Source: Candidatus Gastranaerophilales bacterium
Lineage (GTDB): Bacteria; Cyanobacteriota; Vampirovibrionia; Gastranaerophilales; Gastranaerophilaceae
NCBI GenBank assembly: GCA_944323045.1
Contig: CALUQX010000009.1
Location: 11,903-75,902, forward strand
Reading direction: 5' to 3'
Length of the DNA stretch: 64,000 bases
The notes under the pieces are model-generated. The model ran no database searches, was not told where the DNA came from, and was given only the letters and a program-made list of their open reading frames with translations. Position numbers and translations under genes: made by a program. Shown here in pieces: positions 1-64,000 of this stretch. Positions within the stretch are counted from its first letter, which is position 1. Each line of letters opens with the position of its first letter.

Positions 1-374
1 TGTCCAAGTTTTAATGTTTTATCATATATTATTTGAGCATTTATATTCTCTGCTTCAAAATCGCGTATCACAGCTTTTTTAAATATAAAAGGTAAAATTG
101 CGGCTTTAAGATAAGGTTTTTCAAGTTCTAATGCCTTGCTGCCATTATCATTAAGCAGGGCAAAATAATCAGCCTGAACAATAACAGCAGGACGAAGTCC
201 CATTTTTAATTTTGGATTTTTTAACTCGACTTTATACCCCTGCGCCGCTGCAAGAGTTTTAATCTGTTCTACCCTTGAAGGCAGATTCACAACAGCGGGA
301 ATTCCCCAGTAATAAACCCCGTATAAAAATGTAAGGCATCCTGCCAGTATTAAACTTTTGAAACTACCTCTCAT
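1..374 (-). CDS. hypothetical membrane-anchored protein, N-terminal part only (runs off window edge)
   Basis: Open minus-strand frame from ATG at 372-374 (MRGSFKSLILAGCLTFLYGVYYWGIPAVVNLP...). Hydrophobic N-terminus. No stop before position 1, so it is absent from the ORF track. Confidence 0.35.
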   Translation of the reverse strand, partial: MRGSFKSLILAGCLTFLYGVYYWGIPAVVNLPSRVEQIKTLAAAQGYKVELKNPKLKMGLRPAVIVQADYFALLNDNGSKALELEKPYLKAAILPFIFKKAVIRDFEAENINAQIIYDKTLKLG

Positions 375-463
375 ACATTGTAAATTATACGACTAAAACT
401 GTAAAAATTGAACTAATAACAGGAATATTTTTTCATTTTGTAACGGGATTTATAATAAGAAAT

Positions 464-1042
464 TTAATAATTTTCACACAGAACTTCAAAATATGCCTGT
501 GGATGGTGGCAGTTCGGGCATTCTTTCGGGGCTGATTTTCCGTAGTGTACATATCCGCATTCGCGACACATCCAGTTTGTTTCTTCATCTTTTTTAAATA
601 CAGTTTTGTTTTTCACATTTTCAAGCAGTTTTAGATATCTCTGATGATGATGTTTTTCAGCGTGGATTACATGGTGAAAAATTTCAGCGATTTTATCAAA
701 TCCTTCTTCTTTTGCGATTCTTTCGCCTTCTGCATAGAGAATTTTCCACTCTTCTTCTTCACCCTCTGCTGCACTTTCAAGATTTTCTTCTGTAGTACCC
801 AATTCAAATGGATATTCCGCATTTACAGTCCCTCGAATTTCACCGAGCGGTTCATAAAAGAGTTTAGCGTGTTCCTTTTCGTTTTCTGCTGTTTCCAAAA
901 ATATAGCGGCAATTTGTTCATAGCCTTCGTTTTTCGCAATTTTTGCAAAAAATGAATAACGATTTCTTGCCTGTGATTCGCCGGCAAAGGCATTGATTAA
1001 ATTCTGTTCTGTTTGTGTACCTTTTAATGATTCATTTGACAT
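464..1042 (-). CDS. rbr: rubrerythrin
   Basis: Ferritin-like diiron N-domain (ESQARNRY, EKEH, EE..W). C-terminal rubredoxin-like CxxC...CxxC (CRECGY...CPNCHHP). Confidence 0.9.
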   Translation of the reverse strand: MSNESLKGTQTEQNLINAFAGESQARNRYSFFAKIAKNEGYEQIAAIFLETAENEKEHAKLFYEPLGEIRGTVNAEYPFELGTTEENLESAAEGEEEEWKILYAEGERIAKEEGFDKIAEIFHHVIHAEKHHHQRYLKLLENVKNKTVFKKDEETNWMCRECGYVHYGKSAPKECPNCHHPQAYFEVLCENY

Positions 1043-1213
1043 ATTCTACCCCTTTCTATCACTGTAATGGTATGGAAAATCATGAGTTTATTCAATTAGA
1101 TTACAAGATTAGCCGGGATAACTATATTTTGACGGGCAATTCACTACTTTACGGGGATTATTATTGTTAAAAAAAATACGATAATAGAAATGTAGAAAAA
1201 GATGGAGGTGATT

Positions 1214-1378
1214 ATGAATTTACTTTCATACACTAAAAAAATCGCCGAAAAAATTAATTTTTACGATGAGATAGCGAAAAATTCACTATCTGAATTTAAT
1301 ATGTTTAATCCGTTTGCATCTCAGCCGCTGAATATCACAATAATCTGGATAGACGGAGATGATGACGATATTATCTGA
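1214..1378 (+). CDS. small hypothetical protein (54 aa, acidic C-terminus)
   Basis: ATG preceded by GGAGGTG RBS (1204-1210). Below the ORF-track size cut-off; no recognisable motif. Confidence 0.3.
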   Translation: MNLLSYTKKIAEKINFYDEIAKNSLSEFNMFNPFASQPLNITIIWIDGDDDDII

Positions 1379-1937
1379 CAGCCTCCAGCATTGTAGCCAG
1401 TGCATCCGGACACAACCCTATAATATTCTTTAAACTGCCCGAATATTCTTTTATATATCCGGCAGGCATTTCCTGAATTCCATAAGCTCCAGCTTTATCA
1501 AACGGCTTGAATTTCGTTACATATTCCTTAATTTTTTCATCACTTAAAGGGTAAAATTCAACCTCACTAGTTACTGATTGTTTTTTAACATTATTAGTTT
1601 TGGTGTTAATAACTACAATTGCAGTTACGACTCTATGCCTGCGTCCTGAAAGTCTTTTAAGCATATTACAGGCATTTTCAAAGTTTTCAGGCTTGCCTAA
1701 AATTTCATCATCCACCACAACCATTGTATCAGCCCCGATTATTATTGCATCTCCCTCTACTAAAGGAACAACGGCTTTTGCCTTGTTATACGCAAGCTCT
1801 TCTATATAATCATAAGAAAAAACCGTCCTCGTATGGTCTTCTTCATACGGTGACGGTACAATTTCATAACAATATCCACTTTCTTTCAGAATATTCGCTC
1901 TTCTGGGAGAAGAAGATGCCAGAATAATTTTTCCCAT
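1371..1937 (-). CDS. maf: Maf-like nucleotide pyrophosphatase / septum formation protein
   Basis: N-terminal ILASSSPRR motif, GADT, and the KAGAYGIQ motif typical of the Maf family. Confidence 0.85.
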   Translation of the reverse strand: MGKIILASSSPRRANILKESGYCYEIVPSPYEEDHTRTVFSYDYIEELAYNKAKAVVPLVEGDAIIIGADTMVVVDDEILGKPENFENACNMLKRLSGRRHRVVTAIVVINTKTNNVKKQSVTSEVEFYPLSDEKIKEYVTKFKPFDKAGAYGIQEMPAGYIKEYSGSLKNIIGLCPDALATMLEAVR

Positions 1938-2013
1938 TTTCCAATTCCTCTTTCTTTGACTATCATATCAAAAAAAGCTGAATTTCAAACTTTTTTCGGG
2001 AAATTGTTATGTA

Positions 2014-2250
2014 TTAATATCTTGATGTTTTGTTATATCTTGCTGTTCTGGCATTAATAGCATAACATGCAATGTTCAGACGTTGTTTTAAAACCATCAT
2101 ATTTCTGTACATACTTGCGTAATCATTCATGGCGCCCATCATCTTATTCGGGTCAACCATTGATTCCATATTGTCATGATTGTCAACTTTTTCATCTGCA
2201 TATTTTTTTACTAGCAGTTGATCAATGTAATCTTCAGCACCTATTGCCAT
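2014..2250 (-). CDS. hypothetical protein (78 aa)
   Basis: ORF only; no motif recognised. Confidence 0.3.
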   Translation of the reverse strand: MAIGAEDYIDQLLVKKYADEKVDNHDNMESMVDPNKMMGAMNDYASMYRNMMVLKQRLNIACYAINARTARYNKTSRY

Positions 2251-2439
2251 AAGTGTCCTCCCTGGTATTCGTGTTCCTATTGATTGTTTGAGAAAATATT
2301 ATCCTAAATATTCCTTATGTATATACTAAGTATTTTTTTCCCGCAAAATTGCTTTTTTTCACTCAATGCCTTAACATAATTTAACATTTCTCTGAATATC
2401 ATTTCTCTATGCTGAAATATAGTGGCGCTATTTTGAAAA

Positions 2440-4116
2440 ATGTGTTATAATTCAGAAATGAAAGAGATTAAAATTATTGCACCGGTCAAAAAACCTGATG
2501 ATATTCAGCTTTTCGCATCTAAAACGAATTGCCGCGACTATTACGTTTATTACAAGAAATTCCTTAATAATAATTTCGACTATGTGACGGAATTTGTATC
2601 CGCGGCAAAAAATAACAACTGTCGTATCTACATTAATTTTAAACACGATATCACAGAAGAAAATCTTGCAGAAATAAAAAAAATGCTTAAATTTCTGAAA
2701 ACAGCAGGTATTGACGGCATTTTTATAAACAGTTTTGCAATACTAGAGGCGATAAAAGTGTTTAATCTGCCTTTCAAAATAATTGTTGACAGCTATTTTG
2801 ATATACACAATATCGCAGGAATTGATTTTCTGAATAACTTTCATAAAATTGATGAAGTTATCATTACTGAAGAAATTTACATGAAGAATATTGCAAAAAT
2901 CAAAAAATACACAAAGTTGCCGCTGGCAATAGATTCCGACAATCTTCCGTGGTGTGCGGAGGATATACAAAAACTCAAAGCAATAGACAGTGTTGTAATA
3001 AAAGGAAAATTCGCGACATCCGAAGAAATTCTTGAAGGTATTGAACTTGTAGAAAAAATACTCGCTAACCCTAAAATGTTCAAAAATCAAAAACTGCCTT
3101 TTAAACACGTAAGAAAGAGCATTTATCAGACCAACCATTTTTCCGGCGAAGTTGTCAGCGCAGAAGGTAATGACTTTGAATTTAGTTGTAATATCAAGAA
3201 CTTTGACTGGGATATCAAGCCGCCGCGTATAAAGTCAGATTATGAAGGCGCCAGAAAAAATAAATACCGGATAAACTTACGCCTATCAGAACTCGCGCAT
3301 CTAAAAGAGTTAGAAAAATACATTAAAAAAGTTGGCAAATGTCCGATTTATTCTATTGAATATGGTGAAATACTTGCAACAAGTGATTTAGCGACCAGCA
3401 GTTTCAATGAAATAATAATGAAAGTCAAGAAATTTTGCGTAAAATACGGTATTGAATTTCAGTTATCAACTCCCAGAATCCTTATAGAACGTGACTTTGA
3501 CAGAGTTTATGAGTATGTAAAACAGATTATCCTCTCAGATCCTGAACCTTCATCCTTAATCATCAATAATATCGGGTATTTCTGGATGATTCTGAATGAT
3601 ACGGATATGGACGATTTGCCTTTAGAAATTGGGCAGGGAATAAATTTGTTGAACAGCCTTTCTATAAAGTGTTTAAACAGTCTTACGCCTTTAAATACAG
3701 TTGATTTCACGTCATTTAAAGATAAGGAAAGCGCTATTAAAACTATTAAGAAGATAAAAAATCTTATACCGAACCGCAAATATACAATTGCCGGAAATAT
3801 CAGAGTTCCGAGCTTAGGCTTGTGCCCGCTCAATAATGATAGCGCAATAATTTCGCGCCTGTCTTGTGCAGCACCGTGCCATAGAGGCGGATATGCATTG
3901 CATGACCCGTCACTGGATAAAGTCTATCCGTTTACCTGCGACGGTTTTTGCAGAATGCATATGTTTGAAGACCGGATACTGGCGGATTTTGATGATGTAG
4001 AAGAACTCGCCAAAGCCGGAGTTAACGAATTTGTATTTGATTTCAGCGCCCTGAACGCTAAATTTATACCCGTATTGCTTGAAAAATTTTTTAATAGAGC
4101 TGACTTAAAGGCTTGA
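2440..4116 (+). CDS. U32-peptidase-family-like protein (function uncertain)
   Basis: Long ORF with a TIM-barrel-like N-terminus (IKIIAPV...DGIFINS) and a Cys-rich C-terminal part (CAAPCHRGG...CDGFC). The true start may be M at 2458. Confidence 0.4.
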   Translation: MCYNSEMKEIKIIAPVKKPDDIQLFASKTNCRDYYVYYKKFLNNNFDYVTEFVSAAKNNNCRIYINFKHDITEENLAEIKKMLKFLKTAGIDGIFINSFAILEAIKVFNLPFKIIVDSYFDIHNIAGIDFLNNFHKIDEVIITEEIYMKNIAKIKKYTKLPLAIDSDNLPWCAEDIQKLKAIDSVVIKGKFATSEEILEGIELVEKILANPKMFKNQKLPFKHVRKSIYQTNHFSGEVVSAEGNDFEFSCNIKNFDWDIKPPRIKSDYEGARKNKYRINLRLSELAHLKELEKYIKKVGKCPIYSIEYGEILATSDLATSSFNEIIMKVKKFCVKYGIEFQLSTPRILIERDFDRVYEYVKQIILSDPEPSSLIINNIGYFWMILNDTDMDDLPLEIGQGINLLNSLSIKCLNSLTPLNTVDFTSFKDKESAIKTIKKIKNLIPNRKYTIAGNIRVPSLGLCPLNNDSAIISRLSCAAPCHRGGYALHDPSLDKVYPFTCDGFCRMHMFEDRILADFDDVEELAKAGVNEFVFDFSALNAKFIPVLLEKFFNRADLKA

Positions 4117-4405
4117 AAAAATTTGAGACATATGTAATAATGAGTATAAGAATGGCAAAAACTGAGGAATTTGGATGACAGAGTTGTTGGCAGACCGAAA
4201 AGAACAAAATGTAGTTTTGGGTTTCCACCCCGACAATTTCCGTAGGGTGGGCAAAGCAGAGCGTGCCCACCGCAATGTTGGTAACTCCCAGCAAACGGAA
4301 CTTACTCCACTCACAATCCTCACCCCCTTCACTTTTGGTGCGTGCAAACATGAGCCTTTTGCATCTTGCAAAGTGGCTGAAACCCGCATGAATACTGAGT
4401 TTTGC

Positions 4406-4416
4406 GGGGGGGGGGG
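4406..4416 (+). repeat. homopolymeric G11 tract
   Basis: Counted directly: GC-GGGGGGGGGGG-TGCC. The homologous site upstream of paralog B has G10. Confidence 0.95.
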
Positions 4417-4480
4417 TGCCAAACTCTAAGCCCCACAAGGCTTTCCGGCACATTGCAAAATCGTGTCATAGTCAAAACCC

Positions 4481-4536
4481 GTCATCCCGCAACAGGATTG
4501 CGGCAATACACAGAGATTGTGACCTTGCGGGATCTC
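4481..4536 (+). repeat. polar stem-loop element (GTCAT-stem-loop-stem-ATCTC), copy 1 of a perfect direct repeat
   Basis: GTCATCCCGCAACAGGATTGCGGCAATACACAGAGATTGTGACCTTGCGGGATCTC. CCCGCAA can pair with either of two TTGCGG(G) segments. Confidence 0.85.
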
Positions 4537-5036
4537 AAACAAAAATTTACAGTAGACCGTATTTCCCAATCCGCCAGCACCACCACAAGCCAAAAACTTG
4601 TGAATAAATCAATAGTCCTATTAAAACCTACTTAATAAATAGAATTTATGCTAAATTAGCATTATGACAAAGAAAAAACATAAGGATAAAGAATTATGCC
4701 AAAAGATGAAGAATTAAACCAACAATTGAAGAACCACAAAATTCCTCTCCAAGGGGGAGGAAAAGAATTTGTTAGCGAATGTAATGAGCTTACAAATTCA
4801 GGAGGGGGTCAGACCAGTCCGCATTTATACACTGAGTGGTTGCTAAAGAAGTCCAATCACCCAAATTCGACCCAAAACAACTTGTTTCAGGGTCTAGCCA
4901 ACGTGACAGAGGTCGATGAGTTGAATACCCAAACAGTCGTCGCATTAGTGACCCCTCACCAAGAAAGGCTAGCCTCATTACATTCGTCAAGCCTTTCTAT
5001 CCTCTCCCGCAAGGGGCGAGGAGAACGTCATCCCGC

Positions 5037-5092
5037 AACAGGATTGCGGCAATACACAGAGATTGTGACCTTGCGGGATCTCAAAAGAAAAG
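5037..5092 (+). repeat. polar stem-loop element, copy 2 (identical to 4481-4536)
   Basis: About 60 nt identical to the copy 556 bp upstream, extending one base 5' and three bases 3' of the element. Confidence 0.85.
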
Positions 5093-5118
5093 TAGTAACA
5101 AAAAAGGAGAATAAAACA

Positions 5119-6246
5119 ATGAAACTAAACAACAACAAAGCAGTGGCTCAGACCAATTCCAGAAACGGACTTAACGTCCTAACGTCTTATCGTCTTAACG
5201 TCTTTGGAAGACGCTCCGCGTTTACCCTCGCCGAAGTCCTCATCACCCTTGCGATAATCGGCGTAGTGGCGGCGATAACGATACCAAGCCTTGTTAAGAA
5301 CTACAATGAGCATGCATGGTTAACCGCACAGGATGTGTTCACCAAAAGACTTGAAGTCGCAACCCGCCAAATGAACACCGAGGAAAAACTTGCGGGTTAC
5401 AGTTCGACAATGGATTTTGTAAACGAATTAAAGAAGAAAATCAAAATAACCAACGTATGCGATAGCAACAATTTGAGTAAATGCTTTGAAAGCACAATCT
5501 TAACAGCAGACGGTCAGGAAATAGATGCTACTAATTTAAAGACATCCGCCAAACTTGCCAAAGAGGATTGGGGAACGGAAACAGTTGGCGTGCAGTTTGC
5601 AAATGGAATAAATGCATTAATAGCATATAATCCGCAGACAGACCAACAACCGTTCAATAATCAGTTTAGTGCGACTGAGGCAAGCATGGCAATATTGTAT
5701 GACGTATCCGGACACAAAAATCCGAATACCTTAGGTAAAGACGTGAATCAGAACGCGAATGTTAAAAAATTAGGCTGTTATATTAAGCCGGATTTAGTAG
5801 GCGGTATGTGCATAAGCCAGATACTCGTCCCAGGAACAGGCTATAGCCCTATGACGAAAGCAGAATGCGACCAAGCAGTATCCGACGGAGAATTAGGGGT
5901 AAAGGCTTGCCAATATAATGATGATTATTGGGCAGGAGCAGTGAAAGCATGTGGAGGAATAAACAACATGCCAACAGAATCGCAATTAATAGACCTAGCT
6001 AAGTACGTATATAATACAGACAGTATAAACGGCGGAACAAGTACAACACATGCAACCTTAGACACAGAAAAAGCCTCTCAATTCCTCTCAGCATCCCCAT
6101 ATTCTAATTCGTTCTATGTTTGGTCTGGGCAGGAGAGCAGCAGCCTCGGCGCGTACTACCGCGACTTTCGCTATACCTACACGCTCTGGTACGACAGCAG
6201 CGCCCGCGACAGCAGCATCATACTCGCGGTTTGTCTTGACCAGTAA
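5119..6246 (+). CDS. prepilin-type N-terminal methylation-domain protein with lectin-like hypervariable C-terminus (paralog A)
   Basis: AAAAAGGAGA RBS before ATG 5119. AFTLAEVLITLAIIGVVAAITIPSL class-III signal/hydrophobic helix with E at +5. C-terminal YWAGAVKACGG..MPT..QL..LAKYVY...FYVWSG...AVCLDQ resembles the DUF1566/C-type-lectin-like layout. The ORF is open in frame back to 4696 (see findings). Confidence 0.85.
   Translation: MKLNNNKAVAQTNSRNGLNVLTSYRLNVFGRRSAFTLAEVLITLAIIGVVAAITIPSLVKNYNEHAWLTAQDVFTKRLEVATRQMNTEEKLAGYSSTMDFVNELKKKIKITNVCDSNNLSKCFESTILTADGQEIDATNLKTSAKLAKEDWGTETVGVQFANGINALIAYNPQTDQQPFNNQFSATEASMAILYDVSGHKNPNTLGKDVNQNANVKKLGCYIKPDLVGGMCISQILVPGTGYSPMTKAECDQAVSDGELGVKACQYNDDYWAGAVKACGGINNMPTESQLIDLAKYVYNTDSINGGTSTTHATLDTEKASQFLSASPYSNSFYVWSGQESSSLGAYYRDFRYTYTLWYDSSARDSSIILAVCLDQ
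6121..6243 (+). other. candidate DGR variable region (VR-A)
   Basis: GC-rich island in an AT-rich gene. By hand count, 24 of 30 codons in 6136-6225 end in C. Identical flanks in paralog B, with internal differences mostly at codon positions 1-2. Confidence 0.55.
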
Positions 6247-6261
6247 GAGGCGGAGCCTCTT
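6245..6261 (+). other. stop-codon-overlapping hairpin AAGAGGC-GGA-GCCTCTT (IMH/cruciform-like boundary)
   Basis: Perfect 7-bp stem. Identical copies sit at the 3' ends of paralogs B (24975-24991) and C (48389-48405, minus strand). Confidence 0.8.
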
Positions 6262-6780
6262 AATGGCGTGACTAGGTGATTAAGTGATTAGGTGATTAAG
6301 AGGATTTCAAAATGAGGCAATGCAAGAATCAAGCGTTGCCTTATTTTTATTAACTACTTAGTGCCTCAGTGCCTCAGTGCCTTAGTAACTTAGTAACTTT
6401 CAAGAGAGATCCCGCAAGGCGTCGAATCTAGCGTGACGCGTAAATGCCGCTGCGGGATGACATGGGGCGTTGGCTGCTCAATGTAACAACTGTTCACAGA
6501 TTACTGTTCACTGAGAACCGGTTCGTCGAAATGACAGCACCCTACGACTACGTTCATATTATTTGACCCCTCACCAAGTATTGACATTGCCTGTACTTCT
6601 TTAGCGGGCACCCAAAGTGTAAAAGCGGACTTGTCCGCCCCGCAAGGGGCGAGGAAAATTCAGCGTTGCCTGATTCATGTAACCCGCTTAATCACTTAAT
6701 CACCCAGTCACTTAATCACTTTTGTAACAACCGTTCACCGGTCTTGGTTAAAGCTTAACAAAATCAGGTACTCTGTTTTT
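6262..6780. repeat. mosaic interspersed-repeat region downstream of paralog A
   Basis: Concatenated modules: GTGATTAA 8-mers, a terminator-like hairpin, TAGTGCCT 8-mers, a polar stem-loop (6406-6463), GTTCAC 7-mers, the AGAACCGGTTCGTCGAAATGACAGCACCCTACGAC module (6514-6548) and a 93-nt module (6646-6738). Confidence 0.85.
6646..6738 (+). repeat. 93-nt conserved module (GGGGCGAGGAAAATTCAGCGTTGCCTGATTCATGTAACCCGCTTAATCAC...TTTTGTAACAACCGTTCAC)
   Basis: Identical by eye to 25315-25407. Partial reverse-complement copies at 41084-41159 and 33868-33919. Confidence 0.85.
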
Positions 6781-6887
6781 TGCCACCTGCATGGTTAGAT
6801 ATTGTTCTTTTAATATTTACGCTCACATCACTCTAGCCAAAATCCGTAACTCGCAAATAGCAATTTCTCGCTCTATCTTCTTGCTAA

Positions 6888-6919
6888 TAAAAAAGAGCCA
6901 CTTATGTGACTCTTTTTTA
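6888..6919 (-). terminator. bidirectional Rho-independent terminator downstream of tRNA-Gly
   Basis: AAAAAAGAGCCAC-TTAT-GTGACTCTTTTTT: a hairpin flanked by an A-run and a T-run. Confidence 0.7.
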
Positions 6920-6921
6920 TT

Positions 6922-6993
6922 AGCGGGAGACGAGGCTCGAACTCGCGACATCCTCCTTGGCAAGGAGGCATTCTACCACTGAATTACCCCCGC
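6922..6993 (-). tRNA. tRNA-Gly (anticodon GCC)
   Basis: Reverse complement GCGGGGGTAATTCAGTGGTAGAATGCCTCCTTGCCAAGGAGGATGTCGCGAGTTCGAGCCTCGTCTCCCGCT folds as a cloverleaf. Anticodon loop is TTGCCAA; T-loop is GTTCGAGCC. CCA is not encoded. Confidence 0.9.
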
Positions 6994-7142
6994 GTATTTC
7001 AGGTTACTTTCTTATATTACATGCTAAAAAATAAAATGCAATACCTTTTTGTTAATTTATATATGTTCACAACTTACTACCATCTCAAAATCACAAAATA
7101 ATCCTAAATATCAACAAAATTGCCTCATTCATTCAAGATAAA

Positions 7143-7997
7143 TTATTTAACTGCGCCCTCGTTTTCTCCCGAAATAAAATATCTCTGCATCGCAAGGAAA
7201 AATATTATTATAGGAATTGTTGAAAGTATTGAACCTGCAGCAATAAAACGCCAGTTGGAACTGAACATACCCTGCAAATTATTCACTCCAACAGGCAGCG
7301 TGTACATTGCCTCTTTAGTTAAAACAATACTTGGCCATAAAAACTCACCCCATGAGCCTATAAAGGTAAATATTGCAAGTACAGCCAGAGATGGCTTAAC
7401 CATTGGTAAAAGAACCTTTAAAAATATTTGAAATACATTGCAGCCGTCAATTATTGCCGCTTCTTCCATTTCTTTAGGTATACCCAAAAACGCCTGACGC
7501 ATAAGAAATATCCCGAAAGCACTCACAGCAAAAGGCATTATAAGCCCGATGAATCCTGCAATATTATTTACACTATCAACAAGATGAAGTTTAATCGTAA
7601 TCAAATATACAGGCAGCATAATCGCCTGAAAAGGTATCATAATCGTTGCAAGTATCGCAAAAAACGTCACCTTCTTGCCTCTAAATTCCATTCTCGCAAG
7701 CGGATACCCCGCCATTGCAGAAAGTATCAGATTTAATAAAACTGTCCCGCCTGCAACTATCATACTGTTTACAAAATACCCGATAAAATCTACCTTCTGC
7801 CATACACCGGAATAATTACTCCATGTAAAATCCGACGGAATAATCTGCGGCGGATACGCAAAAATATTTTCTGCATTGCCTTTTAATGAGGTTGAAATCA
7901 ACCAGATAAACGGGAAAATTGACAATAATGAAACAAAAATCAATACTGCATGTGTCCAAAATCCTGATATGTGTTTTTTCATCACGTCTAACTTCAT
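7143..7997 (-). CDS. ABC transporter permease (carbohydrate uptake type, MalG-like)
   Basis: Six predicted TM segments. The EAA loop motif (EEAAIIDGCNVFQIFLKVLLPMVKP) is typical of binding-protein-dependent permeases. Confidence 0.85.
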   Translation of the reverse strand: MKLDVMKKHISGFWTHAVLIFVSLLSIFPFIWLISTSLKGNAENIFAYPPQIIPSDFTWSNYSGVWQKVDFIGYFVNSMIVAGGTVLLNLILSAMAGYPLARMEFRGKKVTFFAILATIMIPFQAIMLPVYLITIKLHLVDSVNNIAGFIGLIMPFAVSAFGIFLMRQAFLGIPKEMEEAAIIDGCNVFQIFLKVLLPMVKPSLAVLAIFTFIGSWGEFLWPSIVLTKEAMYTLPVGVNNLQGMFSSNWRFIAAGSILSTIPIIIFFLAMQRYFISGENEGAVK

Positions 7998-8866
7998 AAC
8001 TGATACCTGTTCTTTTCAAAACAAAAAATATTTATACAAGAAAATATCATTACAATTACCAGAAGAACAACCGCCATAGCAGATGCCATTCCCAAATCCA
8101 GATTCTCAAACGCTTTCTCGTATATATAATAAACAATAGTTTTGCTGGAATTTAGCGGACCGCCTTTGGTCATAACATAAATTTCTGCAAAAACTTTCAT
8201 TGCGGAAATTGCACTGATTGTTGTGACAAGTGCAATTGTCGGCATTATATGCGGAATTGTCACGGTTAGATGTTTGGTTAAAAAATTAGCCCCGTCAATG
8301 TCGCACGCTTCGTATAATTCTTTTGGAACACTCATTAAAGCCGCAAGATAAATTATCATATAATAACCGATACCCTTCCATATTGTAACAATCACAACAG
8401 AAAGAAGAGCCCATTTTGTATCCGTAAGCCAACCGATTTTTTCAAATCCTAAAGATGTAACAAGATAATTCAAAATCCCCTGATCTGCATAAAGCCATTT
8501 GAAAGCAATTGCAGCAACTACAATAGAAACAATTACCGGCAGATAAATCAAAATTTTATATAAAGTTATGCCGCGGATTTTCTGGTTGATTAAAATAGCC
8601 AGAAACAGCGGTATAACAGCCAGCACCGGCACTGCTAGTATAAGGTATAAAAATGTGTTTATCAAAACTTTATAAAAAATCGGATTGTGAAAAAGATTTA
8701 TATAATTTTGGAGCCCGTAAAATTCCGGAGAATAAATATTTGATGAATAATCTAAAAAACTGAGGATAAATGTCTGGAAAAACGGTATAAAGAAAAATAC
8801 CAGTAAAACAATTCCTGCTGGCAGTAAAAAAAGATATGGTGCGTATTTCCCGTAATATTTAAACAT
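7994..8866 (-). CDS. ABC transporter permease (carbohydrate uptake type, MalF-like)
   Basis: EAA-like loop (YEACDIDGANFLTKHLTVTIPHIMP). 4-nt overlap with the downstream permease gene. Confidence 0.85.
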   Translation of the reverse strand: MFKYYGKYAPYLFLLPAGIVLLVFFFIPFFQTFILSFLDYSSNIYSPEFYGLQNYINLFHNPIFYKVLINTFLYLILAVPVLAVIPLFLAILINQKIRGITLYKILIYLPVIVSIVVAAIAFKWLYADQGILNYLVTSLGFEKIGWLTDTKWALLSVVIVTIWKGIGYYMIIYLAALMSVPKELYEACDIDGANFLTKHLTVTIPHIMPTIALVTTISAISAMKVFAEIYVMTKGGPLNSSKTIVYYIYEKAFENLDLGMASAMAVVLLVIVMIFSCINIFCFEKNRYQL

Positions 8867-8869
8867 CTT

Positions 8870-10024
8870 CTACTCCACCGGCGGTAAAAATACCCTGCCG
8901 CGATCCTGCGCCTCTACATAATCTTCATCAATATCTTCAAGGAAAATCTTTTTAGAACCGCATGTTTTAAGGTTTTTCATCATAGTTTTATCGAGTTCAT
9001 CCGCAGAAACTAAGCGTCCGTCTACATAAGTTAGATTTCTATTTAAGAGTTGTTCTTTACTTAAGGCTTCAACAAAGTACTGCTGACCTTTTTCAGCTAT
9101 GTATTCTCTTGTTACATCGTTCATAACATCAAATATATATCTTTGGCGGTTAGTTGCGCCTTCGCTGTCCGTAATAAGTGAGGTTGCTTTTTCCATTTCA
9201 TCAAGCGATTCTTTATAATATTTCAAATGTCTTAAGAGCACTGCCAGATTGTAATGCGCTTCATAACTCATTGGAGAAAGCTGAATCGCTTTACAATAAG
9301 TTAATCCGGCATTGTGATAATCCCCCAGCAGGTGATAAGTCAAGGCTAAATTGTAACGCGCATCATAATCTTTTTTCAGAATTTTTACTGCCTTTTTGTA
9401 AGCGTCAAGCGCATCAGTCAAATACTTATGTCTCAATCCCCAGTCATCATCATTCAAATAAAGTGATTTTTGTTTATAAGCAATACCCATGTTGTAGTAT
9501 GCGCGTCCTTTATTAATTTTTGTACTGCGCCTGTTGTTATAAATAAAAGGAATTGATAAAAGATGACGTTTAGTATTCAATATAGCATTGTACTGCTGAA
9601 TAGCTCCGTCAAAATCCCCCAGTTTTTCAGCAGAAACTATCCCGTAATTCATCCTTGCTTTGACAAATTTCGGGTTGTGTTCAATAGCCTGTTCGTAAGC
9701 ATCAACCGCTGAATAGTAATCTTCAAATACCACATACAAATTACCGAGGTTGCACCATGCACTATAGTGTTCCGGATACAACTGCAGTCCTCTGTTATAA
9801 TAATCAATTGCCTTTTGCAATTTCATTTTGCGGTATGCTTTATCACCTTTGTGAACATAATACATCCCCTGAATCTTATGTAACTGGTGTTCAAAAAAAT
9901 TCGGGAAAAGATATACAAGTCCCGCCATAATTGCACAGGTAATTATAAATGCTAAAAAAGAAAGAAACTTTTTCAATTTAAACCTCTCTTCTAATATATT
10001 ATAAAATATGTGCAGAATGGGCAA
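8870..10024 (-). CDS. TPR-repeat protein with N-terminal membrane anchor
   Basis: Repeated 34-aa A..Y..A......P....A..NLG-type motifs (YNLALTYHLLGDY, HYNLAVLL). Hydrophobic N-terminal helix. Confidence 0.7.
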   Translation of the reverse strand: MPILHIFYNILEERFKLKKFLSFLAFIITCAIMAGLVYLFPNFFEHQLHKIQGMYYVHKGDKAYRKMKLQKAIDYYNRGLQLYPEHYSAWCNLGNLYVVFEDYYSAVDAYEQAIEHNPKFVKARMNYGIVSAEKLGDFDGAIQQYNAILNTKRHLLSIPFIYNNRRSTKINKGRAYYNMGIAYKQKSLYLNDDDWGLRHKYLTDALDAYKKAVKILKKDYDARYNLALTYHLLGDYHNAGLTYCKAIQLSPMSYEAHYNLAVLLRHLKYYKESLDEMEKATSLITDSEGATNRQRYIFDVMNDVTREYIAEKGQQYFVEALSKEQLLNRNLTYVDGRLVSADELDKTMMKNLKTCGSKKIFLEDIDEDYVEAQDRGRVFLPPVE

Positions 10025-10171
10025 ATATGTAAAGCATAACTCTGTTTAAAAAAGTAGAGTTACAGAAGTTTTGTTACAATTTCTTAATATATTTATTACA
10101 ATCCGCAATTTAAGAGTCACAAAATTGTTTATATAAGTAAGGTAGGTTAGACTCAAATTGGAGGTTAGGTT

Positions 10172-10999
10172 ATGGCAGGCGAAAATGTAGCCGCAACAAA
10201 TAGTGTAGGTTATACCGGCATGTCACCGTGGATGATGAGTAATTATGCAAATCAGGTAATGATGAATGATTTGTTTGACACTATGGGATATGGCGGTTTC
10301 GGAATGACAGATCCTATGATGAGTATGAACGGAAGTTTGTTCCCATACTGGGGCGGAACTAATACTGATGCCTGGATGGAAAACATGGACAAGTGGCAGG
10401 ATTATTCAATTGACCGACGAATCCGCTATCAGGAACAAACGAGAAATGCTGATTTAAGACTTAATTCACCAATGGAAGGTATCCATGAAGCTGGAGCAGC
10501 ATTAAAAGAAAAAATTCATAAAGATGAACAAGAACAAATTCTTCAAGCACTGGAACATTACAAAGAGGCTGTAAAAGCAGCTTTTCCAGCCGGAACAGAT
10601 GCTGATATTGCTAATCGTGCAAGAAGTATGTATAAACAAATGTTCGGAGTAGATATGGTTGATGACATTCGTGAAAACGGCAAAGACTCATTTACTCAAG
10701 GTTTTATACAAGCGTTGACATTTGGCTTAGCAGATAATAAGACAGCAGAAGAAAACATTGCCGATATAACACATCAACCTGTGGGACGCGGCGATCAGAC
10801 TAAAAAGATTCTCGGACGCGCATCAGGTGGCGCAGTAATCGGCGGTACAGGTGCATATCTGTTAAGTTTAAGCAAACATTTCAAATTCTTAGGCAAGAGC
10901 AAACCGCTTATTATAGCAGGTATAGGTGCTGTACTCGCAGGGTTAAGTGCACTTGCCGGAGGAGTTAAATCTGATACAGTAGTTGAACAACAATCATAA
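10172..10999 (+). CDS. hypothetical Met/Gly-rich protein with C-terminal TM segments
   Basis: GGAGG RBS. Low-complexity M/G/N N-terminus; hydrophobic Gly-rich C-terminus. Confidence 0.45.
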   Translation: MAGENVAATNSVGYTGMSPWMMSNYANQVMMNDLFDTMGYGGFGMTDPMMSMNGSLFPYWGGTNTDAWMENMDKWQDYSIDRRIRYQEQTRNADLRLNSPMEGIHEAGAALKEKIHKDEQEQILQALEHYKEAVKAAFPAGTDADIANRARSMYKQMFGVDMVDDIRENGKDSFTQGFIQALTFGLADNKTAEENIADITHQPVGRGDQTKKILGRASGGAVIGGTGAYLLSLSKHFKFLGKSKPLIIAGIGAVLAGLSALAGGVKSDTVVEQQS

Positions 11000-11032
11000 A
11001 TCCAAGTAGTGTGAATAAATTTAGTGTGTGTT

Positions 11033-11061
11033 AGAGGTTGGAAAAACAGCCTCTTTTTTTT
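11033..11061 (+). terminator. Rho-independent terminator
   Basis: AGAGGTTGGAAAAACAGCCTCT hairpin followed by a T8 run. Confidence 0.7.
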
Positions 11062-11146
11062 GCGTATACTACTGTTTTTTTACCCGTACGGGGAATGGAT
11101 ATTCTGAAAGATTGAGATACCTTTTTAATGATATGAGGATTTAAAT

Positions 11147-11722
11147 ATGATTAGATTTATTTTTGCACTTGTTATGTTGATGAATATCCAACTTGTAATA
11201 GCAGCACCGCGGTATGTGACTACATATAGCCAGAATCCAAATCAGTATTGTAGTTTTGCCGGTCAAAACAGAAATATTTCAAGATTGGAGAATAGAGTTT
11301 TTAACCGGACATATAATTATGACACACCGGAAGAGCGTATTTCAAGGTTAGAACGTCAGATGTTCGGAGCTACGCAATCAGGTGATTTAAAAACGCGGCT
11401 TGCGAAAGTAAAAAGGGCAAGTTCGCATATGAATAAACCTGTATATGATTACTCTGGTTATGATAATTATTACACCTCGCCGATAGCCGCAGGCAGCGGG
11501 TGGAAAAGTATAATGCATTCATTCGGGAATTATATGATGGGCGGAGTACCGACAGGAATAACACCGCAGATGGATCCTGCATATATGGATTATTTTGAGG
11601 CGCAAAGAGAAGCTATGAAATTCAATGACGGTGGCAATTACCGCGATGTACGAACAAATCACGGCTGGCGAAGACACAATGTGCGCCGCGGCAGCTCCAC
11701 AGGCGTGACAATTATAGATTAA
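11147..11722 (+). CDS. hypothetical secreted protein
   Basis: N-terminal signal-peptide-like segment (MIRFIFALVMLMNIQLVIAAP). No catalytic motif recognised. Confidence 0.45.
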   Translation: MIRFIFALVMLMNIQLVIAAPRYVTTYSQNPNQYCSFAGQNRNISRLENRVFNRTYNYDTPEERISRLERQMFGATQSGDLKTRLAKVKRASSHMNKPVYDYSGYDNYYTSPIAAGSGWKSIMHSFGNYMMGGVPTGITPQMDPAYMDYFEAQREAMKFNDGGNYRDVRTNHGWRRHNVRRGSSTGVTIID

Positions 11723-11846
11723 TTCTAGCAAAGTCGTAGATGATACTTGAGCATTGTTTTAATTGGAATAAGTGAAATGTTTTTTTCGCTTTTGTAGTTT
11801 TAATTTCTAACAGTTTGAGGTTCCAATAGCAGTTCAACTATGGCAT

Positions 11847-12089
11847 TTATCCCTGCATTAAATCATCATAATTTATATTATGTGCGCGGGCGTAATCTAT
11901 AAATTCTTTTTCTTTTTTGGAAACTCGTATCCGAAATTCCAAAACATTACCGGTCTTTGGTTTACGTCCGGCGTTCTCACGCTTTCCGCCCCATTTTAAT
12001 ATTGCTTTGTCTATATTTTCACGAATTTTTTGTTGACGCTCCAGTGGTAATTGATTGATTAAATCATCTGTTGTAATTTTGTTTCTCAT
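11847..12089 (-). CDS. putative antitoxin / small DNA-binding protein
   Basis: 4-nt overlap with the upstream RelE/Gp49-like gene. Basic GGKRENAGRKPK segment. Confidence 0.4.
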   Translation of the reverse strand: MRNKITTDDLINQLPLERQQKIRENIDKAILKWGGKRENAGRKPKTGNVLEFRIRVSKKEKEFIDYARAHNINYDDLMQG

Positions 12090-12430
12090 AATAGTAATTC
12101 CTTATTAGCTTCTAAATATCTGTCTATATTTCGGTGCGCTTGTTCTATATATCTTTTAGGTGCTTTTTGCGTTTTTTTCAATACAATAAATCCTATAATT
12201 ATTATTTTTTTCTTTGCATATTTAAAGTAAGCTCTTACGCCACTTGGTTTTATTTCATATAGCCCATCACCTGGCGAATTTATATTTTTGTATTTTGTGC
12301 CTATTTCTTCAAATACCTTTATTGCCTCCAATATTTTGTCCTGACTTTTTTCATCAAGTGCACTATATTGTTCAAGGGCTTCGTCTGTGTATTCTGCAAT
12401 AAATTGTGCCATAATTTCACCTGAATCCAT
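12086..12430 (-). CDS. RelE/ParE-superfamily toxin (phage Gp49-like)
   Basis: Size and motifs (LYEIKPSGVRAYFKY...IIIIGFIVLKKTQKAP) resemble Gp49/HigB-like killer proteins. Paired with a small downstream gene. Confidence 0.55.
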   Translation of the reverse strand: MDSGEIMAQFIAEYTDEALEQYSALDEKSQDKILEAIKVFEEIGTKYKNINSPGDGLYEIKPSGVRAYFKYAKKKIIIIGFIVLKKTQKAPKRYIEQAHRNIDRYLEANKELLL

Positions 12431-12534
12431 TTATATTATACTTGATTTCGTCCCAAAAATCAAGTATCTGAAAGAATTAATTTACAATGATTAATCTTAC
12501 GAAAAATAGAGAGGTTATATTGTGGAAAAGTAAC

Positions 12535-12710
12535 GTGAGTATTGCGTGTGCCGTTGTTGCGAAGTAATCAGGCAACGCTTAAATCTTGCATTGCCTGATT
12601 TTATTAACGAACTTATTGTATTAGCGCCCTAATGTCTTTTTCAAAACAACAGTACACTGTTCACCGGTCACTGAACAATTGGCGCAGTAGTGACAGCATC
12701 CTAAAAATTT
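12535..12710. repeat. mosaic repeat fragment downstream of prepilin gene P4
   Basis: GTGAGT unit, AATCAGGCAACGC...GCATTGCCTGATTTT terminator-like hairpin and GTTCAC units, shared with the other mosaic regions. Confidence 0.6.
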
Positions 12711-12827
12711 GAAAAATATATTAAATCCTTAAGGAAAAATTAATTATTTACGGAACAATGAATAGTAATGGAGAATTAGTAACCACCGCCATGCGATAAA
12801 ATAGTATAATTCGATAAATTTATAACC

Positions 12828-13820
12828 TTATTGCAAGTTTGTTGCACATAATATATTGTGCTTTTCTTCAGGAGTGTATCCATACCCACCATGCCAGCTA
12901 AAACATTTACACATGCGTTTACTGGAATTTTCAAAATAACTTGTTTCATTACCCCAATAGCAACTATCTGTAGGAAAAGGAATGCCATTATCCTCTATGT
13001 CATCGTGTAAATCTGACATATAGCTAAATGATAATGTTTGCATATTGGCGGCTTGACATATTTTTTCATAATCATACCAACTACTTTTTCCCATGTAAAC
13101 AAAACATTTATTATCAAATTCCAGGTCACATCCACTGGAAAAACGTGCTCCATTAAAACTTCTAATATCATTAATATTTTCACTATTAGTTTCTCGGTTA
13201 GGTGATTTTGCGCCGTTTACATCCGTAATATATGCTATCATATTTGTGCTATCAGATGTATATGCATACTCTTTGCTTTTGTTTTTACTGATTTTTATTG
13301 ATTTTTTAGTCCATTGTGGTGCTGATGTTGCATATACAGGTGATGACTGTGTATTATAGTTTAAAATTATGGATGTTCCATCTGCAAGTATTAACCCAAC
13401 ATTGTCAGTGGAATATCCATCGCCAAGACTTAAATTTTTACCTGTTTTTGCACGGCTAACATCAAACTCATTACCGTCATTATCAATAATTTTTGATGTA
13501 GACCAGCATGCCGCAATGTTATTTTTATTACATCTTTTTATTATTTTCAAATGTTTTTGTAAATTATCCACAAATTCATCTGTACTGTTATATGTAGTTT
13601 CTAACTCACCGAGAGCACGCATTTTATCAACAGCTTGCGTAATTTTATATGCAACATTAGCTTCTTTATTTGCCCATACAGTTGCAGTTATATTTTTCAT
13701 AATATTAGGTATTGTTATTGCTGCTACTACCCCGATTATCGCCATTGTAATAAGTACCTCTGCAAGTGTAAATGCTATTTCATGATTCTGTTTGTTAATC
13801 TGATTTTTTACAATTTTCAT
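12828..13820 (-). CDS. prepilin-type N-terminal methylation-domain protein (P4)
   Basis: MKIVKNQINKQNHEI-AFTLAEVLITMAIIGVVAAITIPNI. DVNGAKSPN motif shared with the other paralogs. Cys-rich C-terminal domain. Confidence 0.8.
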   Translation of the reverse strand: MKIVKNQINKQNHEIAFTLAEVLITMAIIGVVAAITIPNIMKNITATVWANKEANVAYKITQAVDKMRALGELETTYNSTDEFVDNLQKHLKIIKRCNKNNIAACWSTSKIIDNDGNEFDVSRAKTGKNLSLGDGYSTDNVGLILADGTSIILNYNTQSSPVYATSAPQWTKKSIKISKNKSKEYAYTSDSTNMIAYITDVNGAKSPNRETNSENINDIRSFNGARFSSGCDLEFDNKCFVYMGKSSWYDYEKICQAANMQTLSFSYMSDLHDDIEDNGIPFPTDSCYWGNETSYFENSSKRMCKCFSWHGGYGYTPEEKHNILCATNLQ

Positions 13821-13927
13821 CCTTTAACCTCCAAAATGATGTATAAATTTATTGGCATGACTTATAAATCAATATACATGAATTATAAATCATTTTTCAT
13901 ATTTGTCAAGGAAGGTAAAATGTTCAA

Positions 13928-14161
13928 ATGGAAAGAGAAAAAATAGTAAAGCTTTTTGCAGACAATCTGCGTGCCGAACGAGCCCGCAAGTATTATACGC
14001 AGGAATATTTAGCAGAATGTGCCGGCATTTCAACAGAATATCTCGCAAGAATAGAAGGCGGTAAATTCTCACCGTCGCTGGTTGTCATTGTTAATCTTGC
14101 CCTTGCATTAGGTGTCGCCATTGACAAACTCATTCCGCTTGACGAATTAAATAAAAAATGA
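13928..14161 (+). CDS. XRE-family helix-turn-helix transcriptional regulator
   Basis: YTQEYLAECAGISTEYLARIEGGKFSPSL matches the Cro/C1-type HTH pattern. Divergent from P4 across 107 bp. Confidence 0.8.
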   Translation: MEREKIVKLFADNLRAERARKYYTQEYLAECAGISTEYLARIEGGKFSPSLVVIVNLALALGVAIDKLIPLDELNKK

Positions 14162-14170
14162 ACTTGTCTG

Positions 14171-14935
14171 CTAAACTTCCTGCAAAATATCAGTTGAATG
14201 GAATTTCTTAGAGGAATGAAGCTGGATATATTTTTTCAAAAGCTCAAAACAAACAACACAAACCTTTTCGTTTGCAAGTTTTTCGTATTCTGATTGATAG
14301 TCAAAGTCGAATTGTAAAAGGGCATTCAAAAATTCACGTATTTTGTGATGCATGACTGTTTTATACCCGAAGTTTTCGTTACAGCGTGCACAAATAATTC
14401 CGCCCATTTTATCCGAGAAAAACATTTTTTCGTCTTTTATATGTTCTCCACAGCAGAGACAACATTCCAACTCTACGCCAAAACCTGAAATTTGCATCAT
14501 TTTTAGTTGAAATTTCAAAACCGAAAGCAGAATTTCGACTTTATTTTCTGCATTAGAAATTTTTTCAAGCGCTTTGTATAAAAGTTCGTAAACTTCTTTT
14601 GAACACGGGTCTTCTTCAACCCCGAAATTATTCACGACCTCGGAAATATACATTGAATAGAATATTTTATCCATGTTCTGGCGGATTTTATGGAAGGTGT
14701 TCAATGCCTCAGCCTGACAGATAGTATCCATGTTTTTGCCTTTGTAGAGCATCAATTTATTCGCGACGAGCAAATCCATCCGCGCGCCGAGCTTGCTTTT
14801 AGGCTTTTTAACCCCTTTGGCAACACCACGTATCAGCCCCTTGTCTTTTGAATACATGACAATAATTTTGTCAGCTTCACTAAGGTTATAAGATTTTAAA
14901 TTTATTGCATCAGTAACAAAGTTATTCATACACAA
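14171..14935 (-). CDS. recO: DNA repair protein RecO
   Basis: N-terminal OB-fold pattern (AINLKSYNLSEADKIIVMYSKDKGLIRGVAKG) and a central CxxC...CxxC zinc motif (CCLCCG...CARC). Confidence 0.8.
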   Translation of the reverse strand: MCMNNFVTDAINLKSYNLSEADKIIVMYSKDKGLIRGVAKGVKKPKSKLGARMDLLVANKLMLYKGKNMDTICQAEALNTFHKIRQNMDKIFYSMYISEVVNNFGVEEDPCSKEVYELLYKALEKISNAENKVEILLSVLKFQLKMMQISGFGVELECCLCCGEHIKDEKMFFSDKMGGIICARCNENFGYKTVMHHKIREFLNALLQFDFDYQSEYEKLANEKVCVVCFELLKKYIQLHSSKKFHSTDILQEV

Positions 14936-16036
14936 CTATCCTTGTGCAGCAAAAGTTCCGTGGTAAACGCCGCGCAGCGCCTGCTGTAATTCATTTTTAT
15001 TATCTGAAAATTCTAAAGCAGTTTCCGGTGTTATGTATCCGGCTTTGCAAAGCTGGTACAAAGAAGTGTTCATTGTAATCATTTTGTTGAATGAACCTTT
15101 TTTAACCAGATCATAAATCTCTTCTAATTCATCTTTTACAATAAAATCTTTTACAGTAGAAGTGCACACAAGAATTTCACATGCCGGACGTCTGCCAGTA
15201 CCGTCTTGAGTAGGTACGAGTTTTTGAGAGACAGTACCGCGTAATATTTGTGCTAGCTGTTCTCTTACAAATTGTCTGTCTCCCGGGTCGAACATATTTA
15301 CAATACGGTTAACTGTTTGTACAGCATCATTAGTGTGGATTGTTGCGTATACGAGGTGACCGGTTTCAGCAGCTTTGAGGGCGCTGATAATTGTTTCTTT
15401 ATCTCTTATTTCGCCGATAAATATAACATCAGGATCCTGACGCAATGCGTATTTTACCCCGTCAGGGAAAGACGGAGTATCAAGTAGAATCTGTCTTTGA
15501 GAGACAATACTCATATTGTTGGTAAAGATAAATTCAACCGGATCTTCTATTGTAATAATATGTTTTGCATAGTGATTGTTAATATAGTCAATCAAAGATG
15601 CGATAGTTGTAGATTTTCCGCTGCCTGTCGGACCTGTAATAAGTACAAGACCGTTATTTAGCATCGAAAACTGACTCATAGCAGCAGGAAGATTTAATTC
15701 TTTAATATCTTTGATTTTATAAGGAATAACACGAATAGCAAGCGCTCTGTGGTTCAACTGTCTGCTTGTGTTTACCCTGAAACGTGAACAGCCCGGTATT
15801 TCAAAAGAAAAGTCGAGGTCAAGATATTGTTCATAATTAGATTTTAAATGTTTTGGAACAAGCGTTTCCAAACTTCTATTAAGGTCATCATCGGTCAGTG
15901 TCGGCATTTCAGTAAATTTAAAAATTTCACCGTCTTTTCTCATGCACGGGTATTCTTCTACATACAGGTGTGCGTCCGATGCACCTATCGCAACAATGTT
16001 CCTTAAAAATTCTATTATATCAAAATCTTTCATCAT
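14936..16036 (-). CDS. pilT: type IV pilus twitching-motility ATPase PilT
   Basis: Walker A GPTGSGKST, Asp box, Walker B (DPDVIFIGEIRD), His box and the PilT signature AxxTGHLVxxTxHT. Start set at MMKDF (GGGAGA RBS) rather than the ORF-track start 16069. Confidence 0.9.
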   Translation of the reverse strand: MMKDFDIIEFLRNIVAIGASDAHLYVEEYPCMRKDGEIFKFTEMPTLTDDDLNRSLETLVPKHLKSNYEQYLDLDFSFEIPGCSRFRVNTSRQLNHRALAIRVIPYKIKDIKELNLPAAMSQFSMLNNGLVLITGPTGSGKSTTIASLIDYINNHYAKHIITIEDPVEFIFTNNMSIVSQRQILLDTPSFPDGVKYALRQDPDVIFIGEIRDKETIISALKAAETGHLVYATIHTNDAVQTVNRIVNMFDPGDRQFVREQLAQILRGTVSQKLVPTQDGTGRRPACEILVCTSTVKDFIVKDELEEIYDLVKKGSFNKMITMNTSLYQLCKAGYITPETALEFSDNKNELQQALRGVYHGTFAAQG

Positions 16037-16336
16037 ACTTCTCCCATAATACAGAATTATAACATCCAAATTATGCTTGGCAAAAATGCAAAGTTATGTA
16101 AAGCGGTAGGGTAATAACAAATTTATTTGTAACAAAAGTTTAACAAAAGACATAACACTGGCAATTTTTATCCGCCGAAATACTTTATTAAAATGTAAGG
16201 GAAATTTAAGATTAATAAAAAGGATTTTAATTGGATATTTAGAATAATCAAATAATTCTTCACGATGTAAGAAAAAAGATTATAAGAAAAGTTTATTTTT
16301 ATACTCTCTCTCTTAATATCCTCGTGTTTATTTAAT

Positions 16337-16370
16337 GTTGCCACTATTCATAATGGCAACTTTTTCTTTT
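16337..16370 (+). terminator. orphan terminator-like hairpin in a 400-bp intergenic region
   Basis: GTTGCCACTATTCATAATGGCAAC followed by TTTTTCTTTT. No annotated plus-strand gene lies upstream. Confidence 0.4.
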
Positions 16371-16426
16371 GTTATACGAGACACTAAAATAAACTGTATA
16401 TTCGTATTAATAGCTATATATCAGGC

Positions 16427-16455
16427 TTGACAAAGTGTCGTAAATTTGATACACT
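16427..16455 (+). promoter_or_regulatory. sigma-70-like promoter of the killer/antidote pair
   Basis: TTGACA, 17 nt, TACACT, ending 17 nt upstream of ATG 16473. Confidence 0.4.
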
Positions 16456-16472
16456 ATTATTAGGATAACGAA

Positions 16473-16811
16473 ATGCCAAAAGAAATAGAATACTATACAA
16501 CAAAAGATAATAAATGTCCTTACATTGAATGGTTCAACACTTTATCCAGAGATTACCAGTCTAAAGTAATCAAAAGAGTAAACAGACTTGAAGACGGGTT
16601 ATATGGCGATTGCAAACGTCTAACTAACAGCAAGTTAAGTGAATTACGTCTAGCCTTCGGTAAAGGGTATAGAATATATTTCAGAGAACTGGACAATGTA
16701 ATTATACTTATTCTCGCAGGCGGAGATAAATCAGACCAGAAGCGTACAATAAAACAGGCAGATATATACCTTGAAGACTACCTGAACAGGAGAAATAACA
16801 ATGACAATTAA
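16473..16811 (+). CDS. addiction-module killer protein (RelE/HigB-like)
   Basis: CPYIEWFNTL...VIKRVNRLEDGLYGDCKRL...LSELRLAFGKGYRIYF...VIILILAGGDKSDQ matches the putative addiction-module killer family pattern. Confidence 0.7.
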   Translation: MPKEIEYYTTKDNKCPYIEWFNTLSRDYQSKVIKRVNRLEDGLYGDCKRLTNSKLSELRLAFGKGYRIYFRELDNVIILILAGGDKSDQKRTIKQADIYLEDYLNRRNNNDN

Positions 16812-17106
16812 GCATAATGACTTTGTAAATGAATGGTTACAAGATAAAAATAATCAAAATATATACTTACGTGATAGTCTGCTTGAATTTTCTGAAGACG
16901 GGGACTATACAGAGTTCTTTCGTTCACTGGAACAGGTTATAAAGGCACGTACAACTGTTAAGCAGTTTGCAGAGGCAATAGGTATGCAAAGAACAAGTCT
17001 TGTTGATCTTTTGCATGGCAGAACAAAAGCTCCGACTATTGCAACTATAAATAAAATCCTTGACGGTCTTGGATACGAAATAAAAATACAAGAGAAATCT
17101 GCTTAG
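16801..17106 (+). CDS. addiction-module antidote protein (HigA-like HTH)
   Basis: Overlaps the killer gene by 11 nt. FAEAIGMQRTSLVDLLHGRTKAPTIATINKILDGLGYEIKI is HTH-like. Confidence 0.7.
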   Translation: MTIKHNDFVNEWLQDKNNQNIYLRDSLLEFSEDGDYTEFFRSLEQVIKARTTVKQFAEAIGMQRTSLVDLLHGRTKAPTIATINKILDGLGYEIKIQEKSA

Positions 17107-17176
17107 TCTGTCCAGTTTTTTAAATAACTTCATATGCATAAATAATTGAATTGAAAACATTTAAGGAGATTGGCAA

Positions 17177-17293
17177 ATGACTCAAAATGATATTTTTACA
17201 ATAGTTGCCGGTATTGTTCTTGTAATAATGAGTTTATATTACAACTACAAATTTAACCAGATAGGAAAAGAAGAACACAAAAAAAATCAGTAG
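17177..17293 (+). CDS. small hydrophobic peptide (38 aa)
   Basis: AAGGAG RBS and a single TM-like segment, followed by a GGGCGGTTGTGTACACAACCGCCC hairpin. Confidence 0.3.
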   Translation: MTQNDIFTIVAGIVLVIMSLYYNYKFNQIGKEEHKKNQ

Positions 17294-17501
17294 ATTAGAA
17301 ATTTTGTATAGCGGGCGGTTGTGTACACAACCGCCCCCCTATATGTAAATAAAGGAAACCCGCCCCAAGGAGAAGGACGGGTGTTAAATCAGTAAAAGAG
17401 ACATCAATAACAATATAAATCATATGTTTTTTTCGTCAAATTTTTTAAAATAAATTTTTAGTTGTCTGGAAAAATTTTTACGTTTATTTTATACTTTTTT
17501 T

Positions 17502-18128
17502 ATGAAGAGATTATTTTTAGTTCTAATAACATTGATATTCACAGCCGCAAACTGCCTTGCACTGGATGTGACTAACCTTATAAAGCCTAAAAAAGAGGTT
17601 CCTAAAAAGGCAAATTCTGCTATCGGACAACAAGCAAATATTTTATATGCGGAAAACGAAATTGATAAAGCTTTTGAACTTCTTGTGAGCATTCCTGCAG
17701 AAGAGAGAATTTCTCAGAACTGGCTTTTGATGGGAAATATTTTGCAGGATCAGGGCAAAGAAGCTGATGCTGTTTTTATGTATAATCAGGCTATTGCTGC
17801 TGATGAAAATGATTTTAAGGCTTATTACAATCTGGGAAACATCTATCTTTCTCAGGAAAAGCCTTATCTCGCAATTAAACAATACAAAAAAGTTCTTGAT
17901 ATTAATCCAGAATACCCTTATGCGTATTACAATATGGGCTGCGCTTATATTAAAGCCGGTGAACTTAGAAAGGCTAAAAATGCCTTTATCAGTGCAATTG
18001 AACTTAAAAATACAGAACCGGATTTTCATTACAATCTTGCCTATGTGTATAAAAAACTGAATGACGAAAAGAAGGCAAAATTATATCTTGAATACTACAA
18101 TAAAATTATAGAAAACAGATTGCAATAA
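17502..18128 (+). CDS. TPR-repeat protein with signal peptide
   Basis: Signal-like N-terminus. Repeated YYNLGNIY / YYNMGCAY / HYNLAYVY TPR motifs. Confidence 0.7.
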   Translation: MKRLFLVLITLIFTAANCLALDVTNLIKPKKEVPKKANSAIGQQANILYAENEIDKAFELLVSIPAEERISQNWLLMGNILQDQGKEADAVFMYNQAIAADENDFKAYYNLGNIYLSQEKPYLAIKQYKKVLDINPEYPYAYYNMGCAYIKAGELRKAKNAFISAIELKNTEPDFHYNLAYVYKKLNDEKKAKLYLEYYNKIIENRLQ

Positions 18129-18138
18129 AAGGGACATT

Positions 18139-18828
18139 ATGAAATATAGCGGCATAATATTTGATTTTAACGGTACATTGTTTTTCGATTCAGAAAAACA
18201 TCTTGAGGCGTGGCGGGAATTTTCAAGACGCCTGCGCGGCACAGCATTCACTGATGATGAAATGCGCAAATACATGTTTGGAAGAACAAATGAAGATATT
18301 ATTGCTTATGCAATACAAAAACAACCGACAAAAGAACAGGTTGAACAGCTTGCTAAGGAAAAAGAGTCCCTTTATCGTGATATGTGCAGAAAAGATCCTG
18401 AAAATTTCAAACTTGCACCTGGTGCTGTTGAATTTCTTGACTGGCTGAAAGAAAATAATATCCCCCGCACTATTGCAACCATGTCAGAAAAAGATAATGT
18501 GGATTTTTACATTGAAGGCTTTAATCTTGCCCGCTGGTTTGATGTTGATAAAATTGTCTATTCTGACGGTACTATGCGCGGAAAACCTGCACCTGATATT
18601 TATGAAATTGCAGCTGCAAAACTTGATTTAAAACCGGAGGAGTGTATTGTTGTTGAAGATGCACTTTCAGGGATTGAGGCTGCAAAAAATGCCGGTATAG
18701 GGAAAATTATTGCAATTGCATCAATGGATGGCAAAGATGTTTATGAAAATATTACCTGCGTAAGTCAAATTATTACTACATTTGATGAAATTGACAGAGA
18801 AATTTTTGAACAAAAAGTTACCTGCTAA
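18139..18828 (+). CDS. HAD-superfamily hydrolase (beta-phosphoglucomutase-like subfamily IA)
   Basis: Motif I (IFDFNGTL), motif II T, motif III K (RGKPAPDIY) and motif IV (VVEDALSGIEAAKNAG). Confidence 0.8.
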   Translation: MKYSGIIFDFNGTLFFDSEKHLEAWREFSRRLRGTAFTDDEMRKYMFGRTNEDIIAYAIQKQPTKEQVEQLAKEKESLYRDMCRKDPENFKLAPGAVEFLDWLKENNIPRTIATMSEKDNVDFYIEGFNLARWFDVDKIVYSDGTMRGKPAPDIYEIAAAKLDLKPEECIVVEDALSGIEAAKNAGIGKIIAIASMDGKDVYENITCVSQIITTFDEIDREIFEQKVTC

Positions 18829-19589
18829 TTGCCGCATTTGTGCTTGCCATTCCAACTTAAATCATTACAGTGCCAGTAATCCATGTTCCCGTTTTCAATA
18901 ACCCAGCCGGCGCATCCCCAGCCAGCAGCAGAATCTGACAGGCAACCGGTTTCAAAAACATAGCCCGCTGCTGTATAATTCCTCGCCCCTACAGGTACTA
19001 AAGTTCCACGCTTAGTGAGATTAAATATAAATAAATCCTTGCCATAAGTATTTGGCTTGGAAGACCCGTTCACATCTACAATATATTCCCCGCAGATATT
19101 AGTTAAATCTCCAGTACCCAAATTTATGCTGCATGCGCCATCAGCAGTCATATTGGCATAAATACCTACTATCATTCCGTCTGCAAGCTGCATGCCTGCT
19201 CTGCCGGTTCCGTCGCCGCCATTAAATACATGAGTATCCAGTTTCTCGCCTCTACGCATATATAATGTATCTGCTGTATGGCATTTGCTATTGCCGTCAT
19301 TACAGAATTTTGCATGCTTAATATACGGGAAAATCGTCGTAAGCAAAACATCAGGGACATCACTTGTTATCCCCCACATATCAGGTGTTCCGTGTTCAAT
19401 AACAGCCATTTGTACTGCTTGATTAATAGTCGAATAGAACTTTTTCAATGCTGTTACTCTTGCTTTTTCCTGATATTTTTGCACGAGAGAAGGTATTGTT
19501 ATAGCAGCAACAATACCGATTATTGCCATTGTGATAAGTACTTCTGCAAGTGTAAATGCAAAATTTTTAGTATGCAGCGATTTTGTCAT
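18825..19589 (-). CDS. prepilin-type N-terminal methylation-domain protein (P5)
   Basis: MTKSLHTKNF-AFTLAEVLITMAIIGIVAAITIPSL. VDVNGSSKPNTYGKDLFIF. Cys/Trp-rich C-terminus (WVIENGNMDYWHCNDLSWNGKHKC), paralogous to P7. Confidence 0.8.
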   Translation of the reverse strand: MTKSLHTKNFAFTLAEVLITMAIIGIVAAITIPSLVQKYQEKARVTALKKFYSTINQAVQMAVIEHGTPDMWGITSDVPDVLLTTIFPYIKHAKFCNDGNSKCHTADTLYMRRGEKLDTHVFNGGDGTGRAGMQLADGMIVGIYANMTADGACSINLGTGDLTNICGEYIVDVNGSSKPNTYGKDLFIFNLTKRGTLVPVGARNYTAAGYVFETGCLSDSAAGWGCAGWVIENGNMDYWHCNDLSWNGKHKCGN

Positions 19590-19700
19590 CTTTAATCCTC
19601 ACATATTAAGATTACTACTTATATTCAAGTAATATTACTTAAATACATGTAGTATAATAAACGATTTACCTATAAATGTCAAGTATTTTATAATGAAAAT

Positions 19701-19922
19701 ATGCAAGCAAGAAACATGATAAAATCACTGGCAGCATTAAGATGCGTCACTTTAACCAAACTGGCAGAAATGATGGCTCAGGCTACAGGCAAACCTTATA
19801 CATTCAAAAGCCTTGTAGGTAAAATGCAAAGAGGAACAGTTTCTCTGGATGAGGCATATTTGATAGCTGATCTTCTGGGATATAAACTTGAGTTTGTAGA
19901 CAAAAATACAAATAATAATTAG
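19701..19922 (+). CDS. small HTH-like regulator (antidote-like, no partner toxin)
   Basis: VTLTKLAEMM...MQRGTVSLDEAYLIADLLGYKLEF resembles the C-terminal half of the 16801 antidote protein. Divergent from P5 across 111 bp. Confidence 0.5.
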   Translation: MQARNMIKSLAALRCVTLTKLAEMMAQATGKPYTFKSLVGKMQRGTVSLDEAYLIADLLGYKLEFVDKNTNNN

Positions 19923-19962
19923 TTAGTGATGTGGTATAAAATATAAGTGGGTGAATTAATAA

Positions 19963-19991
19963 GGGGCGATTTTCTTTCAGAAAATCGCCCC
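19963..19991. terminator. bidirectional terminator hairpin
   Basis: GGGGCGATTTTC-TTTCA-GAAAATCGCCCC between convergent genes. Confidence 0.7.
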
Positions 19992-20018
19992 ACTTCATAA
20001 AATTAATTCTTAAAAAGA

Positions 20019-21176
20019 TTAGCAGGCTTTTACAATTTCGTATGCAACATCTGCAGTAATCGCACCTTTTTCGCCGAATGCAACATTGCGTTCTCTAAAG
20101 CGGTCTCTTATTTTTTCAGCCGCTTCTTCTGCGTCAATGCCGTAATCTGAAAGTCTTGTTTTCATGCCGATAGAGTTGTAAAATTCTTCAATCTTATCAA
20201 TCGCTATATCTGCGGCTTTCAAATCAACTGGTTCAGTTATACCAAACACTTCTCTTGCAATTTTAGCCAGTTTTTGAGATTTAGCAACTTTCTGATTTCT
20301 CAAAAGACGCGGTTCGACAATCGCTAAACTTTGACCGTGGTCAATGCCGTAGAATGCGGTTAATTCATGTCCTATCATATGTGTTGACCAGTCTTGCGGC
20401 ACACCGCAGGATATCCAGTAATTCAGACCGCAGGTTGCACACCAGAAAAGATTTGCACGTGCATCATAGTCTTCTGGATTTGCCAGAACTTTTGGCGCTT
20501 CAGAAATTAATGTTCTCAAAATTCCCATTGCCCAGATGTCCTGCAATGGTGAATTCACATCATAAGTACAATTGAATTCCATAGTATGGACAAACGTGTC
20601 AACAATGCCGTTAATTGTTTGTTTTACAGGCAGCGTAAATGTCACTGACGGATCGATTATTGAGAATTTCGGGAACACATCAGGATGGTGGAACGCCAGT
20701 TTTTCACTTGTTGAAATTCTGGAGATAACCCCGCCATTATTCATTTCAGAGCCGGTTGCCGGCAGAGTAATTACATCAGCCAGTTCTATAGCAGAATCCG
20801 GCATTTCACCCCTTACCATTATTGCGTCATATGCATCATCACCGTCGTATTTTGAAGCCAGTGCAATAAATTTAGTACCGTCTAAAACTGACCCGCCGCC
20901 GACGGCAAGCAGGAAATTTACGCCTTCGCGTTTTACAATTTCAATAGCTTTACTAAGTGTTTCATATTTTGGATTAGGCTCAATTCCGCCGAATTCCAAC
21001 AGGTCATATCCTTCAAGCGCCTTTTTAACCTGCTCATACACGCCGTTTTTCTTGATAGAGCCGCCGCCGTATGTCATAAGGATTTTTCTGTCACGCGGAA
21101 TCAGTCTTGATAACTCTTTTATTGTGTCTTTTCCAAACACTACACGTGTCGGACCGTAAAATTCAAAATTTTGCAT
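20019..21176 (-). CDS. iron-containing (group III) alcohol dehydrogenase, YqhD/BdhA-like
   Basis: GGGS(V/I)LD nucleotide-binding motif (AVGGGSVLDGTKF) and His-rich metal site (H...HxxxH: WSTHMIGHELTAFYGIDHG). Confidence 0.85.
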   Translation of the reverse strand: MQNFEFYGPTRVVFGKDTIKELSRLIPRDRKILMTYGGGSIKKNGVYEQVKKALEGYDLLEFGGIEPNPKYETLSKAIEIVKREGVNFLLAVGGGSVLDGTKFIALASKYDGDDAYDAIMVRGEMPDSAIELADVITLPATGSEMNNGGVISRISTSEKLAFHHPDVFPKFSIIDPSVTFTLPVKQTINGIVDTFVHTMEFNCTYDVNSPLQDIWAMGILRTLISEAPKVLANPEDYDARANLFWCATCGLNYWISCGVPQDWSTHMIGHELTAFYGIDHGQSLAIVEPRLLRNQKVAKSQKLAKIAREVFGITEPVDLKAADIAIDKIEEFYNSIGMKTRLSDYGIDAEEAAEKIRDRFRERNVAFGEKGAITADVAYEIVKAC

Positions 21177-21242
21177 AATTTTACTCCTCTTCTTCTGTAC
21201 AAACGTATAATACTCTATTTTGGCTAAGTCGTCAATAGAAGA

Positions 21243-21542
21243 TTATTTTTGATAAAACAAAATTCCGTCTCTATCTATGCTATTTTTCATTCCTTCGTGA
21301 GTCAAATTCTTATAATCTATGACATCAAACTTGTAAGGAGTAGGCAAATCATCCAATTCGCCGGCAATTCTGAAAAATGTTTTATGTTCATCTGTCCATA
21401 TTGCAAAATCAATGTCTGAACCGTTATGATAATTCCCCTTTGCACGCGAACCAAAAATCATTACCTTATCAATTTCAGGCTTTTGTGAAAAATAATTCAA
21501 AAGTTCATCCAAAGTCCTTTGCGGCAGTCCAAAATTACTCAT
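21243..21542 (-). CDS. MNT-type nucleotidyltransferase (antitoxin of a HEPN/MNT pair)
   Basis: GS-x10-DxD signature (IFGSRAKGNYHNGSDIDFAI). Confidence 0.8.
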   Translation of the reverse strand: MSNFGLPQRTLDELLNYFSQKPEIDKVMIFGSRAKGNYHNGSDIDFAIWTDEHKTFFRIAGELDDLPTPYKFDVIDYKNLTHEGMKNSIDRDGILFYQK

Positions 21543-21948
21543 GAAAATCCTTTATTTGTTCTTTAAACCTGTTTAATTCGTCAAAATAAATTCCAGCGAC
21601 ATCAGGTAAAACAGAATTAACCTTGTCTATATTATATTCATGCGACGTTGAATTTCGTACATTTAACATATCTATCCAAATTTGTCCGTCAGAAATAGTT
21701 TCATAAGAAAAAGCTTCCTTAATGACTTCCCGCGGTAAAGATACACTAACCCCGTTAACAGCAAGATAATCCTTTAACACTTTCCAGGCAAGTTCAAAAC
21801 AAACTTCAAACGACTGCACTAGCGCCATATGAGTGAGTACCACAGAACTATCTTTTTTGTATGCATTAACAGCGTCCGAAAAAATAAAGAAAAATCTATT
21901 AAAATTTTCAATGCTTTTCTGCAATCTAGACATATTTTTTTCTTTCAT
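21535..21948 (-). CDS. HEPN-domain nucleotidyltransferase substrate-binding protein (HI0074 family)
   Basis: FEVCFELAWKVLKDYL and the RN.TSHEY (Rx4-6H) motif. 8-nt overlap with the MNT gene. Confidence 0.75.
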   Translation of the reverse strand: MKEKNMSRLQKSIENFNRFFFIFSDAVNAYKKDSSVVLTHMALVQSFEVCFELAWKVLKDYLAVNGVSVSLPREVIKEAFSYETISDGQIWIDMLNVRNSTSHEYNIDKVNSVLPDVAGIYFDELNRFKEQIKDFHE

Positions 21949-21966
21949 TTACTTATGATAATTGTT

Positions 21967-22956
21967 TTACTCAACCGGTTCGCCAATAAGAACTGTTTCC
22001 AGAAGAACAGCACCGTCAACCGGTTTAACTATCTTGAATTTATAATTCAGTCCCCAGCTTTCAAGTAATGGTTTTACATCAAAAAACTGTTCAAAATTGT
22101 GATAAATACTTATCAGCAATTTTGGTTTTTGGGTTGTAATTGTTTCTTTTGCGCCAAGCAAAAACGGTATTTCATAGCCTTCAATATCGACTTTAATAAG
22201 TCCGGCATTTACATTATTGGCTTTTACATATTCATCAAGTGTAATCTGTTGGATTTTTTCTGCACCGTCTTCATTTACAGCACTCATTGAGCCTTTTGTT
22301 GCCAGCGCAACTTCTTTGCGGCAGTCACCGAGAACATATTTTTCAGTAACAATATTTGATAAATTATTCAACTCGATTGTTTTTTGCATCAGGGCGTAAT
22401 TTCTCTCATCCGGCTCAAAAACATATATTGGCGCCTCACTGTATTTTCTAAGCACAAGTGCACTATCGCCTATGTAACCGCCAACATCAATAATCGAACG
22501 GTCTTTCAATGAAGACAAATCATTGAATTCATTAATCAAACAATCATGAACAAATACATTACATTCAAAATGCGGAACAGGAAGGAGATATTTTTTGTAA
22601 GCCCAGACGTCTTCGGCAATTTGTATAATATGTCCGGTAAAATCATCCAAATTTTTAAATAATTGAGTTTTTTCTTCTAGGGTGAAAAAGTCAATATTTG
22701 TTTTATTCAAAGCAAGTATTGTTTTGGCGCGCCGAATAATTCTTTGAACAGTGATTATACTATCTTCATCAAGATTATTCACCAGTTTAAGATATTTATC
22801 TTTCAAATTAATATCAGTAAGCTGTGAAAAGTGCTTAAAAATGAAATTCACTTCAAAATTATGCTTGTAAAACATTTTATCATCCATCATTAGTTTAAGC
22901 ATATTTTCACAATTTTGGAGTTTTTGTTCTAACTCACGTAATTTTTCTTCTTCCAT
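21967..22956 (-). CDS. FkbM-family SAM-dependent methyltransferase
   Basis: IIDVGGYIGDSAL (SAM motif I), VYVFEPD, LIKVDIEGYE: the typical FkbM pattern. Confidence 0.7.
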   Translation of the reverse strand: MEEEKLRELEQKLQNCENMLKLMMDDKMFYKHNFEVNFIFKHFSQLTDINLKDKYLKLVNNLDEDSIITVQRIIRRAKTILALNKTNIDFFTLEEKTQLFKNLDDFTGHIIQIAEDVWAYKKYLLPVPHFECNVFVHDCLINEFNDLSSLKDRSIIDVGGYIGDSALVLRKYSEAPIYVFEPDERNYALMQKTIELNNLSNIVTEKYVLGDCRKEVALATKGSMSAVNEDGAEKIQQITLDEYVKANNVNAGLIKVDIEGYEIPFLLGAKETITTQKPKLLISIYHNFEQFFDVKPLLESWGLNYKFKIVKPVDGAVLLETVLIGEPVE

Positions 22957-23270
22957 AATCCACCACCTTTGTATATTATATTACCATAATCTGAATACAC
23001 AGGAGCAGGATTAATGAAAATTAACATAGAGGACTTGCAAAATTTAGCAACATATGTCATAATGAAAATGTGAACAAAAACCGAGGAGTTCAATGACAGG
23101 AAGTATGATGGAACGATTAGAAGAAAATAAATTCTTAATCACTCAATCACCTAATCACTTAATCACTTTAAAAAATGTATGTTTGGGGTTCCACCCAAGC
23201 AATATCCTCACCCCACTTACTTTTGCGCCATGCGATAGGGCTGAAACCCTTGCTATGACTGCATTTGCGC

Positions 23271-23280
23271 GGGGGGGGGG
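23271..23280 (+). repeat. homopolymeric G10 tract
   Basis: Counted directly. Same flanks as the G11 tract at 4406-4416. Confidence 0.95.
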
Positions 23281-23376
23281 TGCCAAACTCTAAGCCCCAC
23301 AAGGCTTTCCGGGCACACGAAGTGTGCTCTTACATATGGAAACCTGCTAAAGAAGTGCAGCCCCTGCCACATTCAT

Positions 23377-23403
23377 GTCATTCTGAACTTGTTTCAGAAT
23401 CTC
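23377..23403 (+). repeat. polar stem-loop element (short variant)
   Basis: GTCAT-TCTGAA-CTTGT-TTCAGA-ATCTC. Same flanks as the CCCGCAA elements but a different stem. Confidence 0.6.
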
Positions 23404-23836
23404 CTCATCGGTCAGTCAGTAGACCGTATTTCCCAATCCGCCAGAACCAACACAAGCCGAAAGCTTGTGCATAAGTCAATAGTCCTATTAAAGCCTACTT
23501 AATAAATAGAATTTGTGATAAATTAGTATTATAACAAAGAAAACATAAGGATAAAGAATTATGCTAAATGATGAAGAATCAAATCAACAATTGAAGAACC
23601 ACAAAATTCCTCTCCGTGGGGGAGGAAGAAATTTGTTGCCGAACGGAGAGAGGCTAGAAATTTCAGGAGGGGGTCGGACCAGACCACATATAGTCCCCCC
23701 ACCCGAACCACTAAACTCACGAAAGTTCGTTAAGTGGTTCCGCCCTCCCCTCAGGAGAGGGCACCAAGCCAACCACGAGGAAACAATCAGTAATACACAA
23801 TCAGAAGATAGAAACAACAGAAAGGAGCAACTCCAA

Positions 23837-24976
23837 ATGAAAACCAAAAACAAAATCAACGAATCAACCGCTCAGACCAATTCCAGAAACAACGGTACTC
23901 ACCATACTCACTTCACTCACTTAGTCACGTCCCCAAAAGCCGCGTTTACCCTCGCCGAAGTCCTAATCACCCTCGCAATCATCGGCGTAGTAGCGGCGAT
24001 AACGATACCGAGCTTAGTCAAGAATTACAATGAAAAGGCATGGGAAAGTGGACAAAAAGTTTTTGAAAACAGATTACTTGTAGCTACACGTCAGATGAAC
24101 ACAGAGGAAAAATTGGCAGGTTATTCTTCAACCATGGACTTTGTGAATGAGTTGAAAAAATATATTAAAATAACCCGTGTCTGCGATAATGACAACATTA
24201 CCAAATGCTTTAATAAAGAAGTAATCTGGAGTGCTGATGAAGAGCCGGTAGACATGTCAAAAGTAACAGATGCATCAGCTTTTGGTCTGGATTGGGAGAC
24301 TGATACGGTAGCAGTTCAGTTTGCGAACGGTGTAAATGCAGTAATTGCTTACAATCCGAATGCAACACAAGACCCATATAATAACCAGTTTGCGGCGACC
24401 TCAAAATCCATGGCAATATTGTATGATTTGTCAGGAAACAAGAATCCGAATACAAATGGTAAGGATATAAAAAATATAAATGTAGACCAGTTAGCCGGTG
24501 TAGAAGGCTGTTTGATACCTGAGTTAAAAGATACAATGTGCATAACGAAAATTATATCTCCGGAAGAATACGGATATTTATCATATTCAGAATGTACCGA
24601 GGCTAAGAATAACGGCGAAATAGACGTAGATGCATGTTATAATGGCTCAAGTCCAGATTATTTTGCGGGCGCAGTAAAAGCATGTGGAGGTAAGAAAGCA
24701 AACTTACCAAGCCAAGACCAGCTAACGCAGCTAGCAAAATATGTATATGGAACAGACAGTATAAACTCCAGCGGTTATACATATGACCTAGCTTTAGACA
24801 CAACCAAAGCCTCCCAATTCCGCTCAGCAAGAGGTACTGATTACTTCTATGTTTGGTCTGGGCAGGAGTATAGCCGCGACCGCGCGTACTTCCGCTTCTT
24901 CTACTCTACCGGCACGAACGGGAACGACTGCAACCGCCACTACAGCTACGCTCTTGCGGTTTGTCTAGACCAGTAA
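23837..24976 (+). CDS. prepilin-type N-terminal methylation-domain protein with lectin-like hypervariable C-terminus (paralog B)
   Basis: AAAGGAG RBS before ATG 23837. AFTLAEVLITLAIIGVVAAITIPSL. Central 79 aa identical to paralog C. C-terminal FYVWSGQE...AVCLDQ. The ORF is open in frame back to 23561. Confidence 0.85.
   Translation: MKTKNKINESTAQTNSRNNGTHHTHFTHLVTSPKAAFTLAEVLITLAIIGVVAAITIPSLVKNYNEKAWESGQKVFENRLLVATRQMNTEEKLAGYSSTMDFVNELKKYIKITRVCDNDNITKCFNKEVIWSADEEPVDMSKVTDASAFGLDWETDTVAVQFANGVNAVIAYNPNATQDPYNNQFAATSKSMAILYDLSGNKNPNTNGKDIKNINVDQLAGVEGCLIPELKDTMCITKIISPEEYGYLSYSECTEAKNNGEIDVDACYNGSSPDYFAGAVKACGGKKANLPSQDQLTQLAKYVYGTDSINSSGYTYDLALDTTKASQFRSARGTDYFYVWSGQEYSRDRAYFRFFYSTGTNGNDCNRHYSYALAVCLDQ
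24853..24973 (+). other. candidate DGR variable region (VR-B)
   Basis: By hand count, 22 of 29 codons in 24869-24955 end in C. Flanks identical to VR-A. Confidence 0.55.
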
Positions 24977-24991
24977 GAGGCGGAGCCTCTT
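24975..24991 (+). other. stop-codon-overlapping hairpin AAGAGGC-GGA-GCCTCTT
   Basis: Identical to 6245-6261. Confidence 0.8.
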
Positions 24992-25540
24992 AATGGAGGC
25001 ACTAAGTTACTAAGGCACTAAGGCACTAAGGATTAAATTGAAATAAGGTAATGTGAAACGCGCACATTGCCTTATTTTTTGTAAAGAACTTGTTCCCTTA
25101 ACAACAAGCAATGTGGAAAATTCCACGTTGTCTGTTGTTGTAACTACTTAGTGCCCTAGCCCCCTAGTGCCTTAGTAACTTCTGTTTCTGAGATCGCGCA
25201 ACTGCTTGGTTGCTCGCAATAAACGGGTCTACGGGCTGCTCCGCCGGCTCCACGCCGCCGTGTGCGCCCTGCGCCCTCTGCTCGCAATCCGCAAGTGCGC
25301 GATGACATGGTATAGGGGCGAGGAAAATTCAGCGTTGCCTGATTCATGTAACCCGCTTAATCACTTAATCACCCAGTCACTTAATCACTTTTGTAACAAC
25401 CGTTCACTGTTCACCGTTCACAATTCACAGAGAACCGGTGCGTCGAAACGACAGCACCCTACGAATAACTTCTTTAGCCGCCACCCAGAGTATAAGAGTA
25501 GGCTACGCCTACCTGCGCCTACCCACTTGTAAATGTTTTG
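24992..25540. repeat. mosaic interspersed-repeat region downstream of paralog B
   Basis: Same module set as 6262-6780 in a different order. It also holds a polar stem-loop (25190-25310) whose loop is a very GC-rich ~100-nt insert. Confidence 0.85.
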
Positions 25541-25594
25541 TGTTTAGTTTATTATTATTTTGCAGAATTTTACTTTAAAAAAAGGAGAGTTATT

Positions 25595-26389
25595 ATGTCA
25601 AGAAAACCAATTATCGCAGGAAACTGGAAAATGAACCTGCTTAGAGCTGATGCCGAAGCTTTATTTGAAGGCATTAAATCATTTGTTAAAGATTACAGTG
25701 CACAGGATTTGCCTACTGTAATCATCGCACCTACTTTCACTTCATTATCTGCTGTTCATGCAGAAAAATGTGACTGCGGATGCGGCGGCAACAGAATTAA
25801 TATCGCTGCTCAAAACTGCCACTGGGAATCTTCTGGTGCTTACACAGGTGAAGTTTCTGTTGAAATGGTTAAAGATGCAGGTTGTTCTTATGTTATCATC
25901 GGTCACTCTGAAAGAAGACAGTATTTCTCTGAAACTGATGAAATGATTAACAAAAAAGCAAAAGCTATTTTGGCTGGCGGTTTAATCCCTATCATCTGCT
26001 GCGGTGAAACTCTGGAACAACGTGAATCAGGTGTAACTGATCAACACATTGCTTCTCAAATCCGCGCTGCATTGTCTGGAATTTCCGCTGAAGATGTTGC
26101 AAAATCTGTAATCGCTTATGAACCAATCTGGGCTATCGGCACAGGCAAAACTTGTGACAGCGATGAGGCTAACCGCGTTATTGCAATGATTAGAAGTGTT
26201 GTTAAAGATGTTGCAGGGGCTGACGCTGCTGATTCTATCAGAATCCTTTACGGCGGCTCTGTTAAACCTTCTACAATCGCTGAACAAATGTCTAAATCTG
26301 ACATTGACGGCGCTTTAGTAGGCGGTGCTTCTCTTAAAGCTGACAGCTTTAACGAAATTATTGCAAACACTATGAAAGTAGCAGTATAA
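25595..26389 (+). CDS. tpiA: triose-phosphate isomerase
   Basis: IAGNWKMN, IIGHSERR, AYEPIWAIGTG, YGGSV motifs. AAAGGAGAG RBS before ATG 25595; the ORF-track start 25538 is rejected. Confidence 0.92.
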   Translation: MSRKPIIAGNWKMNLLRADAEALFEGIKSFVKDYSAQDLPTVIIAPTFTSLSAVHAEKCDCGCGGNRINIAAQNCHWESSGAYTGEVSVEMVKDAGCSYVIIGHSERRQYFSETDEMINKKAKAILAGGLIPIICCGETLEQRESGVTDQHIASQIRAALSGISAEDVAKSVIAYEPIWAIGTGKTCDSDEANRVIAMIRSVVKDVAGADAADSIRILYGGSVKPSTIAEQMSKSDIDGALVGGASLKADSFNEIIANTMKVAV

Positions 26390-26401
26390 ATAAATTCGGT
26401 G

Positions 26402-26433
26402 AACAGTGAACAGTTTACTGTTCACTGTTTTTT
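26402..26433 (+). terminator. Rho-independent terminator built from GTGAACA/TGTTCAC repeat units
   Basis: AACAGTGAACAG-TTTA-CTGTTCACTGTT: a 12-bp stem followed by TTTT. Confidence 0.75.
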
Positions 26434-26547
26434 AAATATCAAGTAATGAAAAATTACTACATATATTTAACCTCTGATCACAGATAACAGTTCACTGATT
26501 ACTTGAATAGCGTTTATCCAGTAAATTAAAATAAAGGAAAAATTTTT

Positions 26548-26796
26548 ATGTCACAGCAATTTAATGCACAAAATATCAAAAAAAGAATTTCAACATTAGT
26601 ATTCTTAAAAGGCTCAACAGCGCCGTTAGTTTTATACGTTGAAAATCCGCAGGAGATTTATGCGGAATTGACTCAACTTATGAAAAGTACATCTGCTGTT
26701 CTTGTGGAAAAAGAAACTCAAGGACCGCTCAAAAAAGTATGTTTTATCTCTAATCAGATAGCTGCTGTTGCGCTGCAAGAAGAACAGTATGTTTAA
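26548..26796 (+). CDS. hypothetical protein (82 aa)
   Basis: AAAGGAAA RBS-like sequence; no motif recognised. Confidence 0.4.
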   Translation: MSQQFNAQNIKKRISTLVFLKGSTAPLVLYVENPQEIYAELTQLMKSTSAVLVEKETQGPLKKVCFISNQIAAVALQEEQYV

Positions 26797-26802
26797 AAGA
26801 CA

Positions 26803-26908
26803 TTAAGACGTTAGGAAGTTAAATAAAACAGTCTTAGTTAAATTTTGTAAAATATATATTTATTGAAATGCACTTAACGTCTTAGCGTCTTAACGTCCCA
26901 ACGTCTTT
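26803..26908. repeat. inverted CTTAACGT-type 8-mer units flanking an AT-rich spacer (MITE-like)
   Basis: Left arm TTAAGACGTTAGG is the reverse complement of units in the right arm CTTAACGTCTTAGCGTCTTAACGTCCCAACGTCTTT. Confidence 0.6.
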
Positions 26909-26926
26909 AGCTCATGAGGTTAGTTA

Positions 26927-27421
26927 ATGTCTAAATTTATAAGCGTAGACACAATTGAAAATGCAGATAACAAAACACTGACCGTTGATTTTGAAGAAAT
27001 AATCGACGGTTTAGAGTGTGTTGAACCGGTTAAAGCTCATTTGACAGTTCAGTCGCTCGGTGAATTTATAGAAATTAAAGGAAATGTTAAGACAATTGTT
27101 AAGCTGCAATGTGACAGATGTTTGGAAAATTTTGATTATAAAATGGATTTTGATATAGATGAAATGTTCGCAAAAAACGCGCTGTTAGAAGATTACGGAC
27201 AGGAATATGAACTCAAAGACGGACAGTTTGTAACAGATTTGAACGGACAGGATAGCATAGATATTTATGACTTATTGTATCAATCTGTAATAATAAATTT
27301 ACCAAATCAAAAAGTTTGTGGTATAAATTGTAAGGGGAAGGATTTTCCAACAGAGGAAAACATGTCTGACCCGCGTCTGGATGTTTTTAAAAATATTCAG
27401 ATAGAACCGAAAAATAAATAG
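26927..27421 (+). CDS. yceD: YceD/DUF177-family protein (23S rRNA accumulation protein)
   Basis: Conserved position upstream of rpmF. CDRC...C..C Cys pattern and acidic composition typical of DUF177. Confidence 0.7.
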   Translation: MSKFISVDTIENADNKTLTVDFEEIIDGLECVEPVKAHLTVQSLGEFIEIKGNVKTIVKLQCDRCLENFDYKMDFDIDEMFAKNALLEDYGQEYELKDGQFVTDLNGQDSIDIYDLLYQSVIINLPNQKVCGINCKGKDFPTEENMSDPRLDVFKNIQIEPKNK

Positions 27422-27449
27422 TAGTATAAAATAAAAAGGAAAGAAGAAA

Positions 27450-27806
27450 ATGGCAGTACCTAAGAAAAGAACAGGACATTCCGCACAAGGACACAGAAGA
27501 TCAAATTGGAAAGCAACAAAACCGGAAACTACCGTATGCTCAAATTGCGGTGCAACAGTTTTAACACATACAGTTTGTACAGCTTGCGGCTACTACAAAG
27601 GTAAACCGGTAAGTCTTAAAGACAGAGTTGAAGAAACAGTAGAAGAAAAGAAACCGGCTAAAAAATCTTCTAAAAAAGCTGAAACAGCAGAAGAAAAACC
27701 GGTTGAAACTGTAGAAACAACTGAAGTTGAAGAAGTTAAGGCTGAAGAAACTGAAACAGCAGAAGAAAAAGCTGATGATACTGTTTCTGAAAAAGAAGCT
27801 GAATAA
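27450..27806 (+). CDS. rpmF: 50S ribosomal protein L32 with ~60-aa acidic/lysine-rich C-terminal extension
   Basis: MAVPKKRTGHSAQGHRRSNWK...CSNCG...H.VC..CGYYKGK is canonical L32. It is followed by an E/K/T/V low-complexity tail. Confidence 0.85.
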   Translation: MAVPKKRTGHSAQGHRRSNWKATKPETTVCSNCGATVLTHTVCTACGYYKGKPVSLKDRVEETVEEKKPAKKSSKKAETAEEKPVETVETTEVEEVKAEETETAEEKADDTVSEKEAE

Positions 27807-27914
27807 TAGACTTTTCTGTCATGCTGAAACTGTTTTGGCAACAACTTCAAAAGATGCACAAAATAAGCCTGCATGACAGATTTTATAAATAAGAGGATAT
27901 TTTGAGAGGGAAAT

Positions 27915-28970
27915 ATGACAAGAATAGCAATTGATGCAATGGGCGGAGATCATGCCCCACATGAAATAGTAGCAGGTGCTGTTTGGGCTGCACAGGAATA
28001 CGGGGTTGCTATAGAATTAGTCGGCAAACAGGATCGTATTGAACAAGAATTAGATAGAATTTCTAATGAAGGGTTCTATTCAGATTGCGGCAAGGCTGGT
28101 AAACAATATAAATTGAAAATTGATACCAGCAAATTGGATATAAAAATTACACATGCATCAGAAATTATAGAAATGGGTGAAGCTCCGGGTCAGGCTATTC
28201 GTAAGAAGAAAAAATCTTCTATTGTGTTAGCTGTAGATGCAGTAGCAACAGGCAGTTCAGATGCCGTGGTTGCTGCAGGGTCTACCGGCGCAGCTATGGC
28301 TGCCAGCCTTTTTGGTCTGGGCAGAATCCCGGGTATTGACAGACCTGCAATTGCAGTTACTTTACCAACTATCAAAAAACCTATTGTTGTAATTGACGGC
28401 GGCGCCAATAGTAATTGTACGCCTGAAATGCTTTATCAGTTTGCAATTATGGGTGCAACTTTCTCTAAAAATGTCCTCGGTATTGAACACCCGCGCATCG
28501 GCGTTTTGAATATCGGTGAAGAAGCAGGTAAAGGTAATGAACTGGCTCAATCTACTTATAAACTTCTGGAAGAACATAGCGGCAAACTGAATTTTGTCGG
28601 CAATATTGAAGGTAAAGAAATTTTCTTAAGCCTGTGTGACGTTGTTGTTTGTGACGGATTTGTCGGCAATGTGGCATTGAAAGTTACAGAAGGCACTTCT
28701 TCAATGCTTTTCAGAATGTTGAAACAGGAATTTAAAGCAGATTTAATGGGTAAAGTTATCGGCTTGCTTGCAAAACCGTTTATGAAAAGAATTTATACAA
28801 AGATTAATTATGAAGAATTTGGCGGAGCATTACTGCTTGGAGTTAAAGGTATTACCGTAATTTCACATGGCAGAAGCAAGGCTTATGCGATAAAAAATGC
28901 AGTAAGAGTTGCTAAAAATGCCGTAGAAACCGGCGTTAACGAAAAAATCGCTAAATTTTATGAGGAATAA
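27915..28970 (+). CDS. plsX: phosphate acyltransferase PlsX
   Basis: IAIDAMGGDHAP N-terminus, AGSTGA, VCDGFVGNV motifs. Confidence 0.92.
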   Translation: MTRIAIDAMGGDHAPHEIVAGAVWAAQEYGVAIELVGKQDRIEQELDRISNEGFYSDCGKAGKQYKLKIDTSKLDIKITHASEIIEMGEAPGQAIRKKKKSSIVLAVDAVATGSSDAVVAAGSTGAAMAASLFGLGRIPGIDRPAIAVTLPTIKKPIVVIDGGANSNCTPEMLYQFAIMGATFSKNVLGIEHPRIGVLNIGEEAGKGNELAQSTYKLLEEHSGKLNFVGNIEGKEIFLSLCDVVVCDGFVGNVALKVTEGTSSMLFRMLKQEFKADLMGKVIGLLAKPFMKRIYTKINYEEFGGALLLGVKGITVISHGRSKAYAIKNAVRVAKNAVETGVNEKIAKFYEE

Positions 28971-28976
28971 TAAAAT

Positions 28977-29987
28977 ATGACAAACAATATTATACCGTTA
29001 AGAATAGCGGGCGTAGGATACAGTTTACCCGAAACAGTTATAACAAACGACGATTTAACAAAATTGTATGATACATCAGATGAATGGATTTATACCCGTA
29101 CAGGTATAAAAGAAAGACGTGTAGTATCCGGTGAACAAAATGCGATAGATTTAGGCTTTGAAGCAGCACAGAAAGCGCTTGAAAAAGCTAAAATGCAGCC
29201 GGATGATATTGATTTAATTGTTGCAGCATCATCTGCCCCGCCGGATTTGTATCCTGCTATTGCTTGCCATATTCATCAAAGACTCGGAATTAAAGAACAA
29301 ATCCCTGCGTTTGATATCACAGCGGCTTGCTCCGGATTGATTTATGGCTTGAGCATTGCAAAGGCTTATATCGGCACAGGCATGTATAAAAATATTTTGA
29401 TAGTTGCAACTGATAACAACTCAAGACTTGTAGACTGGACAGATAGAGGTACATCAATCCTTTTCGGCGACGGTGCAGGCGCAATGGTTGTTACTCAGGC
29501 TGAAGACGGTATTGATGATGTTATAGCAATTGATATCAAGGCTGACGGAAATTACGGGCATTTGATTGAACTTGCTTTTGACGGAAAGAATTGTCCGCTT
29601 GTTGAACAATATCAGGAAAAACCAAAAGGTATAAGAATGAATGGTCGCGGCGTTTATACATTTGTCGCAAAGATTCTGCCGCATTATGTGGAAAATCTTA
29701 TTACAAATGCCGGTCTTAAGCCGGAAGATATAGATTATTTAATTCCGCATCAGGCAAATATCAGAATTATTCAAGCTGTTCAGGAAAGACTCGGATATCC
29801 TGATGAAAAAGTAGTAACAAATATTAAATATTATGGCAATACATCTGCTGCATCAATTCCAATTGCACTGGCAGAAAGCGTTGAAAAGGGGAATGTAAAA
29901 CTCGGAACAACAGCCGTGCTTTGCGGGTTTGGTGCCGGCATGACCTGGGGCGGGGCTATTGTCAGATTGCGCGAAGGTATTTGCTAA
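28977..29987 (+). CDS. fabH: 3-oxoacyl-ACP synthase III
   Basis: Active-site AACSG, HQAN and GNTSAAS motifs (Cys-His-Asn triad). Confidence 0.92.
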   Translation: MTNNIIPLRIAGVGYSLPETVITNDDLTKLYDTSDEWIYTRTGIKERRVVSGEQNAIDLGFEAAQKALEKAKMQPDDIDLIVAASSAPPDLYPAIACHIHQRLGIKEQIPAFDITAACSGLIYGLSIAKAYIGTGMYKNILIVATDNNSRLVDWTDRGTSILFGDGAGAMVVTQAEDGIDDVIAIDIKADGNYGHLIELAFDGKNCPLVEQYQEKPKGIRMNGRGVYTFVAKILPHYVENLITNAGLKPEDIDYLIPHQANIRIIQAVQERLGYPDEKVVTNIKYYGNTSAASIPIALAESVEKGNVKLGTTAVLCGFGAGMTWGGAIVRLREGIC

Positions 29988-30000
29988 AAACTTTTATACT

Positions 30001-30414
30001 ATGATTGAGACAATAAATTTATCTGTATTTGAAAAGACAGTTAAAAATTTAGATGAAATTATCGTTCGCTATAGGAGTAATACGGATGATGATATGATAC
30101 GTGATTCTGTCATTCATCGTTTTAAAATTACCTACTATTTAGTTTTTAAAACTTTGGGTAAATATTTTCGTCAATGTGCATTCATAGTTGGTGACATCTA
30201 TCAAATGTCTTTTAACGAAATGATACGAACAGCTAACCAATATGATTTGCTAAAATCCAATCTTGAAACATGGACAGAATTCAGAGAAATGCGAAACTTG
30301 ACATCTCATACTTATGATGAAAATATTGCTAATAAAGTAGTTAGTATTGTTCCTGATTTTTATGAAGAAGTTAGTTTTCTTTTGCAAAAATTAAAGGATA
30401 CACAAAATGGCTAA
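30001..30414 (+). CDS. HEPN-domain nucleotidyltransferase substrate-binding protein (HI0074 family)
   Basis: RDSVIHRFKITYYLVFKTL and RNLTSHTYDE (Rx4-6H). Start set at ATG 30001. Confidence 0.75.
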   Translation: MIETINLSVFEKTVKNLDEIIVRYRSNTDDDMIRDSVIHRFKITYYLVFKTLGKYFRQCAFIVGDIYQMSFNEMIRTANQYDLLKSNLETWTEFREMRNLTSHTYDENIANKVVSIVPDFYEEVSFLLQKLKDTQNG

Positions 30415-30700
30415 TCTTGATCTGGCAGATAGATATGTAGATTTTATTAGAAATACTATTACAAGTATTTTGCCTGATGTTGAAATTTTTATATATGGTT
30501 CACGTGTGCAGGGGAAAGCACGTGAATATTCTGATGTAGATATAGCCTTGAAAGGTGATATTGCTTTTAATAATTTGTTGAAATTAAGAGCCCTATTTGA
30601 AGACTCAACTTTCCCTTATAAAGTTGATGTGGTTGATTTGGATAGTTTAACACCTGAATTTTTAAACATAATTGAAAAAGATTTATATAAAATAAAGTAG
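30407..30700 (+). CDS. MNT-type nucleotidyltransferase (antitoxin of a HEPN/MNT pair)
   Basis: YGSRVQGKAREYSDVDIAL (GS...DxD). 8-nt overlap with the HEPN gene. Confidence 0.8.
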   Translation: MANLDLADRYVDFIRNTITSILPDVEIFIYGSRVQGKAREYSDVDIALKGDIAFNNLLKLRALFEDSTFPYKVDVVDLDSLTPEFLNIIEKDLYKIK

Positions 30701-30770
30701 TAAAGATTTTAAATGTAACGAAATGTAAACATAAATTTAAAATAGTCTGAAATCCAGTTATACTGCCTCA

Positions 30771-30802
30771 TAGGATAGGATAGGATAGGATGCGGTGCGG
30801 GG
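30771..30802 (+). repeat. pentamer tandem repeats (TAGGA)x4 then (TGCGG)x2
   Basis: TAGGATAGGATAGGATAGGATGCGGTGCGGGG read directly. Confidence 0.9.
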
Positions 30803-30892
30803 CTGGCAACTCTTTTCAACAAAAATACTTTATATCCATGTAAGCAATGTGTGCTTAAGAGAAAAAGTATAAACACGAAAGGAGAATTTTTT

Positions 30893-31369
30893 ATGTTTGG
30901 CGGTTATTTCGGAATAGATGGATTTTTGTTTAACAATAATAATGTAGGTGGTGTAAACTCATCAGTTGCGGGAAATACTATAGGTACGGGCTTATACAGT
31001 GAAGAGCCAGCTATAGGTGCACTTTTAGGTGCCAGTAATCCACAAACACCCGAATCGGAGCAGGAGCGGATGACCCCTTTAGGGTTTCGTCAAAGTCTTG
31101 GACTTAAGGGGAATCCAATTTTAACGGGCTCTACCATAGGAAAAGATGGAAGTAATACAGATATATATCAATTCGATGATGGAACCGGTGAAGTAAGAGT
31201 AAAAACGTCTAAGGATAAAAATACAAAAACTTATTCCTATTATAAATATGAGTTTTCGAAGAAAGATCCTATCGGTGTTTTTACAGAAAGAAAAATAACC
31301 GATGAATCTGGTGCCGTCGGCTACTACAATAGCTTTATTGATTATTTGAATGGTATCGCAACAAATTAA
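30893..31369 (+). CDS. hypothetical protein
   Basis: AAAGGAG RBS before ATG 30893. Gly-rich N-terminus; no motif recognised. Confidence 0.45.
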   Translation: MFGGYFGIDGFLFNNNNVGGVNSSVAGNTIGTGLYSEEPAIGALLGASNPQTPESEQERMTPLGFRQSLGLKGNPILTGSTIGKDGSNTDIYQFDDGTGEVRVKTSKDKNTKTYSYYKYEFSKKDPIGVFTERKITDESGAVGYYNSFIDYLNGIATN

Positions 31370-31477
31370 ATGTGATTCTTTGCAGAAATACTTCATCAAG
31401 AATGCTGTCTTTTTAAACATTTACTTTTGCCCTGTTTGTTATATAATTAATACAGGTATAGTTAAAGAATAGAGGGT

Positions 31478-32431
31478 ATGTTTATGACAAAAAAGATAGC
31501 ATTTTTATTTCCGGGACAGGGCTCACAGGCTGTCGGAATGGGAAAAGATTTGTATGAAAGTTTTGCGGCTGCAAAAAATGTTTTTGATACCGCTGATAAG
31601 ACTTTAGGTAAAAGTATTACAAAATTGTGTTTTGAAGGTCCTGATGAGGATTTGAAACAGACTGTAAATACTCAGCCATCAATTGTTACAATGTCAATTG
31701 CGGCACTGGAAAGCCTGATGTCTCAATTAGATATTAAACCGGATTACGTTGCAGGTCATTCACTCGGCGAATATTGTGCCATGTATGCTGCAGGTGTTAT
31801 GTCTTTAGAAAATGCTTTAAAAGCAATACAAAAACGTGCTGACTTAATGGGACAAACTAAAGGCGGTGCCATGGCGGCTGTTTTGAACGCATCAGAAGAT
31901 GCCTTAAAAGAAAGTTTGAAAGAAGCCTCAGAAGTCGGCTATGTCGATGTCGCAAATTACAATTCCCCTGCACAGGTTGTAATTACCGGTGATGAAAAAG
32001 CAGTTGCAAAAGCTGGTGAATTGCTGCTTGCAAAAGGCGCAAGAAGAGTTGTGCCGCTGGCGGTTTCAGGCGCTTTCCATTCAAAATTTATGGAAAATGC
32101 AGGGCATGAATTTGAAAGCTTTGTTTCAGAATTGGAACTTAACGACGCTAAAATTCCTGTAGTTACAAATGTTGACGCTCAGGCAACAACTTTAGCAGCA
32201 GATTTTAGAGTAAAGATGCCAAAACAAATATATTCATCAGTGCATTGGACACAAACTATTGAAAAAATGGCTGCTGACGGCGTTGAAATTTTTGTAGAAA
32301 TTGGACCGGGTAAAGTTCTTGCCGGTTTGAATAAAAAGATTGTGCCGGAGGCTAAAGTTTATAACGTGTTCGATAAAACATCACTGGATGCAACTGTAGA
32401 GGCACTAAAATCTGAATTAGTGATTGCTTAA
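31478..32431 (+). CDS. fabD: malonyl-CoA:ACP transacylase
   Basis: FPGQGSQ, GHSLGEY active-site serine motif, GAFHS. Confidence 0.92.
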   Translation: MFMTKKIAFLFPGQGSQAVGMGKDLYESFAAAKNVFDTADKTLGKSITKLCFEGPDEDLKQTVNTQPSIVTMSIAALESLMSQLDIKPDYVAGHSLGEYCAMYAAGVMSLENALKAIQKRADLMGQTKGGAMAAVLNASEDALKESLKEASEVGYVDVANYNSPAQVVITGDEKAVAKAGELLLAKGARRVVPLAVSGAFHSKFMENAGHEFESFVSELELNDAKIPVVTNVDAQATTLAADFRVKMPKQIYSSVHWTQTIEKMAADGVEIFVEIGPGKVLAGLNKKIVPEAKVYNVFDKTSLDATVEALKSELVIA

Positions 32432-32461
32432 GTAATTATAAACAAAAAATAAATTTGAAAA

Positions 32462-32485
32462 GCCGGTTATCTGACCGGCATTTTT
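32462..32485 (+). terminator. Rho-independent terminator after fabD
   Basis: GCCGGTTATCTGACCGGC hairpin followed by a T-run. Confidence 0.7.
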
Positions 32486-32493
32486 ATATTATT

Positions 32494-33288
32494 TTAGATT
32501 TTATACGGATAATTGTCTTTATACTCCCAATTGTCCATCCGTAGTAAATCTGAACAGTATTTGCCGTTTTGGGCGCATAAATCGTATATATGCTCATGGT
32601 AATTTTCGTAGCGAGATGGTTGGTACCCATAAGTCCCAAAGTATTGTTTGTTTGTTTCAAAATAGGTTTTTCTGGAGCTTACCAGTGGCGAAAAAAGGAA
32701 GCGGTATCTGTCATAACCCTCTTTATCCGGTCCTTCGTCTCCGTTAACATCATAAAAGAAATCTATACAATCCCCGTTGTTTACAAAAAATGTGGAGCCG
32801 TCATTTAGATAGACTTTAGTTAATTTGACAATTGTTCCATTATTTATTTCGATTGGTTGATTCTCTTCTATTTTTAGATATTTCATGTATGGCAGTATGT
32901 ATGTATTTACAAATTCAAATCCGTCTTTTGCATTGGTTAATCTGGCTTGTTCAATTTCATCCTCATCTTCCAGTTCATTTATGTTTATATACTCTTTTTT
33001 ATTCCAGTATTCTACGGCGCCGTTATGCACAGTTGACATTTCAATCGCCTGTTGCATTGTAGAGTAGAATTTTTGCAATTTTGTTGAATATTCTTTCTTT
33101 TTGTAACCTTGTATTAATGACGGAACAGTAATCGCTGCCACCACGCCGATTATTGCGAGGGTGATGAGAACTTCAGCGAGCGTAAACGCGTTGGCTCGTT
33201 TGAGGAAGTGAGTGCTGTGAGTAAAGTGAGTACCGTGGTTTCTTTGATTAGGCTTTGTACTTGTTTCTTCTTTTGTGTTGGTTTTCAT
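32494..33288 (-). CDS. prepilin-type N-terminal methylation-domain protein (P6)
   Basis: ...GTHFTHSTHFLKRAN-AFTLAEVLITLAIIGVVAAITVPSL. YDVNGDEGPDKEGYDRYRFLF motif. The leader is encoded by GTGAGT-type 9-mers (33205-33235). Confidence 0.8.
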   Translation of the reverse strand: MKTNTKEETSTKPNQRNHGTHFTHSTHFLKRANAFTLAEVLITLAIIGVVAAITVPSLIQGYKKKEYSTKLQKFYSTMQQAIEMSTVHNGAVEYWNKKEYININELEDEDEIEQARLTNAKDGFEFVNTYILPYMKYLKIEENQPIEINNGTIVKLTKVYLNDGSTFFVNNGDCIDFFYDVNGDEGPDKEGYDRYRFLFSPLVSSRKTYFETNKQYFGTYGYQPSRYENYHEHIYDLCAQNGKYCSDLLRMDNWEYKDNYPYKI

Positions 33289-33389
33289 TTCTTTTATCTC
33301 CTTTCTTGCTGTATAACGGCAAAAATATATGATATTTTTGTATCTTTGCTACTATTATATGCGCTTAACTCCAAATTGTCAATTGTTTT

Positions 33390-33761
33390 TTGGGGCTAAA
33401 GTTAGTTAACATGTTTGCAAATATGGATAAAAATATTAATATGTCTAATCTAAAGAAATTACTAGGGAAAAGAATTAAAGAATTACGGATATCAAAACAC
33501 TACACACAGGAATATCTTGCGGAATTAACTGATTTAGGGGCAACGAGTATAAGTAAGATAGAAACAGGACTTTATCATCCATCGGATGAAAATCTCGAAA
33601 AAATTGCGAAAGCACTTGATGTTGAACCTTATAAACTATATATGTTTAATCATTTGAAATCTGCCGGAGAAATAAAAGAAGAGCTTTTGAAACTTATAAG
33701 TAAAGCGAGCGACAACGATATTAAATTAATTTATCGTATTGTGAATGGAATAGTTGATTGA
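33390..33761 (+). CDS. XRE-family helix-turn-helix transcriptional regulator
   Basis: YTQEYLAELTDLGATSISKIETG is a Cro/C1 HTH. The likely true start is M at 33423 or 33441. Divergent from P6. Confidence 0.75.
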   Translation: MGLKLVNMFANMDKNINMSNLKKLLGKRIKELRISKHYTQEYLAELTDLGATSISKIETGLYHPSDENLEKIAKALDVEPYKLYMFNHLKSAGEIKEELLKLISKASDNDIKLIYRIVNGIVD

Positions 33762-33770
33762 AATCTTTTA

Positions 33771-33950
33771 GAGTGAGTAAGGTGAGTGAAGTGAGTATTG
33801 TGAGTAAAGAACTGTAGTCGTAGGGTGCCGTCGTTTCGACGCACCGGTACTCAGTGACCAGTGAATGGTGAACGGTTGTTACAAAAGTGATTAGGCGACT
33901 GGGTGATTAAGTGATTAAGAGGGTTTGAAGTGGACCCCTAAAAGTGGACC
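33771..33950. repeat. mosaic repeat fragment abutting the IS3 remnant
   Basis: GTGAGTNNN 9-mers (33771-33809), the GTCGTAGGGTGCCGTCGTTTCGACGCACCGGT module (33817-33848), GTGAAC units and the GTGATTAAG module. Confidence 0.8.
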
Positions 33951-33951
33951 T

Positions 33952-34650
33952 CTAAGCAGCGAGTAATTTCAGTGCGAACTGCTTAGGCGACAATTTGTTT
34001 TTATTCCACTGCGGTCTGTTATTGTAATCATACATGTATTTGTCCACAACGGCAACAACATCTTCAAAAGTTTTACAATTGTTAAATTCAACATAATCCT
34101 TCATATGCCCGAAAAAACTTTCTACAACAGCATTGTCCAATGGCGTTCCAGGACGTGACATAGAATGTATCTTCTGGTATTTAATCATTAAGTCATTAAA
34201 TGCTTTGCTTGTATATTGACAGCCTCTATCTGTATGCAACATCTTTATTCCTCGTTCCTTCCCTAATAATCGCTCTGTTGAATTTAGGATAAATTCCTTA
34301 CTTTGTTTTGAGGATAAAGCATATTCAAGAACTTCTCCTGTTTTGACATCTATATACACATTTAAATAACATTTATTGTTTTGGTAATAAATATACGTAA
34401 CATCTCCACAGACCACAGTCCTTACTCGCTGTGATTTAAAGTCGCGGTTTAATATATTTTCTTTAATGTATTGCTCTTCTCATAAACATTGATTAATTTT
34501 TTGTTTTTTACGTATTTGACATATTAAATTTTCTTTTTTCATTATTCGTTGCACCTTTTTTCTATTAATAGTAAGCCCATAAAGTTTTAAAGCAATGAGT
34601 TTAATTTGTCGTGACCCTTTTTTATTACAAAACAAAATAAAGGCAAGGTT
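33952..34650 (-). pseudogene. IS3-family transposase (OrfB/rve integrase) remnant, 5'-truncated with an in-frame TGA
   Basis: DDE/rve motifs (CGDVTYI, HTDRGCQYTS, SRPGTPLDNAVVESFF). The upstream frame continues (KKGSRQIKLIALKLYGLTINRKKVQRIMKKENL) but is interrupted by an in-frame TGA at 34480-34482. No OrfA and no terminal inverted repeats were seen. Confidence 0.75.
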
Positions 34651-34719
34651 TGTTTGAACGTGTAGAGTTATTGATTTTTTATTTTGTTTGTTGTGTAATA
34701 CTCTTACAGCAAATAAATT

Positions 34720-35622
34720 TTGCGAGTTCTACAGAAAGAAGACAATATTAAATTGCCTAAAAATATTACATTAGCGAAACTTGCGGGATTTTGTTACGGT
34801 GTAAAAAGAGCCGTTGAAACCGCTAAAAAATTAAAAGCCGAAAACCCTGATAAAAATGTTTTTGTACTTGGTGAATTAATACATAATTCACAGGTTATAA
34901 GCGAATTGGAAGCACTGGGGATTAAAACGCTTACAGAAATTCCTCAATCAGGTGAAGGTATTTGTGTAATCAGAAGTCATGGCGAGAGTCCGGAAGTTAT
35001 TGAGAAAATTAAAAATGCAGGGTTCACTCCTGTTGATTTGACCTGCCCTGACGTTAAAAAAGTGCAACAAAAAGCAATTGAACTTGCAAAAGAAGATTAT
35101 TTTGTTGTGATTGTAGGCAAATCCGAGCATCCGGAAGTAATCGCAATAAAGGCAAATGCAGAACTGTGGAGTAAAAATGTTGTTGTCGCAGCATCGGTTG
35201 AACAGCTTAAACCTTTTGAAAATGAACTTAAGTCGCATAAAAAAGTTGGAGTTGTTGTTCAAACTACACAGCGTATAACAACATTGAATGAAATTGTTGA
35301 ATATTTGACAGGCATTTCAAAAGAACTCCACATCGCAAACACAATCTGTGCAAGTACTGCAATGCGACAAAAAGAAGCAAAAGAACTTGCGCAAAACAGC
35401 GACTTAATGATTGTTGTCGGTTCAAAAAAGAGTGCAAACACAACCCATCTGGCAGAAATTCTGACCGGTATAACTAAGACTATCCACATTGAAAATGACG
35501 ATGAATTGGATAATTACAAAGATTTGATAAGTAAAGCTCAAAACATTTCAATAACAGCAGGGGCATCTACCCCGCAAAATATTATTGAAAAAGTTTTGGA
35601 TAAATTAAAAAAAGGAGAATAA
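34720..35622 (+). CDS. ispH: 4-hydroxy-3-methylbut-2-enyl diphosphate reductase
   Basis: AGFCYGVKRAV, three conserved Cys (C..C..C positions), HPEV, SANT motifs. Start codon uncertain (TTG in the ORF track). Confidence 0.85.
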   Translation: MRVLQKEDNIKLPKNITLAKLAGFCYGVKRAVETAKKLKAENPDKNVFVLGELIHNSQVISELEALGIKTLTEIPQSGEGICVIRSHGESPEVIEKIKNAGFTPVDLTCPDVKKVQQKAIELAKEDYFVVIVGKSEHPEVIAIKANAELWSKNVVVAASVEQLKPFENELKSHKKVGVVVQTTQRITTLNEIVEYLTGISKELHIANTICASTAMRQKEAKELAQNSDLMIVVGSKKSANTTHLAEILTGITKTIHIENDDELDNYKDLISKAQNISITAGASTPQNIIEKVLDKLKKGE

Positions 35623-35626
35623 AATA

Positions 35627-36730
35627 ATGACAGTAACATTAGAAAAAACATCAGCAGATGAATTTGAAAAATTGTTAGAAGAATCTTTCTCAAAGGCTTA
35701 CTCAGTAGCTGACATTGTAGAAGGAACAGTTATCAAAAAAGAACAGGACGGTTATTTAGTAAGTGTTAAAGGCGCTAAAACAGAAGCTTTTCTTCCTGAA
35801 AAAGAAATTTCTGGTACTGAAGGCTATGAATCAGTAGAAATAGGCGATGTTAAAGAATTTTATGTATTAAAAGAAGAAAACGATGAAGAAAGCATGCTTT
35901 TATCACTTAAAAGACTTGCTTTTGCTCAAGCATGGGCACAACTTAATGACGCAAAAATTCAAGGCGATACAATTCTTGCAAAAGTTATCTCTATTGTTAA
36001 AGGCGGAGTTCTGGTTGACGTTGCAGATTTAAAAGGGTTTATTCCTTCATCACAACTCAGAACTGGCACACCATTTGACGGTTTGATTGATACAAAAATT
36101 GAAGTAAAAGTTCTTGAAGCTGATCCTAAGAAAAATAAATTAATTCTTTCTCAAAGATTAGCAGTAGCAGAACAACGCGATCAGGTTGTTGACAACATTC
36201 TTTCTGAATTAGAAGAAGATCAGATTGTTAAGGGTGAAGTTGTAAGAATTGCTGATTTCGGTGCTTTTGTTGATATCAACGGCATTGACGGCTTGCTCCC
36301 TATTTCTGAAATTTCCTGGCAGAGAATTAAACATCCTTCTGATGTAATCAAACTCGGTGAAACAATCGAAGTTAAAATTATCAAAATTGATAATGAATTA
36401 AAGAGAATATCTTTATCATTAAAAAGAATGGGCGAAGATCCGTGGCAGCAGATTGAAGGACAATTCACTGAAGGTCAAATCATTACAGGAACTGTAAATA
36501 AAGTAACAGGATTCGGCGCATTTATAAATATCTTCCCGGGTGTTGAAGCATTACTGCCTGTTTCTGAAATGGCTGAAGAAAACGTAAATCCGTTTAACAA
36601 ATTCAAAGTAGGCGATAGTGTTGAAGTTCTGATTAAGAAATTCACCCCGCAAGAACACAGAATTGCTTTGAGCATAAAAGATATTAACAAAGAAACTAAA
36701 GAAGAAACAGTTTCTGAAGTTCAAGCTTAA
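35627..36730 (+). CDS. rpsA: 30S ribosomal protein S1-like (four S1 RNA-binding domains)
   Basis: Repeated G..V.G.V..i..fGaFV S1 motifs. Conserved ispH-rpsA adjacency. Confidence 0.8.
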   Translation: MTVTLEKTSADEFEKLLEESFSKAYSVADIVEGTVIKKEQDGYLVSVKGAKTEAFLPEKEISGTEGYESVEIGDVKEFYVLKEENDEESMLLSLKRLAFAQAWAQLNDAKIQGDTILAKVISIVKGGVLVDVADLKGFIPSSQLRTGTPFDGLIDTKIEVKVLEADPKKNKLILSQRLAVAEQRDQVVDNILSELEEDQIVKGEVVRIADFGAFVDINGIDGLLPISEISWQRIKHPSDVIKLGETIEVKIIKIDNELKRISLSLKRMGEDPWQQIEGQFTEGQIITGTVNKVTGFGAFINIFPGVEALLPVSEMAEENVNPFNKFKVGDSVEVLIKKFTPQEHRIALSIKDINKETKEETVSEVQA

Positions 36731-36746
36731 TTAATTCGGTATTTTT

Positions 36747-36780
36747 AAAGTGCGGACGCTTAAGTAAGCGTCCGCACTTT
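36747..36780 (+). terminator. terminator hairpin after rpsA
   Basis: AAAGTGCGGACGCTTAAGTAAGCGTCCGCACTTT: a long perfect stem. Confidence 0.7.
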
Positions 36781-36840
36781 ATACTTATATAAATATGTTT
36801 TTCACTTGCGCAATTTAACAAAACGCGCTAGAATAATACT

Positions 36841-37311
36841 ATGAAAATTTTAGGCATAGATCCGGGTATGGCAATAGTAGGGTATAGTCTTGTTGATTTT
36901 GACGGAGAAACGTCGCAACTCCTGCATTCAGGTTCTATAAGAACTTCTAAAGATGATTCTGAAGCCGCCAGATTACTGGAAATATTTGAGGACATGACAA
37001 CTATTGTTGAAAAATACAAACCTGACGCGGCATCAATTGAAAAACTGTTTTTCTTTAGAAATCAGACAACTGTAATGCCGGTTGCTCACGCCCGCGGGGT
37101 TATACTCACTGTACTGGAAAAATTTAAAATACCAATATTTGAATACACGCCGATGGAGGTCAAACAGATTCTTACAGGCTACGGACGCGCTGATAAAAAA
37201 GAAGTCGAACAGATGGTTAAACTCGCACTCGGTTGCGACAATCTGCCGAAATTGGATGACACCGTCGATTCCATTGCTATTGCTATCTGTCATACCCGTC
37301 ACTGTTTGTGA
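36841..37311 (+). CDS. ruvC: crossover junction endodeoxyribonuclease RuvC
   Basis: ILGIDPG, acidic catalytic residues and the C-terminal DAIAIAICH motif. Confidence 0.9.
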   Translation: MKILGIDPGMAIVGYSLVDFDGETSQLLHSGSIRTSKDDSEAARLLEIFEDMTTIVEKYKPDAASIEKLFFFRNQTTVMPVAHARGVILTVLEKFKIPIFEYTPMEVKQILTGYGRADKKEVEQMVKLALGCDNLPKLDDTVDSIAIAICHTRHCL

Positions 37312-37808
37312 TAAAATGTTTTTGGAGAAAGCTTATGAATAAAATTTTATTAAAGCAAATCAGTATTTTAAGTGTTATCGCAGGTATTATACTCGCATTT
37401 TTAACATTAATACCTTTTGTCGGTCAACTCGCTTTCATAGTACTTATGGCGTTTGTTGCAGCATTAGTTATTGTATTTATGGTAAAAATAGATTTGCTGG
37501 AAATTCTTTCTATACGCGAAAGTGTTGTGCTTGGGGCGTTAATCGGTTTTATTTCATTTATGGCTTTTGCAGTAGTTTATCTGCCTATAGTTGCGCTTCT
37601 CGGCAGATTTTTTAATCTTTATTATTTATATGGAATTTCTCTGATACTGAATGTTGGCAGTTTTGGTGTGATTTTTATGCTTACTGTTTTTGTGGCAACT
37701 CTGAGTGCCACGATTAATGCTTTTACTGCCTTTATTACGTTTTACGTGTTGGAATTTCTTAAATCTATAGATAAAAATGACAATAATAATGACAAATTTA
37801 AAATGTAG
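37308..37808 (+). CDS. hypothetical integral membrane protein
   Basis: Four or five hydrophobic helices. Probable start at 37335. Confidence 0.5.
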   Translation: MIKCFWRKLMNKILLKQISILSVIAGIILAFLTLIPFVGQLAFIVLMAFVAALVIVFMVKIDLLEILSIRESVVLGALIGFISFMAFAVVYLPIVALLGRFFNLYYLYGISLILNVGSFGVIFMLTVFVATLSATINAFTAFITFYVLEFLKSIDKNDNNNDKFKM

Positions 37809-37885
37809 CTTTAACTTTGAATAAGCAATTTGATATGTAGGAAATAGGAAAGGCGGACTTGCAAAATTGCAGCCGAAAATAAAAT

Positions 37886-38938
37886 ATGAGCGAATTTAAA
37901 TCAAAAATTAAAACAATTGAATGGATTGATAATTATTCAAAAATGGTGGATCAAACGGTTTTGCCATACGAATTTAAATATGTAAAAATCACAAACGGTC
38001 AACAGATGTATGATGCAATAAAAACAATGATTGTCCGCGGCGCTCCGGCAATAGGTGTTGCAGGTGCTCACGGGGTTGTATTGTATGCACAGGAACTTGC
38101 AGACAAGAATCTTTCACGTGATGAATTTATAAAAGAACTTAACGAAAAAGCTGATTATATGGCAAGCTCCCGCCCGACTGCCGTAAATTTGATGTGGGCA
38201 GTTAAAAAGCAGAAAGAAATTCTCAATAACTCAAAATCCGATATAAAAGGCATAGTCGAAGAACTTAAACAAAACGGAATAAAACTAGAAAACGAAGATA
38301 TTGAGATTAATAAAAAGATTGGTGATTATGGTGCAGAAGTTGTTCCTAAAGGCGCAACTATTTTAACTCATTGTAATGCAGGAGCACTCGCAACTGTAGG
38401 GTATGGAACAGCACTGGGCGTTGTACGTTCTGCTTTTGCAAATGATCCGACAATTCAGGTATTTGCTGACGAAACCCGTCCGCGTCAGCAAGGGGCAAGA
38501 ATTACTACACTTGAACTCACAATGGACGGTATTCCAACCACACTTATCACAGACGGTATGTGTTCTTACTTTATGAAAAAAGGCATGATAGATATGGTTG
38601 TGGTAGGCGCTGACAGAATTGCAGCAAACGGTGATGCTGCAAATAAAATAGGCACATATACAGTTGCAATTGCTGCAAAATATCATAATATTCCGTTTTA
38701 TGTAGCGGCTCCGCTTTCTACAATTGATACAAGTATCAAAACAGGTGATGAAATCGTCATAGAAGAGCGCTCAAGAGAAGAAGTTACACATATAAACGGA
38801 AAAATTATCTGTGCTCCGGAAGTCAACATTATTAATCCGGGATTTGATGTGACTCCGCACGAATTAATAACAGGAATCATCACTGAAAAAGGTATTTTAC
38901 GCGCGCCTTACGAAAAATCAATTGCACAGGCATTTTAA
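37886..38938 (+). CDS. mtnA: S-methyl-5-thioribose-1-phosphate isomerase (eIF-2B alpha/beta/delta family)
   Basis: VRGAPAIGVAGA, SSRPTAVNL, THCNAGALAT, VVGADRIAANGDAANKIGTY motifs. Confidence 0.85.
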   Translation: MSEFKSKIKTIEWIDNYSKMVDQTVLPYEFKYVKITNGQQMYDAIKTMIVRGAPAIGVAGAHGVVLYAQELADKNLSRDEFIKELNEKADYMASSRPTAVNLMWAVKKQKEILNNSKSDIKGIVEELKQNGIKLENEDIEINKKIGDYGAEVVPKGATILTHCNAGALATVGYGTALGVVRSAFANDPTIQVFADETRPRQQGARITTLELTMDGIPTTLITDGMCSYFMKKGMIDMVVVGADRIAANGDAANKIGTYTVAIAAKYHNIPFYVAAPLSTIDTSIKTGDEIVIEERSREEVTHINGKIICAPEVNIINPGFDVTPHELITGIITEKGILRAPYEKSIAQAF

Positions 38939-38950
38939 AAAGGAACTTTT

Positions 38951-40981
38951 ATGAAAAAGAAAGTAATAGCATATCTGCACACCCACTGGGACAGAGAATG
39001 GTATAGAGAATATGAAGTTTTTAGACTGCGGCTTTTGAGAGTATTTGACAATGTTCTTGATATGCTGACTCAGAAAAAAATTCCCTGTTTTTATTTTGAC
39101 GGTCAGGTGGGCGCATTGCTTGATTATCTGGAATTGCGACCGGAAAAAGAGCTGCTTGTCCGCAATCTGTGTGCAGAAAAAAAACTTTTTATTGGTCCTT
39201 GCTATTGCCTGCTTGATGAATACCTGACAGATAGAAAGGCATTTGAAAAAACTCTGGAAATAGGCTTGAAAATTTCACATGACTTTGGTTGTACTGATTT
39301 TATAGGCTATCTTGCAGATACTTTTGGACACAGCAAAAATATACCGCAGATTTTTAAAAAGTTTGGTATAGACAAATGCATGGTCTGGCGCGGATGCGGT
39401 GATATTCCTGCAGAATTCACCTTTAATGGGATTGATACGGTGAATCTCATCCGCGGGTATTATATGGATATTTTTTCTTCACCAATTTCAATAGATGAAA
39501 AAGCAGTCTGGTTGAAAGGTAATCTTGACAAAATTGCTGAAAAATCTTCCAATACCCTTCTTTTGCCAATCGGTGCCGATCATCTCGGTGTTGAAAAGAA
39601 TATTGCAGAACAGATTAGTGAAATTAATAAACGGCTTGATGATTATGAAATTGTTCTGGGTTCGCCTTTTGATTATTTTGACGCTGTGAAAGATAATTTT
39701 AAACAATTTATCTGGAACGATGAATTACGCGACAATTCTAAAACATTCATACTTTCTGGCTGTTATTCCGCAAGAACTAAGTTAAAGCAGATGAATGTAG
39801 AATCTTCATACAAACTTGCACTTGCTGACAAATACCAGCAGCACCGCGGCGCAAAGTATAATAATGCGATTGAATATGCTTACAAAATGCTTTTGAAAAA
39901 CTTGGCACATGACGGAATATGCGGCTGTTCAACAGATGCAGTGCATAGAGAAAATATGATTCGTTATGAAAAAATTCAACAGGTTGCAGATACAATTATA
40001 AAAGAATTAAAATTTGAACATCCGCAAACGGTTAACTTTAGTGATTATAATGGCGTTGTGGAATTTGAATCGCCTGAAATACTGCCGGATACTCAAGTTA
40101 TTGAGACGCGCTATGGATTTGAAGATTCTCTATTGTTTGATACACAGCGTATTCCGGTTACTGAAGATTACAAACCGATTTATAAGCAACTAAAAGAATT
40201 GTCGGTGTCGGATGATACTTTAGAAGCAGGTAATAATTTTATTAAAAACCGTCATATTACGTTAATAGTAGAGAATAATTTAATAAAAATTTCTTCAGAA
40301 AAAGAGAATTGCACGGTTGAATTTGAACGCTGGCATGATGAAGGCGATACTTATAATTTTGGTGCAGTTGAGGACGATATTCCAGAAGTTGCGGAAATTA
40401 CCGGTACAGAATTGGTTACGGAAGGCAAACTGCGTGTCGGACTGCTTATTAAAACAACATTTTTTAACGTTGTTGCATATTTAAATAAGAATTCAGAACT
40501 GATTAATTTTAAAATAGAATGGAATAATGAATTGCGTAATAGATTGTGGCAGGTGAAGTTTAATCTTGCAGCCCCTGTTTGTGAAACTTATTCTGAGGAT
40601 ATGAACAGTGTTATTTGCAGAGAATTCAATCCTGAATACAATATGCGGGAACATTTGCCAAAAGTACGCGGCATAGAGGTAAAAACAAATTTCGCGCCTA
40701 TGCAAAGATATGTCGGAACAGAAAATTTTGGTGTAATAACTAAAGGGCTTACGGAATATGAAGTCTGGAAAAATTCACTGAAAGTTACCTTGCTGCGTAG
40801 TACAGGAGTTATTTCAAATCCTAAAAACCCTTCGCGTTCTACACCTGCAGGACCACCGTTGCCGGTTGAAGAGGCACAACAGTTAGGATGTAATAACGCA
40901 GAATTCGCCGTAGGATTTTTTGCTCCAGAGGATTATCAGAAATATATAGATGAAGTATTTCCAATGAACATCGTTGTGTGA
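38951..40981 (+). CDS. glycoside hydrolase family 38 protein (alpha-mannosidase / mannosylglycerate hydrolase-like)
   Basis: N-terminal HTHWDREW metal-binding motif and the LADTFGH motif characteristic of GH38. Confidence 0.8.
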   Translation: MKKKVIAYLHTHWDREWYREYEVFRLRLLRVFDNVLDMLTQKKIPCFYFDGQVGALLDYLELRPEKELLVRNLCAEKKLFIGPCYCLLDEYLTDRKAFEKTLEIGLKISHDFGCTDFIGYLADTFGHSKNIPQIFKKFGIDKCMVWRGCGDIPAEFTFNGIDTVNLIRGYYMDIFSSPISIDEKAVWLKGNLDKIAEKSSNTLLLPIGADHLGVEKNIAEQISEINKRLDDYEIVLGSPFDYFDAVKDNFKQFIWNDELRDNSKTFILSGCYSARTKLKQMNVESSYKLALADKYQQHRGAKYNNAIEYAYKMLLKNLAHDGICGCSTDAVHRENMIRYEKIQQVADTIIKELKFEHPQTVNFSDYNGVVEFESPEILPDTQVIETRYGFEDSLLFDTQRIPVTEDYKPIYKQLKELSVSDDTLEAGNNFIKNRHITLIVENNLIKISSEKENCTVEFERWHDEGDTYNFGAVEDDIPEVAEITGTELVTEGKLRVGLLIKTTFFNVVAYLNKNSELINFKIEWNNELRNRLWQVKFNLAAPVCETYSEDMNSVICREFNPEYNMREHLPKVRGIEVKTNFAPMQRYVGTENFGVITKGLTEYEVWKNSLKVTLLRSTGVISNPKNPSRSTPAGPPLPVEEAQQLGCNNAEFAVGFFAPEDYQKYIDEVFPMNIVV

Positions 40982-41970
40982 CGTAGTTTGGGGACAATTG
41001 AAAAATAATAGCGGGCACCGATTCGGAGACCCGTGAGCAGTCGTAGGGAGCCGTCGTTTCGACGAACAGGTTCGCTGTGAATTGTGAACGGTTGTTACAA
41101 AAGTGATTAAGTGACTGGGTGATTAAGTGATTAAGCGGGTTACTTGAATCAGGCAACGCCACCATGTCATCGCGCAGCGGCATAGTCGCAATTCTAGCAA
41201 GTCGTAGATAATGCGCGATCTCTACCAATAACGTCATCCCGCAAGCGGCATTTACGCGTCACGCAAGAATCGTCGCCTTGCGGGATCTCTTATGGAGGTC
41301 GTTAAGTTACTAAGGCACTGAGGCACTAAGTAGTTAATAAAATCAGGTAATGTGGAATGCAGCATTGCTTGTGTTTTTCATGTCCTCCCCTGGAGGGAGG
41401 ACCGGAATTTTTAATTCCGAGGAGGGGGACGCGAACGTAGTGAGCGTTTAATAACTAGAACACTGTCAAGTGCAACATGGGCTAGATGCTGAAACAGTCT
41501 TGGTTGCTCGCGTGTGTCTTACTCGTTCGCGTTTAGCAGGTCTTCGGTTGACGCCAGCAATGGCAGAGCCATTTTGCCGTCAAGCCTCCGCCTTCCGCTC
41601 TCTCGCGCAACGGCGTTCCGGACTTTCTTTTCAGCGGCTTTGCCGCCTCCAAAGAAAGCTCCTACAGCCTCTGCTCGCAATCCGCAGTTCAGCATGACAA
41701 AAAATAAATAAGGCAACGCTTGAATCTTGCTTTGCCTTATTTTGAAATCCTCTTAATCACCTAATCACTCAGTCACCTAATCACTTTAAAACAGAGATCG
41801 CGCAACCCGTGCGCGATGACATGAAAACATCCGACAACATGGGATATCCACATTGCCTGATTAATTGTAAATACTTTACTCACATTACTCACCCCACTCA
41901 CTTTAGTCACTCTTTTTGAGATCACGCAAGTCATCAAGTCTTGTGCGCTCCGTCCTTCGATTCAATATAC
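40982..41970. repeat. orphan ~1-kb non-coding mosaic repeat region
   Basis: Module set of the paralog A/B downstream regions in inverted orientation. Includes two tandem polar stem-loops (41166-41222, 41233-41289), a third at 41794-41823 and a GC-rich island at 41470-41700. Only repeat-derived ORFs are present. Confidence 0.8.
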
Positions 41971-43131
41971 TCACGCATTATAGGCAGCAAAGAATGCTTT
42001 CAACAATTCGTGACCTTTGAGCATTGACTTATAATCCAGTGTTTCGTCTTTTGAATGCATATTGTATACTGTTGCAAAGCCTGCTAAATACGGAGCGAAC
42101 ACCTCACCATTTGCATTTTTCTTGCCTGCATAAATATGAGTTTCAGCGCCGGCGTGGAATGATGAAATCTTATAATCAACACCTGCTTTTCTAGCTGCTG
42201 TTTCAAACAATATCGGAATATATTCATCTTCAACTTTTTCAAATGGCGGCAAATGTTCTTCAAATGTTATTTCAGCTTTTGCAACACCTTCATACTCTTT
42301 ATTGCAATGTTCAATTTCGTTTTTCATCATTGTTTTTAATTCTTCTTCAACTGAACGGCTTGCACTTCTTATTGAATAAGTTGCTTCTGCATAAGTGTTA
42401 ATTACATTTGTTACATCGACATTTCCTGCTTTAATTCCACCGATATTGCAGGAAGTTATTACCTGACCGTTTTCGCTGTAGAAAACACCTTGCGGAAGAT
42501 TTGATACAATATCAGCAATTAATTTTGCGGCATTTTCTCTTGTTTTGTCGGCAATATCAATTCCTGAATGTCCGCCTTTGAATGTGTTAACCGTAATTTT
42601 AACAAGAGTATAACTGGCACCGGAAACTTCTAATTGTCCAAGACTGTCACTGTCACATACTAAAATATATTTAGACTGCAATTTAGAAAAATCAACATGT
42701 TTTATCCCTGACATACCTGATTCTTCATCTCTTGTAAACATCAATTCCAATCCACCGTGTTTCATTTCCGAATTTGCGACTTCTTTAGCCAGAAAAAGCG
42801 CATTGGCAACACCAGCCTTGTCGTCGCCGCCTAATGTTCTGCCCTTTGCTCTTATTAAATCACCGTCCAGATAAGTTTCAACCGGACTATCATCTCCGAT
42901 TACATCCATATGAGAGGACAACAACAAAGATGGTTTAGATGAATCTGTAGGCAAAACATGTGCATAAACATTGCCATAGCTGTCGTGTTCGCACGGAATA
43001 TTATTTTTTTTGCAGTAATCCAGAATCCAATTAGACACATTTTCTTCTTGCAAAGAAGGTGACGGTACTTCTGCAAGATTACAGAATAAATCAACTAACT
43101 CATTTTCTTTTCTTAAAACACTTAATTCCAT
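41971..43131 (-). CDS. M20-family metallopeptidase (PepT/PepD-like)
   Basis: SSHMDV, GGDDKAGVA, TRDEE(S)G metal-ligand motifs. Start set at MELSV (AGGAG RBS). Confidence 0.75.
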   Translation of the reverse strand: MELSVLRKENELVDLFCNLAEVPSPSLQEENVSNWILDYCKKNNIPCEHDSYGNVYAHVLPTDSSKPSLLLSSHMDVIGDDSPVETYLDGDLIRAKGRTLGGDDKAGVANALFLAKEVANSEMKHGGLELMFTRDEESGMSGIKHVDFSKLQSKYILVCDSDSLGQLEVSGASYTLVKITVNTFKGGHSGIDIADKTRENAAKLIADIVSNLPQGVFYSENGQVITSCNIGGIKAGNVDVTNVINTYAEATYSIRSASRSVEEELKTMMKNEIEHCNKEYEGVAKAEITFEEHLPPFEKVEDEYIPILFETAARKAGVDYKISSFHAGAETHIYAGKKNANGEVFAPYLAGFATVYNMHSKDETLDYKSMLKGHELLKAFFAAYNA

Positions 43132-43209
43132 TTTAATTACTCCTATTTTTGTAAGTGTACCTGCTATCATAAAGATGAGAGTAATTATTTAAACTAGTAT
43201 TTTAAAAAT

Positions 43210-45576
43210 TTATTTGATATCAATAACACTAACTCCGTCTCCGCCTTCTGAATTATTTCCGGGTCTGAAACCTGCTACGTAAGGAGATGTTGCTAAAAAA
43301 TCTCTGACGGCAGATTTTAATGCGCCGGTTCCGTGTCCATGAATTACTGTTACGGTAGAAATATTTGCAAGGCTTACCTCGTCCAGCCAGCTTTCCAGAT
43401 CATCCAGTGCATCTTCAACGCGATACCCCCGCAAATCCAATGTATTTGATACACTGTATTTTTTCAAGGTAAAGCTTTCCATACTTTTTGGCGAATAACT
43501 GTTGTTTTTCTTTTCAAACTTTTTGTCGTATGAAGCAAGTTTGCTTTTTTTAATTTTAGTTTTCAAATTACCCATTAAAACAGGTACATTATCATTTTTG
43601 TCCGGTAGAGCCAGAACTATAACGACCTGATTTAATTCTTTCAATAATAATTTATCACCAATTTTTATATTTGTCCAGTCTATTTCTTTATATTCTGTTT
43701 TTTCTTCATATTCGTCAAGTTTGCCGCGGAATTTCTGTTCTAAATTGGCAAGTCTTGCATATGAACGGCGTGCAATTTTTTCGGATTTTTCGCGCCTCAA
43801 TTCATCCAGTATGTCTTTTATTTCGGCTTTTACTGAAAGTAACTCGTAATCAAATTTATCTTTTATACGCTTTATAGTTTTTTTCTTATCCTTTTTAATT
43901 TCTGATAAATTCTCTTCATATTCTTTTTGTGTGGAAAGAGACTGCTCCTTAATTATTTCGGTTTCTTGAAGGTTTTGTGTTAATTTTTGCTGTGTTTCCT
44001 GAAGTTTTTCTACAACCAGAATAGAAGGGTCTTTCTGCGAAACAAGTTTATTTTTAGCCTCTTCAACTATTGATTGGTCTAATCCAAGATTTGATGATAT
44101 CAGTATAGCGTTGCTTAAACCGGGAATACCCATTAAAAGTCTATATGTCGGCTTCAAACTGGATGTATCAAATTCTACAGATGCGTTTTTGAAATAAGGA
44201 TTTGAATATTCAAGCGCTTTCAATTCGCCGTAATGGGTTGTAATTGTTGAATAAACACCTTTTTGTGCAAGATGTTCGAGTATTGTTCCTGCAAGCACAG
44301 CACCTTCCTGCGGATCTGTACCGGCACAAATTTCATCAAGCAGCACAAATGTATCATCATCACTTTTATTCAGAATGTCGATGATATTTGTCATGTGCGA
44401 TGAAAATGTTGATAAGTTCTGCAAAATACTCTGGTCATCGCCAATATCAGCAAAAATTTGTCTGAACGGATACACTTTTGCCATAGTGCATGGTAAAAAC
44501 ATGCCGGTTTTTGCCATCAGAATAAATAATCCTATTGTTTTTAGAGTAACAGTCTTGCCGCCTGTATTAGACCCGGTGATAATTACAGACTTGTAATCCT
44601 TTCCTATATCAAAATCATTTGCCACAACATTTTCAACATTGCCTATCAAAAGCGGATGTTTCATTTTTTCAAAAGATATAATCTTGTTTTTGCATATTTC
44701 CGGCTCAATGGCATGAATTTTTACCGCATATCTTGCTTTTGCAAAATGATAATCAATTTGGGCTAAAATCTTTTCTGTAGTCGCAAGTTCAGAAATTCTG
44801 TCACGTATAAGATTTGTTAATGCAACAAGAATTTTTACAAGTTCAGCATGAATCTGTGATTTTATTTCACGAATTTTGTTATTTATCGGAACAATAGATT
44901 CAGGTTCAATATAGAAAGTTTTATTTGAAGCAGAAACATCATGCACAATTCCTGCTACCTTGTTTTTGGAAGGCGCCATAACTTGAAAAACAATTCTGTC
45001 ATCACGCGTAGTATAAATATTTTCCTGCAAATATTTTTGAAAATCCGCATTATTAAGAAGTGCATTAACCTGCTTTTTCAAATTCTTTTCGGTTTCTCTT
45101 AATGAGGCATAAAGCCCTTTTAATTCAGGAGTTGCGTCAGGTTTGATGTTCAAAGAATCGTCAAATGTATCAAAAATCTGTTCTTCAATTTCGCGTTCAG
45201 ATATTAACCCTCTGGAAAGCGAGTGCAATAACGCATTTTCCTCCAGATTGTCATTCAAAAATTTTTTAACCAGTCTGGAAGAACGCAAAGTCTGTGCCGC
45301 ATCAATCAATTCTTCTTCATTAAGATATCCTGTAACAAGCGAGGATTGTAGTTGCTTTACGTCAGCAACAAACCCGACAGGAATTTCTGCAGGCAAATCC
45401 AGAATATACTTTGCTTCGCGTGTAAATTGCAGTTCTCGCTCAATATCACTTATGTTTTTAAGAGGTTTTGCCGCCAAACAAAGAGATTTGCTCTGTGAAA
45501 TTTTAGCAAATCCTGAAATTTTTTCGAGTATTTTATCAAATTCTAATGTTAATAATGTCTTTTCTTCAATGCTCAT
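43210..45576 (-). CDS. mutS2: endonuclease MutS2 (MutS domain V ATPase + C-terminal Smr domain)
   Basis: Walker A GSNTGGKT, DEICAGTDP, TTHY. C-terminal Smr (LDLRGYRVEDAL...VIHGHGTGALK). Confidence 0.9.
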   Translation of the reverse strand: MSIEEKTLLTLEFDKILEKISGFAKISQSKSLCLAAKPLKNISDIERELQFTREAKYILDLPAEIPVGFVADVKQLQSSLVTGYLNEEELIDAAQTLRSSRLVKKFLNDNLEENALLHSLSRGLISEREIEEQIFDTFDDSLNIKPDATPELKGLYASLRETEKNLKKQVNALLNNADFQKYLQENIYTTRDDRIVFQVMAPSKNKVAGIVHDVSASNKTFYIEPESIVPINNKIREIKSQIHAELVKILVALTNLIRDRISELATTEKILAQIDYHFAKARYAVKIHAIEPEICKNKIISFEKMKHPLLIGNVENVVANDFDIGKDYKSVIITGSNTGGKTVTLKTIGLFILMAKTGMFLPCTMAKVYPFRQIFADIGDDQSILQNLSTFSSHMTNIIDILNKSDDDTFVLLDEICAGTDPQEGAVLAGTILEHLAQKGVYSTITTHYGELKALEYSNPYFKNASVEFDTSSLKPTYRLLMGIPGLSNAILISSNLGLDQSIVEEAKNKLVSQKDPSILVVEKLQETQQKLTQNLQETEIIKEQSLSTQKEYEENLSEIKKDKKKTIKRIKDKFDYELLSVKAEIKDILDELRREKSEKIARRSYARLANLEQKFRGKLDEYEEKTEYKEIDWTNIKIGDKLLLKELNQVVIVLALPDKNDNVPVLMGNLKTKIKKSKLASYDKKFEKKNNSYSPKSMESFTLKKYSVSNTLDLRGYRVEDALDDLESWLDEVSLANISTVTVIHGHGTGALKSAVRDFLATSPYVAGFRPGNNSEGGDGVSVIDIK

Positions 45577-45617
45577 ATCCGTATTGTAAGCATAAAATCT
45601 GCCGCAATGCAAGGGAT

Positions 45618-46541
45618 TTAGTCTAAATAGACATCTTCCAGTAATTTAATTTCAAAGTTTGTACCTGCAGGGATAGAAATTCTTCCACCTTTAGAGAATA
45701 TAGCAAAAACAGGTGAGCCGACAATATTAACCCCGTAAACAACAACACCGGCGACAGCCGTGAATGGAGTTAATATCAATGTCCATGGATTCTGAGCAAG
45801 TTTTCCTGTTGCACGCATTGATTTTCTATAAAATTTTGCCCCTGGTCTGGTAGAATTAGCAACACCTTTCCAGTACTGACGTTTTCCTTTAATGTTATTT
45901 ACAAAAATCTTTTTCCCGTTTGCTTTTGTTATTTTGGCAGAAATATTACGTGTTGTACCGCGAAATACCATTTTATCGACATTTATGACAATGAGTCCGC
46001 CATTTCCGGTAAACTGCGGGGGATGAGAATCCTCTATTGTTGCTTTAAAAATTGTACCTGCAGGAATTGTTACATATCTTTGGGTTACACTTTCTGTTGT
46101 TTTAAAAGACATAGCAGCATTTTCAGGTGTGTAGTCAGAAATTGCTGTCAAGGATTTTACTTTGAATTTAGTACCTTTTTTAATTTTCATAGCCGCAATA
46201 CCTTCACGACTCAACTGGCTTTTTTCTTGCCCCGGAAGTGTTTGAATACGTCGCGGAGTTTTTTTGCCTGAATCAGTAACTACAGGCAGAGTCTTTGGCG
46301 GCGGAGCGGCAGGAGATGTTGTAGCAGGAGCTCCTGTCACAGATTTTTGCGGAGCTGATGTTGAAGCCGCATCAGTTTTAGGCAAAGGCGGCAACAAATC
46401 CTTTTCAATTTGAGAAGGATTGTAATGCTTTCTTATTTCTTCATCAACTGATACATCGAGTTCTAAAGCCAATGCTGACATTGAAAAAATTGACAATGCC
46501 AGCATTAGACTCAATATTTTTTTGAAAAGCGAACTTTTCAC
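45618..46541 (-). CDS. hypothetical secreted protein with Pro/Thr-rich linker
   Basis: Signal peptide (LALSIFSMSALA) and a PAAPPPKTLP linker. No enzymatic motif. Confidence 0.5.
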   Translation of the reverse strand: MKSSLFKKILSLMLALSIFSMSALALELDVSVDEEIRKHYNPSQIEKDLLPPLPKTDAASTSAPQKSVTGAPATTSPAAPPPKTLPVVTDSGKKTPRRIQTLPGQEKSQLSREGIAAMKIKKGTKFKVKSLTAISDYTPENAAMSFKTTESVTQRYVTIPAGTIFKATIEDSHPPQFTGNGGLIVINVDKMVFRGTTRNISAKITKANGKKIFVNNIKGKRQYWKGVANSTRPGAKFYRKSMRATGKLAQNPWTLILTPFTAVAGVVVYGVNIVGSPVFAIFSKGGRISIPAGTNFEIKLLEDVYLD

Positions 46542-46557
46542 CGCAAAATTCCTCTTG

Positions 46558-47928
46558 CTATTTTAGTAATTCATTAATTGCTTTAGCAGCTTTTTTACCG
46601 GCGCCCATTGCATTAATCGCGTTTGACTCACCAACAGGTGCGACATCACCGCCAGCATAAACAGTCGGAATATTGGTGCATCTTGTTTCGCCATCTACTG
46701 TGATATAGCCGCGTTTATCGGTGATTATTTCAAGTCCTTCTGCTTCTGCAGAACGCTGAATAATAGGGTTAGGACCTGTGCCTAATGCAACGATTACAGT
46801 ATCCAGTTCCATTCTTTCAACTTTTCCTGTAGAAACAGGTCTGCGGCGTCCGCTCTCATCAGGTTCACCGAGTTCCATAACTTCAAGGTCAACCGCTTTT
46901 ACATAACCGTCTTCGCCAATAATTTCTTTTGGCGCATAAAGGAATTTAAACACAACCCCTTCTTCTTTTGCGTGGCGAATTTCTTCAAGACGTGCCGGTA
47001 GTTCTTTTTCAGTACGTCTATAAATAATATAGACTTCTTCAAATCCAACACGAACAGCGGTTCTGGCAGCATCCATAGCAACATTACCGCCGCCGAATAC
47101 AGCAACTTTTTTACCAACTCTTAATGGAGTCGGGCTGTTTGGCTGACCAGCATGCATAAGATTTACGCGGGTAAGGAATTCGTTTGCAGAGAAAACCCCG
47201 TTCAGATTTTCACCTGGAACATGCAGCATTTTTGGAAGTCCGGCGCCTGAACAGATGAATATAGCATCAAATCCGTCTTCTTTTAACTGTTTTAAAGTGA
47301 TAGATTTTCCGACAATAACATTGGTAAAGAATTTTACCCCCATAGCTTTAAGGTTGTCAATTTCTCTATCAAGAACAGTTCGAGGAAGTCTGAATGGCGG
47401 AATACCATAACGCAGAACACCGCCCAATTCATGCAGTGCTTCAAATACAACGACTTCATGTCCTGCTTTTCTTAAATCCGCAGCGGCAGTAATACCAGCG
47501 CATCCGGAGCCTACAACCGCAACTTTTTTACCGGACGGTTTAATTTCCGGCATATCAGCTTTAGTGTTGTCGCCGACATATCTTTCTAATGCGCCGATTG
47601 CCACAGGCAGACCTTTGATACCTAAAACGCAATTGCCTTCACATTGACGTTCCTGCGGACAGACACGTCCACAAACAGAAGGCAGCATACTTGTTTCTCT
47701 AATAATTTCACCGGCTTTATCCAGATTATCTTCTTTAATAGCCTGAATAAACTGCGGAATTTGAATATTAACCGGACATCCCTGAACGCATCTTGGATTT
47801 TTGCAGTTCAGACAGCGGGACGCCTCAAGTTTAACCTGTTCCGGAGTCAAATTACTTTCAACCGGATCAAAGTTATGTCTTCTTTCCAGTTTATCTTGTT
47901 CTTGCACATGTTGTCTTTCTATTGCCAT
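46558..47928 (-). CDS. gltD: NAD(P)H-dependent glutamate synthase small-subunit-like oxidoreductase
   Basis: N-terminal Fe-S Cys clusters (CLNC..PRCVQGCPV; CGRVCP...CEGNC) and two dinucleotide folds (VVGSGCAG; VFGGGNVAMD). Confidence 0.85.
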   Translation of the reverse strand: MAIERQHVQEQDKLERRHNFDPVESNLTPEQVKLEASRCLNCKNPRCVQGCPVNIQIPQFIQAIKEDNLDKAGEIIRETSMLPSVCGRVCPQERQCEGNCVLGIKGLPVAIGALERYVGDNTKADMPEIKPSGKKVAVVGSGCAGITAAADLRKAGHEVVVFEALHELGGVLRYGIPPFRLPRTVLDREIDNLKAMGVKFFTNVIVGKSITLKQLKEDGFDAIFICSGAGLPKMLHVPGENLNGVFSANEFLTRVNLMHAGQPNSPTPLRVGKKVAVFGGGNVAMDAARTAVRVGFEEVYIIYRRTEKELPARLEEIRHAKEEGVVFKFLYAPKEIIGEDGYVKAVDLEVMELGEPDESGRRRPVSTGKVERMELDTVIVALGTGPNPIIQRSAEAEGLEIITDKRGYITVDGETRCTNIPTVYAGGDVAPVGESNAINAMGAGKKAAKAINELLK

Positions 47929-48009
47929 CTTATATCCCCTTTGTTAAATGTATAATTTAATAATTTTATTATAGAGCAAATAAATCAGATATGCAAGAAG
48001 TTCTTTTTG

Positions 48010-48388
48010 GAAAAGTGAAGAGAGTGAGTGATGTGAGTAAGGTGAGTGTAGTGAGTAAAGTGTTTACAAGTCGTAGGGTGCCGTCGTTTCGACGAACCGA
48101 TTTTCTGTGAACAGTGACCTGTGACCAGTGAACGGTTGTTTTGGAAAAGACGTTAGGACGATAAGACGTGTCTTGGATTTGCCCCACGCTCGGAAAGTTT
48201 CGCTTTTGAACCTGCGGTTCAACTCCGCTCAATTTCCTCGCTATCCGGATTTGTGCCTTCGGCACTCCATCCGTGCGCAAATCCGCTAAGTCCGTTAAGA
48301 AGAAACAGGCAATGTGGAAAAGCCTACGTTGTCTGTTGTTGTAACTACTTAGCCCCTTAGTGCCTTAGTAACTTAGTGCCTTTCCATT
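48010..48388. repeat. mosaic interspersed-repeat region downstream of paralog C
   Basis: GTGAGTNNN 9-mers (48015-48060), the GTCGTAGGGTGCCGTCGTTTCGACGAACCG module (48070-48099), GTGAAC/GTGACC units, ACGTTAGG units and TTAGTGCC units. Confidence 0.8.
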
Positions 48389-48405
48389 AAGAGGCTCCGC
48401 CTCTT
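48389..48405 (-). other. stop-codon-overlapping hairpin (same as at paralogs A and B)
   Basis: AAGAGGCTCCGCCTCTT on the plus strand, which is the reverse complement of AAGAGGCGGAGCCTCTT. Confidence 0.8.
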
Positions 48406-49516
48406 AATGGTCAAGACAAACCGCGAAGAATTTTTTGTTACGGTTGTCGTAGCGCGGACCTGTGCTGGTATAGCCGAAGTGTCTAGCGTCCTCTGCGGTA
48501 GATGACCAAACATAGAACCGTTCAGAATATGATGTTAAAGCTGAGAGGAATTGGTCTGCTTTTTCTGTATCTAATGTTATGCCTGATACACTCTTATGGG
48601 CGTCTATTGTGAATTTCAAATTATATAAATATGTCGCTAGTTCGCCTAGATGTGTCATTGTTGGCATGTTGTTTATTCCTCCGCATGCCGCCACTGCCCC
48701 TGCCCAATAATCATAGTCAGACGTACATTTGTTTATACCTAAGTCTTCCTTTTGTTCTTCACATAGAGCTTTACTTAATGGGCTATACAGTGAGAGTATT
48801 TGAGTTATGCAAAATCCTACTTCGTCTTCTGGCAGCAAGCAGCCTGTTACGCCTGCTAGTTGGGTTACATTTGCGTTATGGGCAATGTCTTTGCCGTTGG
48901 TATTCGGATTTTTGTTGCCGGAGACATCGTAAAGTATCGCCATGCTGTTACTTGTGGCGTTGAACTGGTTATTATACGGGTCTTGGGTCGCATTCGGATT
49001 GTAGGCAATTACTGCATTTACGCCATTCGCAAATTGCACTGCCACCGTATCAGTCTCCCAATCCAGACCAAAAGCTGATGCATCTGTTACTTTTGACATG
49101 TCTACTGGTTCCTCATCAGCACTCCAAATAACTTCTTTATTAAAGCATTTTGTAATATTGTCATTATCGCAGACTCTTGTGATTTTAATATATTTTTTCA
49201 ACTCATTCACAAAGTCCATGGTTGAATTGTAACCGGCTAGTTTTTCCTCTGTGTTCATTTGTCTTGTGGCTACCTCAAGGCGTTTTTCAAAGACATCTTT
49301 TGCGGTTAACCATGCATGCTCATTGTAATTTTTCACTAGGCTTGGTATCGTTATCGCTGCCACCACGCCGATGATTGCGAGGGTGATTAAGACCTCTGCC
49401 AAAGTAAACGCGGCTTTTGGGGAAGTGATTAAGTGAGTGAAGTGAGTACGGTGAGTACCGTTGTTTCTGGAATGGGTCTGAGCCATGGCTTCGTTGATTT
49501 TGTTGTTAGTTTTCAT
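48404..49516 (-). CDS. prepilin-type N-terminal methylation-domain protein with lectin-like C-terminus (paralog C)
   Basis: Start chosen by homology to paralog B (…CAACTCCAAATGAAAAC); the ORF track extends to 49564. AFTLAEVLITLAIIGVVAAITIPSL. C-terminal FYVWSS...AVCLDH. Confidence 0.85.
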   Translation of the reverse strand: MKTNNKINEAMAQTHSRNNGTHRTHFTHLITSPKAAFTLAEVLITLAIIGVVAAITIPSLVKNYNEHAWLTAKDVFEKRLEVATRQMNTEEKLAGYNSTMDFVNELKKYIKITRVCDNDNITKCFNKEVIWSADEEPVDMSKVTDASAFGLDWETDTVAVQFANGVNAVIAYNPNATQDPYNNQFNATSNSMAILYDVSGNKNPNTNGKDIAHNANVTQLAGVTGCLLPEDEVGFCITQILSLYSPLSKALCEEQKEDLGINKCTSDYDYWAGAVAACGGINNMPTMTHLGELATYLYNLKFTIDAHKSVSGITLDTEKADQFLSALTSYSERFYVWSSTAEDARHFGYTSTGPRYDNRNKKFFAVCLDH

Positions 49517-49709
49517 TTGGAGTTGTTCCTTTCCTGTTTTTCTAGCTTCTGTTTTGGTATTCATAAATATTCCTTATATTCTTAACTTATATTTACATTT
49601 TACCACATGTTTAAGATAAATACAACATGTTTGTTACAAATAATTTACCGGCGTGTTTATTAGCCCTGTATCAAGATGTAGGCTAAAATTTACCTATAGG
49701 GATAAAATA

Positions 49710-49985
49710 ATGACACAACGAACAAGAATAAAAATATCTGAACAAATTGATACAGAAATGAAAGACCGGATAAGACGCACTATTAAAACAGCGATTATTC
49801 AGAAATATAATACCTATATAGCTTTTTGCTCGGATTTTAACAAGCATCTTGAAAGCCGCGGCAAACGTAATAATTTTACAGACAGGGTACTTTCTAATAA
49901 ATTAAACCGTGGAGATATTCGTTTTTATGAAGTACTGGAGATTTTAGATTTCCTTGGTTATGATTTTAAAATCACAGCTAAATAA
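49710..49985 (+). CDS. small HTH-like regulator (antidote-like, no partner toxin)
   Basis: ...LSNKLNRGDIRFYEVLEILDFLGYDFKI shares its C-terminal pattern with 19701 and 56906. Divergent from paralog C. Confidence 0.5.
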   Translation: MTQRTRIKISEQIDTEMKDRIRRTIKTAIIQKYNTYIAFCSDFNKHLESRGKRNNFTDRVLSNKLNRGDIRFYEVLEILDFLGYDFKITAK

Positions 49986-50120
49986 ATAAACACGGCTATC
50001 ACTGACTCACAACCAAATTCTCCATCTAAAGTATGAAATTTTGTTAAAATTATTAAAGTTTTTTTCATGACATGCCGTATATATATACAAAGGCATGTAG
50101 TAGAAAAGGAATGAAATTTC

Positions 50121-51386
50121 ATGGACAATAAAGATTTGCAAAATGGTGTTTCGCTCTTCGGACAGTCCGAATACCTTGTCGGGCAGGATCCGCTTGAAGA
50201 GATTTTTGCGTTGAATCTCGGGGATTTTATCTCTGAACATCTTATTTCTGAAGATTTGGCAAAAAAAATCGGCTCAAGCGTTAAAGATAAAAAATCTGGA
50301 TTGAAAAACCAACTCGCTGAATTAATATCTATATATTCTTTGCAAAACACTCTGTGCGTTCTGAGTTTTAACAGCAAAGAAGATTATGCTATTTATACAT
50401 CTATTGCCCAATCTATCGCGCAAATGCTAGAGGTACCTGTTTGTCAAATATATCTGGCTAAAGATATTGCTAAAGGGCTTGATAACTCTGATAATAAACT
50501 TTCGCTTGCAGGATATTCCGGTGATGATAAGGCAGAACTGCACGATATTGTACAAAAAGCTTTCAATGAAAAAGAAACTGTCTCTGAAAACAATATGACA
50601 GCAATTCCGATGTACAGTCATTTAAAAACACTCGGCGTTATTTCTTTTTACAGTGAAAAAGAAATTCAAAAAGAGTATCTTGAACTGGTTGAAAGTATTG
50701 CGTCACTGTTCGCAACTTCAATGACTCTGCAAACCGAAATTGATCATACAAATAAACTTCTGGCTGATGAAAATTCAACAGTATCAGAATTACAGCACAT
50801 CAGAGCGGAATTAACCGCTTTAATCGGCGATTTGTGTGATTATCAGCAGATTTTTGTAGAACGGCTTGCAAATGCGGTTGATGCCAAAGGGCAGTACAAA
50901 GTTTCTCATTCTAAAAATACCGCAAATCTAGCGCGTAAAATCTGTCATGAACTCGGTTTAAACGAAAAAACAACAGATTTGATTTATTATGCAGGATTAC
51001 TGCTAAATATAGGTAAAATCGCACTTCCTGAAAAGATGTTTGCAACAAATGGCAAACTCTCACCGGAAGATTTGAAACGTATCAAAAACCATTCAAATAT
51101 CGGGGTACACTTCCTGATGAACATCAACTTCCTGTCAGAAGTTGTGCCATATATTACCTATCAGACAGAACGCGTTGACGGCTCAGGTTCGCCGGAAGGT
51201 CTGAAAGGGCAGTCTATTCCTTTAGGTTCAAGGATTATTGCCGCAGCAGATGCATTTTCTGCAATGACCTCTGACAGACCTTACAGAAAAGCGATGTCTA
51301 AAGAACAGGCAATAGAAATTATGCAAAAAGAGGCTGGGACTAAGTGGGACAATGATGTTGTACAAGCCCTGACCCATATCATATAA
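50121..51386 (+). CDS. GAF-like + degenerate HD-GYP domain protein
   Basis: HD-GYP-family layout (ERVDGSGSPEGLKG...RIIAAADAFSAMTSDRPYRKA). However, HD is replaced by LN (LLLNIGKI), HHE by QTE, and GYP by GSP. Confidence 0.7.
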   Translation: MDNKDLQNGVSLFGQSEYLVGQDPLEEIFALNLGDFISEHLISEDLAKKIGSSVKDKKSGLKNQLAELISIYSLQNTLCVLSFNSKEDYAIYTSIAQSIAQMLEVPVCQIYLAKDIAKGLDNSDNKLSLAGYSGDDKAELHDIVQKAFNEKETVSENNMTAIPMYSHLKTLGVISFYSEKEIQKEYLELVESIASLFATSMTLQTEIDHTNKLLADENSTVSELQHIRAELTALIGDLCDYQQIFVERLANAVDAKGQYKVSHSKNTANLARKICHELGLNEKTTDLIYYAGLLLNIGKIALPEKMFATNGKLSPEDLKRIKNHSNIGVHFLMNINFLSEVVPYITYQTERVDGSGSPEGLKGQSIPLGSRIIAAADAFSAMTSDRPYRKAMSKEQAIEIMQKEAGTKWDNDVVQALTHII

Positions 51387-51390
51387 AATA

Positions 51391-51419
51391 AAAGGTGAGT
51401 TTTAAAACTCACCTTTTTT
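51391..51419. terminator. bidirectional terminator
   Basis: AAAGGTGAGTTTTAAAACTCACCTTTTTT between convergent genes. Confidence 0.75.
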
Positions 51420-51424
51420 ATTGC

Positions 51425-51718
51425 CTACTGAACTATACTGAATGCAACTATATCATCTATATTAATATTAAGCCAGTCATATCTGAAACAAATATAATCA
51501 TTGCATTCACAGCTTTCGTCATCACATGCACAGTAATCCTCCAGGCGGCATATCAATGCGTTTTCCAGTGTTAAATATTCATCGTTGCATTCATCGCATC
51601 TGCCTTCTGCTTTGAATATTCTGCCGTCAATTTTTAAATGTGATGTAAATACCGTAATTTTGTCAGACCCGCTTGACTCCATAATTTTATCCAGTGTTTT
51701 TAATAATTTTTTAGACAT
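51425..51718 (-). CDS. hypothetical Cys-rich small protein
   Basis: Nine Cys, including CDEC and C.C...C.C patterns. No family recognised. Confidence 0.4.
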   Translation of the reverse strand: MSKKLLKTLDKIMESSGSDKITVFTSHLKIDGRIFKAEGRCDECNDEYLTLENALICRLEDYCACDDESCECNDYICFRYDWLNINIDDIVAFSIVQ

Positions 51719-51836
51719 AAATATTCCTCCTTACCCTGTGTATTATAAACTTATATTTATTAAAAATTATGCGAAAAACCGGCTATATAACCGTGGATAC
51801 ACAAAAGTCGAAAAATAATAAAATAAATTTTTATAA

Positions 51837-52916
<1,080 letters not shown>

Positions 52917-52937
52917 TTGGAATAAGAGATAAGAATA

Positions 52938-53780
52938 ATGTTTAGTACAGAAGCGATATACGAAGTAATACAATTTTCAATAGGCGATACAAAAGCCGGC
53001 ACAAAAATGGGCAAATTACAGTTAAAAAATACAGAAGATGATACGGTTTTAAACTGTATTCTCTGGGAAGAAACACTCAACCGTATGGATGCAAAAATTT
53101 TTCGCACCGGCAATTTAGTGCGTATAATTTCAGCATCATTCAACGAAAAATATAACAACTGCCTTGTCTCTGTTTTGGAACTTGTCAAAGAGGCAAAAAC
53201 AGGGTTAGATGCGGCTGAACGCGAAAAGGCTTTTAAAGAATTAACTGCATACTTTGACAAAATTTCTGATGACGGGAAACGAACATTCTTGAAAGAATTT
53301 TTCTCAAAATACGGGGAAAAAATCAAAATTGCACCTGCTGCAAAAGTTATGCACCACAATTACATCGGCGGGCTGCTTGTTCATATACTGGAATGCCTAA
53401 AATTTGCAGAAAACAATCTTGAATTGTGCGAAGTTAAATTGAATAAAGATGATATTTTTATGGCTTGTATTCTGCATGATATCGGCAAAATTTTTGAGTA
53501 CACAGTTGATTTGGAAAACGGACTGATTGATTATGATGAACATTTCCATAAAGATTGGATAACACATTCACAGTACGGGTTTTCTATCTGTATGACAGAA
53601 GGCTACAAAGAGGTCGCCAGAATGATTGCCGCCCACCACGGACGCGCAGACTGGGGCGCTATAATTGATTTGAATGAAAAAGACCTTGAACCGGCGCTTT
53701 ATTTCATTCACATTGTAGACAATCTGTCTGCCAAGTTCGGAAAAATAAATGTTGCTTTATTAGAAAAAAATGAGGGTTAA
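52938..53780 (+). CDS. OB-fold + HD-domain phosphohydrolase (YhaM-like 3'-5' exoribonuclease family)
   Basis: N-terminal OB-like segment. HD motif (ACILHDIGKI), upstream H (HHNYIGGLLVH) and downstream AAHHG. Confidence 0.6.
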   Translation: MFSTEAIYEVIQFSIGDTKAGTKMGKLQLKNTEDDTVLNCILWEETLNRMDAKIFRTGNLVRIISASFNEKYNNCLVSVLELVKEAKTGLDAAEREKAFKELTAYFDKISDDGKRTFLKEFFSKYGEKIKIAPAAKVMHHNYIGGLLVHILECLKFAENNLELCEVKLNKDDIFMACILHDIGKIFEYTVDLENGLIDYDEHFHKDWITHSQYGFSICMTEGYKEVARMIAAHHGRADWGAIIDLNEKDLEPALYFIHIVDNLSAKFGKINVALLEKNEG

Positions 53781-53783
53781 TAT

Positions 53784-54458
53784 TTGTCTAAACTTACTGA
53801 AAAACATAATTTAAAAGGAACTTTAGTCTGTGTTGAAGGGATTGACGGGTCAGGCAAATCCACACAGCTTACACTGCTTAGAGACTGGTTAAAATCAATC
53901 GGTCAGGATGTTATTTTTACGGAGTGGAATTCTTCTGAATTAATCTGTCAGACGACCAAACTTGCCAAGAAAAAAAATCTTTTGTCGCCGAGGACATTTT
54001 CTCTTTTGCATGCAGTGGATTTTGCAGATAGGTTTAAACAGGTTATTGCCCCTGCGCTTAAAGCCGGATTTATTGTCCTTGCAGATAGATATGCCTATAC
54101 AGCTTTTGCAAGAGATGTTGCGCGAGGGGCTGATCCGCAATGGGTAAGACAGGTTTATAATTTTGCGATTAAGCCTGATTTAGCTGTTTATTTTGATATA
54201 GATCCGCAGGCATCTATGGAGAGAATATGTTCCAACCGCGCTCCAAAATTCTATGAAGCAGGTATGGATTTAAAACTCAGCAATGACCCTTATGAAAGCT
54301 ATATTATTTTTCAAGGAAGAGTAATCCGTGAATATCAAAAAATGGTCGATGAATTCGGACTCGTTAAACTGGATGCAAAAGATTCAATCCACACAAAACA
54401 GGTTGAAATAAGACGTCTTTTAAAAGAGATATTAAAAGCAAAAGGAGTGGAAATTTAA
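53784..54458 (+). CDS. thymidylate-kinase-family protein (paralog 1)
   Basis: P-loop VEGIDGSGKSTQ and the DRY motif (LADRYAYTAFA). TTG start with a GAGGG RBS. Confidence 0.65.
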   Translation: MSKLTEKHNLKGTLVCVEGIDGSGKSTQLTLLRDWLKSIGQDVIFTEWNSSELICQTTKLAKKKNLLSPRTFSLLHAVDFADRFKQVIAPALKAGFIVLADRYAYTAFARDVARGADPQWVRQVYNFAIKPDLAVYFDIDPQASMERICSNRAPKFYEAGMDLKLSNDPYESYIIFQGRVIREYQKMVDEFGLVKLDAKDSIHTKQVEIRRLLKEILKAKGVEI

Positions 54459-55129
54459 TGACTGAATTTAAGAAAAAACATAATTATGAAGGCTTGTTAA
54501 TAGTTATTGAAGGAACTGACGGGTCAGGCAAATCCACACAGCTTGAGCTTTTAAAACGCTCTATGCAGGCACAGTCTTACGGGGTTATTGTTTCTGAATG
54601 GAAAACTTCACGGCTTATTGCAAATGTTATTGATGATGCAAAAGAACGGAATCTTTTAAATGCAACAACATACAGTCTTTTATATGCAGCAGACTTTACA
54701 GACAGACTGGAAAACCAGATTATTCCTGCACTTCAATCTGGATTTATAGTGCTTTTAGACCGCTACTATTACACTGCACTTGCACGTGATGTTGTAAGAG
54801 GGCAGGATATAGAATGGGTTAAAAATTTGTACGATTACGCGCCTGAACCTGATTTGATTTTCTATCTCGATATGCCTGTAGATGTTTTATTAAAAAGAAT
54901 TATCGGCACAACAGGTCTTGATTTTTACGAAAGCGGACGCGATGTCGGATTCTCCACGGATTTTTACAACAGTTTTGAAATTTATCAGAACAAATGTCTT
55001 GAACAGTATAACAAAATGAAGAAGGAATATAATTTTATCTCAATAGACGGCACAAAATCTATTGAAGAAATTCACGAAATTATGCTTACAGAAGTTCAAA
55101 AAATTCTTGATTCCGGCGTTTTATACTAA
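54458..55129 (+). CDS. thymidylate-kinase-family protein (paralog 2)
   Basis: P-loop IEGTDGSGKSTQ and DRY (LLDRYYYTALA). The start overlaps the stop of paralog 1. Confidence 0.65.
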   Translation: MTEFKKKHNYEGLLIVIEGTDGSGKSTQLELLKRSMQAQSYGVIVSEWKTSRLIANVIDDAKERNLLNATTYSLLYAADFTDRLENQIIPALQSGFIVLLDRYYYTALARDVVRGQDIEWVKNLYDYAPEPDLIFYLDMPVDVLLKRIIGTTGLDFYESGRDVGFSTDFYNSFEIYQNKCLEQYNKMKKEYNFISIDGTKSIEEIHEIMLTEVQKILDSGVLY

Positions 55130-55239
55130 CAAATGTTAATTTTTAACATAAAAATTTACGTTGCGAAACATTTTGATTTTTTCTATATATTTTATGCTAA
55201 ATTATAATAGTTAAAAGATTTTAGTAAGGAGATTAATGA

Positions 55240-55902
55240 ATGTCTGAATACTTGAGCAAAGAAGAGATAAAACAATGGAGAAGCTCATTGGAAAAGATTA
55301 CATTAGAAGAATTCGCTGCCAGACTGGGGAAAAAAATAGAAGAAGCTAAACATACAAATGACCTTGTAGATATAGTTCTTAAAGGTAAACCTGTTGTCTC
55401 TAATGACGATAGCTGGATGCAAACCCGCACAGAAAGATTAAGCACAATAGCTGAACGTGCTATGGTTAGAGAACGTGAAATTTCTCCAACTCCTTTCTCT
55501 GTAGGCAAACTAAAATTGGATGACGGCGTAAAAGTAGAAAAAGCAGAGAAAACATCTGCTCAAAAAATCAAAATAGAAAAAGAGAAAAAAGTAAAAACAA
55601 CTAAAAAAACAGCTAAACCTGCTGCTAAACGCGAAAAGAAAACAACTGTAAAAGCAGTAGCTGCAACTTCATTGAGAGATGAAGTAAGAATAGTTTTCAA
55701 AAAAGCATTGACAGACAGAGAACAAAAAGTATTTGATTACTTCTGTGAAAACTCTAATAAAATTGTTTATGCTAAAGATTTAGCAGCACTTCTTGAACTG
55801 CCTAGAGATTATGTTTACAAGTACATAAAAAATCTCAGAGCAAAAATTGATGGCGACAACCTTCAAAATGCTGATAAGGGCGGATTTATACTGAATGTTT
55901 AA
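55240..55902 (+). CDS. hypothetical protein with Lys-rich linker and C-terminal winged-helix-like segment
   Basis: AAGGAG RBS. KKVKTTKKTAKPAAKREKK linker. C-terminal LTDREQKVFDYF...DLAALLELPRDYVYKYIKNLR is HTH-like. Confidence 0.45.
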   Translation: MSEYLSKEEIKQWRSSLEKITLEEFAARLGKKIEEAKHTNDLVDIVLKGKPVVSNDDSWMQTRTERLSTIAERAMVREREISPTPFSVGKLKLDDGVKVEKAEKTSAQKIKIEKEKKVKTTKKTAKPAAKREKKTTVKAVAATSLRDEVRIVFKKALTDREQKVFDYFCENSNKIVYAKDLAALLELPRDYVYKYIKNLRAKIDGDNLQNADKGGFILNV

Positions 55903-55910
55903 ATAAATTT

Positions 55911-55937
55911 AACGCCGGTCAATTGACCGGCGTTTTT
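55911..55937. terminator. bidirectional terminator
   Basis: AACGCCGGTCAATTGACCGGCGTT followed by TTT, between convergent genes. Confidence 0.75.
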
Positions 55938-55954
55938 ACAATATTTTTTGATAT

Positions 55955-56782
55955 TTAATCACATTTTGTTTTACTGCCCCAATCTAAGTCATTGCATCTT
56001 AGGTAGTCCATATTCCCGTTAATTATAACCCAGGCTGTACACGCATAACCTGCATATATATCATCGTGTGTCATATTGCAATTTTCGTCAAATATATATT
56101 GTTCACTTAATGTTGAATCGTGCGTTCCTGTTGGATATATACCGTATTTAGTAAACAAAAATCTGAATGAATCTACCCCTGTTCTGTTAGGTCCTTTTTC
56201 GCCATTCATATCTATAACGAAGTTACCACAGACATTTTCCAAATATCTGCCGGAGCCAAATTTTAGATTACAGTTTCCTTCAAACCAGCTTGAAACTATT
56301 GATGTGCCATCTGCAAGTGTGATATGGCGTGCATATTCGGAACTAAGCAATTGATCCCCTCGTAAATTATATATAGAATATGTTTGACCACAGTTCTGTG
56401 ATGCAAATGAACAAAATTTATCAACCTTTAAATAAGGCAGAATTCGCTGCCAGACTAAGTCATACCGGGCGTGTGCCGCATCAACTTCATCCTGATTAGA
56501 GTTATCTTCGTTGGGCAGCACAGATGTTGGCAAATCCCACGTATCCAATGTACCGTGTTCAAGCATTGCAAGATTTGCGGCATTAGTTATTACAGAATAA
56601 AATTTCTTAACTTTGGTTATCATGACTTTTTCCTGATATTTTTGAACAAGTGTTGGAATTGTCATTGCGGCAACTACTCCTATTATTGCGAGTGTTATTA
56701 ATACCTCGGCAAGAGTAAATGCTGTATTCCAGTTCGCTGCGTAATCTTTTCCAGACAATTTAATTTGCGTAATGTTTTTCAT
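55955..56782 (-). CDS. prepilin-type N-terminal methylation-domain protein (P7)
   Basis: ...AANWNT-AFTLAEVLITLAIIGVVAAMTIPTL. IDMNGEKGPNRTGVDSFRFLF. The C-terminus (WVIINGNMDYLRCNDLDWGSKTKC) is paralogous to P5. Confidence 0.8.
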   Translation of the reverse strand: MKNITQIKLSGKDYAANWNTAFTLAEVLITLAIIGVVAAMTIPTLVQKYQEKVMITKVKKFYSVITNAANLAMLEHGTLDTWDLPTSVLPNEDNSNQDEVDAAHARYDLVWQRILPYLKVDKFCSFASQNCGQTYSIYNLRGDQLLSSEYARHITLADGTSIVSSWFEGNCNLKFGSGRYLENVCGNFVIDMNGEKGPNRTGVDSFRFLFTKYGIYPTGTHDSTLSEQYIFDENCNMTHDDIYAGYACTAWVIINGNMDYLRCNDLDWGSKTKCD

Positions 56783-56905
56783 TAATACCCTCCTGTTATA
56801 TTTTATTGAATATATATTATACTTGTATACATATAAATTGTATTCAATTTGCTATAACATGTCAAGATGTTTGTTATTTATGCACTAAAAAGCTAAAATT
56901 AAAAA

Positions 56906-57139
56906 ATGGATTATAAATTCGAAAACATAAGTATAATTGACTTTGTTAAAACTCTATGCATATTAAAGGGGTCAAATCTTCGCAAAATTCTACAAAAACT
57001 AGTCGAAGAAAAACATTACAGTAATGCATATGCAAATTTTTATAATAAACTAAAAAATAATACAATAAGATTTAGTGAAATCGCTGATATTGCAGAGTCT
57101 CTCGGGTATGAAATTGTTTTTAGAAACAAAAACAATTAA
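56906..57139 (+). CDS. small HTH-like regulator (antidote-like, no partner toxin)
   Basis: ...LKNNTIRFSEIADIAESLGYEIVF shares its C-terminal pattern with 19701 and 49710. Divergent from P7 across 123 bp. Confidence 0.5.
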   Translation: MDYKFENISIIDFVKTLCILKGSNLRKILQKLVEEKHYSNAYANFYNKLKNNTIRFSEIADIAESLGYEIVFRNKNN

Positions 57140-57146
57140 TATTTTG

Positions 57147-58568
57147 TTATTTTCTCATCAGAACATTCATACCGGCTTTGAAGTAGTTACGAAATTCAGT
57201 GAGTGAACGAATGCTTAGTAACATTCTCCAGATGTATTTTGGACGCAGGTAAAAACGTCTTATTGCCTGTTTATGTAATTCAAAAACTCTTTCTTTAGGC
57301 AGGCAATGAGTATCTACAGCCGGATAGTAATAGGCATTTTCAAAAGATGTTTCATTATCAAACAAGCCGTTCTCTCTTGCATAATTATAAAATCTTGTGC
57401 CCGGAAGAGGGGTTGCGGTGTAAAAACTTACAAAGTCGCTGTCAAGTTCACATGCAAAATCTATTGTATCTTCAATAGTTTCCTCGTCATCCCATGGCAG
57501 ACCAATAACAAAATAGTTATAAATTTTTATATGTGCCTGTTTAAAAATTTTGACAGTTTTTCTTACATCATCAAGTGTAATTTTCTTGCCTATTTTGTCT
57601 AAAATATATTGCGAGCCGCTTTCAACACCGATACTTACGAGACTGCATCCAGCTTCATACATCGCATCAGCCATTTCCTGATCCGCAGTATCTGCACGGG
57701 TATTTGCAGACCATGTTATCTCCAGTCCGCTGTCTATAATTTTACGACACAAATCCATAACCCATTCTTTATCCAGATTGAAAATATCAGACCAGAAAAT
57801 AAAATTACGAATACCATATTTTTCAACGCATTCTTTAATTTCTTCCATAATATTATCAGTACTGCGTTTTCTGACTCTTGCCCCTGAAACAGGCGTTGCC
57901 AGACAAAAGAAACAATGATAAGGACAGCCGCGTGAAACTTTTATAACAGCTTGCACCTCATTATTATCAGGTCTTCTGTATTTTTTATTGTTTATTAAAT
58001 GGCGCGCAGGAAATGGTAAGTCATCCAATTTTTCTATCAAGCGGCGTTTTCCCGTAAACTTAATCAGCAAATCATCACGGTAATAAATACCGGATATCCA
58101 GCGTTTAGATTTTCCTGATACAATTTCTCTCAGAGTTTCTTCAGCTTCACCGATAATCACTATATCAAGAGCTTTATGATTAGCAAGGACTTCATTTGCA
58201 AGTGTTAAAAATGCTGCCCCTTTAGCTATTGTTACAATTTCCGGACAAATAAGCTTTGCTCTTTCAAATACGGACAGGTCGTTTTCAAGGGTTGGCGTTG
58301 CAACATTTGCGACCAGATAATCCGGTTGAAAATTCCTTAAATCTTCATCCAGATCACCTTCCTGACTGTAATCTCTAATCATAGCTTCCAGTCCTGCTTT
58401 TTCAGCCACAGCCGCAAGATACATTAAATCAGTCGGCGGTAATGGAGGTATTACTATTAACTCCTTTGTCGGCTGCTGGCATCTATCCTCTCTGTTTAAA
58501 ACAGGTGAAGGCGGGTATATTAATAAAATTCTTTTCTTAACTTCCGTATCTTTTTCTTTTTCACTCAA
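57147..58568 (-). CDS. B12-binding-domain radical SAM protein
   Basis: N-terminal cobalamin-binding-like domain. CxxxCxxC (SRGCPYHCFFC) radical SAM cluster motif. Confidence 0.85.
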   Translation of the reverse strand: MSEKEKDTEVKKRILLIYPPSPVLNREDRCQQPTKELIVIPPLPPTDLMYLAAVAEKAGLEAMIRDYSQEGDLDEDLRNFQPDYLVANVATPTLENDLSVFERAKLICPEIVTIAKGAAFLTLANEVLANHKALDIVIIGEAEETLREIVSGKSKRWISGIYYRDDLLIKFTGKRRLIEKLDDLPFPARHLINNKKYRRPDNNEVQAVIKVSRGCPYHCFFCLATPVSGARVRKRSTDNIMEEIKECVEKYGIRNFIFWSDIFNLDKEWVMDLCRKIIDSGLEITWSANTRADTADQEMADAMYEAGCSLVSIGVESGSQYILDKIGKKITLDDVRKTVKIFKQAHIKIYNYFVIGLPWDDEETIEDTIDFACELDSDFVSFYTATPLPGTRFYNYARENGLFDNETSFENAYYYPAVDTHCLPKERVFELHKQAIRRFYLRPKYIWRMLLSIRSLTEFRNYFKAGMNVLMRK

Positions 58569-58574
58569 TCTTAT

Positions 58575-59957
58575 TTATTCCTTCTCTTTAATTGTATTAG
58601 TAACAAACATTGCTAAAGCAAGGCATACAGCACCTATTAAAAATGCGTATTCCCAGTGATAATTAACGGCATCTGCTCCTTGAGAAAATGCACATTTAGA
58701 AATAAATCCTGCGACCAGTGTACAAACAAGTACCTGCGGACCTGCGATGAATATATTGAAAATACCCATTACAGAGCCTTCTGTGCCTTTTTTAATATAT
58801 TGAGAAAGCATTGCAAAAGGCAGTGCGCAAATACTTGCCCAGCCAATACCGGCAAGTCCCATTAATGCGGCAACCAGTTTTACATCTTTGGCAAAAGCTA
58901 AGCCGAGATACGCCAGAATCATTGTAAGCAGTGAGATTATGTGAACTTTTTTATTTGTGTATTTTGCTGACAAAACTCCGATTGGAATAGCAACAACAAA
59001 ACAAATAAAGTTGAATATAGCAAAACATACAGATGAAAAATTTGTACCGACAAGGGTTGCATTTTCAAACAAAATTCTTTCTTCTTCACTAACAGTTGAA
59101 AGATCCGGAACTTCAAAAATAGTATGAACAGAATACTGCGTGAAGAATATCAGCAGACACATTACACCAATCCATGTAAAGAACTGCATAAGACAAATTT
59201 TGGAAACTTCAGGAGAGAGGGCAAAAAAGTTTTTGACCGAATCTATAAAAGTATCCTCCTGTTTTTCTGCCACAGCAACATCTTTTAATTCTTCGCGTTT
59301 GGTCTGGTGTTCTTTGATTGTCATACATGTCCAGAGCATAGCAAGCGCGAACGCCAGAGCCGCCATGATGAATTGTGCAGGAATTGACATTTGATAATTA
59401 AACGCCCATTTCAAAAACGGAGCAGTTGCCGCAGCAACAACAGACCCGAGCCCTATAGACAAACTCATATAAGAGTTTGCAATTGAATATTGTTCTTCCG
59501 GAACAACATCAGGTACAAGCGCGCGGTAAGGTCCTTGAGCAATATTAATGCAGGCATCAATAACCCAAATCATTATTGCGGCAATGAATAATGCAGTCAG
59601 TGCGGGCAATTGTATACCTGTTAAATTTTGGAGCCAATCAGCAATATTGGCAGAATTTGGAAAAATCCATAATGCTATCGCAGCGATTAATGCACCACCT
59701 AATAAATAAGGTCTTCTGCGCCCGAAAGGGGAAACTGTTTTGTCTGACAATGCACCTACAAGAGGCTGAACAACCATACCTGTGAATGGTCCGGCAAGCC
59801 AGATTAAACCGTATAAAAATGGTGAAGCTCCGAGGCTTTCAGTAACTGGTCCGGATAGAATAATTCTCATCTGCCAGGCGAATTGCAACCCGAAAAATCC
59901 GAGTGCAAAGTTTAAAAACATAGGTGTAGTAAATTTTTTTAATTGATTATTTTCCAT
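58575..59957 (-). CDS. MFS transporter (glycoside-pentoside-hexuronide / sucrose-H+ symporter-like)
   Basis: Twelve hydrophobic segments. Loop 2-3 motif (GALSDKTVSPFGRRRPY) typical of GPH/SLC45-like sugar transporters. Confidence 0.75.
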   Translation of the reverse strand: MENNQLKKFTTPMFLNFALGFFGLQFAWQMRIILSGPVTESLGASPFLYGLIWLAGPFTGMVVQPLVGALSDKTVSPFGRRRPYLLGGALIAAIALWIFPNSANIADWLQNLTGIQLPALTALFIAAIMIWVIDACINIAQGPYRALVPDVVPEEQYSIANSYMSLSIGLGSVVAAATAPFLKWAFNYQMSIPAQFIMAALAFALAMLWTCMTIKEHQTKREELKDVAVAEKQEDTFIDSVKNFFALSPEVSKICLMQFFTWIGVMCLLIFFTQYSVHTIFEVPDLSTVSEEERILFENATLVGTNFSSVCFAIFNFICFVVAIPIGVLSAKYTNKKVHIISLLTMILAYLGLAFAKDVKLVAALMGLAGIGWASICALPFAMLSQYIKKGTEGSVMGIFNIFIAGPQVLVCTLVAGFISKCAFSQGADAVNYHWEYAFLIGAVCLALAMFVTNTIKEKE

Positions 59958-59977
59958 ATCTTCTCCATAACAACAAA

Positions 59978-61645
<1,668 letters not shown>

Positions 61646-61678
61646 TTAAATAAAAACATGCCGGTCATAATCCGATAA

Positions 61679-61960
61679 TTAATTTATTTTCGGAACTCTG
61701 AAAAATCCGTTTTCTTCTTCAGGCGCATTTGCCATCAATTCTTCTTTTGTGTGTTCATAATAAACTTTGTCTTCGCGCATGACATTAACAAAATCTATTA
61801 CCTGTGTCATCGGTTTAACATTGGATGTATCAACTTCATTCATCTGGTCAACATATTTGAGTACATCACCGAGTTGTTTTGTATAAAGTTCTTTTTCTTC
61901 TTCTGTCAATTCTAATCGTGCAAGTTTTGCAACATGTTCTACATCTTTTATTGTTATCAT
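61679..61960 (-). CDS. gatC: Asp/Glu-tRNA amidotransferase subunit C
   Basis: VEHVAKLARLELTEEE...L..IL.YV..L..VDT pattern; about 93 aa. Confidence 0.85.
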   Translation of the reverse strand: MITIKDVEHVAKLARLELTEEEKELYTKQLGDVLKYVDQMNEVDTSNVKPMTQVIDFVNVMREDKVYYEHTKEELMANAPEEENGFFRVPKIN

Positions 61961-62065
61961 CTTTAGTTAACTCCATCTATTTATATATATAATAATAGCA
62001 CAAATATTTTAAGCATGCAGATTTTATACAAAATAACTTAAAAAACTTTTATTTTTTACAGAATT

Positions 62066-62872
62066 ATGTTATTATATGTAAATAAGAGAGGAGATATTTT
62101 GGAAGAAGCTCAAAAAAAGACAATTGAACTTGATGAACTTTTGATTGCATACAAAAACTGTACTGACAAGAAAAAGAAACAAATGCTTCACATTAATATT
62201 GTTGAAGAATCAATGTCTTTTGTAAAAAAAATTTCCAATAGCATTGCCTCTCAATCCGGAATATCAAACGAAGATTTACTGCAGGTCGGTTCTATAGGAC
62301 TTATTAAAGCAATTGAATTTTATAATCCTGATAAAAATACTAAATTCAAAACTTATGCGTCATATTTTATCAAAGGCGAAATAAAACACTATCTAAGAGA
62401 TAAAGCCTCATTAATCAAAGCCCCGCGTGAACTTCAAGAATTAGTATTCAAAATCAGCAGTACAATAAAAAATCTGAATGAACGCGGAATTAATGAGCCT
62501 TCTGTAGCACAAATCGCCGCTGAATTAGGTCTGCCGGAAAGCAAAATTCAAGAAGTCATGGAGATTGAATACTGCAAAACAACTCTGTCTCTGGATCAAA
62601 CGCTTTCCACAGACGATGAAGAATTGTATTTGATAGATAAAATTCCGGCAGGCGATTATCAAGAACTCATGAATTCTAATGAAAATAAAATAATGCTTGC
62701 TGCCGCAATAAAAAAATTGCCTGAAGATTTGAGAAAAATACTTGAATTAAGTTATTATGAGGATTTGAATCAACGCGAAATATCAGAACGTCTCGGAATA
62801 TCTCAAATGCAGGTTTCAAGAAGAATTAAAAAAGCTTTAAGCAAAATGTACGAAATTATTAAATATAATTGA
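62066..62872 (+). CDS. RNA polymerase sigma factor, group 3 (SigF/SigB/FliA-like)
   Basis: Region 2 (DLLQVGSIGLIKAIEFYNP...FKTYASYFIKGEIKHYLRD) and region 4.2 HTH (NQREISERLGISQMQVSRRIKKAL). An alternative TTG start at 62099 has a GAGAGGAG RBS. Confidence 0.85.
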   Translation: MLLYVNKRGDILEEAQKKTIELDELLIAYKNCTDKKKKQMLHINIVEESMSFVKKISNSIASQSGISNEDLLQVGSIGLIKAIEFYNPDKNTKFKTYASYFIKGEIKHYLRDKASLIKAPRELQELVFKISSTIKNLNERGINEPSVAQIAAELGLPESKIQEVMEIEYCKTTLSLDQTLSTDDEELYLIDKIPAGDYQELMNSNENKIMLAAAIKKLPEDLRKILELSYYEDLNQREISERLGISQMQVSRRIKKALSKMYEIIKYN

Positions 62873-62886
62873 TGAGGTGAAAAACT

Positions 62887-63918
62887 ATGAGTGTTAACAC
62901 TTTTTTTATCCTGATAGGCTTTGTATTTATTATTGGCTTATGTATAGGAAGTTTTTTAAATGTTGTTATTTTACGGGCGCTGTCAAATGAATCTATTATC
63001 TTTCCGCCGTCAAAATGTCCTGTATGCGGAAACAGTCTGAAATGGTGGCATAACATTCCTGTATTGTCTTATATTCTACTGAAGGGCAAATGCGGGTTCT
63101 GTAAATGTAAAATCAGTATTCAATATCCGATTGTAGAACTTTTAACAGGAATTTTATTCACATTTGTATTCATTAAATTTTTTATAGGCTCCGCAATATT
63201 AACCGGAATAACTGCAGGTACATATATTAATACAATTTATGCATGGATAGTTATATCCCTGCTAATTGTTATGGCAGTAACTGATATAAAAGAAAAAGTT
63301 GTGTTTGATGCGCACACATATTCTCTGATTGGCGCCGGACTTGTTTATGCAATGCTTATCACGGGTTCTGCAATATATTTTAGTTTAACAAGCACAGGCA
63401 AACTGCCGCTGAATACATCTTTCCTTATAAACAATCCTCTGACAGATGCATTATTAGGTCTTGCTGCAGGAGTTATTATAATGGAACTTCTTGCGCGTAG
63501 CGGATATCTATTCGCTGGCACAAGGGCTTTTGGTGAAGGTGATACCTTCATTGCTGCAGGTATCGGGGCTGTCTTTGGCTGGAAAAAGCTTATCGCGGCT
63601 CTGGTCTTAAGTATAATAATCCAGCTTATCATCACATTACCATTATTTTTGAAAAAATTATTTGACAACAAGGAGTATTTTACATTTGGAACGCTTTCAG
63701 GTTTCTTCATTTATGCGGCGGCATTTTTGATTCTGCAAAGCAAAGGACTGCTTTCAAATAGTATTGTATATTTAGTTGCGGCTGTTTTACTTGCAATCAT
63801 CGGAATTACTGCCTGCATTAACATTATTAAAGGTATTAAAAGCAATCCGGATAACATGATTTATCTTCCATTTGGACCGGCTATGGCTATTGCGGCTTTA
63901 ATTATGATTTGCATATAA
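62887..63918 (+). CDS. pilD: prepilin peptidase / N-methyltransferase (A24 family)
   Basis: N-terminal CPVCG...CGFC zinc motif. Polytopic membrane protein with two conserved Asp motifs (VTDIKEK; GEGDTFIAAGIGAVFGW). Confidence 0.85.
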   Translation: MSVNTFFILIGFVFIIGLCIGSFLNVVILRALSNESIIFPPSKCPVCGNSLKWWHNIPVLSYILLKGKCGFCKCKISIQYPIVELLTGILFTFVFIKFFIGSAILTGITAGTYINTIYAWIVISLLIVMAVTDIKEKVVFDAHTYSLIGAGLVYAMLITGSAIYFSLTSTGKLPLNTSFLINNPLTDALLGLAAGVIIMELLARSGYLFAGTRAFGEGDTFIAAGIGAVFGWKKLIAALVLSIIIQLIITLPLFLKKLFDNKEYFTFGTLSGFFIYAAAFLILQSKGLLSNSIVYLVAAVLLAIIGITACINIIKGIKSNPDNMIYLPFGPAMAIAALIMICI

Positions 63919-63940
63919 ACTGTATACAGAATAATTTACG

Positions 63941-63974
63941 AAAAAACGCTCCTGCAATTTGCAGGAGCGTTTTT
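63941..63974 (+). terminator. Rho-independent terminator after pilD
   Basis: AAAAAACGCTCCTGCAATTTGCAGGAGCGTTTTT. Confidence 0.8.
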
Positions 63975-64000
63975 CTATCTTACTATCCCAAGTTTTATGT

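What the first reader, a model, noticed from the sequence alone, without database searches (positions are those of the whole stretch)
4128..6780. Integrated hypothesis: a pilus-displayed, hypermutable, phase-variable adhesin locus
One locus type (A, duplicated as B) combines four parts. (i) A ~1-kb structured leader with a G10/G11 tract. (ii) A prepilin-type N-terminus; the window also encodes PilD at 62887 and PilT at 14936. (iii) A conserved stalk followed by a lectin-like domain with a DGR-type VR. (iv) A stop-overlapping hairpin and a mosaic repeat tail. Together this looks like a system that displays a hypervariable ligand-binding tip on a type IV pilin-like fibre and gates its expression stochastically. 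I do not recognise this combination as a described system.
Basis: inference. Interest (0 to 1): 0.85.

Follow-up and report, generated by a model that had tools for sequence, protein, structure and literature searches.

The report
Retroelement-written pilin-like adhesin gene family
Uncultured gut relatives of cyanobacteria (Gastranaerophilales) carry a large family of type IV pilin-like genes whose lectin-like tip was written by a mutagenic retroelement (DGR), but the two copies in this window look like stored, currently static versions, and their poly-G switch is now separated from the gene.

Summary
All four observed parts are in the sequence, and there is a third paralogue (C, 48404-49564 minus strand).

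- **Pilin features.** The proteins have a prepilin-type N-terminus. PilD and PilT are encoded in the window.
- **DGR footprint.** The last ~100 nt of A and B are adenine-poor, and 24 of 30 (A) and 22 of 29 (B) codons end in C.
- **DGR cassettes in relatives.** The window has no RT or TR. A synthetic "template repeat peptide" query found canonical Avd-TR-RT cassettes in related Gastranaerophilales contigs.
  - Three cassette lineages sit directly next to a pilin-like target.
  - At one such locus, five samples have 97-100% identical gene bodies, but their VRs differ at 16-20 of 43 TR adenines and at 0-1 of 82 other positions. That DGR is active.
- **A and B look static.** Their VRs are unchanged across 8 and 3 contigs. 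They have lost the canonical downstream hairpin and one IMH codon. I read them as stored or rarely rewritten copies.
- **The G11/G10 tract.** It belongs to a fossil prepilin start 0.55-0.7 kb upstream. Stops in all three frames separate it from the pilin ORF.
  - In relatives, poly-G sits inside the leader-peptide coding region and toggles the frame.
  - 20 of 21 such genes are out of frame as assembled.
- **The repeat tail.** It is made of dispersed octamer repeats that also occur at non-pilin sites.

Verdict: partly supported; a new variant of known kinds.

The parts
4113..4141 (+). Promoter-like site (TTGAAA, 17-nt spacer, TG-AATAAT) at the 5' edge of the leader. Homologous sites occur upstream of B (23035-23063) and in L002.
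   Evidence: 10 of 12 positions match, with an extended -10. Sequence comparison. Consensus match only; function is inferred.
4175..4429 (+). Short upstream ORF (84 aa) that ends 13 nt after the G tract. Its 3' part (ATG 4388 ... G11 ... 'KPHKAF', 4437-4445 in the -1 frame) is a fossil prepilin start and leader peptide.
   Evidence: Relatives show the same layout, ATG-polyG-x(4-40)-[GA]|FTLAEV.
4406..4416 (+). G11 homopolymer (G10 in B at 23271-23280, G11 in L001, G12 in L002 and L003).
4480..4545 (+). Hairpin-forming dispersed repeat unit, repeated directly at 5026-5091 (97% identity).
   Evidence: (family D19).
4550..4769 (+). Module 91% identical to B (23417-23634). It holds the hairpin cacaag...cttgtg, an AT-rich promoter-like stretch, an RBS and ATG 4696. 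It is positionally equivalent to the proximal start region in L001 and L002.
   Evidence: (families D7, D14).
4696..5118 (+). 141-codon extension in frame with the pilin ORF, made of translated repeat modules. Either a long leader peptide or a 5' UTR.
   Evidence: About 0.1% chance of staying open for 141 codons at 3 stops per 64 codons. Not resolved.
5119..6246 (+). Gene A: modular type IV pilin-like protein, 375 aa from the proximal ATG.
5170..5204 (+). Octamer tandem repeat (CTTAACGT, 4.4 copies) inside the leader-peptide coding region.
5218..5290 (+). Class III signal peptide core: A(-1)|F(+1)TLAE(+5)VLITLAIIGVVAAITIP.
   Evidence: invariant columns A34-P56.
5794..6243 (+). C-terminal globular domain (150 aa) carrying the VR, modelled at pLDDT 93. 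The best structural neighbours are C-type-lectin-like DUF1566/Lcl domains, but none is significant.
6112..6242 (+). DGR-type variable region. The first variable codon is at 6136 and the last at about 6225. The 3' end, GCGGTTTGTCTTGACCA, is IMH-like.
6244..6262 (+). Hairpin overlapping the stop codon (8-bp stem, 3-nt loop), extendable to 6240-6266. It marks the start of the mosaic tail element.
   Evidence: (pairs I16, I17).
6263..6780 (+). Mosaic tail of dispersed repeats, with octamer arrays at 6268-6300, 6360-6399 and 6687-6721.
   Evidence: The same modules occur at 25000-25530, 33773-33925, 41039-41911 (a non-pilin site) and 48015-48390.
23035..25530 (+). Locus B. Promoter-like site 23035-23063; upstream ORF 23093-23293 with G10; gene 23837-24976 (in-frame extension from 23561); VR about 24845-24972; hairpin 24974-24992; repeat tail.
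48404..49564 (-). Paralogue C. It has the same pilin body and the same 3' hairpin, but its C-terminus lacks the NNC, adenine-poor signature. It has no long leader and no G tract.
62887..63918 (+). Prepilin peptidase (PilD; A24 family).
14936..16069 (-). PilT-family retraction ATPase.

Best explanation
A and B belong to a large paralogous family of modular type IV pilin-like proteins in Candidatus Gastranaerophilales (gut Melainabacteria).

**Protein architecture.** Each protein has a prepilin leader, a PilD-type cleavage site (A|FTLAE), a pilin body and a C-terminal lectin-like domain.

**How the tip was made.** The ligand-facing residues are encoded by a DGR variable region. DGR cassettes (Avd, template repeat, reverse transcriptase) in this order lie elsewhere in the genome. 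In three of the five TR lineages recovered here, the cassette sits beside one pilin-like paralogue. There, adenines of the TR are copied as random bases into the VR.

**Status of A and B (inferred).** A and B carry VRs that were written this way. They now behave as stored, static or very rarely rewritten copies. They spread by duplication and by recombination of 5' and 3' cassettes.

**The G tract.** It is the remnant of the family's usual switch. That switch is a poly-G run inside the leader-peptide coding region, which shifts the reading frame on or off. In A and B, insertion of repeat-rich DNA with a new ribosome-binding site and start codon has uncoupled the tract from the gene.

**The tail.** The stop-overlapping hairpin and the tail belong to a dispersed octamer-repeat element. 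The junction pattern suggests it invaded the loop of the original DGR hairpin.

**Shown here:** domain architecture, VR signature, cassettes in relatives, active diversification and poly-G switching in relatives, static VRs in A and B.

**Inferred:** filament display, ligand binding, past writing of A and B by a DGR, and loss of switching.
For: **Taxon.** Record titles and source names.

**Prepilin motif and PilD/PilT.**

**VR signature.**

**TR predicted from the VR consensus, then found.**
- P0186 reads FYVWSGKEYSQNNAYNRNFNPTNTNWNNNNRNNSNKLAVCLGN. It lies between bAvd and RVT_1.
- Further TRs were found in L103, L107, L108 and L109, and in L098-L102 and L118/L119.
- Cassettes at L098-L102 and L118/L119 have the order pilin-like target, Avd, TR, RT.
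- The other cassettes have no target called on the DNA held. The target-side flank is short (L097, L103, L107), and L108/L109 are short contigs.

**Active diversification at L098-L102.**
- Mismatches to the TR fall at 16-20 of 43 adenines and 0-1 of 82 other positions.
- Gene bodies are 97-100% identical across samples.

**A and B against the closest heterologous TR (L103).**
- A: mismatches at 24/48 adenines against 15/93 other positions (Fisher p about 5e-5).
- B: mismatches at 21/48 adenines against 16/96 other positions (Fisher p about 1e-3).

**Static VRs.**
- A: 8 contigs with a single residue difference.
- B: 3 contigs, all identical, even where the N-terminal module is swapped.

**3' ends.** The active target has GGTGAT-TAA, a 21-nt spacer, then GCGCGATTTT-TCCAG-AAAATCGCGC. 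A and B lack the GGT codon, the spacer and that hairpin. They join at CAG|TAAGAGGC.

**Poly-G.**
- 21 genes, 1 in frame.
- G10 is ON, G9 is OFF, and an interrupted tract is ON, all at the same locus.
- In A, stops at 4427-4429, 4605-4607 and 4633-4635 separate the tract from the ORF.

**Dispersed repeats.**
Against: - The cognate TR and RT of the window's own genome were not found. All cassettes come from related contigs. The best TR still mismatches B at 16 non-adenine positions. A is one codon longer than every TR seen.
- The static verdict rests on few assemblies (8 and 3 contigs, partly from the same cohorts) and on consensus sequences. Minority variants and slow rewriting would be invisible.
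- A non-canonical hairpin is still present just 3' of the VR. Published work shows that stem structure matters, not stem sequence (PMC3240598). A and B might therefore still be competent targets.
- The lectin-like fold has only non-significant structural matches (Foldseek E 0.16-1.9, TM 0.34-0.48).
- Alanine at -1 is atypical for PilD substrates. Assembly into a filament is untested.
- The upstream G-tract ORF could still influence expression through polarity.
Confidence: 0.55

Rival explanations
1. A and B are active remote targets of a trans-acting DGR elsewhere in the same genome. The stop-overlapping hairpin serves as the cruciform that guides retrohoming.
For: - VR signature.
- A stable hairpin sits immediately 3' of the VR in A, B and C.
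- DGR cassettes with closely related TRs exist in the order.
- Remote targets are a known DGR feature (PMC8144416).
- Some 90%-identity clusters hold members with wholly different VRs (clusters 4, 5, 6 and 10).
Against: - The VRs of A and B are identical or near-identical across 8 and 3 contigs. The RT-adjacent target differs in 5 of 5 samples.
- A and B lack one codon of the IMH-like region and the canonical hairpin.
- Paralogue C keeps the same flanks and hairpin but has no NNC signature. The hairpin and flanks therefore do not suffice for writing.
- The VR swaps seen within clusters also change length and the sequence beyond the VR. That fits recombination better than retrohoming.
Confidence: 0.25
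2. The G10/G11 tract still gates expression of A and B indirectly. Its length sets where the upstream short ORF terminates (4429, 4607 or 4635). That in turn would change Rho-dependent polarity or RNA structure ahead of the pilin start.
For: - The tract and its flanks are kept at 100% identity over 42 nt between A and B. They are also conserved in L001, L002 and L012.
- A promoter-like site and an RBS precede the short ORF.
- Tract length differs among paralogues and loci: 10, 11 and 12.
Against: - There is no direct evidence.
- A second promoter-like, AT-rich region with its own RBS lies between the tract and the gene.
- The short ORF is poorly conserved as a protein.
- The two observations of the tract upstream of A are both G11 (window and L001).
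Confidence: 0.15
3. The proteins are processed by PilD but are not filament subunits. They could be membrane-anchored or secreted lectin-like proteins that merely use a pilin-type signal, or pseudopilins of a secretion system.
For: - Alanine rather than glycine occupies -1 in all seven pilin-like genes of the window.
- The globular part is large at about 340 aa.
- The whole model finds no structural match to solved pilins.
- The window holds no pilus assembly operon other than PilT and PilD.
Against: - F1 and E5 are invariant, as is the hydrophobic alpha-1 segment typical of assembled pilins.
- The AF2 model shows a long N-terminal helix followed by a beta-sheet.
- PilT, a retraction ATPase, implies a true type IVa pilus.
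- Modular pilins with grafted adhesive modules are established in Streptococcus sanguinis (PMC8179133, PMC9934059).
Confidence: 0.2
4. The hypervariable C-terminus arises without any retroelement, through ordinary positive selection and gene conversion among paralogues.
For: - Recombination among paralogues clearly occurs: swapped N-terminal and 3' modules and near-identical VRs in two paralogues of one MAG (L009 and L013).
Against: - Variation is confined to the first two positions of NNC codons, and the region is depleted in adenine.
- The asparagine-codon template predicted from this pattern was found next to Avd and RT.
- Substitutions in an active relative fall only at TR adenines.
Confidence: 0.03

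Closest known systems
DGR variable proteins with C-type-lectin-like folds (Bordetella phage Mtd, Treponema TvpA, Legionella LdtA, DUF1566-type targets)
   Same: - The VR lies at the extreme 3' end of the gene.
- AAC-rich TR codons give NNC codons in the VR.
- The cassette order is Avd, TR, RT.
- A stem-loop follows the TR and a hairpin follows the VR.
- Several targets occur per genome, some of them remote.
   Different: - The scaffold is a type IV pilin-like protein.
- No Pfam DUF1566 or FGE-sulfatase match was found.
- Hairpin loops are 5 nt (T[C/T]CAG) or 3 nt (GGA), not the 4-nt GRNA loop of phage DGRs (PMC3240598).
- There are several paralogues per genome (at least 7 in one MAG), and most of those sampled appear static.
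DGR-diversified type V pilus tip adhesins of gut Bacteroides (bioRxiv 10.1101/2024.11.15.621889)
   Same: - Both come from the gut habitat.
- In both, a DGR diversifies the adhesive head of a pilus subunit.
- Both belong to modular and redundant pilin gene families.
   Different: - The pilus system differs. Here it is type IV: class III signal peptide, PilD, PilT. There it is type V: lipoprotein signal and strand exchange.
- The phylum differs.
- Poly-G tracts in leader peptides are not reported in the passages of that paper read here.
Modular type IV pilins (Streptococcus sanguinis PilB with a vWA module, PilC with a lectin module; PMC8179133, PMC9934059)
   Same: An N-terminal pilin module carries a grafted C-terminal ligand-binding module, which is expected to sit at the filament tip or surface.
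   Different: Those modules are genetically static single-copy genes. Here the module carries a retroelement-written VR, and the gene family is greatly expanded.
Homopolymeric-tract phase variation in signal or leader coding regions, for example the poly-G tract of Neisseria pilC (my own knowledge, not checked in the library)
   Same: A poly-G run a few codons after the start codon shifts the reading frame by slippage. Lengths differ between samples.
   Different: - In A and B the tract has been displaced into a fossil upstream ORF.
- In relatives, 20 of 21 genes are out of frame as assembled. That bias is far stronger than expected for a free-running switch.
Short dispersed or tandem intergenic repeats (REP/MITE-like elements; cyanobacterial STRR-type short tandem repeats, from my own knowledge)
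   Same: Octamer and nonamer arrays of about 4 copies, together with hairpin modules, are scattered in intergenic DNA in mosaic combinations.
   Different: - They cluster around pilin-like genes.
- They even extend into leader-peptide coding sequence, for example THFTH from GTGAGTNNN units.
- No transposase or RAYT was linked to them here.

Membership tests
DGR target gene (variable protein) | A VR at the 3' end of the ORF that differs from a TR only at TR adenines | tested here: inconclusive
   - No TR lies in the window.
- Against the closest heterologous TR (L103), A mismatches at 24/48 adenines against 15/93 other positions. B mismatches at 21/48 against 16/96 (p = 5e-5 and 1e-3).
- C-ending codons: 24/30 in A and 22/29 in B.
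- The cognate TR of this genome was not available.
DGR target gene (variable protein) | A DGR reverse transcriptase, an accessory protein and a TR in the same genome | not testable with these tools
   - None lies in the 64-kb window or within 10 kb beyond either end.
- Related genomes have Avd-TR-RT, in three lineages next to pilin-like targets.
DGR target gene (variable protein) | VR sequence varies between strains or samples while the rest of the gene is constant | tested here: not met
   - A: 8 contigs with one residue difference.
- B: 3 contigs, all identical.
- The feature is met for the RT-adjacent relative in L098-L102.
DGR target gene (variable protein) | IMH at the VR 3' end plus a GC-rich hairpin or cruciform 4-34 bp downstream (PMC3240598) | tested here: inconclusive
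   - A hairpin is present but it is not the canonical one for this clade.
- A and B lack the GGT codon and the hairpin GCGCGATTTT-TCCAG-AAAATCGCGC found in active targets.
DGR target gene (variable protein) | Variable residues displayed on a C-type-lectin-like fold | tested here: inconclusive
   - The domain model has pLDDT 93.
- The top PDB hits are the Legionella Lcl C-terminal domain, Bdellovibrio Bd2740 and CLEC12A. Their E-values are 1.6-1.9 and TM-scores 0.34-0.48.
- The viral library returns collagen-repeat, DUF1566, Fib_succ_major and poxvirus C-type lectin proteins, best E 0.16.
- There is no sequence-profile hit.
Type IV pilin (class III signal peptide protein) | N-terminal cleavage/methylation motif followed by a hydrophobic alpha-1 segment with Glu5 | tested here: met
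   - PF07963 scores 24.7 bits (cutoff 21.2) and TIGR02532 scores 23.7 (cutoff 16.3).
- F35, E39 and the hydrophobic stretch are invariant in 50 homologues.
Type IV pilin (class III signal peptide protein) | Glycine at position -1 | tested here: not met
   Alanine occupies -1 in all seven pilin-like genes of the window. Relatives have either G or A.
Type IV pilin (class III signal peptide protein) | Prepilin peptidase and pilus ATPase encoded in the genome | tested here: met
   PilD at 62887-63918 (PF06750 at 4.9e-34, PF01478). PilT at 14936-16069 (TIGR01420 at 3.8e-122).
Type IV pilin (class III signal peptide protein) | Cleavage by PilD and incorporation into a filament | not testable with these tools
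   Needs biochemistry or proteomics.
Homopolymeric-tract phase-variable gene | The tract lies within the ORF (or the promoter spacer), so that a length change switches expression | tested here: not met
   - In A and B the tract lies in a separate upstream ORF. Stops in all three frames come before the pilin start.
- The feature is met in 21 related genes.
Homopolymeric-tract phase-variable gene | Tract length is polymorphic between isolates or samples at the same locus | tested here: inconclusive
   - The tract upstream of A is G11 in both available copies (window and L001).
- Relatives vary: G10, G9 and an interrupted tract at one locus. L091 has G10 and L095 has G11.
Modular type IV pilin | A pilin module fused to a distinct, independently folding C-terminal functional module | tested here: met
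   - The AF2 full-length model shows a long alpha-1 helix plus a beta-sheet, then a separate 150-aa domain. That domain folds on its own at pLDDT 93.

The most novel reading that the evidence does not exclude
Gut Melainabacteria may run a two-layer variation system on type IV pilus adhesins.
- A DGR would continuously rewrite the lectin-like tip of one 'master' pilin gene next to the RT.
- Written versions would be archived by duplication and cassette recombination into a library of several or more paralogues.
- Each paralogue would be gated by a poly-G tract in its leader-peptide coding region and kept mostly OFF.

This would combine retroelement hypermutation with a Neisseria-like archive-and-switch strategy. 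The poly-G tracts might also act through transcriptional slippage, giving low-level expression from genes that look out of frame.
Probability: 0.3. Interest if true: 0.85.

Novelty: new variant of a known kind. Interest (0 to 1): 0.62.

Why it matters
Gastranaerophilales are widespread, uncultured members of the human and animal gut, and almost nothing is known about how they attach to anything.

If these proteins are pilus-displayed, the order spends a notable share of a small genome on them. There are three paralogues in 64 kb here and at least seven in one MAG. The repertoire consists of retroelement-written, individually switchable adhesins. That points to strong pressure from host immunity, phages or changing glycan landscapes.

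For DGR biology, the family offers a natural contrast. One target is actively rewritten, while many paralogues have frozen VRs and altered 3' recognition elements. That contrast could define what makes a target competent.

For type IV pilus biology, it adds a hypervariable module to the concept of modular pilins.

The near-universal out-of-frame state of the poly-G leaders is an open puzzle. Existing metagenomic reads could address it directly.

Tried and rejected
- **TR in the window.** I slid 60-nt VR segments along both strands. Nothing reached 55% identity except the paralogue.
- **RT in the window and in 119 fetched loci.** ORF lists and a motif regex found only a prophage-type DGR in L082, which has an unrelated VR.
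- **VR/TR pattern in GTDB genomes.** It returned 8 VRs (6 in one Gastranaerophilales MAG, 2 in a MAG labelled Muribaculaceae) and 2 unrelated Acidobacteriota matches, but no TR.
- **TR-specific DNA patterns.** Zero hits in viral contigs and in metagenome contigs. With hindsight, the patterns were too strict at non-variable codons.
- **AAC-codon density scan of all loci.** Nothing found.
- **Flanks of two target homologues (P0024, P0003).** No RT.
- **Flanks of the window itself.** No RT.
- **Foldseek with the full-length model.** No meaningful hits.
- **Sequence profiles of the C-terminal domain against PDB and Pfam.** Nothing significant.
- **Rfam on the whole window.** Only tRNA-Gly. The leader is therefore not a known riboswitch, intron or other RNA family.
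- **Idea: the leader holds the TR.** Rejected.
- **Idea: GGGGGAGG at about 4752 is a locked poly-G tract.** Rejected. It is one arm of a common hairpin repeat (CCTCTCC...GGGGAGG) that also occurs elsewhere.
- **Idea: the ghost start is in frame with the pilin for some G length.** Rejected. There are stops in all three frames.

Full report
**1. What is in the window**

The window has about 35% G+C. DNA patterns taken from it hit MAGs titled Candidatus Gastranaerophilales.

The finding covers gene A and its flanks.
- ORF listing and alignment show three paralogues. A lies at 5119-6246 (+), with an in-frame extension back to 4696. B lies at 23837-24976 (+), with an extension to 23561. C lies at 48404-49564 (-).
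- Four more pilin-like genes are present.
- All seven carry the motif A|FTLAEV.
- A, B and C pass the Pfam N_methyl and TIGR02532 thresholds.
- PilD (62887-63918) and PilT (14936-16069) are confirmed.
- Rfam and ARAGORN find only tRNA-Gly at 6922-6993.

**2. The variable region**

- The last ~100 nt of A and B have 19% and 18% adenine, against 36-37% in the gene bodies.
- 24 of 30 (A) and 22 of 29 (B) codons end in C, against 83 of 328 in the body of A.
- A and B differ mainly at the first two positions of those codons.
- In 50 homologues the pattern is FYVWSGQE-xSxxxAYxRxFxSTxTxWxxxxRxxSxxLAVC. Column entropy is 3.2-3.6 bits at the x positions and near zero between them.
- This is the footprint expected from a DGR whose template has AAC codons at the x positions.
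- Paralogue C keeps the flanks (TTCTATGTTTGGTC and GCGGTTTGTCTTGACCA plus the hairpin). Its interior has ordinary codons.

**3. Finding the retroelement**

- The window holds no TR and no RT. So do the 10 kb beyond each end.
- DNA pattern scans returned VRs only, or nothing.
- I then translated the predicted template into a peptide alignment (A4) and searched the protein collection.
- The single hit, P0186 (MTFYVWSGKEYSQNNAYNRNFNPTNTNWNNNNRNNSNKLAVCLGNEILQLFH), is an ORF called across a TR. On contig L097 it lies between a bAvd gene and an RVT_1 gene that has the IGNLTSQ...YVDD motifs.
- RT homologues (one is named Candidatus Gastranaerophilales by its source) led to more cassettes.
  - L103, L107, L108 and L109 hold related TRs.
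  - L098-L102 and L118/L119 have the full order: pilin-like target, Avd, TR, RT.
- All TRs end in ...GCGGT(G/T)TGC(C/T)TAGG(T/C/A)AATGAA and are followed by a small stem-loop.

**4. Activity**

At the L098-L102 locus the same gene was recovered from five samples.
- Gene bodies are 97-100% identical among L099-L102. The raw comparison put L098 near 31%, which I attribute to a one-residue length offset in the ungapped comparison.
- The VRs differ from the TR at 16-20 of 43 adenines and at 0-1 of 82 other positions. Every sample differs. That DGR is active on a pilin-like target.

A and B contrast with this.
- The cluster of A (8 contigs) shows one residue change.
- The cluster of B (3 contigs) shows none, even in a member whose N-terminal module has been swapped.
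- Across ten other clusters most VRs are identical between samples.
- Where VRs differ wholesale, their length and the sequence beyond the VR differ too. That points to recombination of 3' cassettes.

Against the closest heterologous TR, A and B show a strong excess of mismatches at adenines (p = 5e-5 and 1e-3). They also show 15-16 non-adenine mismatches, and A is one codon longer. Their cognate TR, if it exists, was therefore not found.

**5. The 3' element**

- Active targets read ...TTAGGTGAT TAA, then a 21-nt spacer, then the hairpin GCGCGATTTT-TCCAG-AAAATCGCGC. L118 has the analogous GGTGGATTTC-TTCAG-GAAATCCACC.
- In remote paralogues of one MAG, the right arm is replaced after TCCAG by TAAGAGGC...GCCTCTT plus GGCACTAAG-type octamers (L008, L012).
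- Other paralogues have deletions that fuse GGTGAT to TCCA (L009, L013, L002).
- A and B read CT(T/A)GAC|CAG|TAAGAGGC-GGA-GCCTCTTA. They lack the GGT codon, the old stop codon, the spacer and the canonical hairpin.
- The stop-overlapping hairpin is real and stable. It is the first module of the mosaic tail.
- Its right half and the following modules recur at 41039-41911, between a glycosidase-like gene and a peptidase gene. They also recur at 33773-33925 and downstream of B and C. An octamer array of the CTTAACGT type also lies at 26873.
- Published work shows that DGR hairpins need stem structure but not stem sequence (PMC3240598). I therefore cannot exclude residual competence. However, C has the same hairpin and no DGR footprint.

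**6. The leader and the G tract**

Only two G runs of 8 or more exist in the window, one upstream of each of A and B. Each lies at the end of a short ORF (4175-4429 in A, 23093-23293 in B). A promoter-like site and an RBS precede each ORF.

- The local sequence is ATG-N15-G11-...AAG GCT TTC. In the -1 frame it reads ...KPHKAF.
- This has the same layout as the starts of 21 pilin-like genes in related contigs: RBS, ATG, 5-17 codons, G8-15, 4-40 codons, then [GA]|FTLAEV.
- In those genes the tract is inside the leader-peptide coding region, and its length decides the frame.
- At one locus G10 is in frame, G9 is out of frame, and GGAGGGGGGG is an interrupted in-frame version. L091 (G10) is in frame, while its counterpart L095 (G11) is not.
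- Only 1 of 21 is in frame as assembled. My binomial estimate is P of about 0.002 against a one-third expectation.

In A and B the tract is cut off from the pilin body.
- Stops at 4427-4429, 4605-4607 and 4633-4635 close all three frames.
- 0.55-0.7 kb of repeat-rich DNA follows, carrying an AT-rich promoter-like stretch, an RBS and ATG 4696. This stretch is 91% identical between A and B. A further RBS and ATG lie at 5119.
- The contig L001 encodes a protein identical to A behind a different, shorter leader. L002 shows the same fossil 200 nt upstream of its gene.
- The leader is therefore a mosaic that recombines between paralogues. The G tract is best read as a fossil of the ancestral switch.
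- Folding z-scores of -2.5, -1.0 and -3.25 show moderate structure that comes from hairpin repeats.
- The in-frame extensions are made of translated repeat modules (141 codons in A, 92 in B, up to 246 in homologues). Whether they are real long leader peptides is unresolved.

**7. Structure**

- The full-length model (pLDDT 74) shows a disordered leader, a long alpha-1 helix, a beta-sheet body and a separate C-terminal domain. It finds no structural neighbours.
- The C-terminal 150 aa fold at pLDDT 93.
- The best matches are the Legionella Lcl C-terminal (DUF1566) domain, Bdellovibrio Bd2740, CLEC12A, phage DUF1566 and Fib_succ_major proteins, and a poxvirus C-type lectin. All are non-significant, with E 0.16-4.3 and TM-scores of 0.34-0.48 for the best ones.
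- A lectin-like fold is therefore plausible but not demonstrated.

**8. Comparison with the literature**

- DGRs that diversify pilus tip adhesins are described for Bacteroides type V pili (bioRxiv 10.1101/2024.11.15.621889).
- A survey lists a GspG-type pilin domain among rare VR-bearing domains (PMC11661182). Another cites putative pilin structures linked to DUF1566 (PMC6642488).
- No paper in the library links DGRs with Melainabacteria or Gastranaerophilales. The global DGR survey does not mention pili.
- Modular type IV pilins with grafted adhesive modules are established (PMC8179133, PMC9934059).

**9. Verdict**

- The integrated interpretation is right in kind for the gene family.
- It is only partly right for loci A and B. 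They look like archived, static products of the system, with a decoupled poly-G remnant and a tail of dispersed repeats.
- This is a new variant of known kinds. The open questions (competence of remote targets, the out-of-frame bias of poly-G leaders) can be tested on existing metagenomic reads.

Noticed in passing
Related loci L021, L024, L027, L034, L037, L047, L052, L053, L055, L061, L064, L065, L069, L072, L077, L082, L084, L091, L095: Poly-G tracts of 8-15 nt sit a few codons after the start codon inside the prepilin leader-peptide coding region of 21 distinct pilin-like genes. Only 1 of 21 is in frame as assembled; all the others need one more or one fewer G.
   Followed up: partly
L098-L102, about 7475-7511 and 8603-8734: The same DGR-adjacent pilin-like gene recovered from different samples has G10 (in frame), G9 (out of frame) or GGAGGGGGGG (interrupted, in frame). 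Its VR differs in every sample, at TR adenines only apart from two single non-adenine changes.
   Followed up: yes
window 5170-5204, 6268-6399, 6687-6721, 23134-23168, 24997-25390, 26873-26907, 33206-33232, 33772-33919, 41101-41911, 48023-48382, 49422-49447: Octamer and nonamer tandem arrays of about 4 copies (CTTAATCA, AGTGCCTC, CTTAACGT, GTGAGTNNN) are scattered through intergenic DNA. They cluster around pilin-like genes and extend into leader-peptide coding sequence (for example THFTH motifs). No mobilising enzyme was identified.
   Followed up: partly
window 48404-49564 (-): Paralogue C is 84% identical in DNA to B over 677 nt and keeps the VR flanks and the hairpin. Its C-terminal segment is shorter and has ordinary codons. 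It is either a never-written copy or an overwritten one.
   Followed up: partly
P0309 against B; P0058, P0010, P0086, P0067: One contig carries a version of B identical in body and VR but with a different N-terminal module. Several homologues have a duplicated AFTLAE motif in the leader (AFTLAE...AFTLAEV). Both suggest repeated replacement or insertion of 5' cassettes at the cleavage-site motif.
   Followed up: no
L082 18154-20524: A separate prophage-like DGR lies 8 kb from a pilin-like gene on a Melainabacteria-like contig. It has an RT with the IGNLTSQ motif and an adjacent target with an FGE/Mtd-like C-terminus. Its VR is unrelated to the pilin family.
   Followed up: partly
L015, L016 (CAYUIW01, titled uncultured Muribaculaceae): A MAG labelled Muribaculaceae carries Gastranaerophilales-type pilin-like genes with the same VR family and the same neighbouring SLT gene. 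The contigs are probably mis-binned.
   Followed up: no
L110, L112, L113 (left ends); many 1-3 kb contigs: Assemblies of the same species from other samples break just downstream of the U32 peptidase gene, at the start of A's leader. Many family members sit on very short contigs. The repeats and paralogy appear to fragment assemblies, which would hide these loci from DGR surveys.
   Followed up: no
window 33952-34416 (-): A truncated ORF resembling a transposase or integrase core (DDE type, 154 aa) lies next to a block of mosaic repeats and a pilin-like gene.
   Followed up: no
window 11847-12430 (-) and 16473-17106 (+): Two small adjacent gene pairs resemble toxin-antitoxin or addiction modules. 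The first lies just upstream of the pilin-like gene at 12828-13820 and the second just upstream of pilT. This is judged by eye from the translations only.
   Followed up: no

What the first reader, a model, noticed from the sequence alone, without database searches (positions are those of the whole stretch)
4406..4416. G11 homopolymer in the leader of paralog A
An 11-G run is very improbable in this AT-rich sequence. It sits in a block conserved with paralog B (…TGCG-Gn-TGCCAAACTCTAAGCCCCACAAGGCTTTCCGG), where the run is G10. The length difference between copies is direct evidence that the tract changes length. Homopolymeric tracts upstream of or within surface-protein genes are classic slipped-strand phase-variation switches (Neisseria, Haemophilus, Campylobacter). 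This tract lies ~700 nt upstream of the likely start codon, which is atypical. It may therefore act through a small upstream ORF (4175-4429 ends ...CGGGGAKL-stop directly after the tract) or through RNA structure.
Basis: partly seen in the sequence, partly recalled or inferred. Interest (0 to 1): 0.6.

Follow-up and report, generated by a model that had tools for sequence, protein, structure and literature searches.

The report
Poly-G frame switch in pilin leader
The run of eleven Gs is real and ends a small translated leader gene in front of a pilin-like surface-protein gene in an uncultured chicken-gut bacterium, where its length decides whether ribosomes stop at once or read on to the pilin gene, so it looks like a per-gene on/off switch, though switching itself was not seen at this locus.

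Summary
The G11 run (4406-4416) and its G10 twin (23271-23280) are real. Nearly all G/C runs of 9 or more in this 36% GC Gastranaerophilales MAG belong to one module.

That module occurs 16 times in this genome and in all six species of the genus. It always lies at the 3' end of a small ORF with its own promoter-like site, SD and ATG, 140-1300 nt upstream of a prepilin-type gene.

In one frame the leader ORF stops 4-22 nt after the tract (47 of 60 copies, including A and B). In the other two frames it stays open for 150-390 nt. In a sister species it then ends in an ATGA overlap with the pilin ORF start.

The A/B difference (G11 vs G10) is compensated by the flank, so it is not a slip. Identical-flank copies and syntenic orthologues do differ by ±1 G and by state. 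The same module inside a glycosyltransferase gene is G12 or G11 in different samples.

Ten same-locus comparisons of leader tracts across samples showed no change. No raw reads were available.

Best reading: a slipped-strand contingency switch acting through the leader ORF frame. This is a new variant of a known kind.

The parts
4113..4141 (+). Sigma-70-like promoter P1 of locus A (TTGAAA-17-AATAAT with TG), upstream of the leader ORF
   Evidence: It lies in the module conserved between A and B. No + strand promoter is predicted between the tract and the pilin gene.
4164..4429 (+). SD (GAGGA, 4164-4168) plus leader ORF A (ATG 4175, TAA 4427-4429, 84 codons). The content is repeat-derived and the peptide is not conserved.
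   Evidence: No Pfam hit. The frame is open from the SD-ATG to the tract in all 16 genome copies.
4375..4405 (+). Pre-tract module GGCTGAAACCC-N14-TTTTGC. It is conserved at nucleotide level and is read in different frames in different species.
4406..4416 (+). G11 tract (codons GGG GGG GGG GG-), the proposed slippage site
   Evidence: It is also G11 in two independent assemblies of this locus.
4417..4449 (+). Post-tract conserved block carrying the frame-0 stop TAA (4427-4429) and the small hairpin AAGCC-CCACAA-GGCTT
4417..4635 (+). Read-on region. The two alternative frames stay open to 4607 and 4635, then meet stops in all frames (TGAATAA...TTAATAAATAG).
   Evidence: Shuffle p = 0.02 for the longest frame and 0 of 1000 for the second frame.
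4696..6246 (+). Long ORF of locus A: a conserved ATG at 4696, a 141-codon in-frame extension, then the prepilin-type protein from the SD-supported ATG at 5119 (N_methyl motif)
23035..23063 (+). Promoter P1 of locus B (TTGCAA-17-CATAAT with TG)
23093..23293 (+). Leader ORF of locus B (66 codons) ending ...ARGGGAKL*
23271..23280 (+). G10 tract of locus B, in the same frame state as A through the compensating flank TTTGCGC
   Evidence: It is G10 in two independent assemblies.
23561..24976 (+). Long ORF of locus B, with the SD-supported prepilin start at 23837

Best explanation
The G11 run is the variable core of a portable module: a conserved GAAACC...TTTGC flank followed by a pure G9-14 run. The module closes a short translated leader ORF. 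That ORF is transcribed from its own sigma-70-like promoter in front of a subfamily of prepilin-type surface-protein genes.

Only one reading frame can enter the tract. Tract length sets the frame in which ribosomes leave it. In the 'short' state, which is that of locus A and locus B, a conserved stop follows within 4-22 nt. After a gain or loss of one G, the ORF runs on for 150-390 nt. It then ends 27-90 nt before the next start codon in this genome. In sister species it ends exactly at an ATGA overlap with that start, or is fused in frame to the pilin ORF.

Slipped-strand mispairing at the tract would therefore toggle, for each family member separately, whether leader translation is coupled to the pilin ORF. 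I favour read-on = ON. The genus has no Rho, so the effect would come from termination-reinitiation, unmasking of the ribosome-binding site, or protection of the long leader RNA. It would not come from Rho polarity.

Shown here: the anatomy, its conservation, the frame logic, ±1 differences between copies and between orthologues, and one between-sample polymorphism of the same module. Inferred: translation of the leader, the effect on pilin expression and its direction, and the switching rate.
For: 1. There are 16 copies in this genome and 9-28 tracts per genome in all six species of the genus, always upstream of a gene with a prepilin motif.
2. The leader ORF has an SD and ATG and is open to the tract in every copy, despite different repeat inserts. 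Stop-free frames in the 150 nt before the tract occur in 81% of copies, against 17% in shuffles.
3. The conserved motif AAACCCTTG is read in different frames in different species. What is kept is therefore an open frame, not a peptide.
4. After the tract one frame stops at once. The other two stay open far longer than composition predicts.
5. In sister species G001 the read-on frame ends in ATGA on the pilin ORF start in 7 of 11 copies. Copy L121 (G13) is actually in that state, while its siblings with identical flanks (G12) are short. In G005 the read-on frame of two copies runs straight into the pilin ORF.
6. 47 of 60 copies are short, against one third expected (p = 1e-12; by distinct flank classes 33 of 46, p = 1e-7). 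Different flank and tract combinations (T4GC+G11, T3GCGC+G10, T3GCGGA+G9, T7+G10, T3GC+G12) all keep that frame.
7. Two syntenic orthologues are 'long' in this genome and 'short' in G004.
8. The tract is pure G in about 95% of copies. Only three interrupted or shortened copies were found.
9. The same module inside a GT1 glycosyltransferase gene is G12 in four assemblies and G11 in one, giving a 310 aa or 284 aa product. Other genera of the order carry poly-G in ordinary surface-polysaccharide genes, with ±1 differences between species.
10. P1 is the only + strand promoter predicted. Low-depth metatranscriptome contigs of paralogues cover part of a leader ORF and run from the tract into a pilin gene.
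Against: 1. Ten same-locus comparisons across independent metagenome assemblies show identical tract lengths: A x2, B x2, and four other loci, including three 'long' ones.
2. Logan contigs show no length variants, but they drop rare variants.
3. MutS and MutL are intact, so slippage should be slower than in Campylobacter.
4. The pilin ORFs have good SDs of their own (AAGGAG before 5119; AAGGAGG in G001). Coupling is therefore not obviously needed, and the direction of the switch is unknown.
5. A -10-like TAGAAT at 4640-4645 could be a second promoter that bypasses the leader.
6. Copies are related by descent and by gene conversion, so the counts are not independent.
7. There is no direct evidence that the leader ORF is translated.
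Confidence: 0.55

Rival explanations
1. The tract is a fixed-length regulatory or structural element, not a switch. The G run works in the RNA. It could be an SD-like or rare-codon pause site at the end of a leader peptide, a partner of the conserved CCC about 20 nt upstream, or the target of a C/U-rich small RNA as in the H. pylori RepG-tlpB system. Its effective length would then be held by stabilising selection, and the ±1 copies would be decaying or mis-set family members.
For: Tract length is invariant at the same locus in ten cross-sample comparisons. Compensating flank changes keep the total length. The CCC motif sits at a constant 18-23 nt upstream and pairs with the tract in every predicted fold. 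G-repeat leaders that act through an sRNA are known (PMC8295292).
Against: Shuffled flanks pair with the tract as often, and RNAalifold finds no consensus structure. No Rfam family matches. About one fifth of copies in every species are out of frame with otherwise identical flanks. The two alternative frames are kept open up to the pilin start, which a fixed element does not explain. The same module is polymorphic between samples in a glycosyltransferase gene. No candidate sRNA was sought or found.
Confidence: 0.2
2. The module is a recombination or mobility element. It would mark the junction where leader and pilin cassettes are exchanged by gene conversion, in loose analogy to the G4 site upstream of Neisseria pilE. 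Alternatively it is a small mobile cassette that has inserted into several genes.
For: Leaders are mosaics that switch partner exactly at the conserved block. One assembly of locus A carries a different downstream module after the tract (L088). A 714-nt leader cassette is 99.6% identical at non-syntenic loci of two species whose syntenic flanks are 95% identical. The same flank+tract module lies inside two unrelated ORFs. A tract-less P1+leader-ORF version exists at an orthologous site.
Against: A single G run cannot form a canonical three-tetrad G4. Mosaic joins in short-read metagenome assemblies can be chimeras at repeats. No recombinase, silent cassettes or target-site duplications were found. 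Recombination does not explain the frame logic or the conserved stop.
Confidence: 0.12
3. The tract causes programmed transcriptional slippage or ribosomal frameshifting. DNA length would be fixed, but RNA polymerase or the ribosome slips on the G run. Every cell would then produce a constant mixture of short and read-on leader translation.
For: The run lies inside an ORF with both alternative frames open. DNA length is invariant across samples.
Against: Known transcriptional slippage favours A/T runs (general knowledge, not tested here). Copies differing by ±1 at the DNA level exist in every genome. The available RNA contigs break at the tract and give no information on length.
Confidence: 0.1
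4. Assembly or sequencing artefact at a homopolymer.
For: Homopolymers are error-prone, and many contigs break at these tracts.
Against: Independent assemblies from different studies give the same lengths locus by locus. The module is found in six species.
Confidence: 0.01

Closest known systems
Mycoplasma gallisepticum vlhA (pMGA) family with upstream GAA repeats (from general knowledge)
   Same: A large surface-protein multigene family in which each member carries its own simple repeat upstream. Most members are in the non-permissive length at any time.
   Different: There the trinucleotide repeat lies upstream of the promoter and acts on transcription. Here a mononucleotide run lies inside a translated leader ORF downstream of the promoter.
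Moraxella catarrhalis uspA1 poly-G tract in the 5' untranslated leader (from general knowledge)
   Same: A poly-G run lies well upstream of the start codon, inside the transcribed leader of an adhesin gene.
   Different: That is a single gene with an effect on mRNA level and no leader ORF frame logic. It is not a family-wide module.
Helicobacter pylori tlpB-hp0102 leader G-repeat targeted by the sRNA RepG (PMC8295292)
   Same: A variable G-repeat in an mRNA leader controls a downstream surface-related gene after transcription.
   Different: It acts through a C/U-rich sRNA and gives graded control. No sRNA is known here, and the run here is read as Gly codons at the end of an ORF.
Neisseria pilC and Campylobacter jejuni poly-G contingency genes (from general knowledge)
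   Same: Poly-G runs of 8-13 shift the reading frame of surface-structure genes. This organism's order also carries such intragenic tracts.
   Different: Those tracts lie inside the regulated gene itself. Here the shifted frame belongs to a separate leader ORF hundreds of bases upstream. Campylobacter lacks MutS/MutL, whereas this organism has both.
Haemophilus influenzae hmw1A 5'-UTR heptamer repeats processed by RNase III (PMC12721329)
   Same: A simple repeat transcribed as part of a long structured 5' leader of an adhesin gene acts after transcription.
   Different: That system uses a heptamer array with a graded effect through a long hairpin. It does not use a homopolymer in an ORF.
Neisseria gonorrhoeae pilE-associated G4 recombination initiator (from general knowledge)
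   Same: A G-rich element lies upstream of a variable pilin gene.
   Different: It needs four G3 tracts and silent pilS donors. Here there is a single run and no silent cassettes.

Membership tests
Simple-sequence contingency locus (slipped-strand phase variation) | Long pure mononucleotide run in or next to a gene, far beyond chance | tested here: met
   G11 and G10 in the window, against 0.03 expected. 19 runs of 9 or more in a 36% GC genome, all with the same flank motif.
Simple-sequence contingency locus (slipped-strand phase variation) | Tract length differs within a population or between close strains at the same locus | tested here: inconclusive
   Leader tracts: 0 changes in 10 cross-sample comparisons. 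The same module in a glycosyltransferase gene is G12 in 4 assemblies and G11 in 1. Syntenic orthologues in a sister species differ. No raw reads were available.
Simple-sequence contingency locus (slipped-strand phase variation) | A length change of one unit alters expression through frame or promoter geometry | tested here: inconclusive
   The frame consequence for the leader ORF is shown in silico. The effect on pilin expression cannot be tested with these tools.
Simple-sequence contingency locus (slipped-strand phase variation) | The regulated gene encodes a surface or host-interaction function | tested here: met
   The downstream proteins carry PF07963 N_methyl. There are 71 prepilin-motif ORFs in the genome.
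Promoter-spacer homopolymer switches (Bordetella fim, Neisseria porA/opc, Mycoplasma vlp) | Tract lies between the -35 and -10 boxes or directly at the promoter | tested here: not met
   The tract starts 265 nt downstream of the predicted -10 of P1. No promoter hexamers flank it on either strand (and reading of the sequence).
sRNA-targeted G-repeat leader (RepG type) | A C/U-rich sRNA pairs with the G-repeat | not tested
   No search for such an sRNA was made. All C runs of 9 or more in the genome are the reverse strand of these same tracts.
G-quadruplex recombination initiator (pilE G4) | Four G tracts able to form a three-tetrad G4 | tested here: not met
   There is a single run of 9-14 G, and the flanks hold no further G3 tracts.
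Type IV pilin-like (prepilin) proteins | N-terminal methylation and cleavage motif followed by a hydrophobic helix | tested here: met
   PF07963 at residues 31-54 of the protein encoded from 5119 and residues 34-56 of that from 23837, above the cut-off. The sequence is AFTLAEVLITLAIIGVVAA.
Known structured RNA family (Rfam) | Match to a curated covariance model | tested here: not met
   Only a tRNA reached the gathering score in the window. The relaxed search of 4100-5200 gave one chance-level hit.

The most novel reading that the evidence does not exclude
The hairpin-prone flank plus pure poly-G run is a portable 'phase-variation cassette' that this lineage has copied into many contexts: leader ORFs of pilin genes, a glycosyltransferase and a kinase-like gene. 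In front of the retroelement-diversified pilin family it would give two stacked layers of variation. Poly-G slippage in a leader ORF chooses which paralogues are expressed, through translational coupling in a Rho-less bacterium. The retroelement rewrites their tips. The conserved flank may itself raise slippage despite intact mismatch repair.
Probability: 0.2. Interest if true: 0.8.

Novelty: new variant of a known kind. Interest (0 to 1): 0.62.

Why it matters
Gastranaerophilales (non-photosynthetic relatives of cyanobacteria) are uncultured gut bacteria, and almost nothing is known about their surface biology. My literature searches found no report of simple-repeat phase variation in them.

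If the reading holds, these bacteria run a contingency-locus system comparable to those of Campylobacter or Neisseria. The unusual design is that the frame switch sits in a separate leader ORF, not in the regulated gene or its promoter. It also controls members of a pilin-like family that earlier notes of this scan report as retroelement-diversified.

That would be a compact natural example of translation-coupled switching without Rho. It would also explain why these loci carry roughly 1-kb leaders in which nearly every stretch is an open frame.

In practice, the tracts break metagenome assemblies and create 'frameshifted' gene calls in these MAGs.

Tried and rejected
1. Sigma-54 or sigma-70 promoter spanning the tract, on either strand. 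TGGCAC-N-GC spacing would need C8, and the motif is absent from the other flank variants. The promoter scan found nothing at the tract. Rejected.
2. GTG start at the last G, with the run acting as an SD. Not conserved in the CGCC and TATC variants. Rejected.
3. A single long gene interrupted by a sequencing frameshift. Stops in all three frames at 4605-4643 prevent fusion with the pilin ORF in this genome, and independent assemblies agree on the length. Rejected.
4. Known RNA family. None found.
5. Consensus RNA structure with covariation. RNAalifold returned no pairs on a 33-sequence alignment. Pairing of the tract with the upstream CCC is no more frequent than in shuffles. Left as weak.
6. 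Read-level heterogeneity. All DNA runs are held only as Logan contigs. These break at, or run through, the tract with no length variants and cannot show rare variants.
7. Rho-dependent polarity as the mechanism. No Rho RNA-binding domain in this genus or three other genomes of the order. Rejected.
8. Loss of mismatch repair as the cause of the tracts. MutS and MutL are present. Rejected.
9. Pfam search of the leader ORF, the read-on product and the 141-codon extension. No hits.

Full report
**Observation**

The + strand carries G11 at 4406-4416 and G10 at 23271-23280. Runs of nine or more G are expected 0.03 times in shuffles of this window. The 32 bases after the tract are identical in loci A and B. 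The ORF 4175-4429 ends ...FCGGGGAKL*, with its stop 10 nt after the tract. B has the equivalent ORF 23093-23293.

One detail changes its meaning. A reads TTTTGC+G11 and B reads TTTGCGC+G10, and both are 17 nt. The two copies are therefore in the same frame, and their difference is not a plain slip.

**What organism and how many copies**

The window is contig C9 of a 1.98-Mb, 36.4% GC, 44-contig assembly. Related records are titled Candidatus Gastranaerophilales MAGs, and the DNA is found in chicken-gut metagenomes.

- Of 19 G/C runs of nine or more in the genome, 16 lie in the same module...GGCTGAAACCC-N14-TTT(T)GC-G(9-12)-[TGCC|CGCC|TATC]...AAGCCCCACAAGGCTTTC. The lengths are G9 x1, G10 x2, G11 x11 and G12 x2.
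- One further copy has decayed to G6.
- Each copy lies 180-390 nt before an ORF with a prepilin motif. The proteins from 5119 and 23837 match PF07963 N_methyl above the cut-off.
- The genome holds 71 prepilin-motif ORFs. About 31 are of the A type, with a mature part of roughly 345 aa. Fewer than half of these carry the tract leader, and the rest show no trace of it.
- Earlier notes of this scan report the C-terminal tips of this family as retroelement (DGR) targets. I did not test that.

**Anatomy of the leader**

A sigma-70-like promoter with an extended -10 is predicted at the same conserved place in A (4113-4141) and B (23035-23063). No + strand promoter is predicted between the tract and the pilin gene. 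An SD (GAGGA, 4164-4168) and an ATG (4175) follow.

In all 16 copies the frame from this SD-ATG to the tract is open. This holds although the intervening 30-150 codons are filled with different short-repeat inserts. Across 62 copies from six species, 81% have a stop-free frame in the 150 nt before the tract, against 17% of shuffled controls.

The two other frames are closed just before the tract by TGA codons inside the conserved flank. Only one frame can therefore enter the tract.

The conserved nucleotide motif AAACCCTTG is read as ETL in this species and as NPC in another. What is preserved is an open frame and a nucleotide motif, not a peptide. Pfam finds nothing in the leader products.

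**The frame logic**

After the tract one frame meets a conserved stop within 4-22 nt. In the two flank variants, TGCCAAACTCTAA and TATCTAA, the stop sits at different positions but in the same frame. The other two frames stay open for 150-390 nt, to 4607 and 4635 in A. This is much longer than composition predicts: the second-longest frame is matched by 0-1 of 1000 shuffles in most copies.

In this genome the read-on frames end 27-90 nt before the next start, which in A is the ATG at 4696.

In sister species G001 the read-on frame ends in an ATGA overlap with the pilin ORF start in 7 of 11 copies. Copy L121 (G13) is actually in that state, while three siblings with the same flanks have G12 and stop early. 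In G005 the read-on frame of two copies runs directly into the pilin ORF.

**Distribution of states**

47 of 60 scorable copies are 'short', against one third expected (binomial p = 1e-12). Counting each distinct flank and tract class once gives 33 of 46 (p = 1e-7). A and B are both short. Four copies in this genome are 'long'. Copies share ancestry, so these p values overstate independence. Even so, at least five different flank and tract combinations keep the same frame. That points to selection on the frame or on the total length.

**Does the tract change length?**

For:
- Copies with identical flanks differ by one G within genomes.
- Two syntenic orthologues, with flanks 95% identical over 1.4-1.5 kb, are long in this genome and short in G004.
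- A leader cassette 99.6% identical over 714 nt differs in the tract.
- The run is pure in about 95% of copies, with only three interrupted or shortened ones.
- The same flank+tract module inside a GT1 glycosyltransferase gene (G000 C1:115524) is G12 here and in three other assemblies but G11 in a fifth. That truncates the product from 310 to 284 aa.
- Other genera of the order carry poly-G in ordinary surface-polysaccharide genes, with ±1 differences between species.

Against:
- For six leader loci, ten independent assemblies from other samples have exactly the same length as this genome. This includes three of the 'long' loci.
- Public runs are held only as contigs. These show no length variants but cannot show rare ones.
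- MutS and MutL are intact.

The tracts do change, but probably at the modest rates of repair-proficient bacteria. Switching at locus A itself has not been seen.

**Mechanism**

The tract lies 265 nt downstream of the predicted -10 of P1, so it cannot act as a promoter spacer. Rho is absent from the genus, which excludes Rho polarity.

I therefore propose that tract length toggles the coupling of leader translation to the pilin ORF. The coupling could work by termination-reinitiation, by opening the ribosome-binding site, or by protecting the long leader RNA.

I favour read-on = ON for two reasons. Most family members are short, as in other families where few members are expressed at once. And selection keeps the read-on frames open right up to the start codon.

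The direction is uncertain, because the pilin ORFs have good SDs of their own. A -10-like TAGAAT at 4640-4645 might also drive a shorter transcript.

RNA evidence is thin. Low-depth metatranscriptome contigs of paralogues cover part of a leader ORF and run from the tract into a pilin gene. That is compatible with one transcript.

**Rivals**

- A fixed structural or pausing element, possibly an sRNA target as in H. pylori tlpB. This fits the cross-sample invariance. It does not explain the open alternative frames or the ±1 copies. Structure tests were negative or uninformative.
- A recombination or mobile cassette. This fits the mosaic leaders and the module's presence in unrelated genes. It does not explain the frame logic.
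- Transcriptional or ribosomal slippage. This remains possible.
- Artefact. Excluded by the independent assemblies.

**Comparison and novelty**

Homopolymer contingency loci, poly-G tracts in leaders (uspA1, tlpB) and repeat-bearing multigene families (vlhA) are known. The uspA1 and vlhA cases are cited from general knowledge; tlpB and hmw are.

Three things are different here:
- The switch sits in a separate translated leader ORF.
- The same flank+tract module recurs in different gene contexts.
- The setting is a Rho-less, uncultured relative of cyanobacteria, in front of a pilin family that earlier scan notes report as retroelement-diversified.

No paper linking Melainabacteria to simple-repeat phase variation was found.

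I rate it a new variant of a known kind, with interest 0.62 and confidence 0.55 in the leading explanation.

Noticed in passing
G000 contig C1:115524-115535 (outside the window); loci L139-L142: A G12 run with the same flank motif (CCAAAACCC...GGCTTTCAGAC) lies inside a GT1 glycosyltransferase gene of a polysaccharide locus. It is G11 in one of four other assemblies, which truncates the product from 310 to 284 aa. This is a plain intragenic phase-variable gene.
   Followed up: yes
G000 contig C1:111138-111147 (outside the window): A G10 run with a related flank (GGAAAGCC...CTTTTCAGCAA) lies in frame near the 5' end of a 348-aa ORF of the same polysaccharide locus. In two other assemblies a different gene occupies this slot.
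   Followed up: partly
Relatives G000-G040: Many genomes of the family have tens of poly-G runs of 9 or more. Up to about 220 overlapping 9-mers were counted in G021 and G022. Several other families of the order have none. One genome carries a G25 run.
   Followed up: partly
L011 (G000 C2) versus L020 (G004 C11): A 714-nt leader cassette is 99.6% identical at non-syntenic loci of two species whose syntenic flanks are only about 95% identical. This suggests recent exchange or conversion of leader cassettes.
   Followed up: no
L088 (independent assembly of locus A), just after the tract: Downstream of the conserved block this contig continues with the B-type or C8-type module instead of the window's sequence. 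It is either a real recombinant or an assembly chimera at the repeat.
   Followed up: no
window 4743-4763 and 23607-23627: A conserved hairpin, TTCCTCTCC-NNN-GGGGAGGAA followed by a T-rich tail, lies about 50 nt after the conserved ATG of the long ORF. The scan scored it as terminator-like on the + strand in B and on the - strand in A. It lies inside the in-frame extension.
   Followed up: no
window 4640-4662: A -10-like TAGAAT (4640-4645) and the palindrome ATGCTAAATTAGCAT (4648-4662) lie between the read-on stops and the ATG at 4696. The ATAGAATT block is conserved in sister species G001 directly upstream of the pilin ORF start. It may be a second promoter or an operator.
   Followed up: no
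L145-L154 (downstream of radA in other strains and species): The same promoter-like site, SD and a 49-codon leader ORF precede a pilin gene without any G tract or flank module. At the corresponding site this genome has the tract. The leader ORF therefore exists independently of the tract.
   Followed up: partly
G004 loci L054 and L060; G000 contig C22 (- strand, about 33290): Rare copies have an interrupted run (GGGGGAGGGGG or GGGGAGGGGGG) or a shortened one (G6). They look like locked or decayed versions of the module.
   Followed up: partly
whole genome G000: There are 71 ORFs with a prepilin cleavage and methylation motif in a 2-Mb genome. No Rho RNA-binding domain was found in this genus, although MutS and MutL are present.
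   Followed up: partly

What the first reader, a model, noticed from the sequence alone, without database searches (positions are those of the whole stretch)
6121..6261. Paralog A ends in a GC-rich NNC-codon hypervariable cassette, the signature of a DGR target
The gene is AT-rich, but the ~30 codons before the conserved AVCLDQ-stop tail switch to about 61% G+C (hand count 55/90). 24 of those 30 codons end in C (AGC AGC AGC CTC GGC ... TAC GAC AGC AGC GCC CGC GAC AGC AGC ATC). Against paralog B (24869-24955) the flanks are identical: TTCTATGTTTGGTCTGGGCAGGAG upstream and GCGGTTTGTCT(T/A)GACCAGTAAGAGGCGGAGCCTCTTAATGG downstream. Inside, most differing codons differ only at positions 1-2 and keep C at position 3 (AGC/CGC, CTC/GAC, GGC/CGC, TAC/TTC, GAC/TTC, CGC/TAC, TAC/GGC, CTC/AAC, TAC/AAC, AGC/TGC, AGC/AAC, GAC/CAC, AGC/TAC, ATC/TAC). 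Adenine-specific mutagenesis of AAC codons in a template repeat produces exactly this pattern in characterised DGR targets (Bordetella phage Mtd, Treponema TvpA, Legionella LdtA). In those proteins the VR also lies at the extreme C-terminus of a C-type-lectin/DUF1566-like fold and is followed by a GC-rich IMH and a hairpin. The unusual part here is the scaffold: a prepilin-type protein that would be processed by PilD and assembled into a pilus or pseudopilus.
Basis: partly seen in the sequence, partly recalled or inferred. Interest (0 to 1): 0.85.

Follow-up and report, generated by a model that had tools for sequence, protein, structure and literature searches.

The report
Retroelement-diversified tail of pilin-like protein
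The last ~40 codons of this gene from a gut Melainabacteria relative are a hypervariable cassette of the kind written by a diversity-generating retroelement (DGR), carried on a type IV pilin-like surface protein that has expanded to more than 20 copies per genome. The retroelement is not in this window, but I found it, with a matching template, in sister genomes.

Summary
In 6136-6225, 24 of 30 codons end in C and G+C is 61%, against 24% C-ending codons in the gene body. The flanks are identical to those of paralog B. A third paralog, C (48404-49516, minus strand), has a degenerate tail.

The genes belong to a family of more than 3,000 prepilin-type proteins in Candidatus Gastranaerophilales, with 23 loci in one MAG. 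Their tails share a rigid, adenine-poor backbone interrupted by about 15 NNC codons.

From the column statistics I predicted the template repeat (TR) and then found it. Contigs L058/L059 and L073-L080 carry bAvd, a TR (...AAC AAC GCG TAC AAC CGC AAC TTC AAC CCT ACC AAC ACG AAC TGG AAC AAC AAC AAC CGC...) and a DGR-type reverse transcriptase (RT). A family gene sits immediately upstream.
- 92 of 92 mismatches between TR and cis variable regions (VRs) fall on TR adenines. At a sister locus the count is 72 of 73.
- Remote VRs show 19/19 and 22/22.

Caveats:
- The window holds no TR or RT.
- Its own TR was not recovered. The nearest sister TRs leave 7-8 non-adenine mismatches.
- VR-A and VR-B are nearly invariant between sampled strains.

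They are therefore DGR-written remote targets. Whether they are still being diversified in this genome is not shown.

The parts
5119..6246 (+). Paralog A, a prepilin-type family protein of 375 aa counted from the ATG at 5119. The open frame runs upstream to 4696 and some gene callers use that start.
   Evidence: PF07963 N_methyl scores 24.7 bits (cut-off 21.2) at residues 31-54. The 516-aa ORF call is P0122, present on 5 contigs including an 87,187-nt contig that the collection lists under NCBI.
5209..5280 (+). Prepilin N-terminal cleavage/methylation motif and hydrophobic helix (SA|FTLAEVLITLAIIGVVAAITIP), with Ala rather than Gly at position -1.
   Evidence: The family profile matches solved type IV pilins only over this helix.
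6112..6240 (+). VR-A, the stretch homologous to the sister TRs (TTC TAT GTT TGG ... GCG GTT TGT CT). The hypervariable core is 6136-6225.
   Evidence: blastn to the L058 TR gives 73% identity with one 3-nt gap. 21-23 mismatches fall on TR adenines against 8 elsewhere.
6223..6240 (+). Candidate IMH, the invariant 3' end of the TR/VR homology (CTC GCG GTT TGT CTT GA).
   Evidence: TR and VR sequences run together through GCGGT(T/G)TG(C/T)(C/T)T(A/G/T)G and then diverge. The IMH function is inferred, not tested.
6240..6266 (+). Hairpin overlapping the stop codon (CCAg TAAGAGGC gga GCCTCTTA aTGG).
   Evidence: DNA fold -11.3 kcal/mol, z = -3.8. Compensatory stem variants occur in other family members (GAAGAC/GTCTTC, GAGGAC/GTCCTC, GAGGGGC/GCCCCTC). 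No TAAGAG-type hairpin is seen in copies with under 50% C-ending codons.
23837..24976 (+). Paralog B, a prepilin-type family protein of 379 aa.
24845..24970 (+). VR-B. The hypervariable core is 24869-24955.
   Evidence: Against the L058 TR there are 28 mismatches, 21 on TR adenines. The 7 others are backbone variants (TCT, TAT, CGC, TCT, GGG, CTT, TGT).
24970..24996 (+). Post-VR hairpin of paralog B.
   Evidence: z = -3.4.
48404..49516 (-). Paralog C (370 aa). Its tail (48411-48517) is a degenerate VR, six to seven codons shorter, with ordinary codons (GCA, AGA, ACA, AAA AAA).
48384..48410 (-). Post-VR hairpin of paralog C, with the same 3' flank as A and B.
   Evidence: z = -5.2.
62887..63918 (+). 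Prepilin peptidase (PilD-type), the enzyme expected to process these proteins.
   Evidence: PF06750 A24_N_bact and PF01478 Peptidase_A24 on this exact protein.
14936..16069 (-). Type II/IV secretion-system ATPase (T2SSE family), a candidate pilus motor.
   Evidence: PF00437, E = 9.5e-45.

Best explanation
Window 6112-6240 (and 24845-24970 in paralog B) is the variable region (VR) of a remote target of a diversity-generating retroelement (DGR).

A cassette elsewhere in the genome encodes bAvd, a template repeat (TR) and a DGR reverse transcriptase (RT). The TR carries the same backbone, with AAC at each variable codon. The TR RNA is reverse-transcribed with random misincorporation opposite template adenines. 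The resulting cDNA replaces the VR. By analogy with characterised DGRs, this homing would be guided by the conserved 3' end (GCG GTT TGY CT...) and the hairpin that follows it.

AAC can become any NNC codon, giving 15 possible amino acids and no stop codon. The 14 AAC codons of the recovered TR therefore allow about 15^14 (roughly 3e16) variants on a fixed scaffold. Backbone residues are protected because they are encoded with almost no adenines.

The scaffold is a 375-aa protein with a prepilin-type N-terminus, a middle domain and a C-terminal lectin-like domain of about 115 aa. The last four strands of that domain carry the VR. The protein is probably cleaved by the PilD encoded in the window and displayed on a type IV pilus or pseudopilus-like fibre as a ligand-binding subunit.

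Shown here:
- the VR pattern;
- the existence of the cassette and TR in sister genomes;
- adenine specificity;
- between-sample VR turnover at cis targets;
- the prepilin motif and PilD.

Inferred:
- that this genome has its own cassette;
- that A and B are still being diversified;
- pilus display and ligand binding.
For: 1. VR anatomy. About 15 NNC codons alternate with invariant codons across 14+5 family members. Third-position A is 4% in VRs against 38% in gene bodies. Ala is GCG 84%, Arg is CGC 82% and Val is GTT 76% in VRs, against GCA, AGA and GTA in bodies.
2. Decoupling from gene divergence. VR identity stays at about 0.5 (backbone only) from 55% to 95% body identity. L047 and L048 show 1 mismatch in about 930 nt of body, then 22 mismatches at codon positions 1-2 of NNC codons.
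3. The predicted TR was found. TR-encoded ORFs P0130, P0140, P0143, P0144 and P0203 have Asn at all variable positions.
4. Cassette context:
- L058: bAvd (PF22296; NCBIfam DivGenRetAVD, E = 1e-17), TR, RT (PF00078).
- The RT is 33% identical to Bordetella phage Brt, E = 7e-47, and shares the IG.LTSQ.F.NVY and RY(V/M)DD motifs.
5. Adenine test:
- Remote VRs: L007 19/19, L022 22/22, L046 22/22, L011 21/22, L030 20/22.
- Cis VRs: 72/73, P = 4e-31, and 92/92.
6. Activity in nature. The TR is identical in nine samples and differs by one base in a tenth, while the cis target has seven different VRs. L061 and L062 show 18 differences in 3.7 kb, 17 of them in the VR.
7. Same lineage. L079 is a contig of MAG BRZ_DF__bin62, which also holds family loci L001, L022, L030, L038 and L046.
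8. Window VRs against sister TRs. 20-24 of 27-32 mismatches fall on adenines, P about 1e-4. L064's TR has the AAC AGC AAC AAC AAC 5' part that fits A and B.
9. Hairpin after the VR.
10. Prepilin motif, PilD and T2SSE ATPase.
Against: - No TR (blastn with word 7, plus an adenine-tolerant scan) and no RT or Avd (YxDD scan; tblastn with Brt and with the lineage's own RT) were found in the 64-kb window. None was found in the roughly 10 kb beyond its left end either.
- The window's cognate TR was not recovered. The closest sister TRs leave 7-8 non-adenine mismatches, mostly T/C third-position or backbone variants.
- VR-A and VR-B look static in nature:
  - A's exact protein is on 5 contigs.
  - A's only variant differs by one base (GAC to GGC).
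  - B's variant has an identical VR despite a different leader.
  - Other family loci keep identical VRs through 7-9 body substitutions.
- Paralog C has the same 3' flank and hairpin but is not diversified.
- Pfam DUF1566 and FGE give no hit, and Foldseek matches are not significant.
Confidence: 0.9

Rival explanations
1. Orphaned (fossil) VRs. The tails of A and B were written by a DGR in the past, but in this genome they are no longer homed into. Either the cassette or the matching TR was lost, or the IMH drifted. They now evolve by point mutation only. This is a sub-case of the main explanation for origin and a rival for present-day function.
For: - The VRs are nearly invariant between strains. 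The only difference is a single base, whereas a homing event would re-randomise many sites.
- There are 7-8 non-adenine differences from the nearest TRs, four of them C-to-T at third positions, as AT-biased decay would give.
- The family shows a continuum of C-ending codon content from 0.83 down to 0.06, suggesting that many copies decay.
- Paralog C looks like an end stage.
- The cassette is absent from the syntenic HAD locus in two other MAGs.
Against: - The A/B backbone variant (TCT ... NNC AGC NGC ... TCT ACC ... TGT) recurs in at least 4 other genomes or samples (L002, L010, L019, L044, L047, L048) with third-position C intact. That fits a distinct living TR better than independent decay.
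- C-ending codon content of 0.76-0.80 is as high as in VRs that match a TR perfectly.
- DGR activity is typically sporadic, so identical VRs in a few samples are weak evidence.
Confidence: 0.3
2. Recombination or gene conversion among the many paralogs (cassette swapping, as in Neisseria pilE/pilS), rather than a retroelement, generates the tail differences.
For: - The loci are mosaics. L047 and L048 differ after the VR as well (a different stop context and a 36-nt indel) and in 5' blocks.
- B's strain variant has a wholly different leader.
- One pair has 70-75% body identity and an identical VR.
- Short dispersed repeats flank the genes.
Against: - Shuffling cannot create the NNC pattern, the adenine-free backbone or the invariance of third-position C.
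- Seven different VRs sit on an otherwise identical cis target next to an invariant TR, with 92/92 adenine-specific mismatches.
- Recombination is best seen as an additional layer, not the source.
Confidence: 0.04
3. Ordinary paralog divergence with diversifying selection on a binding surface.
For: Surface adhesins often evolve quickly, and the variable residues map to the C-terminal strands and loops of a confident model.
Against: - Selection on protein cannot fix synonymous third-position C in a 37% G+C genome whose own bodies prefer A/T-ending codons.
- It cannot keep backbone codons identical at synonymous sites while bodies are 55-60% identical.
- It cannot saturate variable sites independently of body divergence.
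Confidence: 0.01

Closest known systems
Treponema denticola TvpA and Legionella pneumophila LdtA DGR systems (bacterial, chromosomal or ICE-borne; DUF1566/CLec-type targets, several remote targets per TR)
   Same: - Avd-TR-RT cassette.
- VR at the extreme C-terminus of a small lectin-like domain.
- AAC codons in the TR.
- One TR serving a cis target plus remote targets on other contigs (L022, L030 and L046 in MAG BRZ_DF__bin62).
- A sister cassette (L068-70, RT 68% identical) carries the classical DUF1566-type template WSSSENNTNNAYNVNFDNGNVNNNNKNNQNSVVC. It is colinear with this family's WSGQEYSQNNAYNRNFNPTNTNWNNNNRNNSNKLAVC.
   Different: - The N-terminal export and anchoring device is a prepilin-type signal, not a lipoprotein or Tat signal.
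- The domain is too divergent for Pfam DUF1566 to score.
- Copy number is much higher, with 23 loci in one MAG.
- The host is Candidatus Gastranaerophilales, for which my searches found no DGR paper.

Properties of TvpA and LdtA are taken from my own knowledge.
Bordetella phage BPP-1 Mtd/Brt/Avd, the prototype DGR
   Same: - The RT is 33% identical to Brt (E = 7e-47) and shares motifs.
- An Avd homologue is present.
- The order avd-TR-RT downstream of the target matches the BPP-1 annotation.
- Adenine-specific mutagenesis.
- A hairpin follows the VR.
   Different: - Cellular rather than phage: backbone and TR patterns are absent from IMG/VR.
- Many targets instead of one.
- The target is a pilin-like protein, not a tail-fibre tip.
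- The IMH here is short and not a 14-bp G/C block.
Bacteroides DGRs that diversify type V pilus adhesins (bioRxiv 10.1101/2024.11.15.621889)
   Same: A gut commensal uses a DGR to vary the adhesive component of a pilus.
   Different: - Type V pili are assembled by strand exchange after lipoprotein export. Here the N-terminus is a type IV (class III signal) prepilin motif, processed by an A24 peptidase.
- The phylum is different.
- I read only the title and abstract of that paper.
GspG-type pilin domains listed among rare VR-bearing domains in a DGR survey (PMC11661182), and 'putative pilin structures' linked to DUF1566 targets (cited in PMC6642488)
   Same: These appear to be the same combination of a prepilin or pseudopilin N-terminus with a DGR VR.
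   Different: They are only mentioned in passing. No family, copy number, lineage or mechanism is described. I did not open the supplementary table.
Neisseria pilE/pilS antigenic variation
   Same: A type IV pilin-class protein has its C-terminal region hypervaried, and many dispersed partial or complete copies exist.
   Different: Neisseria uses RecA-dependent gene conversion from silent cassettes. Here the primary generator is adenine mutagenesis by reverse transcription from one TR, with recombination as a secondary layer only. The Neisseria mechanism is from my own knowledge.

Membership tests
DGR target gene (variable region) | A TR elsewhere that matches the VR except at TR adenines | tested here: met
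   Met for the family: 92/92 and 72/73 at cis targets; 19/19, 22/22, 22/22, 21/22 and 20/22 at remote members. For the window's own VR-A and VR-B only sister TRs were available: 20-24 adenine-site against 7-8 other mismatches, P about 1e-4. Strictly, then, the result for these two copies is inconclusive.
DGR target gene (variable region) | A DGR-clade reverse transcriptase encoded next to the TR | tested here: met
   PF00078 RTs lie adjacent to the TR in L058-L064 and L068-L080. Identity to Brt is 33%, E = 7e-47, with the IG.LTSQ motif. None is in the window.
DGR target gene (variable region) | Accessory protein Avd in the cassette | tested here: met
   PF22296 bAvd lies upstream of the TR in most of the recovered cassette loci (the shortest contigs do not reach that far). 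NCBIfam DivGenRetAVD gives E = 1.1e-17, 64 bits, below the curated cut-off of 80.
DGR target gene (variable region) | TR and RT present in the same genome as this VR | not testable with these tools
   Only the 64-kb window, about 10 kb to its left and about 2.6 kb to its right were reachable. The rest of the MAG holding the 87-kb contig could not be read. The same-genome criterion is met for MAG BRZ_DF__bin62.
DGR target gene (variable region) | VR at the 3' end of the ORF, followed by an IMH and a hairpin/cruciform | tested here: inconclusive
   The VR ends 6 codons before the stop. TR/VR homology ends at GCGGTTTG(C/T)CT. A stable hairpin with compensatory variants follows. The IMH is short, not G/C-only and functionally untested. 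Roughly half of the class-1 copies show another type of 3' flank.
DGR target gene (variable region) | Ongoing diversification: population heterogeneity confined to the VR | tested here: inconclusive
   Shown for the cis targets of sister genomes. For the window's A and B, the strain variants have identical VRs or differ by one base. No read-level data were available.
C-type-lectin / DUF1566-type DGR variable domain | Sequence match to PF07603 (DUF1566), PF09603 or FGE-sulfatase models | tested here: not met
   No Pfam or NCBIfam hit on the C-terminal half at E up to 1. The family profile against PDB sequences hits only pilin N-termini.
C-type-lectin / DUF1566-type DGR variable domain | CLec-like fold with the VR forming the C-terminal strands | tested here: inconclusive
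   - The domain model is confident (pLDDT 91.8, pTM 0.88), with the VR on the last four strands.
- Foldseek finds nothing at E <= 0.001.
- The weak PDB hits include Lcl C-terminal domain 8q4e (E = 2.8, TM 0.33-0.37), CLEC12A and invasin InvE.
- In the viral library, 7 of the top 20 hits are DUF1566 or Fib_succ_major domains (best of these E = 0.15; best hit overall E = 0.087).
- The TR is colinear with a classical DUF1566-type TR in a sister cassette.
Type IV pilin-like (prepilin-type) proteins | N-terminal cleavage/methylation motif with Glu at +5 and a hydrophobic helix | tested here: met
   PF07963 scores 24.5-24.7 bits (cut-off 21.2) and TIGR02532 scores 23.1-23.7 bits (cut-off 16.3) in A, B and C. 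FTLAEVLITLAIIG is invariant. The profile matches solved pilins over this helix.
Type IV pilin-like (prepilin-type) proteins | Gly at position -1 of the peptidase cleavage site | tested here: not met
   All three have Ala at -1 (SA|FTLAE, AA|FTLAE) after an unusually long leader of 33-35 residues. From my own knowledge, Ala at -1 is tolerated by some prepilin peptidases. Processing is therefore plausible but unproven.
Type IV pilin-like (prepilin-type) proteins | Cognate prepilin peptidase and assembly ATPase in the genome | tested here: met
   An A24 peptidase lies at 62887-63918 and a T2SSE ATPase at 14936-16069.
Type IV pilin-like (prepilin-type) proteins | Incorporation into a pilus or pseudopilus fibre | not testable with these tools
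   This needs pilus preparations with proteomics, or imaging.

The most novel reading that the evidence does not exclude
Gut Gastranaerophilales may maintain a repertoire system. One or a few chromosomal DGR cassettes would act in trans on 20 or more dispersed, individually flanked genes for pilus-displayed lectin-like subunits. Each copy would hold a different binding site drawn from about 1e16 possibilities. A second layer, recombinational swapping of leaders and tails between copies, would reassort them. Several sister TRs with slightly different backbones would partition the family into separately addressable subsets within one genome. That would be the largest DGR target family on a type IV pilin scaffold, and a cell-surface recognition repertoire in a poorly understood human gut lineage.
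Probability: 0.35. Interest if true: 0.7.

Novelty: new member of a known kind. Interest (0 to 1): 0.55.

Why it matters
Gastranaerophilales are common but little-studied human and animal gut bacteria, and little is known about how they interact with host or food surfaces. This work points to a large, DGR-diversified family of type IV pilin-like proteins with a lectin-like tip. With it come the cassette, the exact template and natural evidence of turnover.

That gives a concrete hypothesis for adhesion or recognition in this lineage. It extends DGR targets to the type IV pilin class in a lineage for which my literature searches found no DGR report. It also offers a compact scaffold of about 115 residues with 14 or more randomisable positions that could be studied or engineered.

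For annotation, the result explains why short-read assemblies of these genomes break at these genes. It also explains why the genes are called with inconsistent starts.

Tried and rejected
- **TR inside the window.** blastn with word size 7, plus a scan tolerating mismatches only at template adenines, on both strands, found nothing.
- **RT inside the window or in the first 46 related loci.** Nothing came from a six-frame YxDD/SQ motif scan, Pfam on the four RT-like candidates (a HAD hydrolase, FHIPEP, a phosphoglucomutase, and one with no hit), or tblastn with BPP-1 Brt and Avd. The cassette of MAG BRZ_DF__bin62 was missed only because the locus fetched (L046) covered the other end of that contig.
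- **AAC-rich stretches in the loci.** Only VRs turned up.
- **Pattern scans of public collections.** The all-AAC predicted TR and the backbone with Ns gave 0 hits in both IMG/VR and JGI metagenomes. The JGI set lacks the whole family, so this was uninformative.
- **Full-length structure for Foldseek.** The disordered leader and multi-domain query gave only noise plus a weak Lcl hit. The domain-only model was confident but still had no significant match.
- **The window's own TR through closer RT relatives** (P0277, P0279, P0280, P0281, P0396). This gave four further TR types, none with the exact A/B backbone. The P0277 contigs start too close to the RT to include the TR.
- **Word-index search with TR-ORF P0130.** It returned only itself.
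- **Rfam.** Only a tRNA.
- **Rejected idea: the one-codon length difference between A and B argues against a common type of TR.** VRs one codon shorter occur under an invariant TR.
Full report
**1. The observation**

At 6121-6261 the sequence is as described.
- Between GAG and GCG GTT TGT there are 30 codons, and 24 of them end in C.
- G+C is 0.61 in the tail, against 0.44 for the gene and 0.37 for the window.
- C-ending codons make up 24% of the gene body.
- Paralog B (23837-24976) has the same features.
- The 15-nt upstream and 41-nt downstream flanks are shared exactly, with 0.36 and 0 matches expected by chance.
- The downstream flank revealed a third paralog, C (48404-49516, minus strand). 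Its tail is six to seven codons shorter and uses ordinary codons.
- A, B and C are about 60% identical overall, yet their first 60 mature residues are almost identical.

**2. What the proteins are**

All three score above threshold for the prokaryotic N-terminal methylation motif: PF07963 24.5-24.7 bits and TIGR02532 23.1-23.7 bits.
- The motif is (A/S)A|FTLAEVLITLAIIG. It follows a leader of 33-35 residues, has Glu at +5, and has Ala instead of the canonical Gly at -1.
- A family profile matches solved type IV pilins only over this helix.
- The window also encodes the prepilin peptidase (62887-63918; A24_N_bact and Peptidase_A24) and a T2SSE ATPase (14936-16069).
- The rest of the window is ordinary chromosome: triosephosphate isomerase, ketol-acid reductoisomerase, MutS2, a CTP synthase next to the peptidase, and ORFs I read as PlsX and FabH from the sequence without scoring them.
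- The three family genes sit singly among these housekeeping genes.

**3. The family**

A genome scan returned 46 loci, all in Candidatus Gastranaerophilales MAGs, 23 of them in one MAG, BRZ_AS__bin11. The large protein database holds more than 3,000 relatives. The tails fall into two classes.

Class 1, G+C-rich, has this pattern:

GTT TGG TCY GGG CAG GAG TAY AGY CAG NNC NNC GCG TAC NNC CGC NNC TTY NNC YCT ACC NNC ACG NNC TGG NNC NNC NNC NNC CGC NNC NNC AGC NNC nnn CTC GCG GTT TGY

- NNC positions 1 and 2 take all four bases, with A often the commonest. Position 3 is invariant C.
- Third-position A falls from 38% in gene bodies to 4% in VRs.
- Invariant residues switch to adenine-free codons: GCG, CGC, GTT, CTC, ACC/ACG.

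Class 2, A+T-rich, lacks all of this and looks decayed or never targeted. There is a continuum of C-ending codon content from 0.83 to 0.06.

VR identity stays at about 0.5, the backbone alone, from 55% to 95% body identity. VRs coincide only between near-identical copies. Ordinary divergence or selection cannot produce this.

**4. Finding the template**

- The window contains no TR and no RT. Neither do the flanks of the first 46 loci.
- Pattern scans of JGI metagenomes and IMG/VR found neither TRs nor VRs, so those collections simply lack the lineage.
- A VR-only profile searched against 1.84 billion representative proteins did recover ORFs called across TRs. P0130 reads MTFYVWSGKEYSQNNAYNRNFNPTNTNWNNNNRNNSNKLAVCLG. 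This is the predicted template, with Asn at every variable position. Four sister versions were also found.
- Its contig, L058, carries bAvd (383-754), the TR (about 950-1080), an RT of 381 aa (1124-2269) and a convergent HAD hydrolase.
- The RT is 33% identical to Bordetella phage Brt (E = 7e-47) with the DGR-typical IG.LTSQ.F.NVY and RY(V/M)DD motifs. The Avd matches NCBIfam DivGenRetAVD.

**5. The adenine test**

The TR core is 114 nt and 36% A.
- Remote family VRs with the same sub-backbone show 19/19 (L007), 22/22 (L022), 22/22 (L046), 21/22 (L011) and 20/22 (L030) mismatches at TR adenines.
- Relatives of the RT led to complete chromosomal loci with the order family gene, bAvd, TR, RT:
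  - L060-L063 are contigs of 43-179 kb. L062 has a second target after the RT.
  - L073-L080 are contigs of 14-28 kb.
- At L060-63, 72 of 73 TR-VR mismatches are at adenines (P = 4e-31).
- L061 and L062 come from different samples. They differ at 18 positions in 3.7 kb, 17 of them in the VR.
- Across L058, L059 and L073-L080 the TR is identical in nine samples and differs by one base in the tenth. The cis target has seven different VRs, with 92 of 92 mismatches at adenines.
- Two of those VRs are one codon shorter within the AAC run. One-codon length differences, like that between window A and B, therefore arise under a single TR.
- L079 is contig CALUQJ010000023.1 of MAG BRZ_DF__bin62. That MAG also supplied L001, L022, L030, L038 and L046. 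One genome therefore holds the cassette, a cis target and at least three remote targets that match its TR.

**6. The window's own VRs**

- Against the closest TR (L059 type), VR-B has 20-21 adenine-site mismatches and 7 others (TCC to TCT, TAC to TAT, CAG to CGC, CCT to TCT, TGG to GGG, CTC to CTT, TGC to TGT). VR-A behaves similarly, with one extra codon (P about 1e-4).
- L064's TR begins GAG AAC AGC AAC AAC AAC, the template form of A's GAG AGC AGC AGC CTC GGC and B's GAG TAT AGC CGC GAC CGC.
- The A/B backbone (TCT ... AGC NGC ... TCT ACC ... TGT) recurs in L002, L010, L019, L044, L047 and L048.
- I therefore infer a sister TR of that type, which I could not retrieve.

Between strains the VRs barely change.
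- A's exact product is on 5 contigs, including an 87,187-nt contig listed under NCBI.
- Its one variant differs by GAC to GGC.
- B's variant has an identical VR but a different leader.
- Other loci keep identical VRs through 7-9 body substitutions.

A and B are therefore DGR-written, but present-day diversification in this genome is not demonstrated.

**7. The 3' end**

TR and VR run together through GCGGT(T/G)TG(C/T)(C/T)T(A/G/T)G and then diverge.
- In A, B and C a hairpin follows, CCA.TAAGAGGC-GGA-GCCTCTTA.TGG, overlapping the stop codon (z = -3.4 to -5.2).
- Other members carry compensatory versions (GAAGAC/GTCTTC, GAGGAC/GTCCTC, GAGGGGC/GCCCCTC) or a different hairpin (GCGCGATTTT-tccag-AAAATCGCGC).
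- No TAAGAG-type hairpin is seen in copies with under 50% C-ending codons.
- This resembles the IMH-plus-hairpin target signal of characterised DGRs (my own knowledge). Its function here is inferred.

**8. Fold**

The C-terminal 150 residues model confidently (pLDDT 91.8, pTM 0.88), with the VR on the last four strands.
- Foldseek gives nothing significant.
- The weak PDB hits include the Legionella Lcl C-terminal domain (which I take, from my own knowledge, to be the founder of DUF1566), CLEC12A and invasin InvE.
- In the viral library, 7 of the top 20 hits are DUF1566 or Fib_succ_major domains.
- Pfam does not detect DUF1566.
- A sister cassette (RT 68% identical) has the classical DUF1566-type template WSSSENNTNNAYNVNFDNGNVNNNNKNNQNSVVC. 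It is colinear with this family's template.
- I regard the domain as a divergent DUF1566/CLec-type variable domain. Membership by fold remains inconclusive.

**9. A second layer**

The loci are mosaics.
- L047 and L048 share about 930 nt with a single mismatch but differ in 5' blocks and after the VR.
- Leaders can be swapped.
- One pair has an identical VR on bodies 70-75% identical.
- Dispersed repeats flank the genes.

Recombination reshuffles modules but cannot create the NNC pattern.

**10. Comparison and novelty**

- Mechanistically this is a standard DGR of the bacterial DUF1566-target type, like Treponema TvpA and Legionella LdtA, with cis and remote targets.
- What is less usual is the prepilin-type scaffold, the copy number and the host lineage.
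- The scaffold has been listed only in passing in surveys (PMC11661182 and PMC6642488).
- Bacteroides DGRs diversify type V pilus adhesins (10.1101/2024.11.15.621889), which is a different pilus class.
- My literature searches found no paper linking DGRs with Melainabacteria or Gastranaerophilales.
- I file it as a new member of a known kind, of moderate interest.

**Verdict**

Confidence is 0.9 that 6112-6240 is a DGR variable region on a prepilin-type protein. I put the chance that its cassette is present and still acting in this genome at about 0.6.

Noticed in passing
window 4550-5118 and 23417-23836: A conserved upstream element of 270-570 nt precedes paralogs A and B (88% identical over 276 nt). 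It is open in frame with the gene, so gene callers extend the ORFs to 516 and 471 aa. Strain variants differ mostly in its first ~15 codons (MPKDEELNQQLKNHK against MPKAEESNQQLKTHK). The first ~20 residues of another locus (P0107, P0109, P0112, P0113, P0116) vary in the same way. Its role is unknown; it could be a promoter, a leader RNA or a mobile module.
   Followed up: partly
window 6267-6400, 24997-25185, 48330-48383: Arrays of 7-9-nt repeats (GGCACTAAG / GTGATTAAG) lie downstream of each paralog. Their reverse complements (CTTAGTGCC) follow 60-150 nt further on, bracketing a terminator-like hairpin. Related ACTCACT-type repeats lie inside the leader-peptide coding region (NGTHHTHFTHL).
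   Followed up: no
window 6645-6738 and 25314-25407: A 94-nt segment is 100% identical downstream of A and B. Further short shared segments occur nearby (6489-6547 / 25406-25464 / 48069-48140). These are dispersed repeats flanking the family genes and may serve as recombination substrates.
   Followed up: partly
P0124 against P0125 (paralog B and a strain variant); P0084 against P0090; L047 against L048: There is modular mosaicism. An identical body and VR can carry a completely different leader. A near-identical VR can carry a different post-VR tail (GESD against DQ). The same body can carry different 5' blocks.
   Followed up: partly
L073 952-1062 and L076 489-599: Two cis-target VRs are one codon shorter than their invariant TR, with the loss inside the AAC AAC AAC AAC run. 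This suggests slippage during cDNA synthesis or integration on the AAC repeat.
   Followed up: partly
L062 11704-12966, compared with L060, L061 and L063: One sample has an extra family gene (420 aa) inserted directly after the RT, in place of a 72-aa ORF. This is a presence/absence polymorphism of a target next to the cassette. Its tail (...GFYSVYTGWGSNGYRDDSTPTLWAVCVGE) does not fit the local TR well.
   Followed up: no
L004 2571-3362 and L029 11078-11869, compared with L058 2284-3078: The HAD hydrolase that abuts the RT in L058, L059 and L073-L080 has orthologues 84-87% identical in MAGs BRZ_AS__bin11 and BRZ_E__bin153, with no RT hit anywhere in those two loci. The cassette's location, or its presence, therefore varies between species.
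   Followed up: partly
L058 968-970 compared with L059 and L073-L080: The TR itself is polymorphic at one base (AAG in L058, CAG elsewhere), in the WSGQE segment just upstream of the hypervariable core.
   Followed up: no
L060-L063, L058 and L064, first ~150 nt after the avd stop: The stretch between avd and the TR starts with a conserved G+C-rich sequence (CAGGGAGTGCGCTTTTCATCACGTGG..CCGGTAA..C...GAGGGTAACC) shared by cassettes whose RTs are only 74-76% identical. This may be a structured part of the DGR RNA.
   Followed up: no
window 6922-6993 (minus strand): A tRNA gene (Rfam, 63.5 bits) lies about 680 nt downstream of paralog A.
   Followed up: no
L054-L057, L050-L053 and many of L001-L046: Short-read metagenome contigs of this species repeatedly end at or just beside the family genes. 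The family is therefore a systematic assembly breakpoint and is probably under-counted in MAGs.
   Followed up: no
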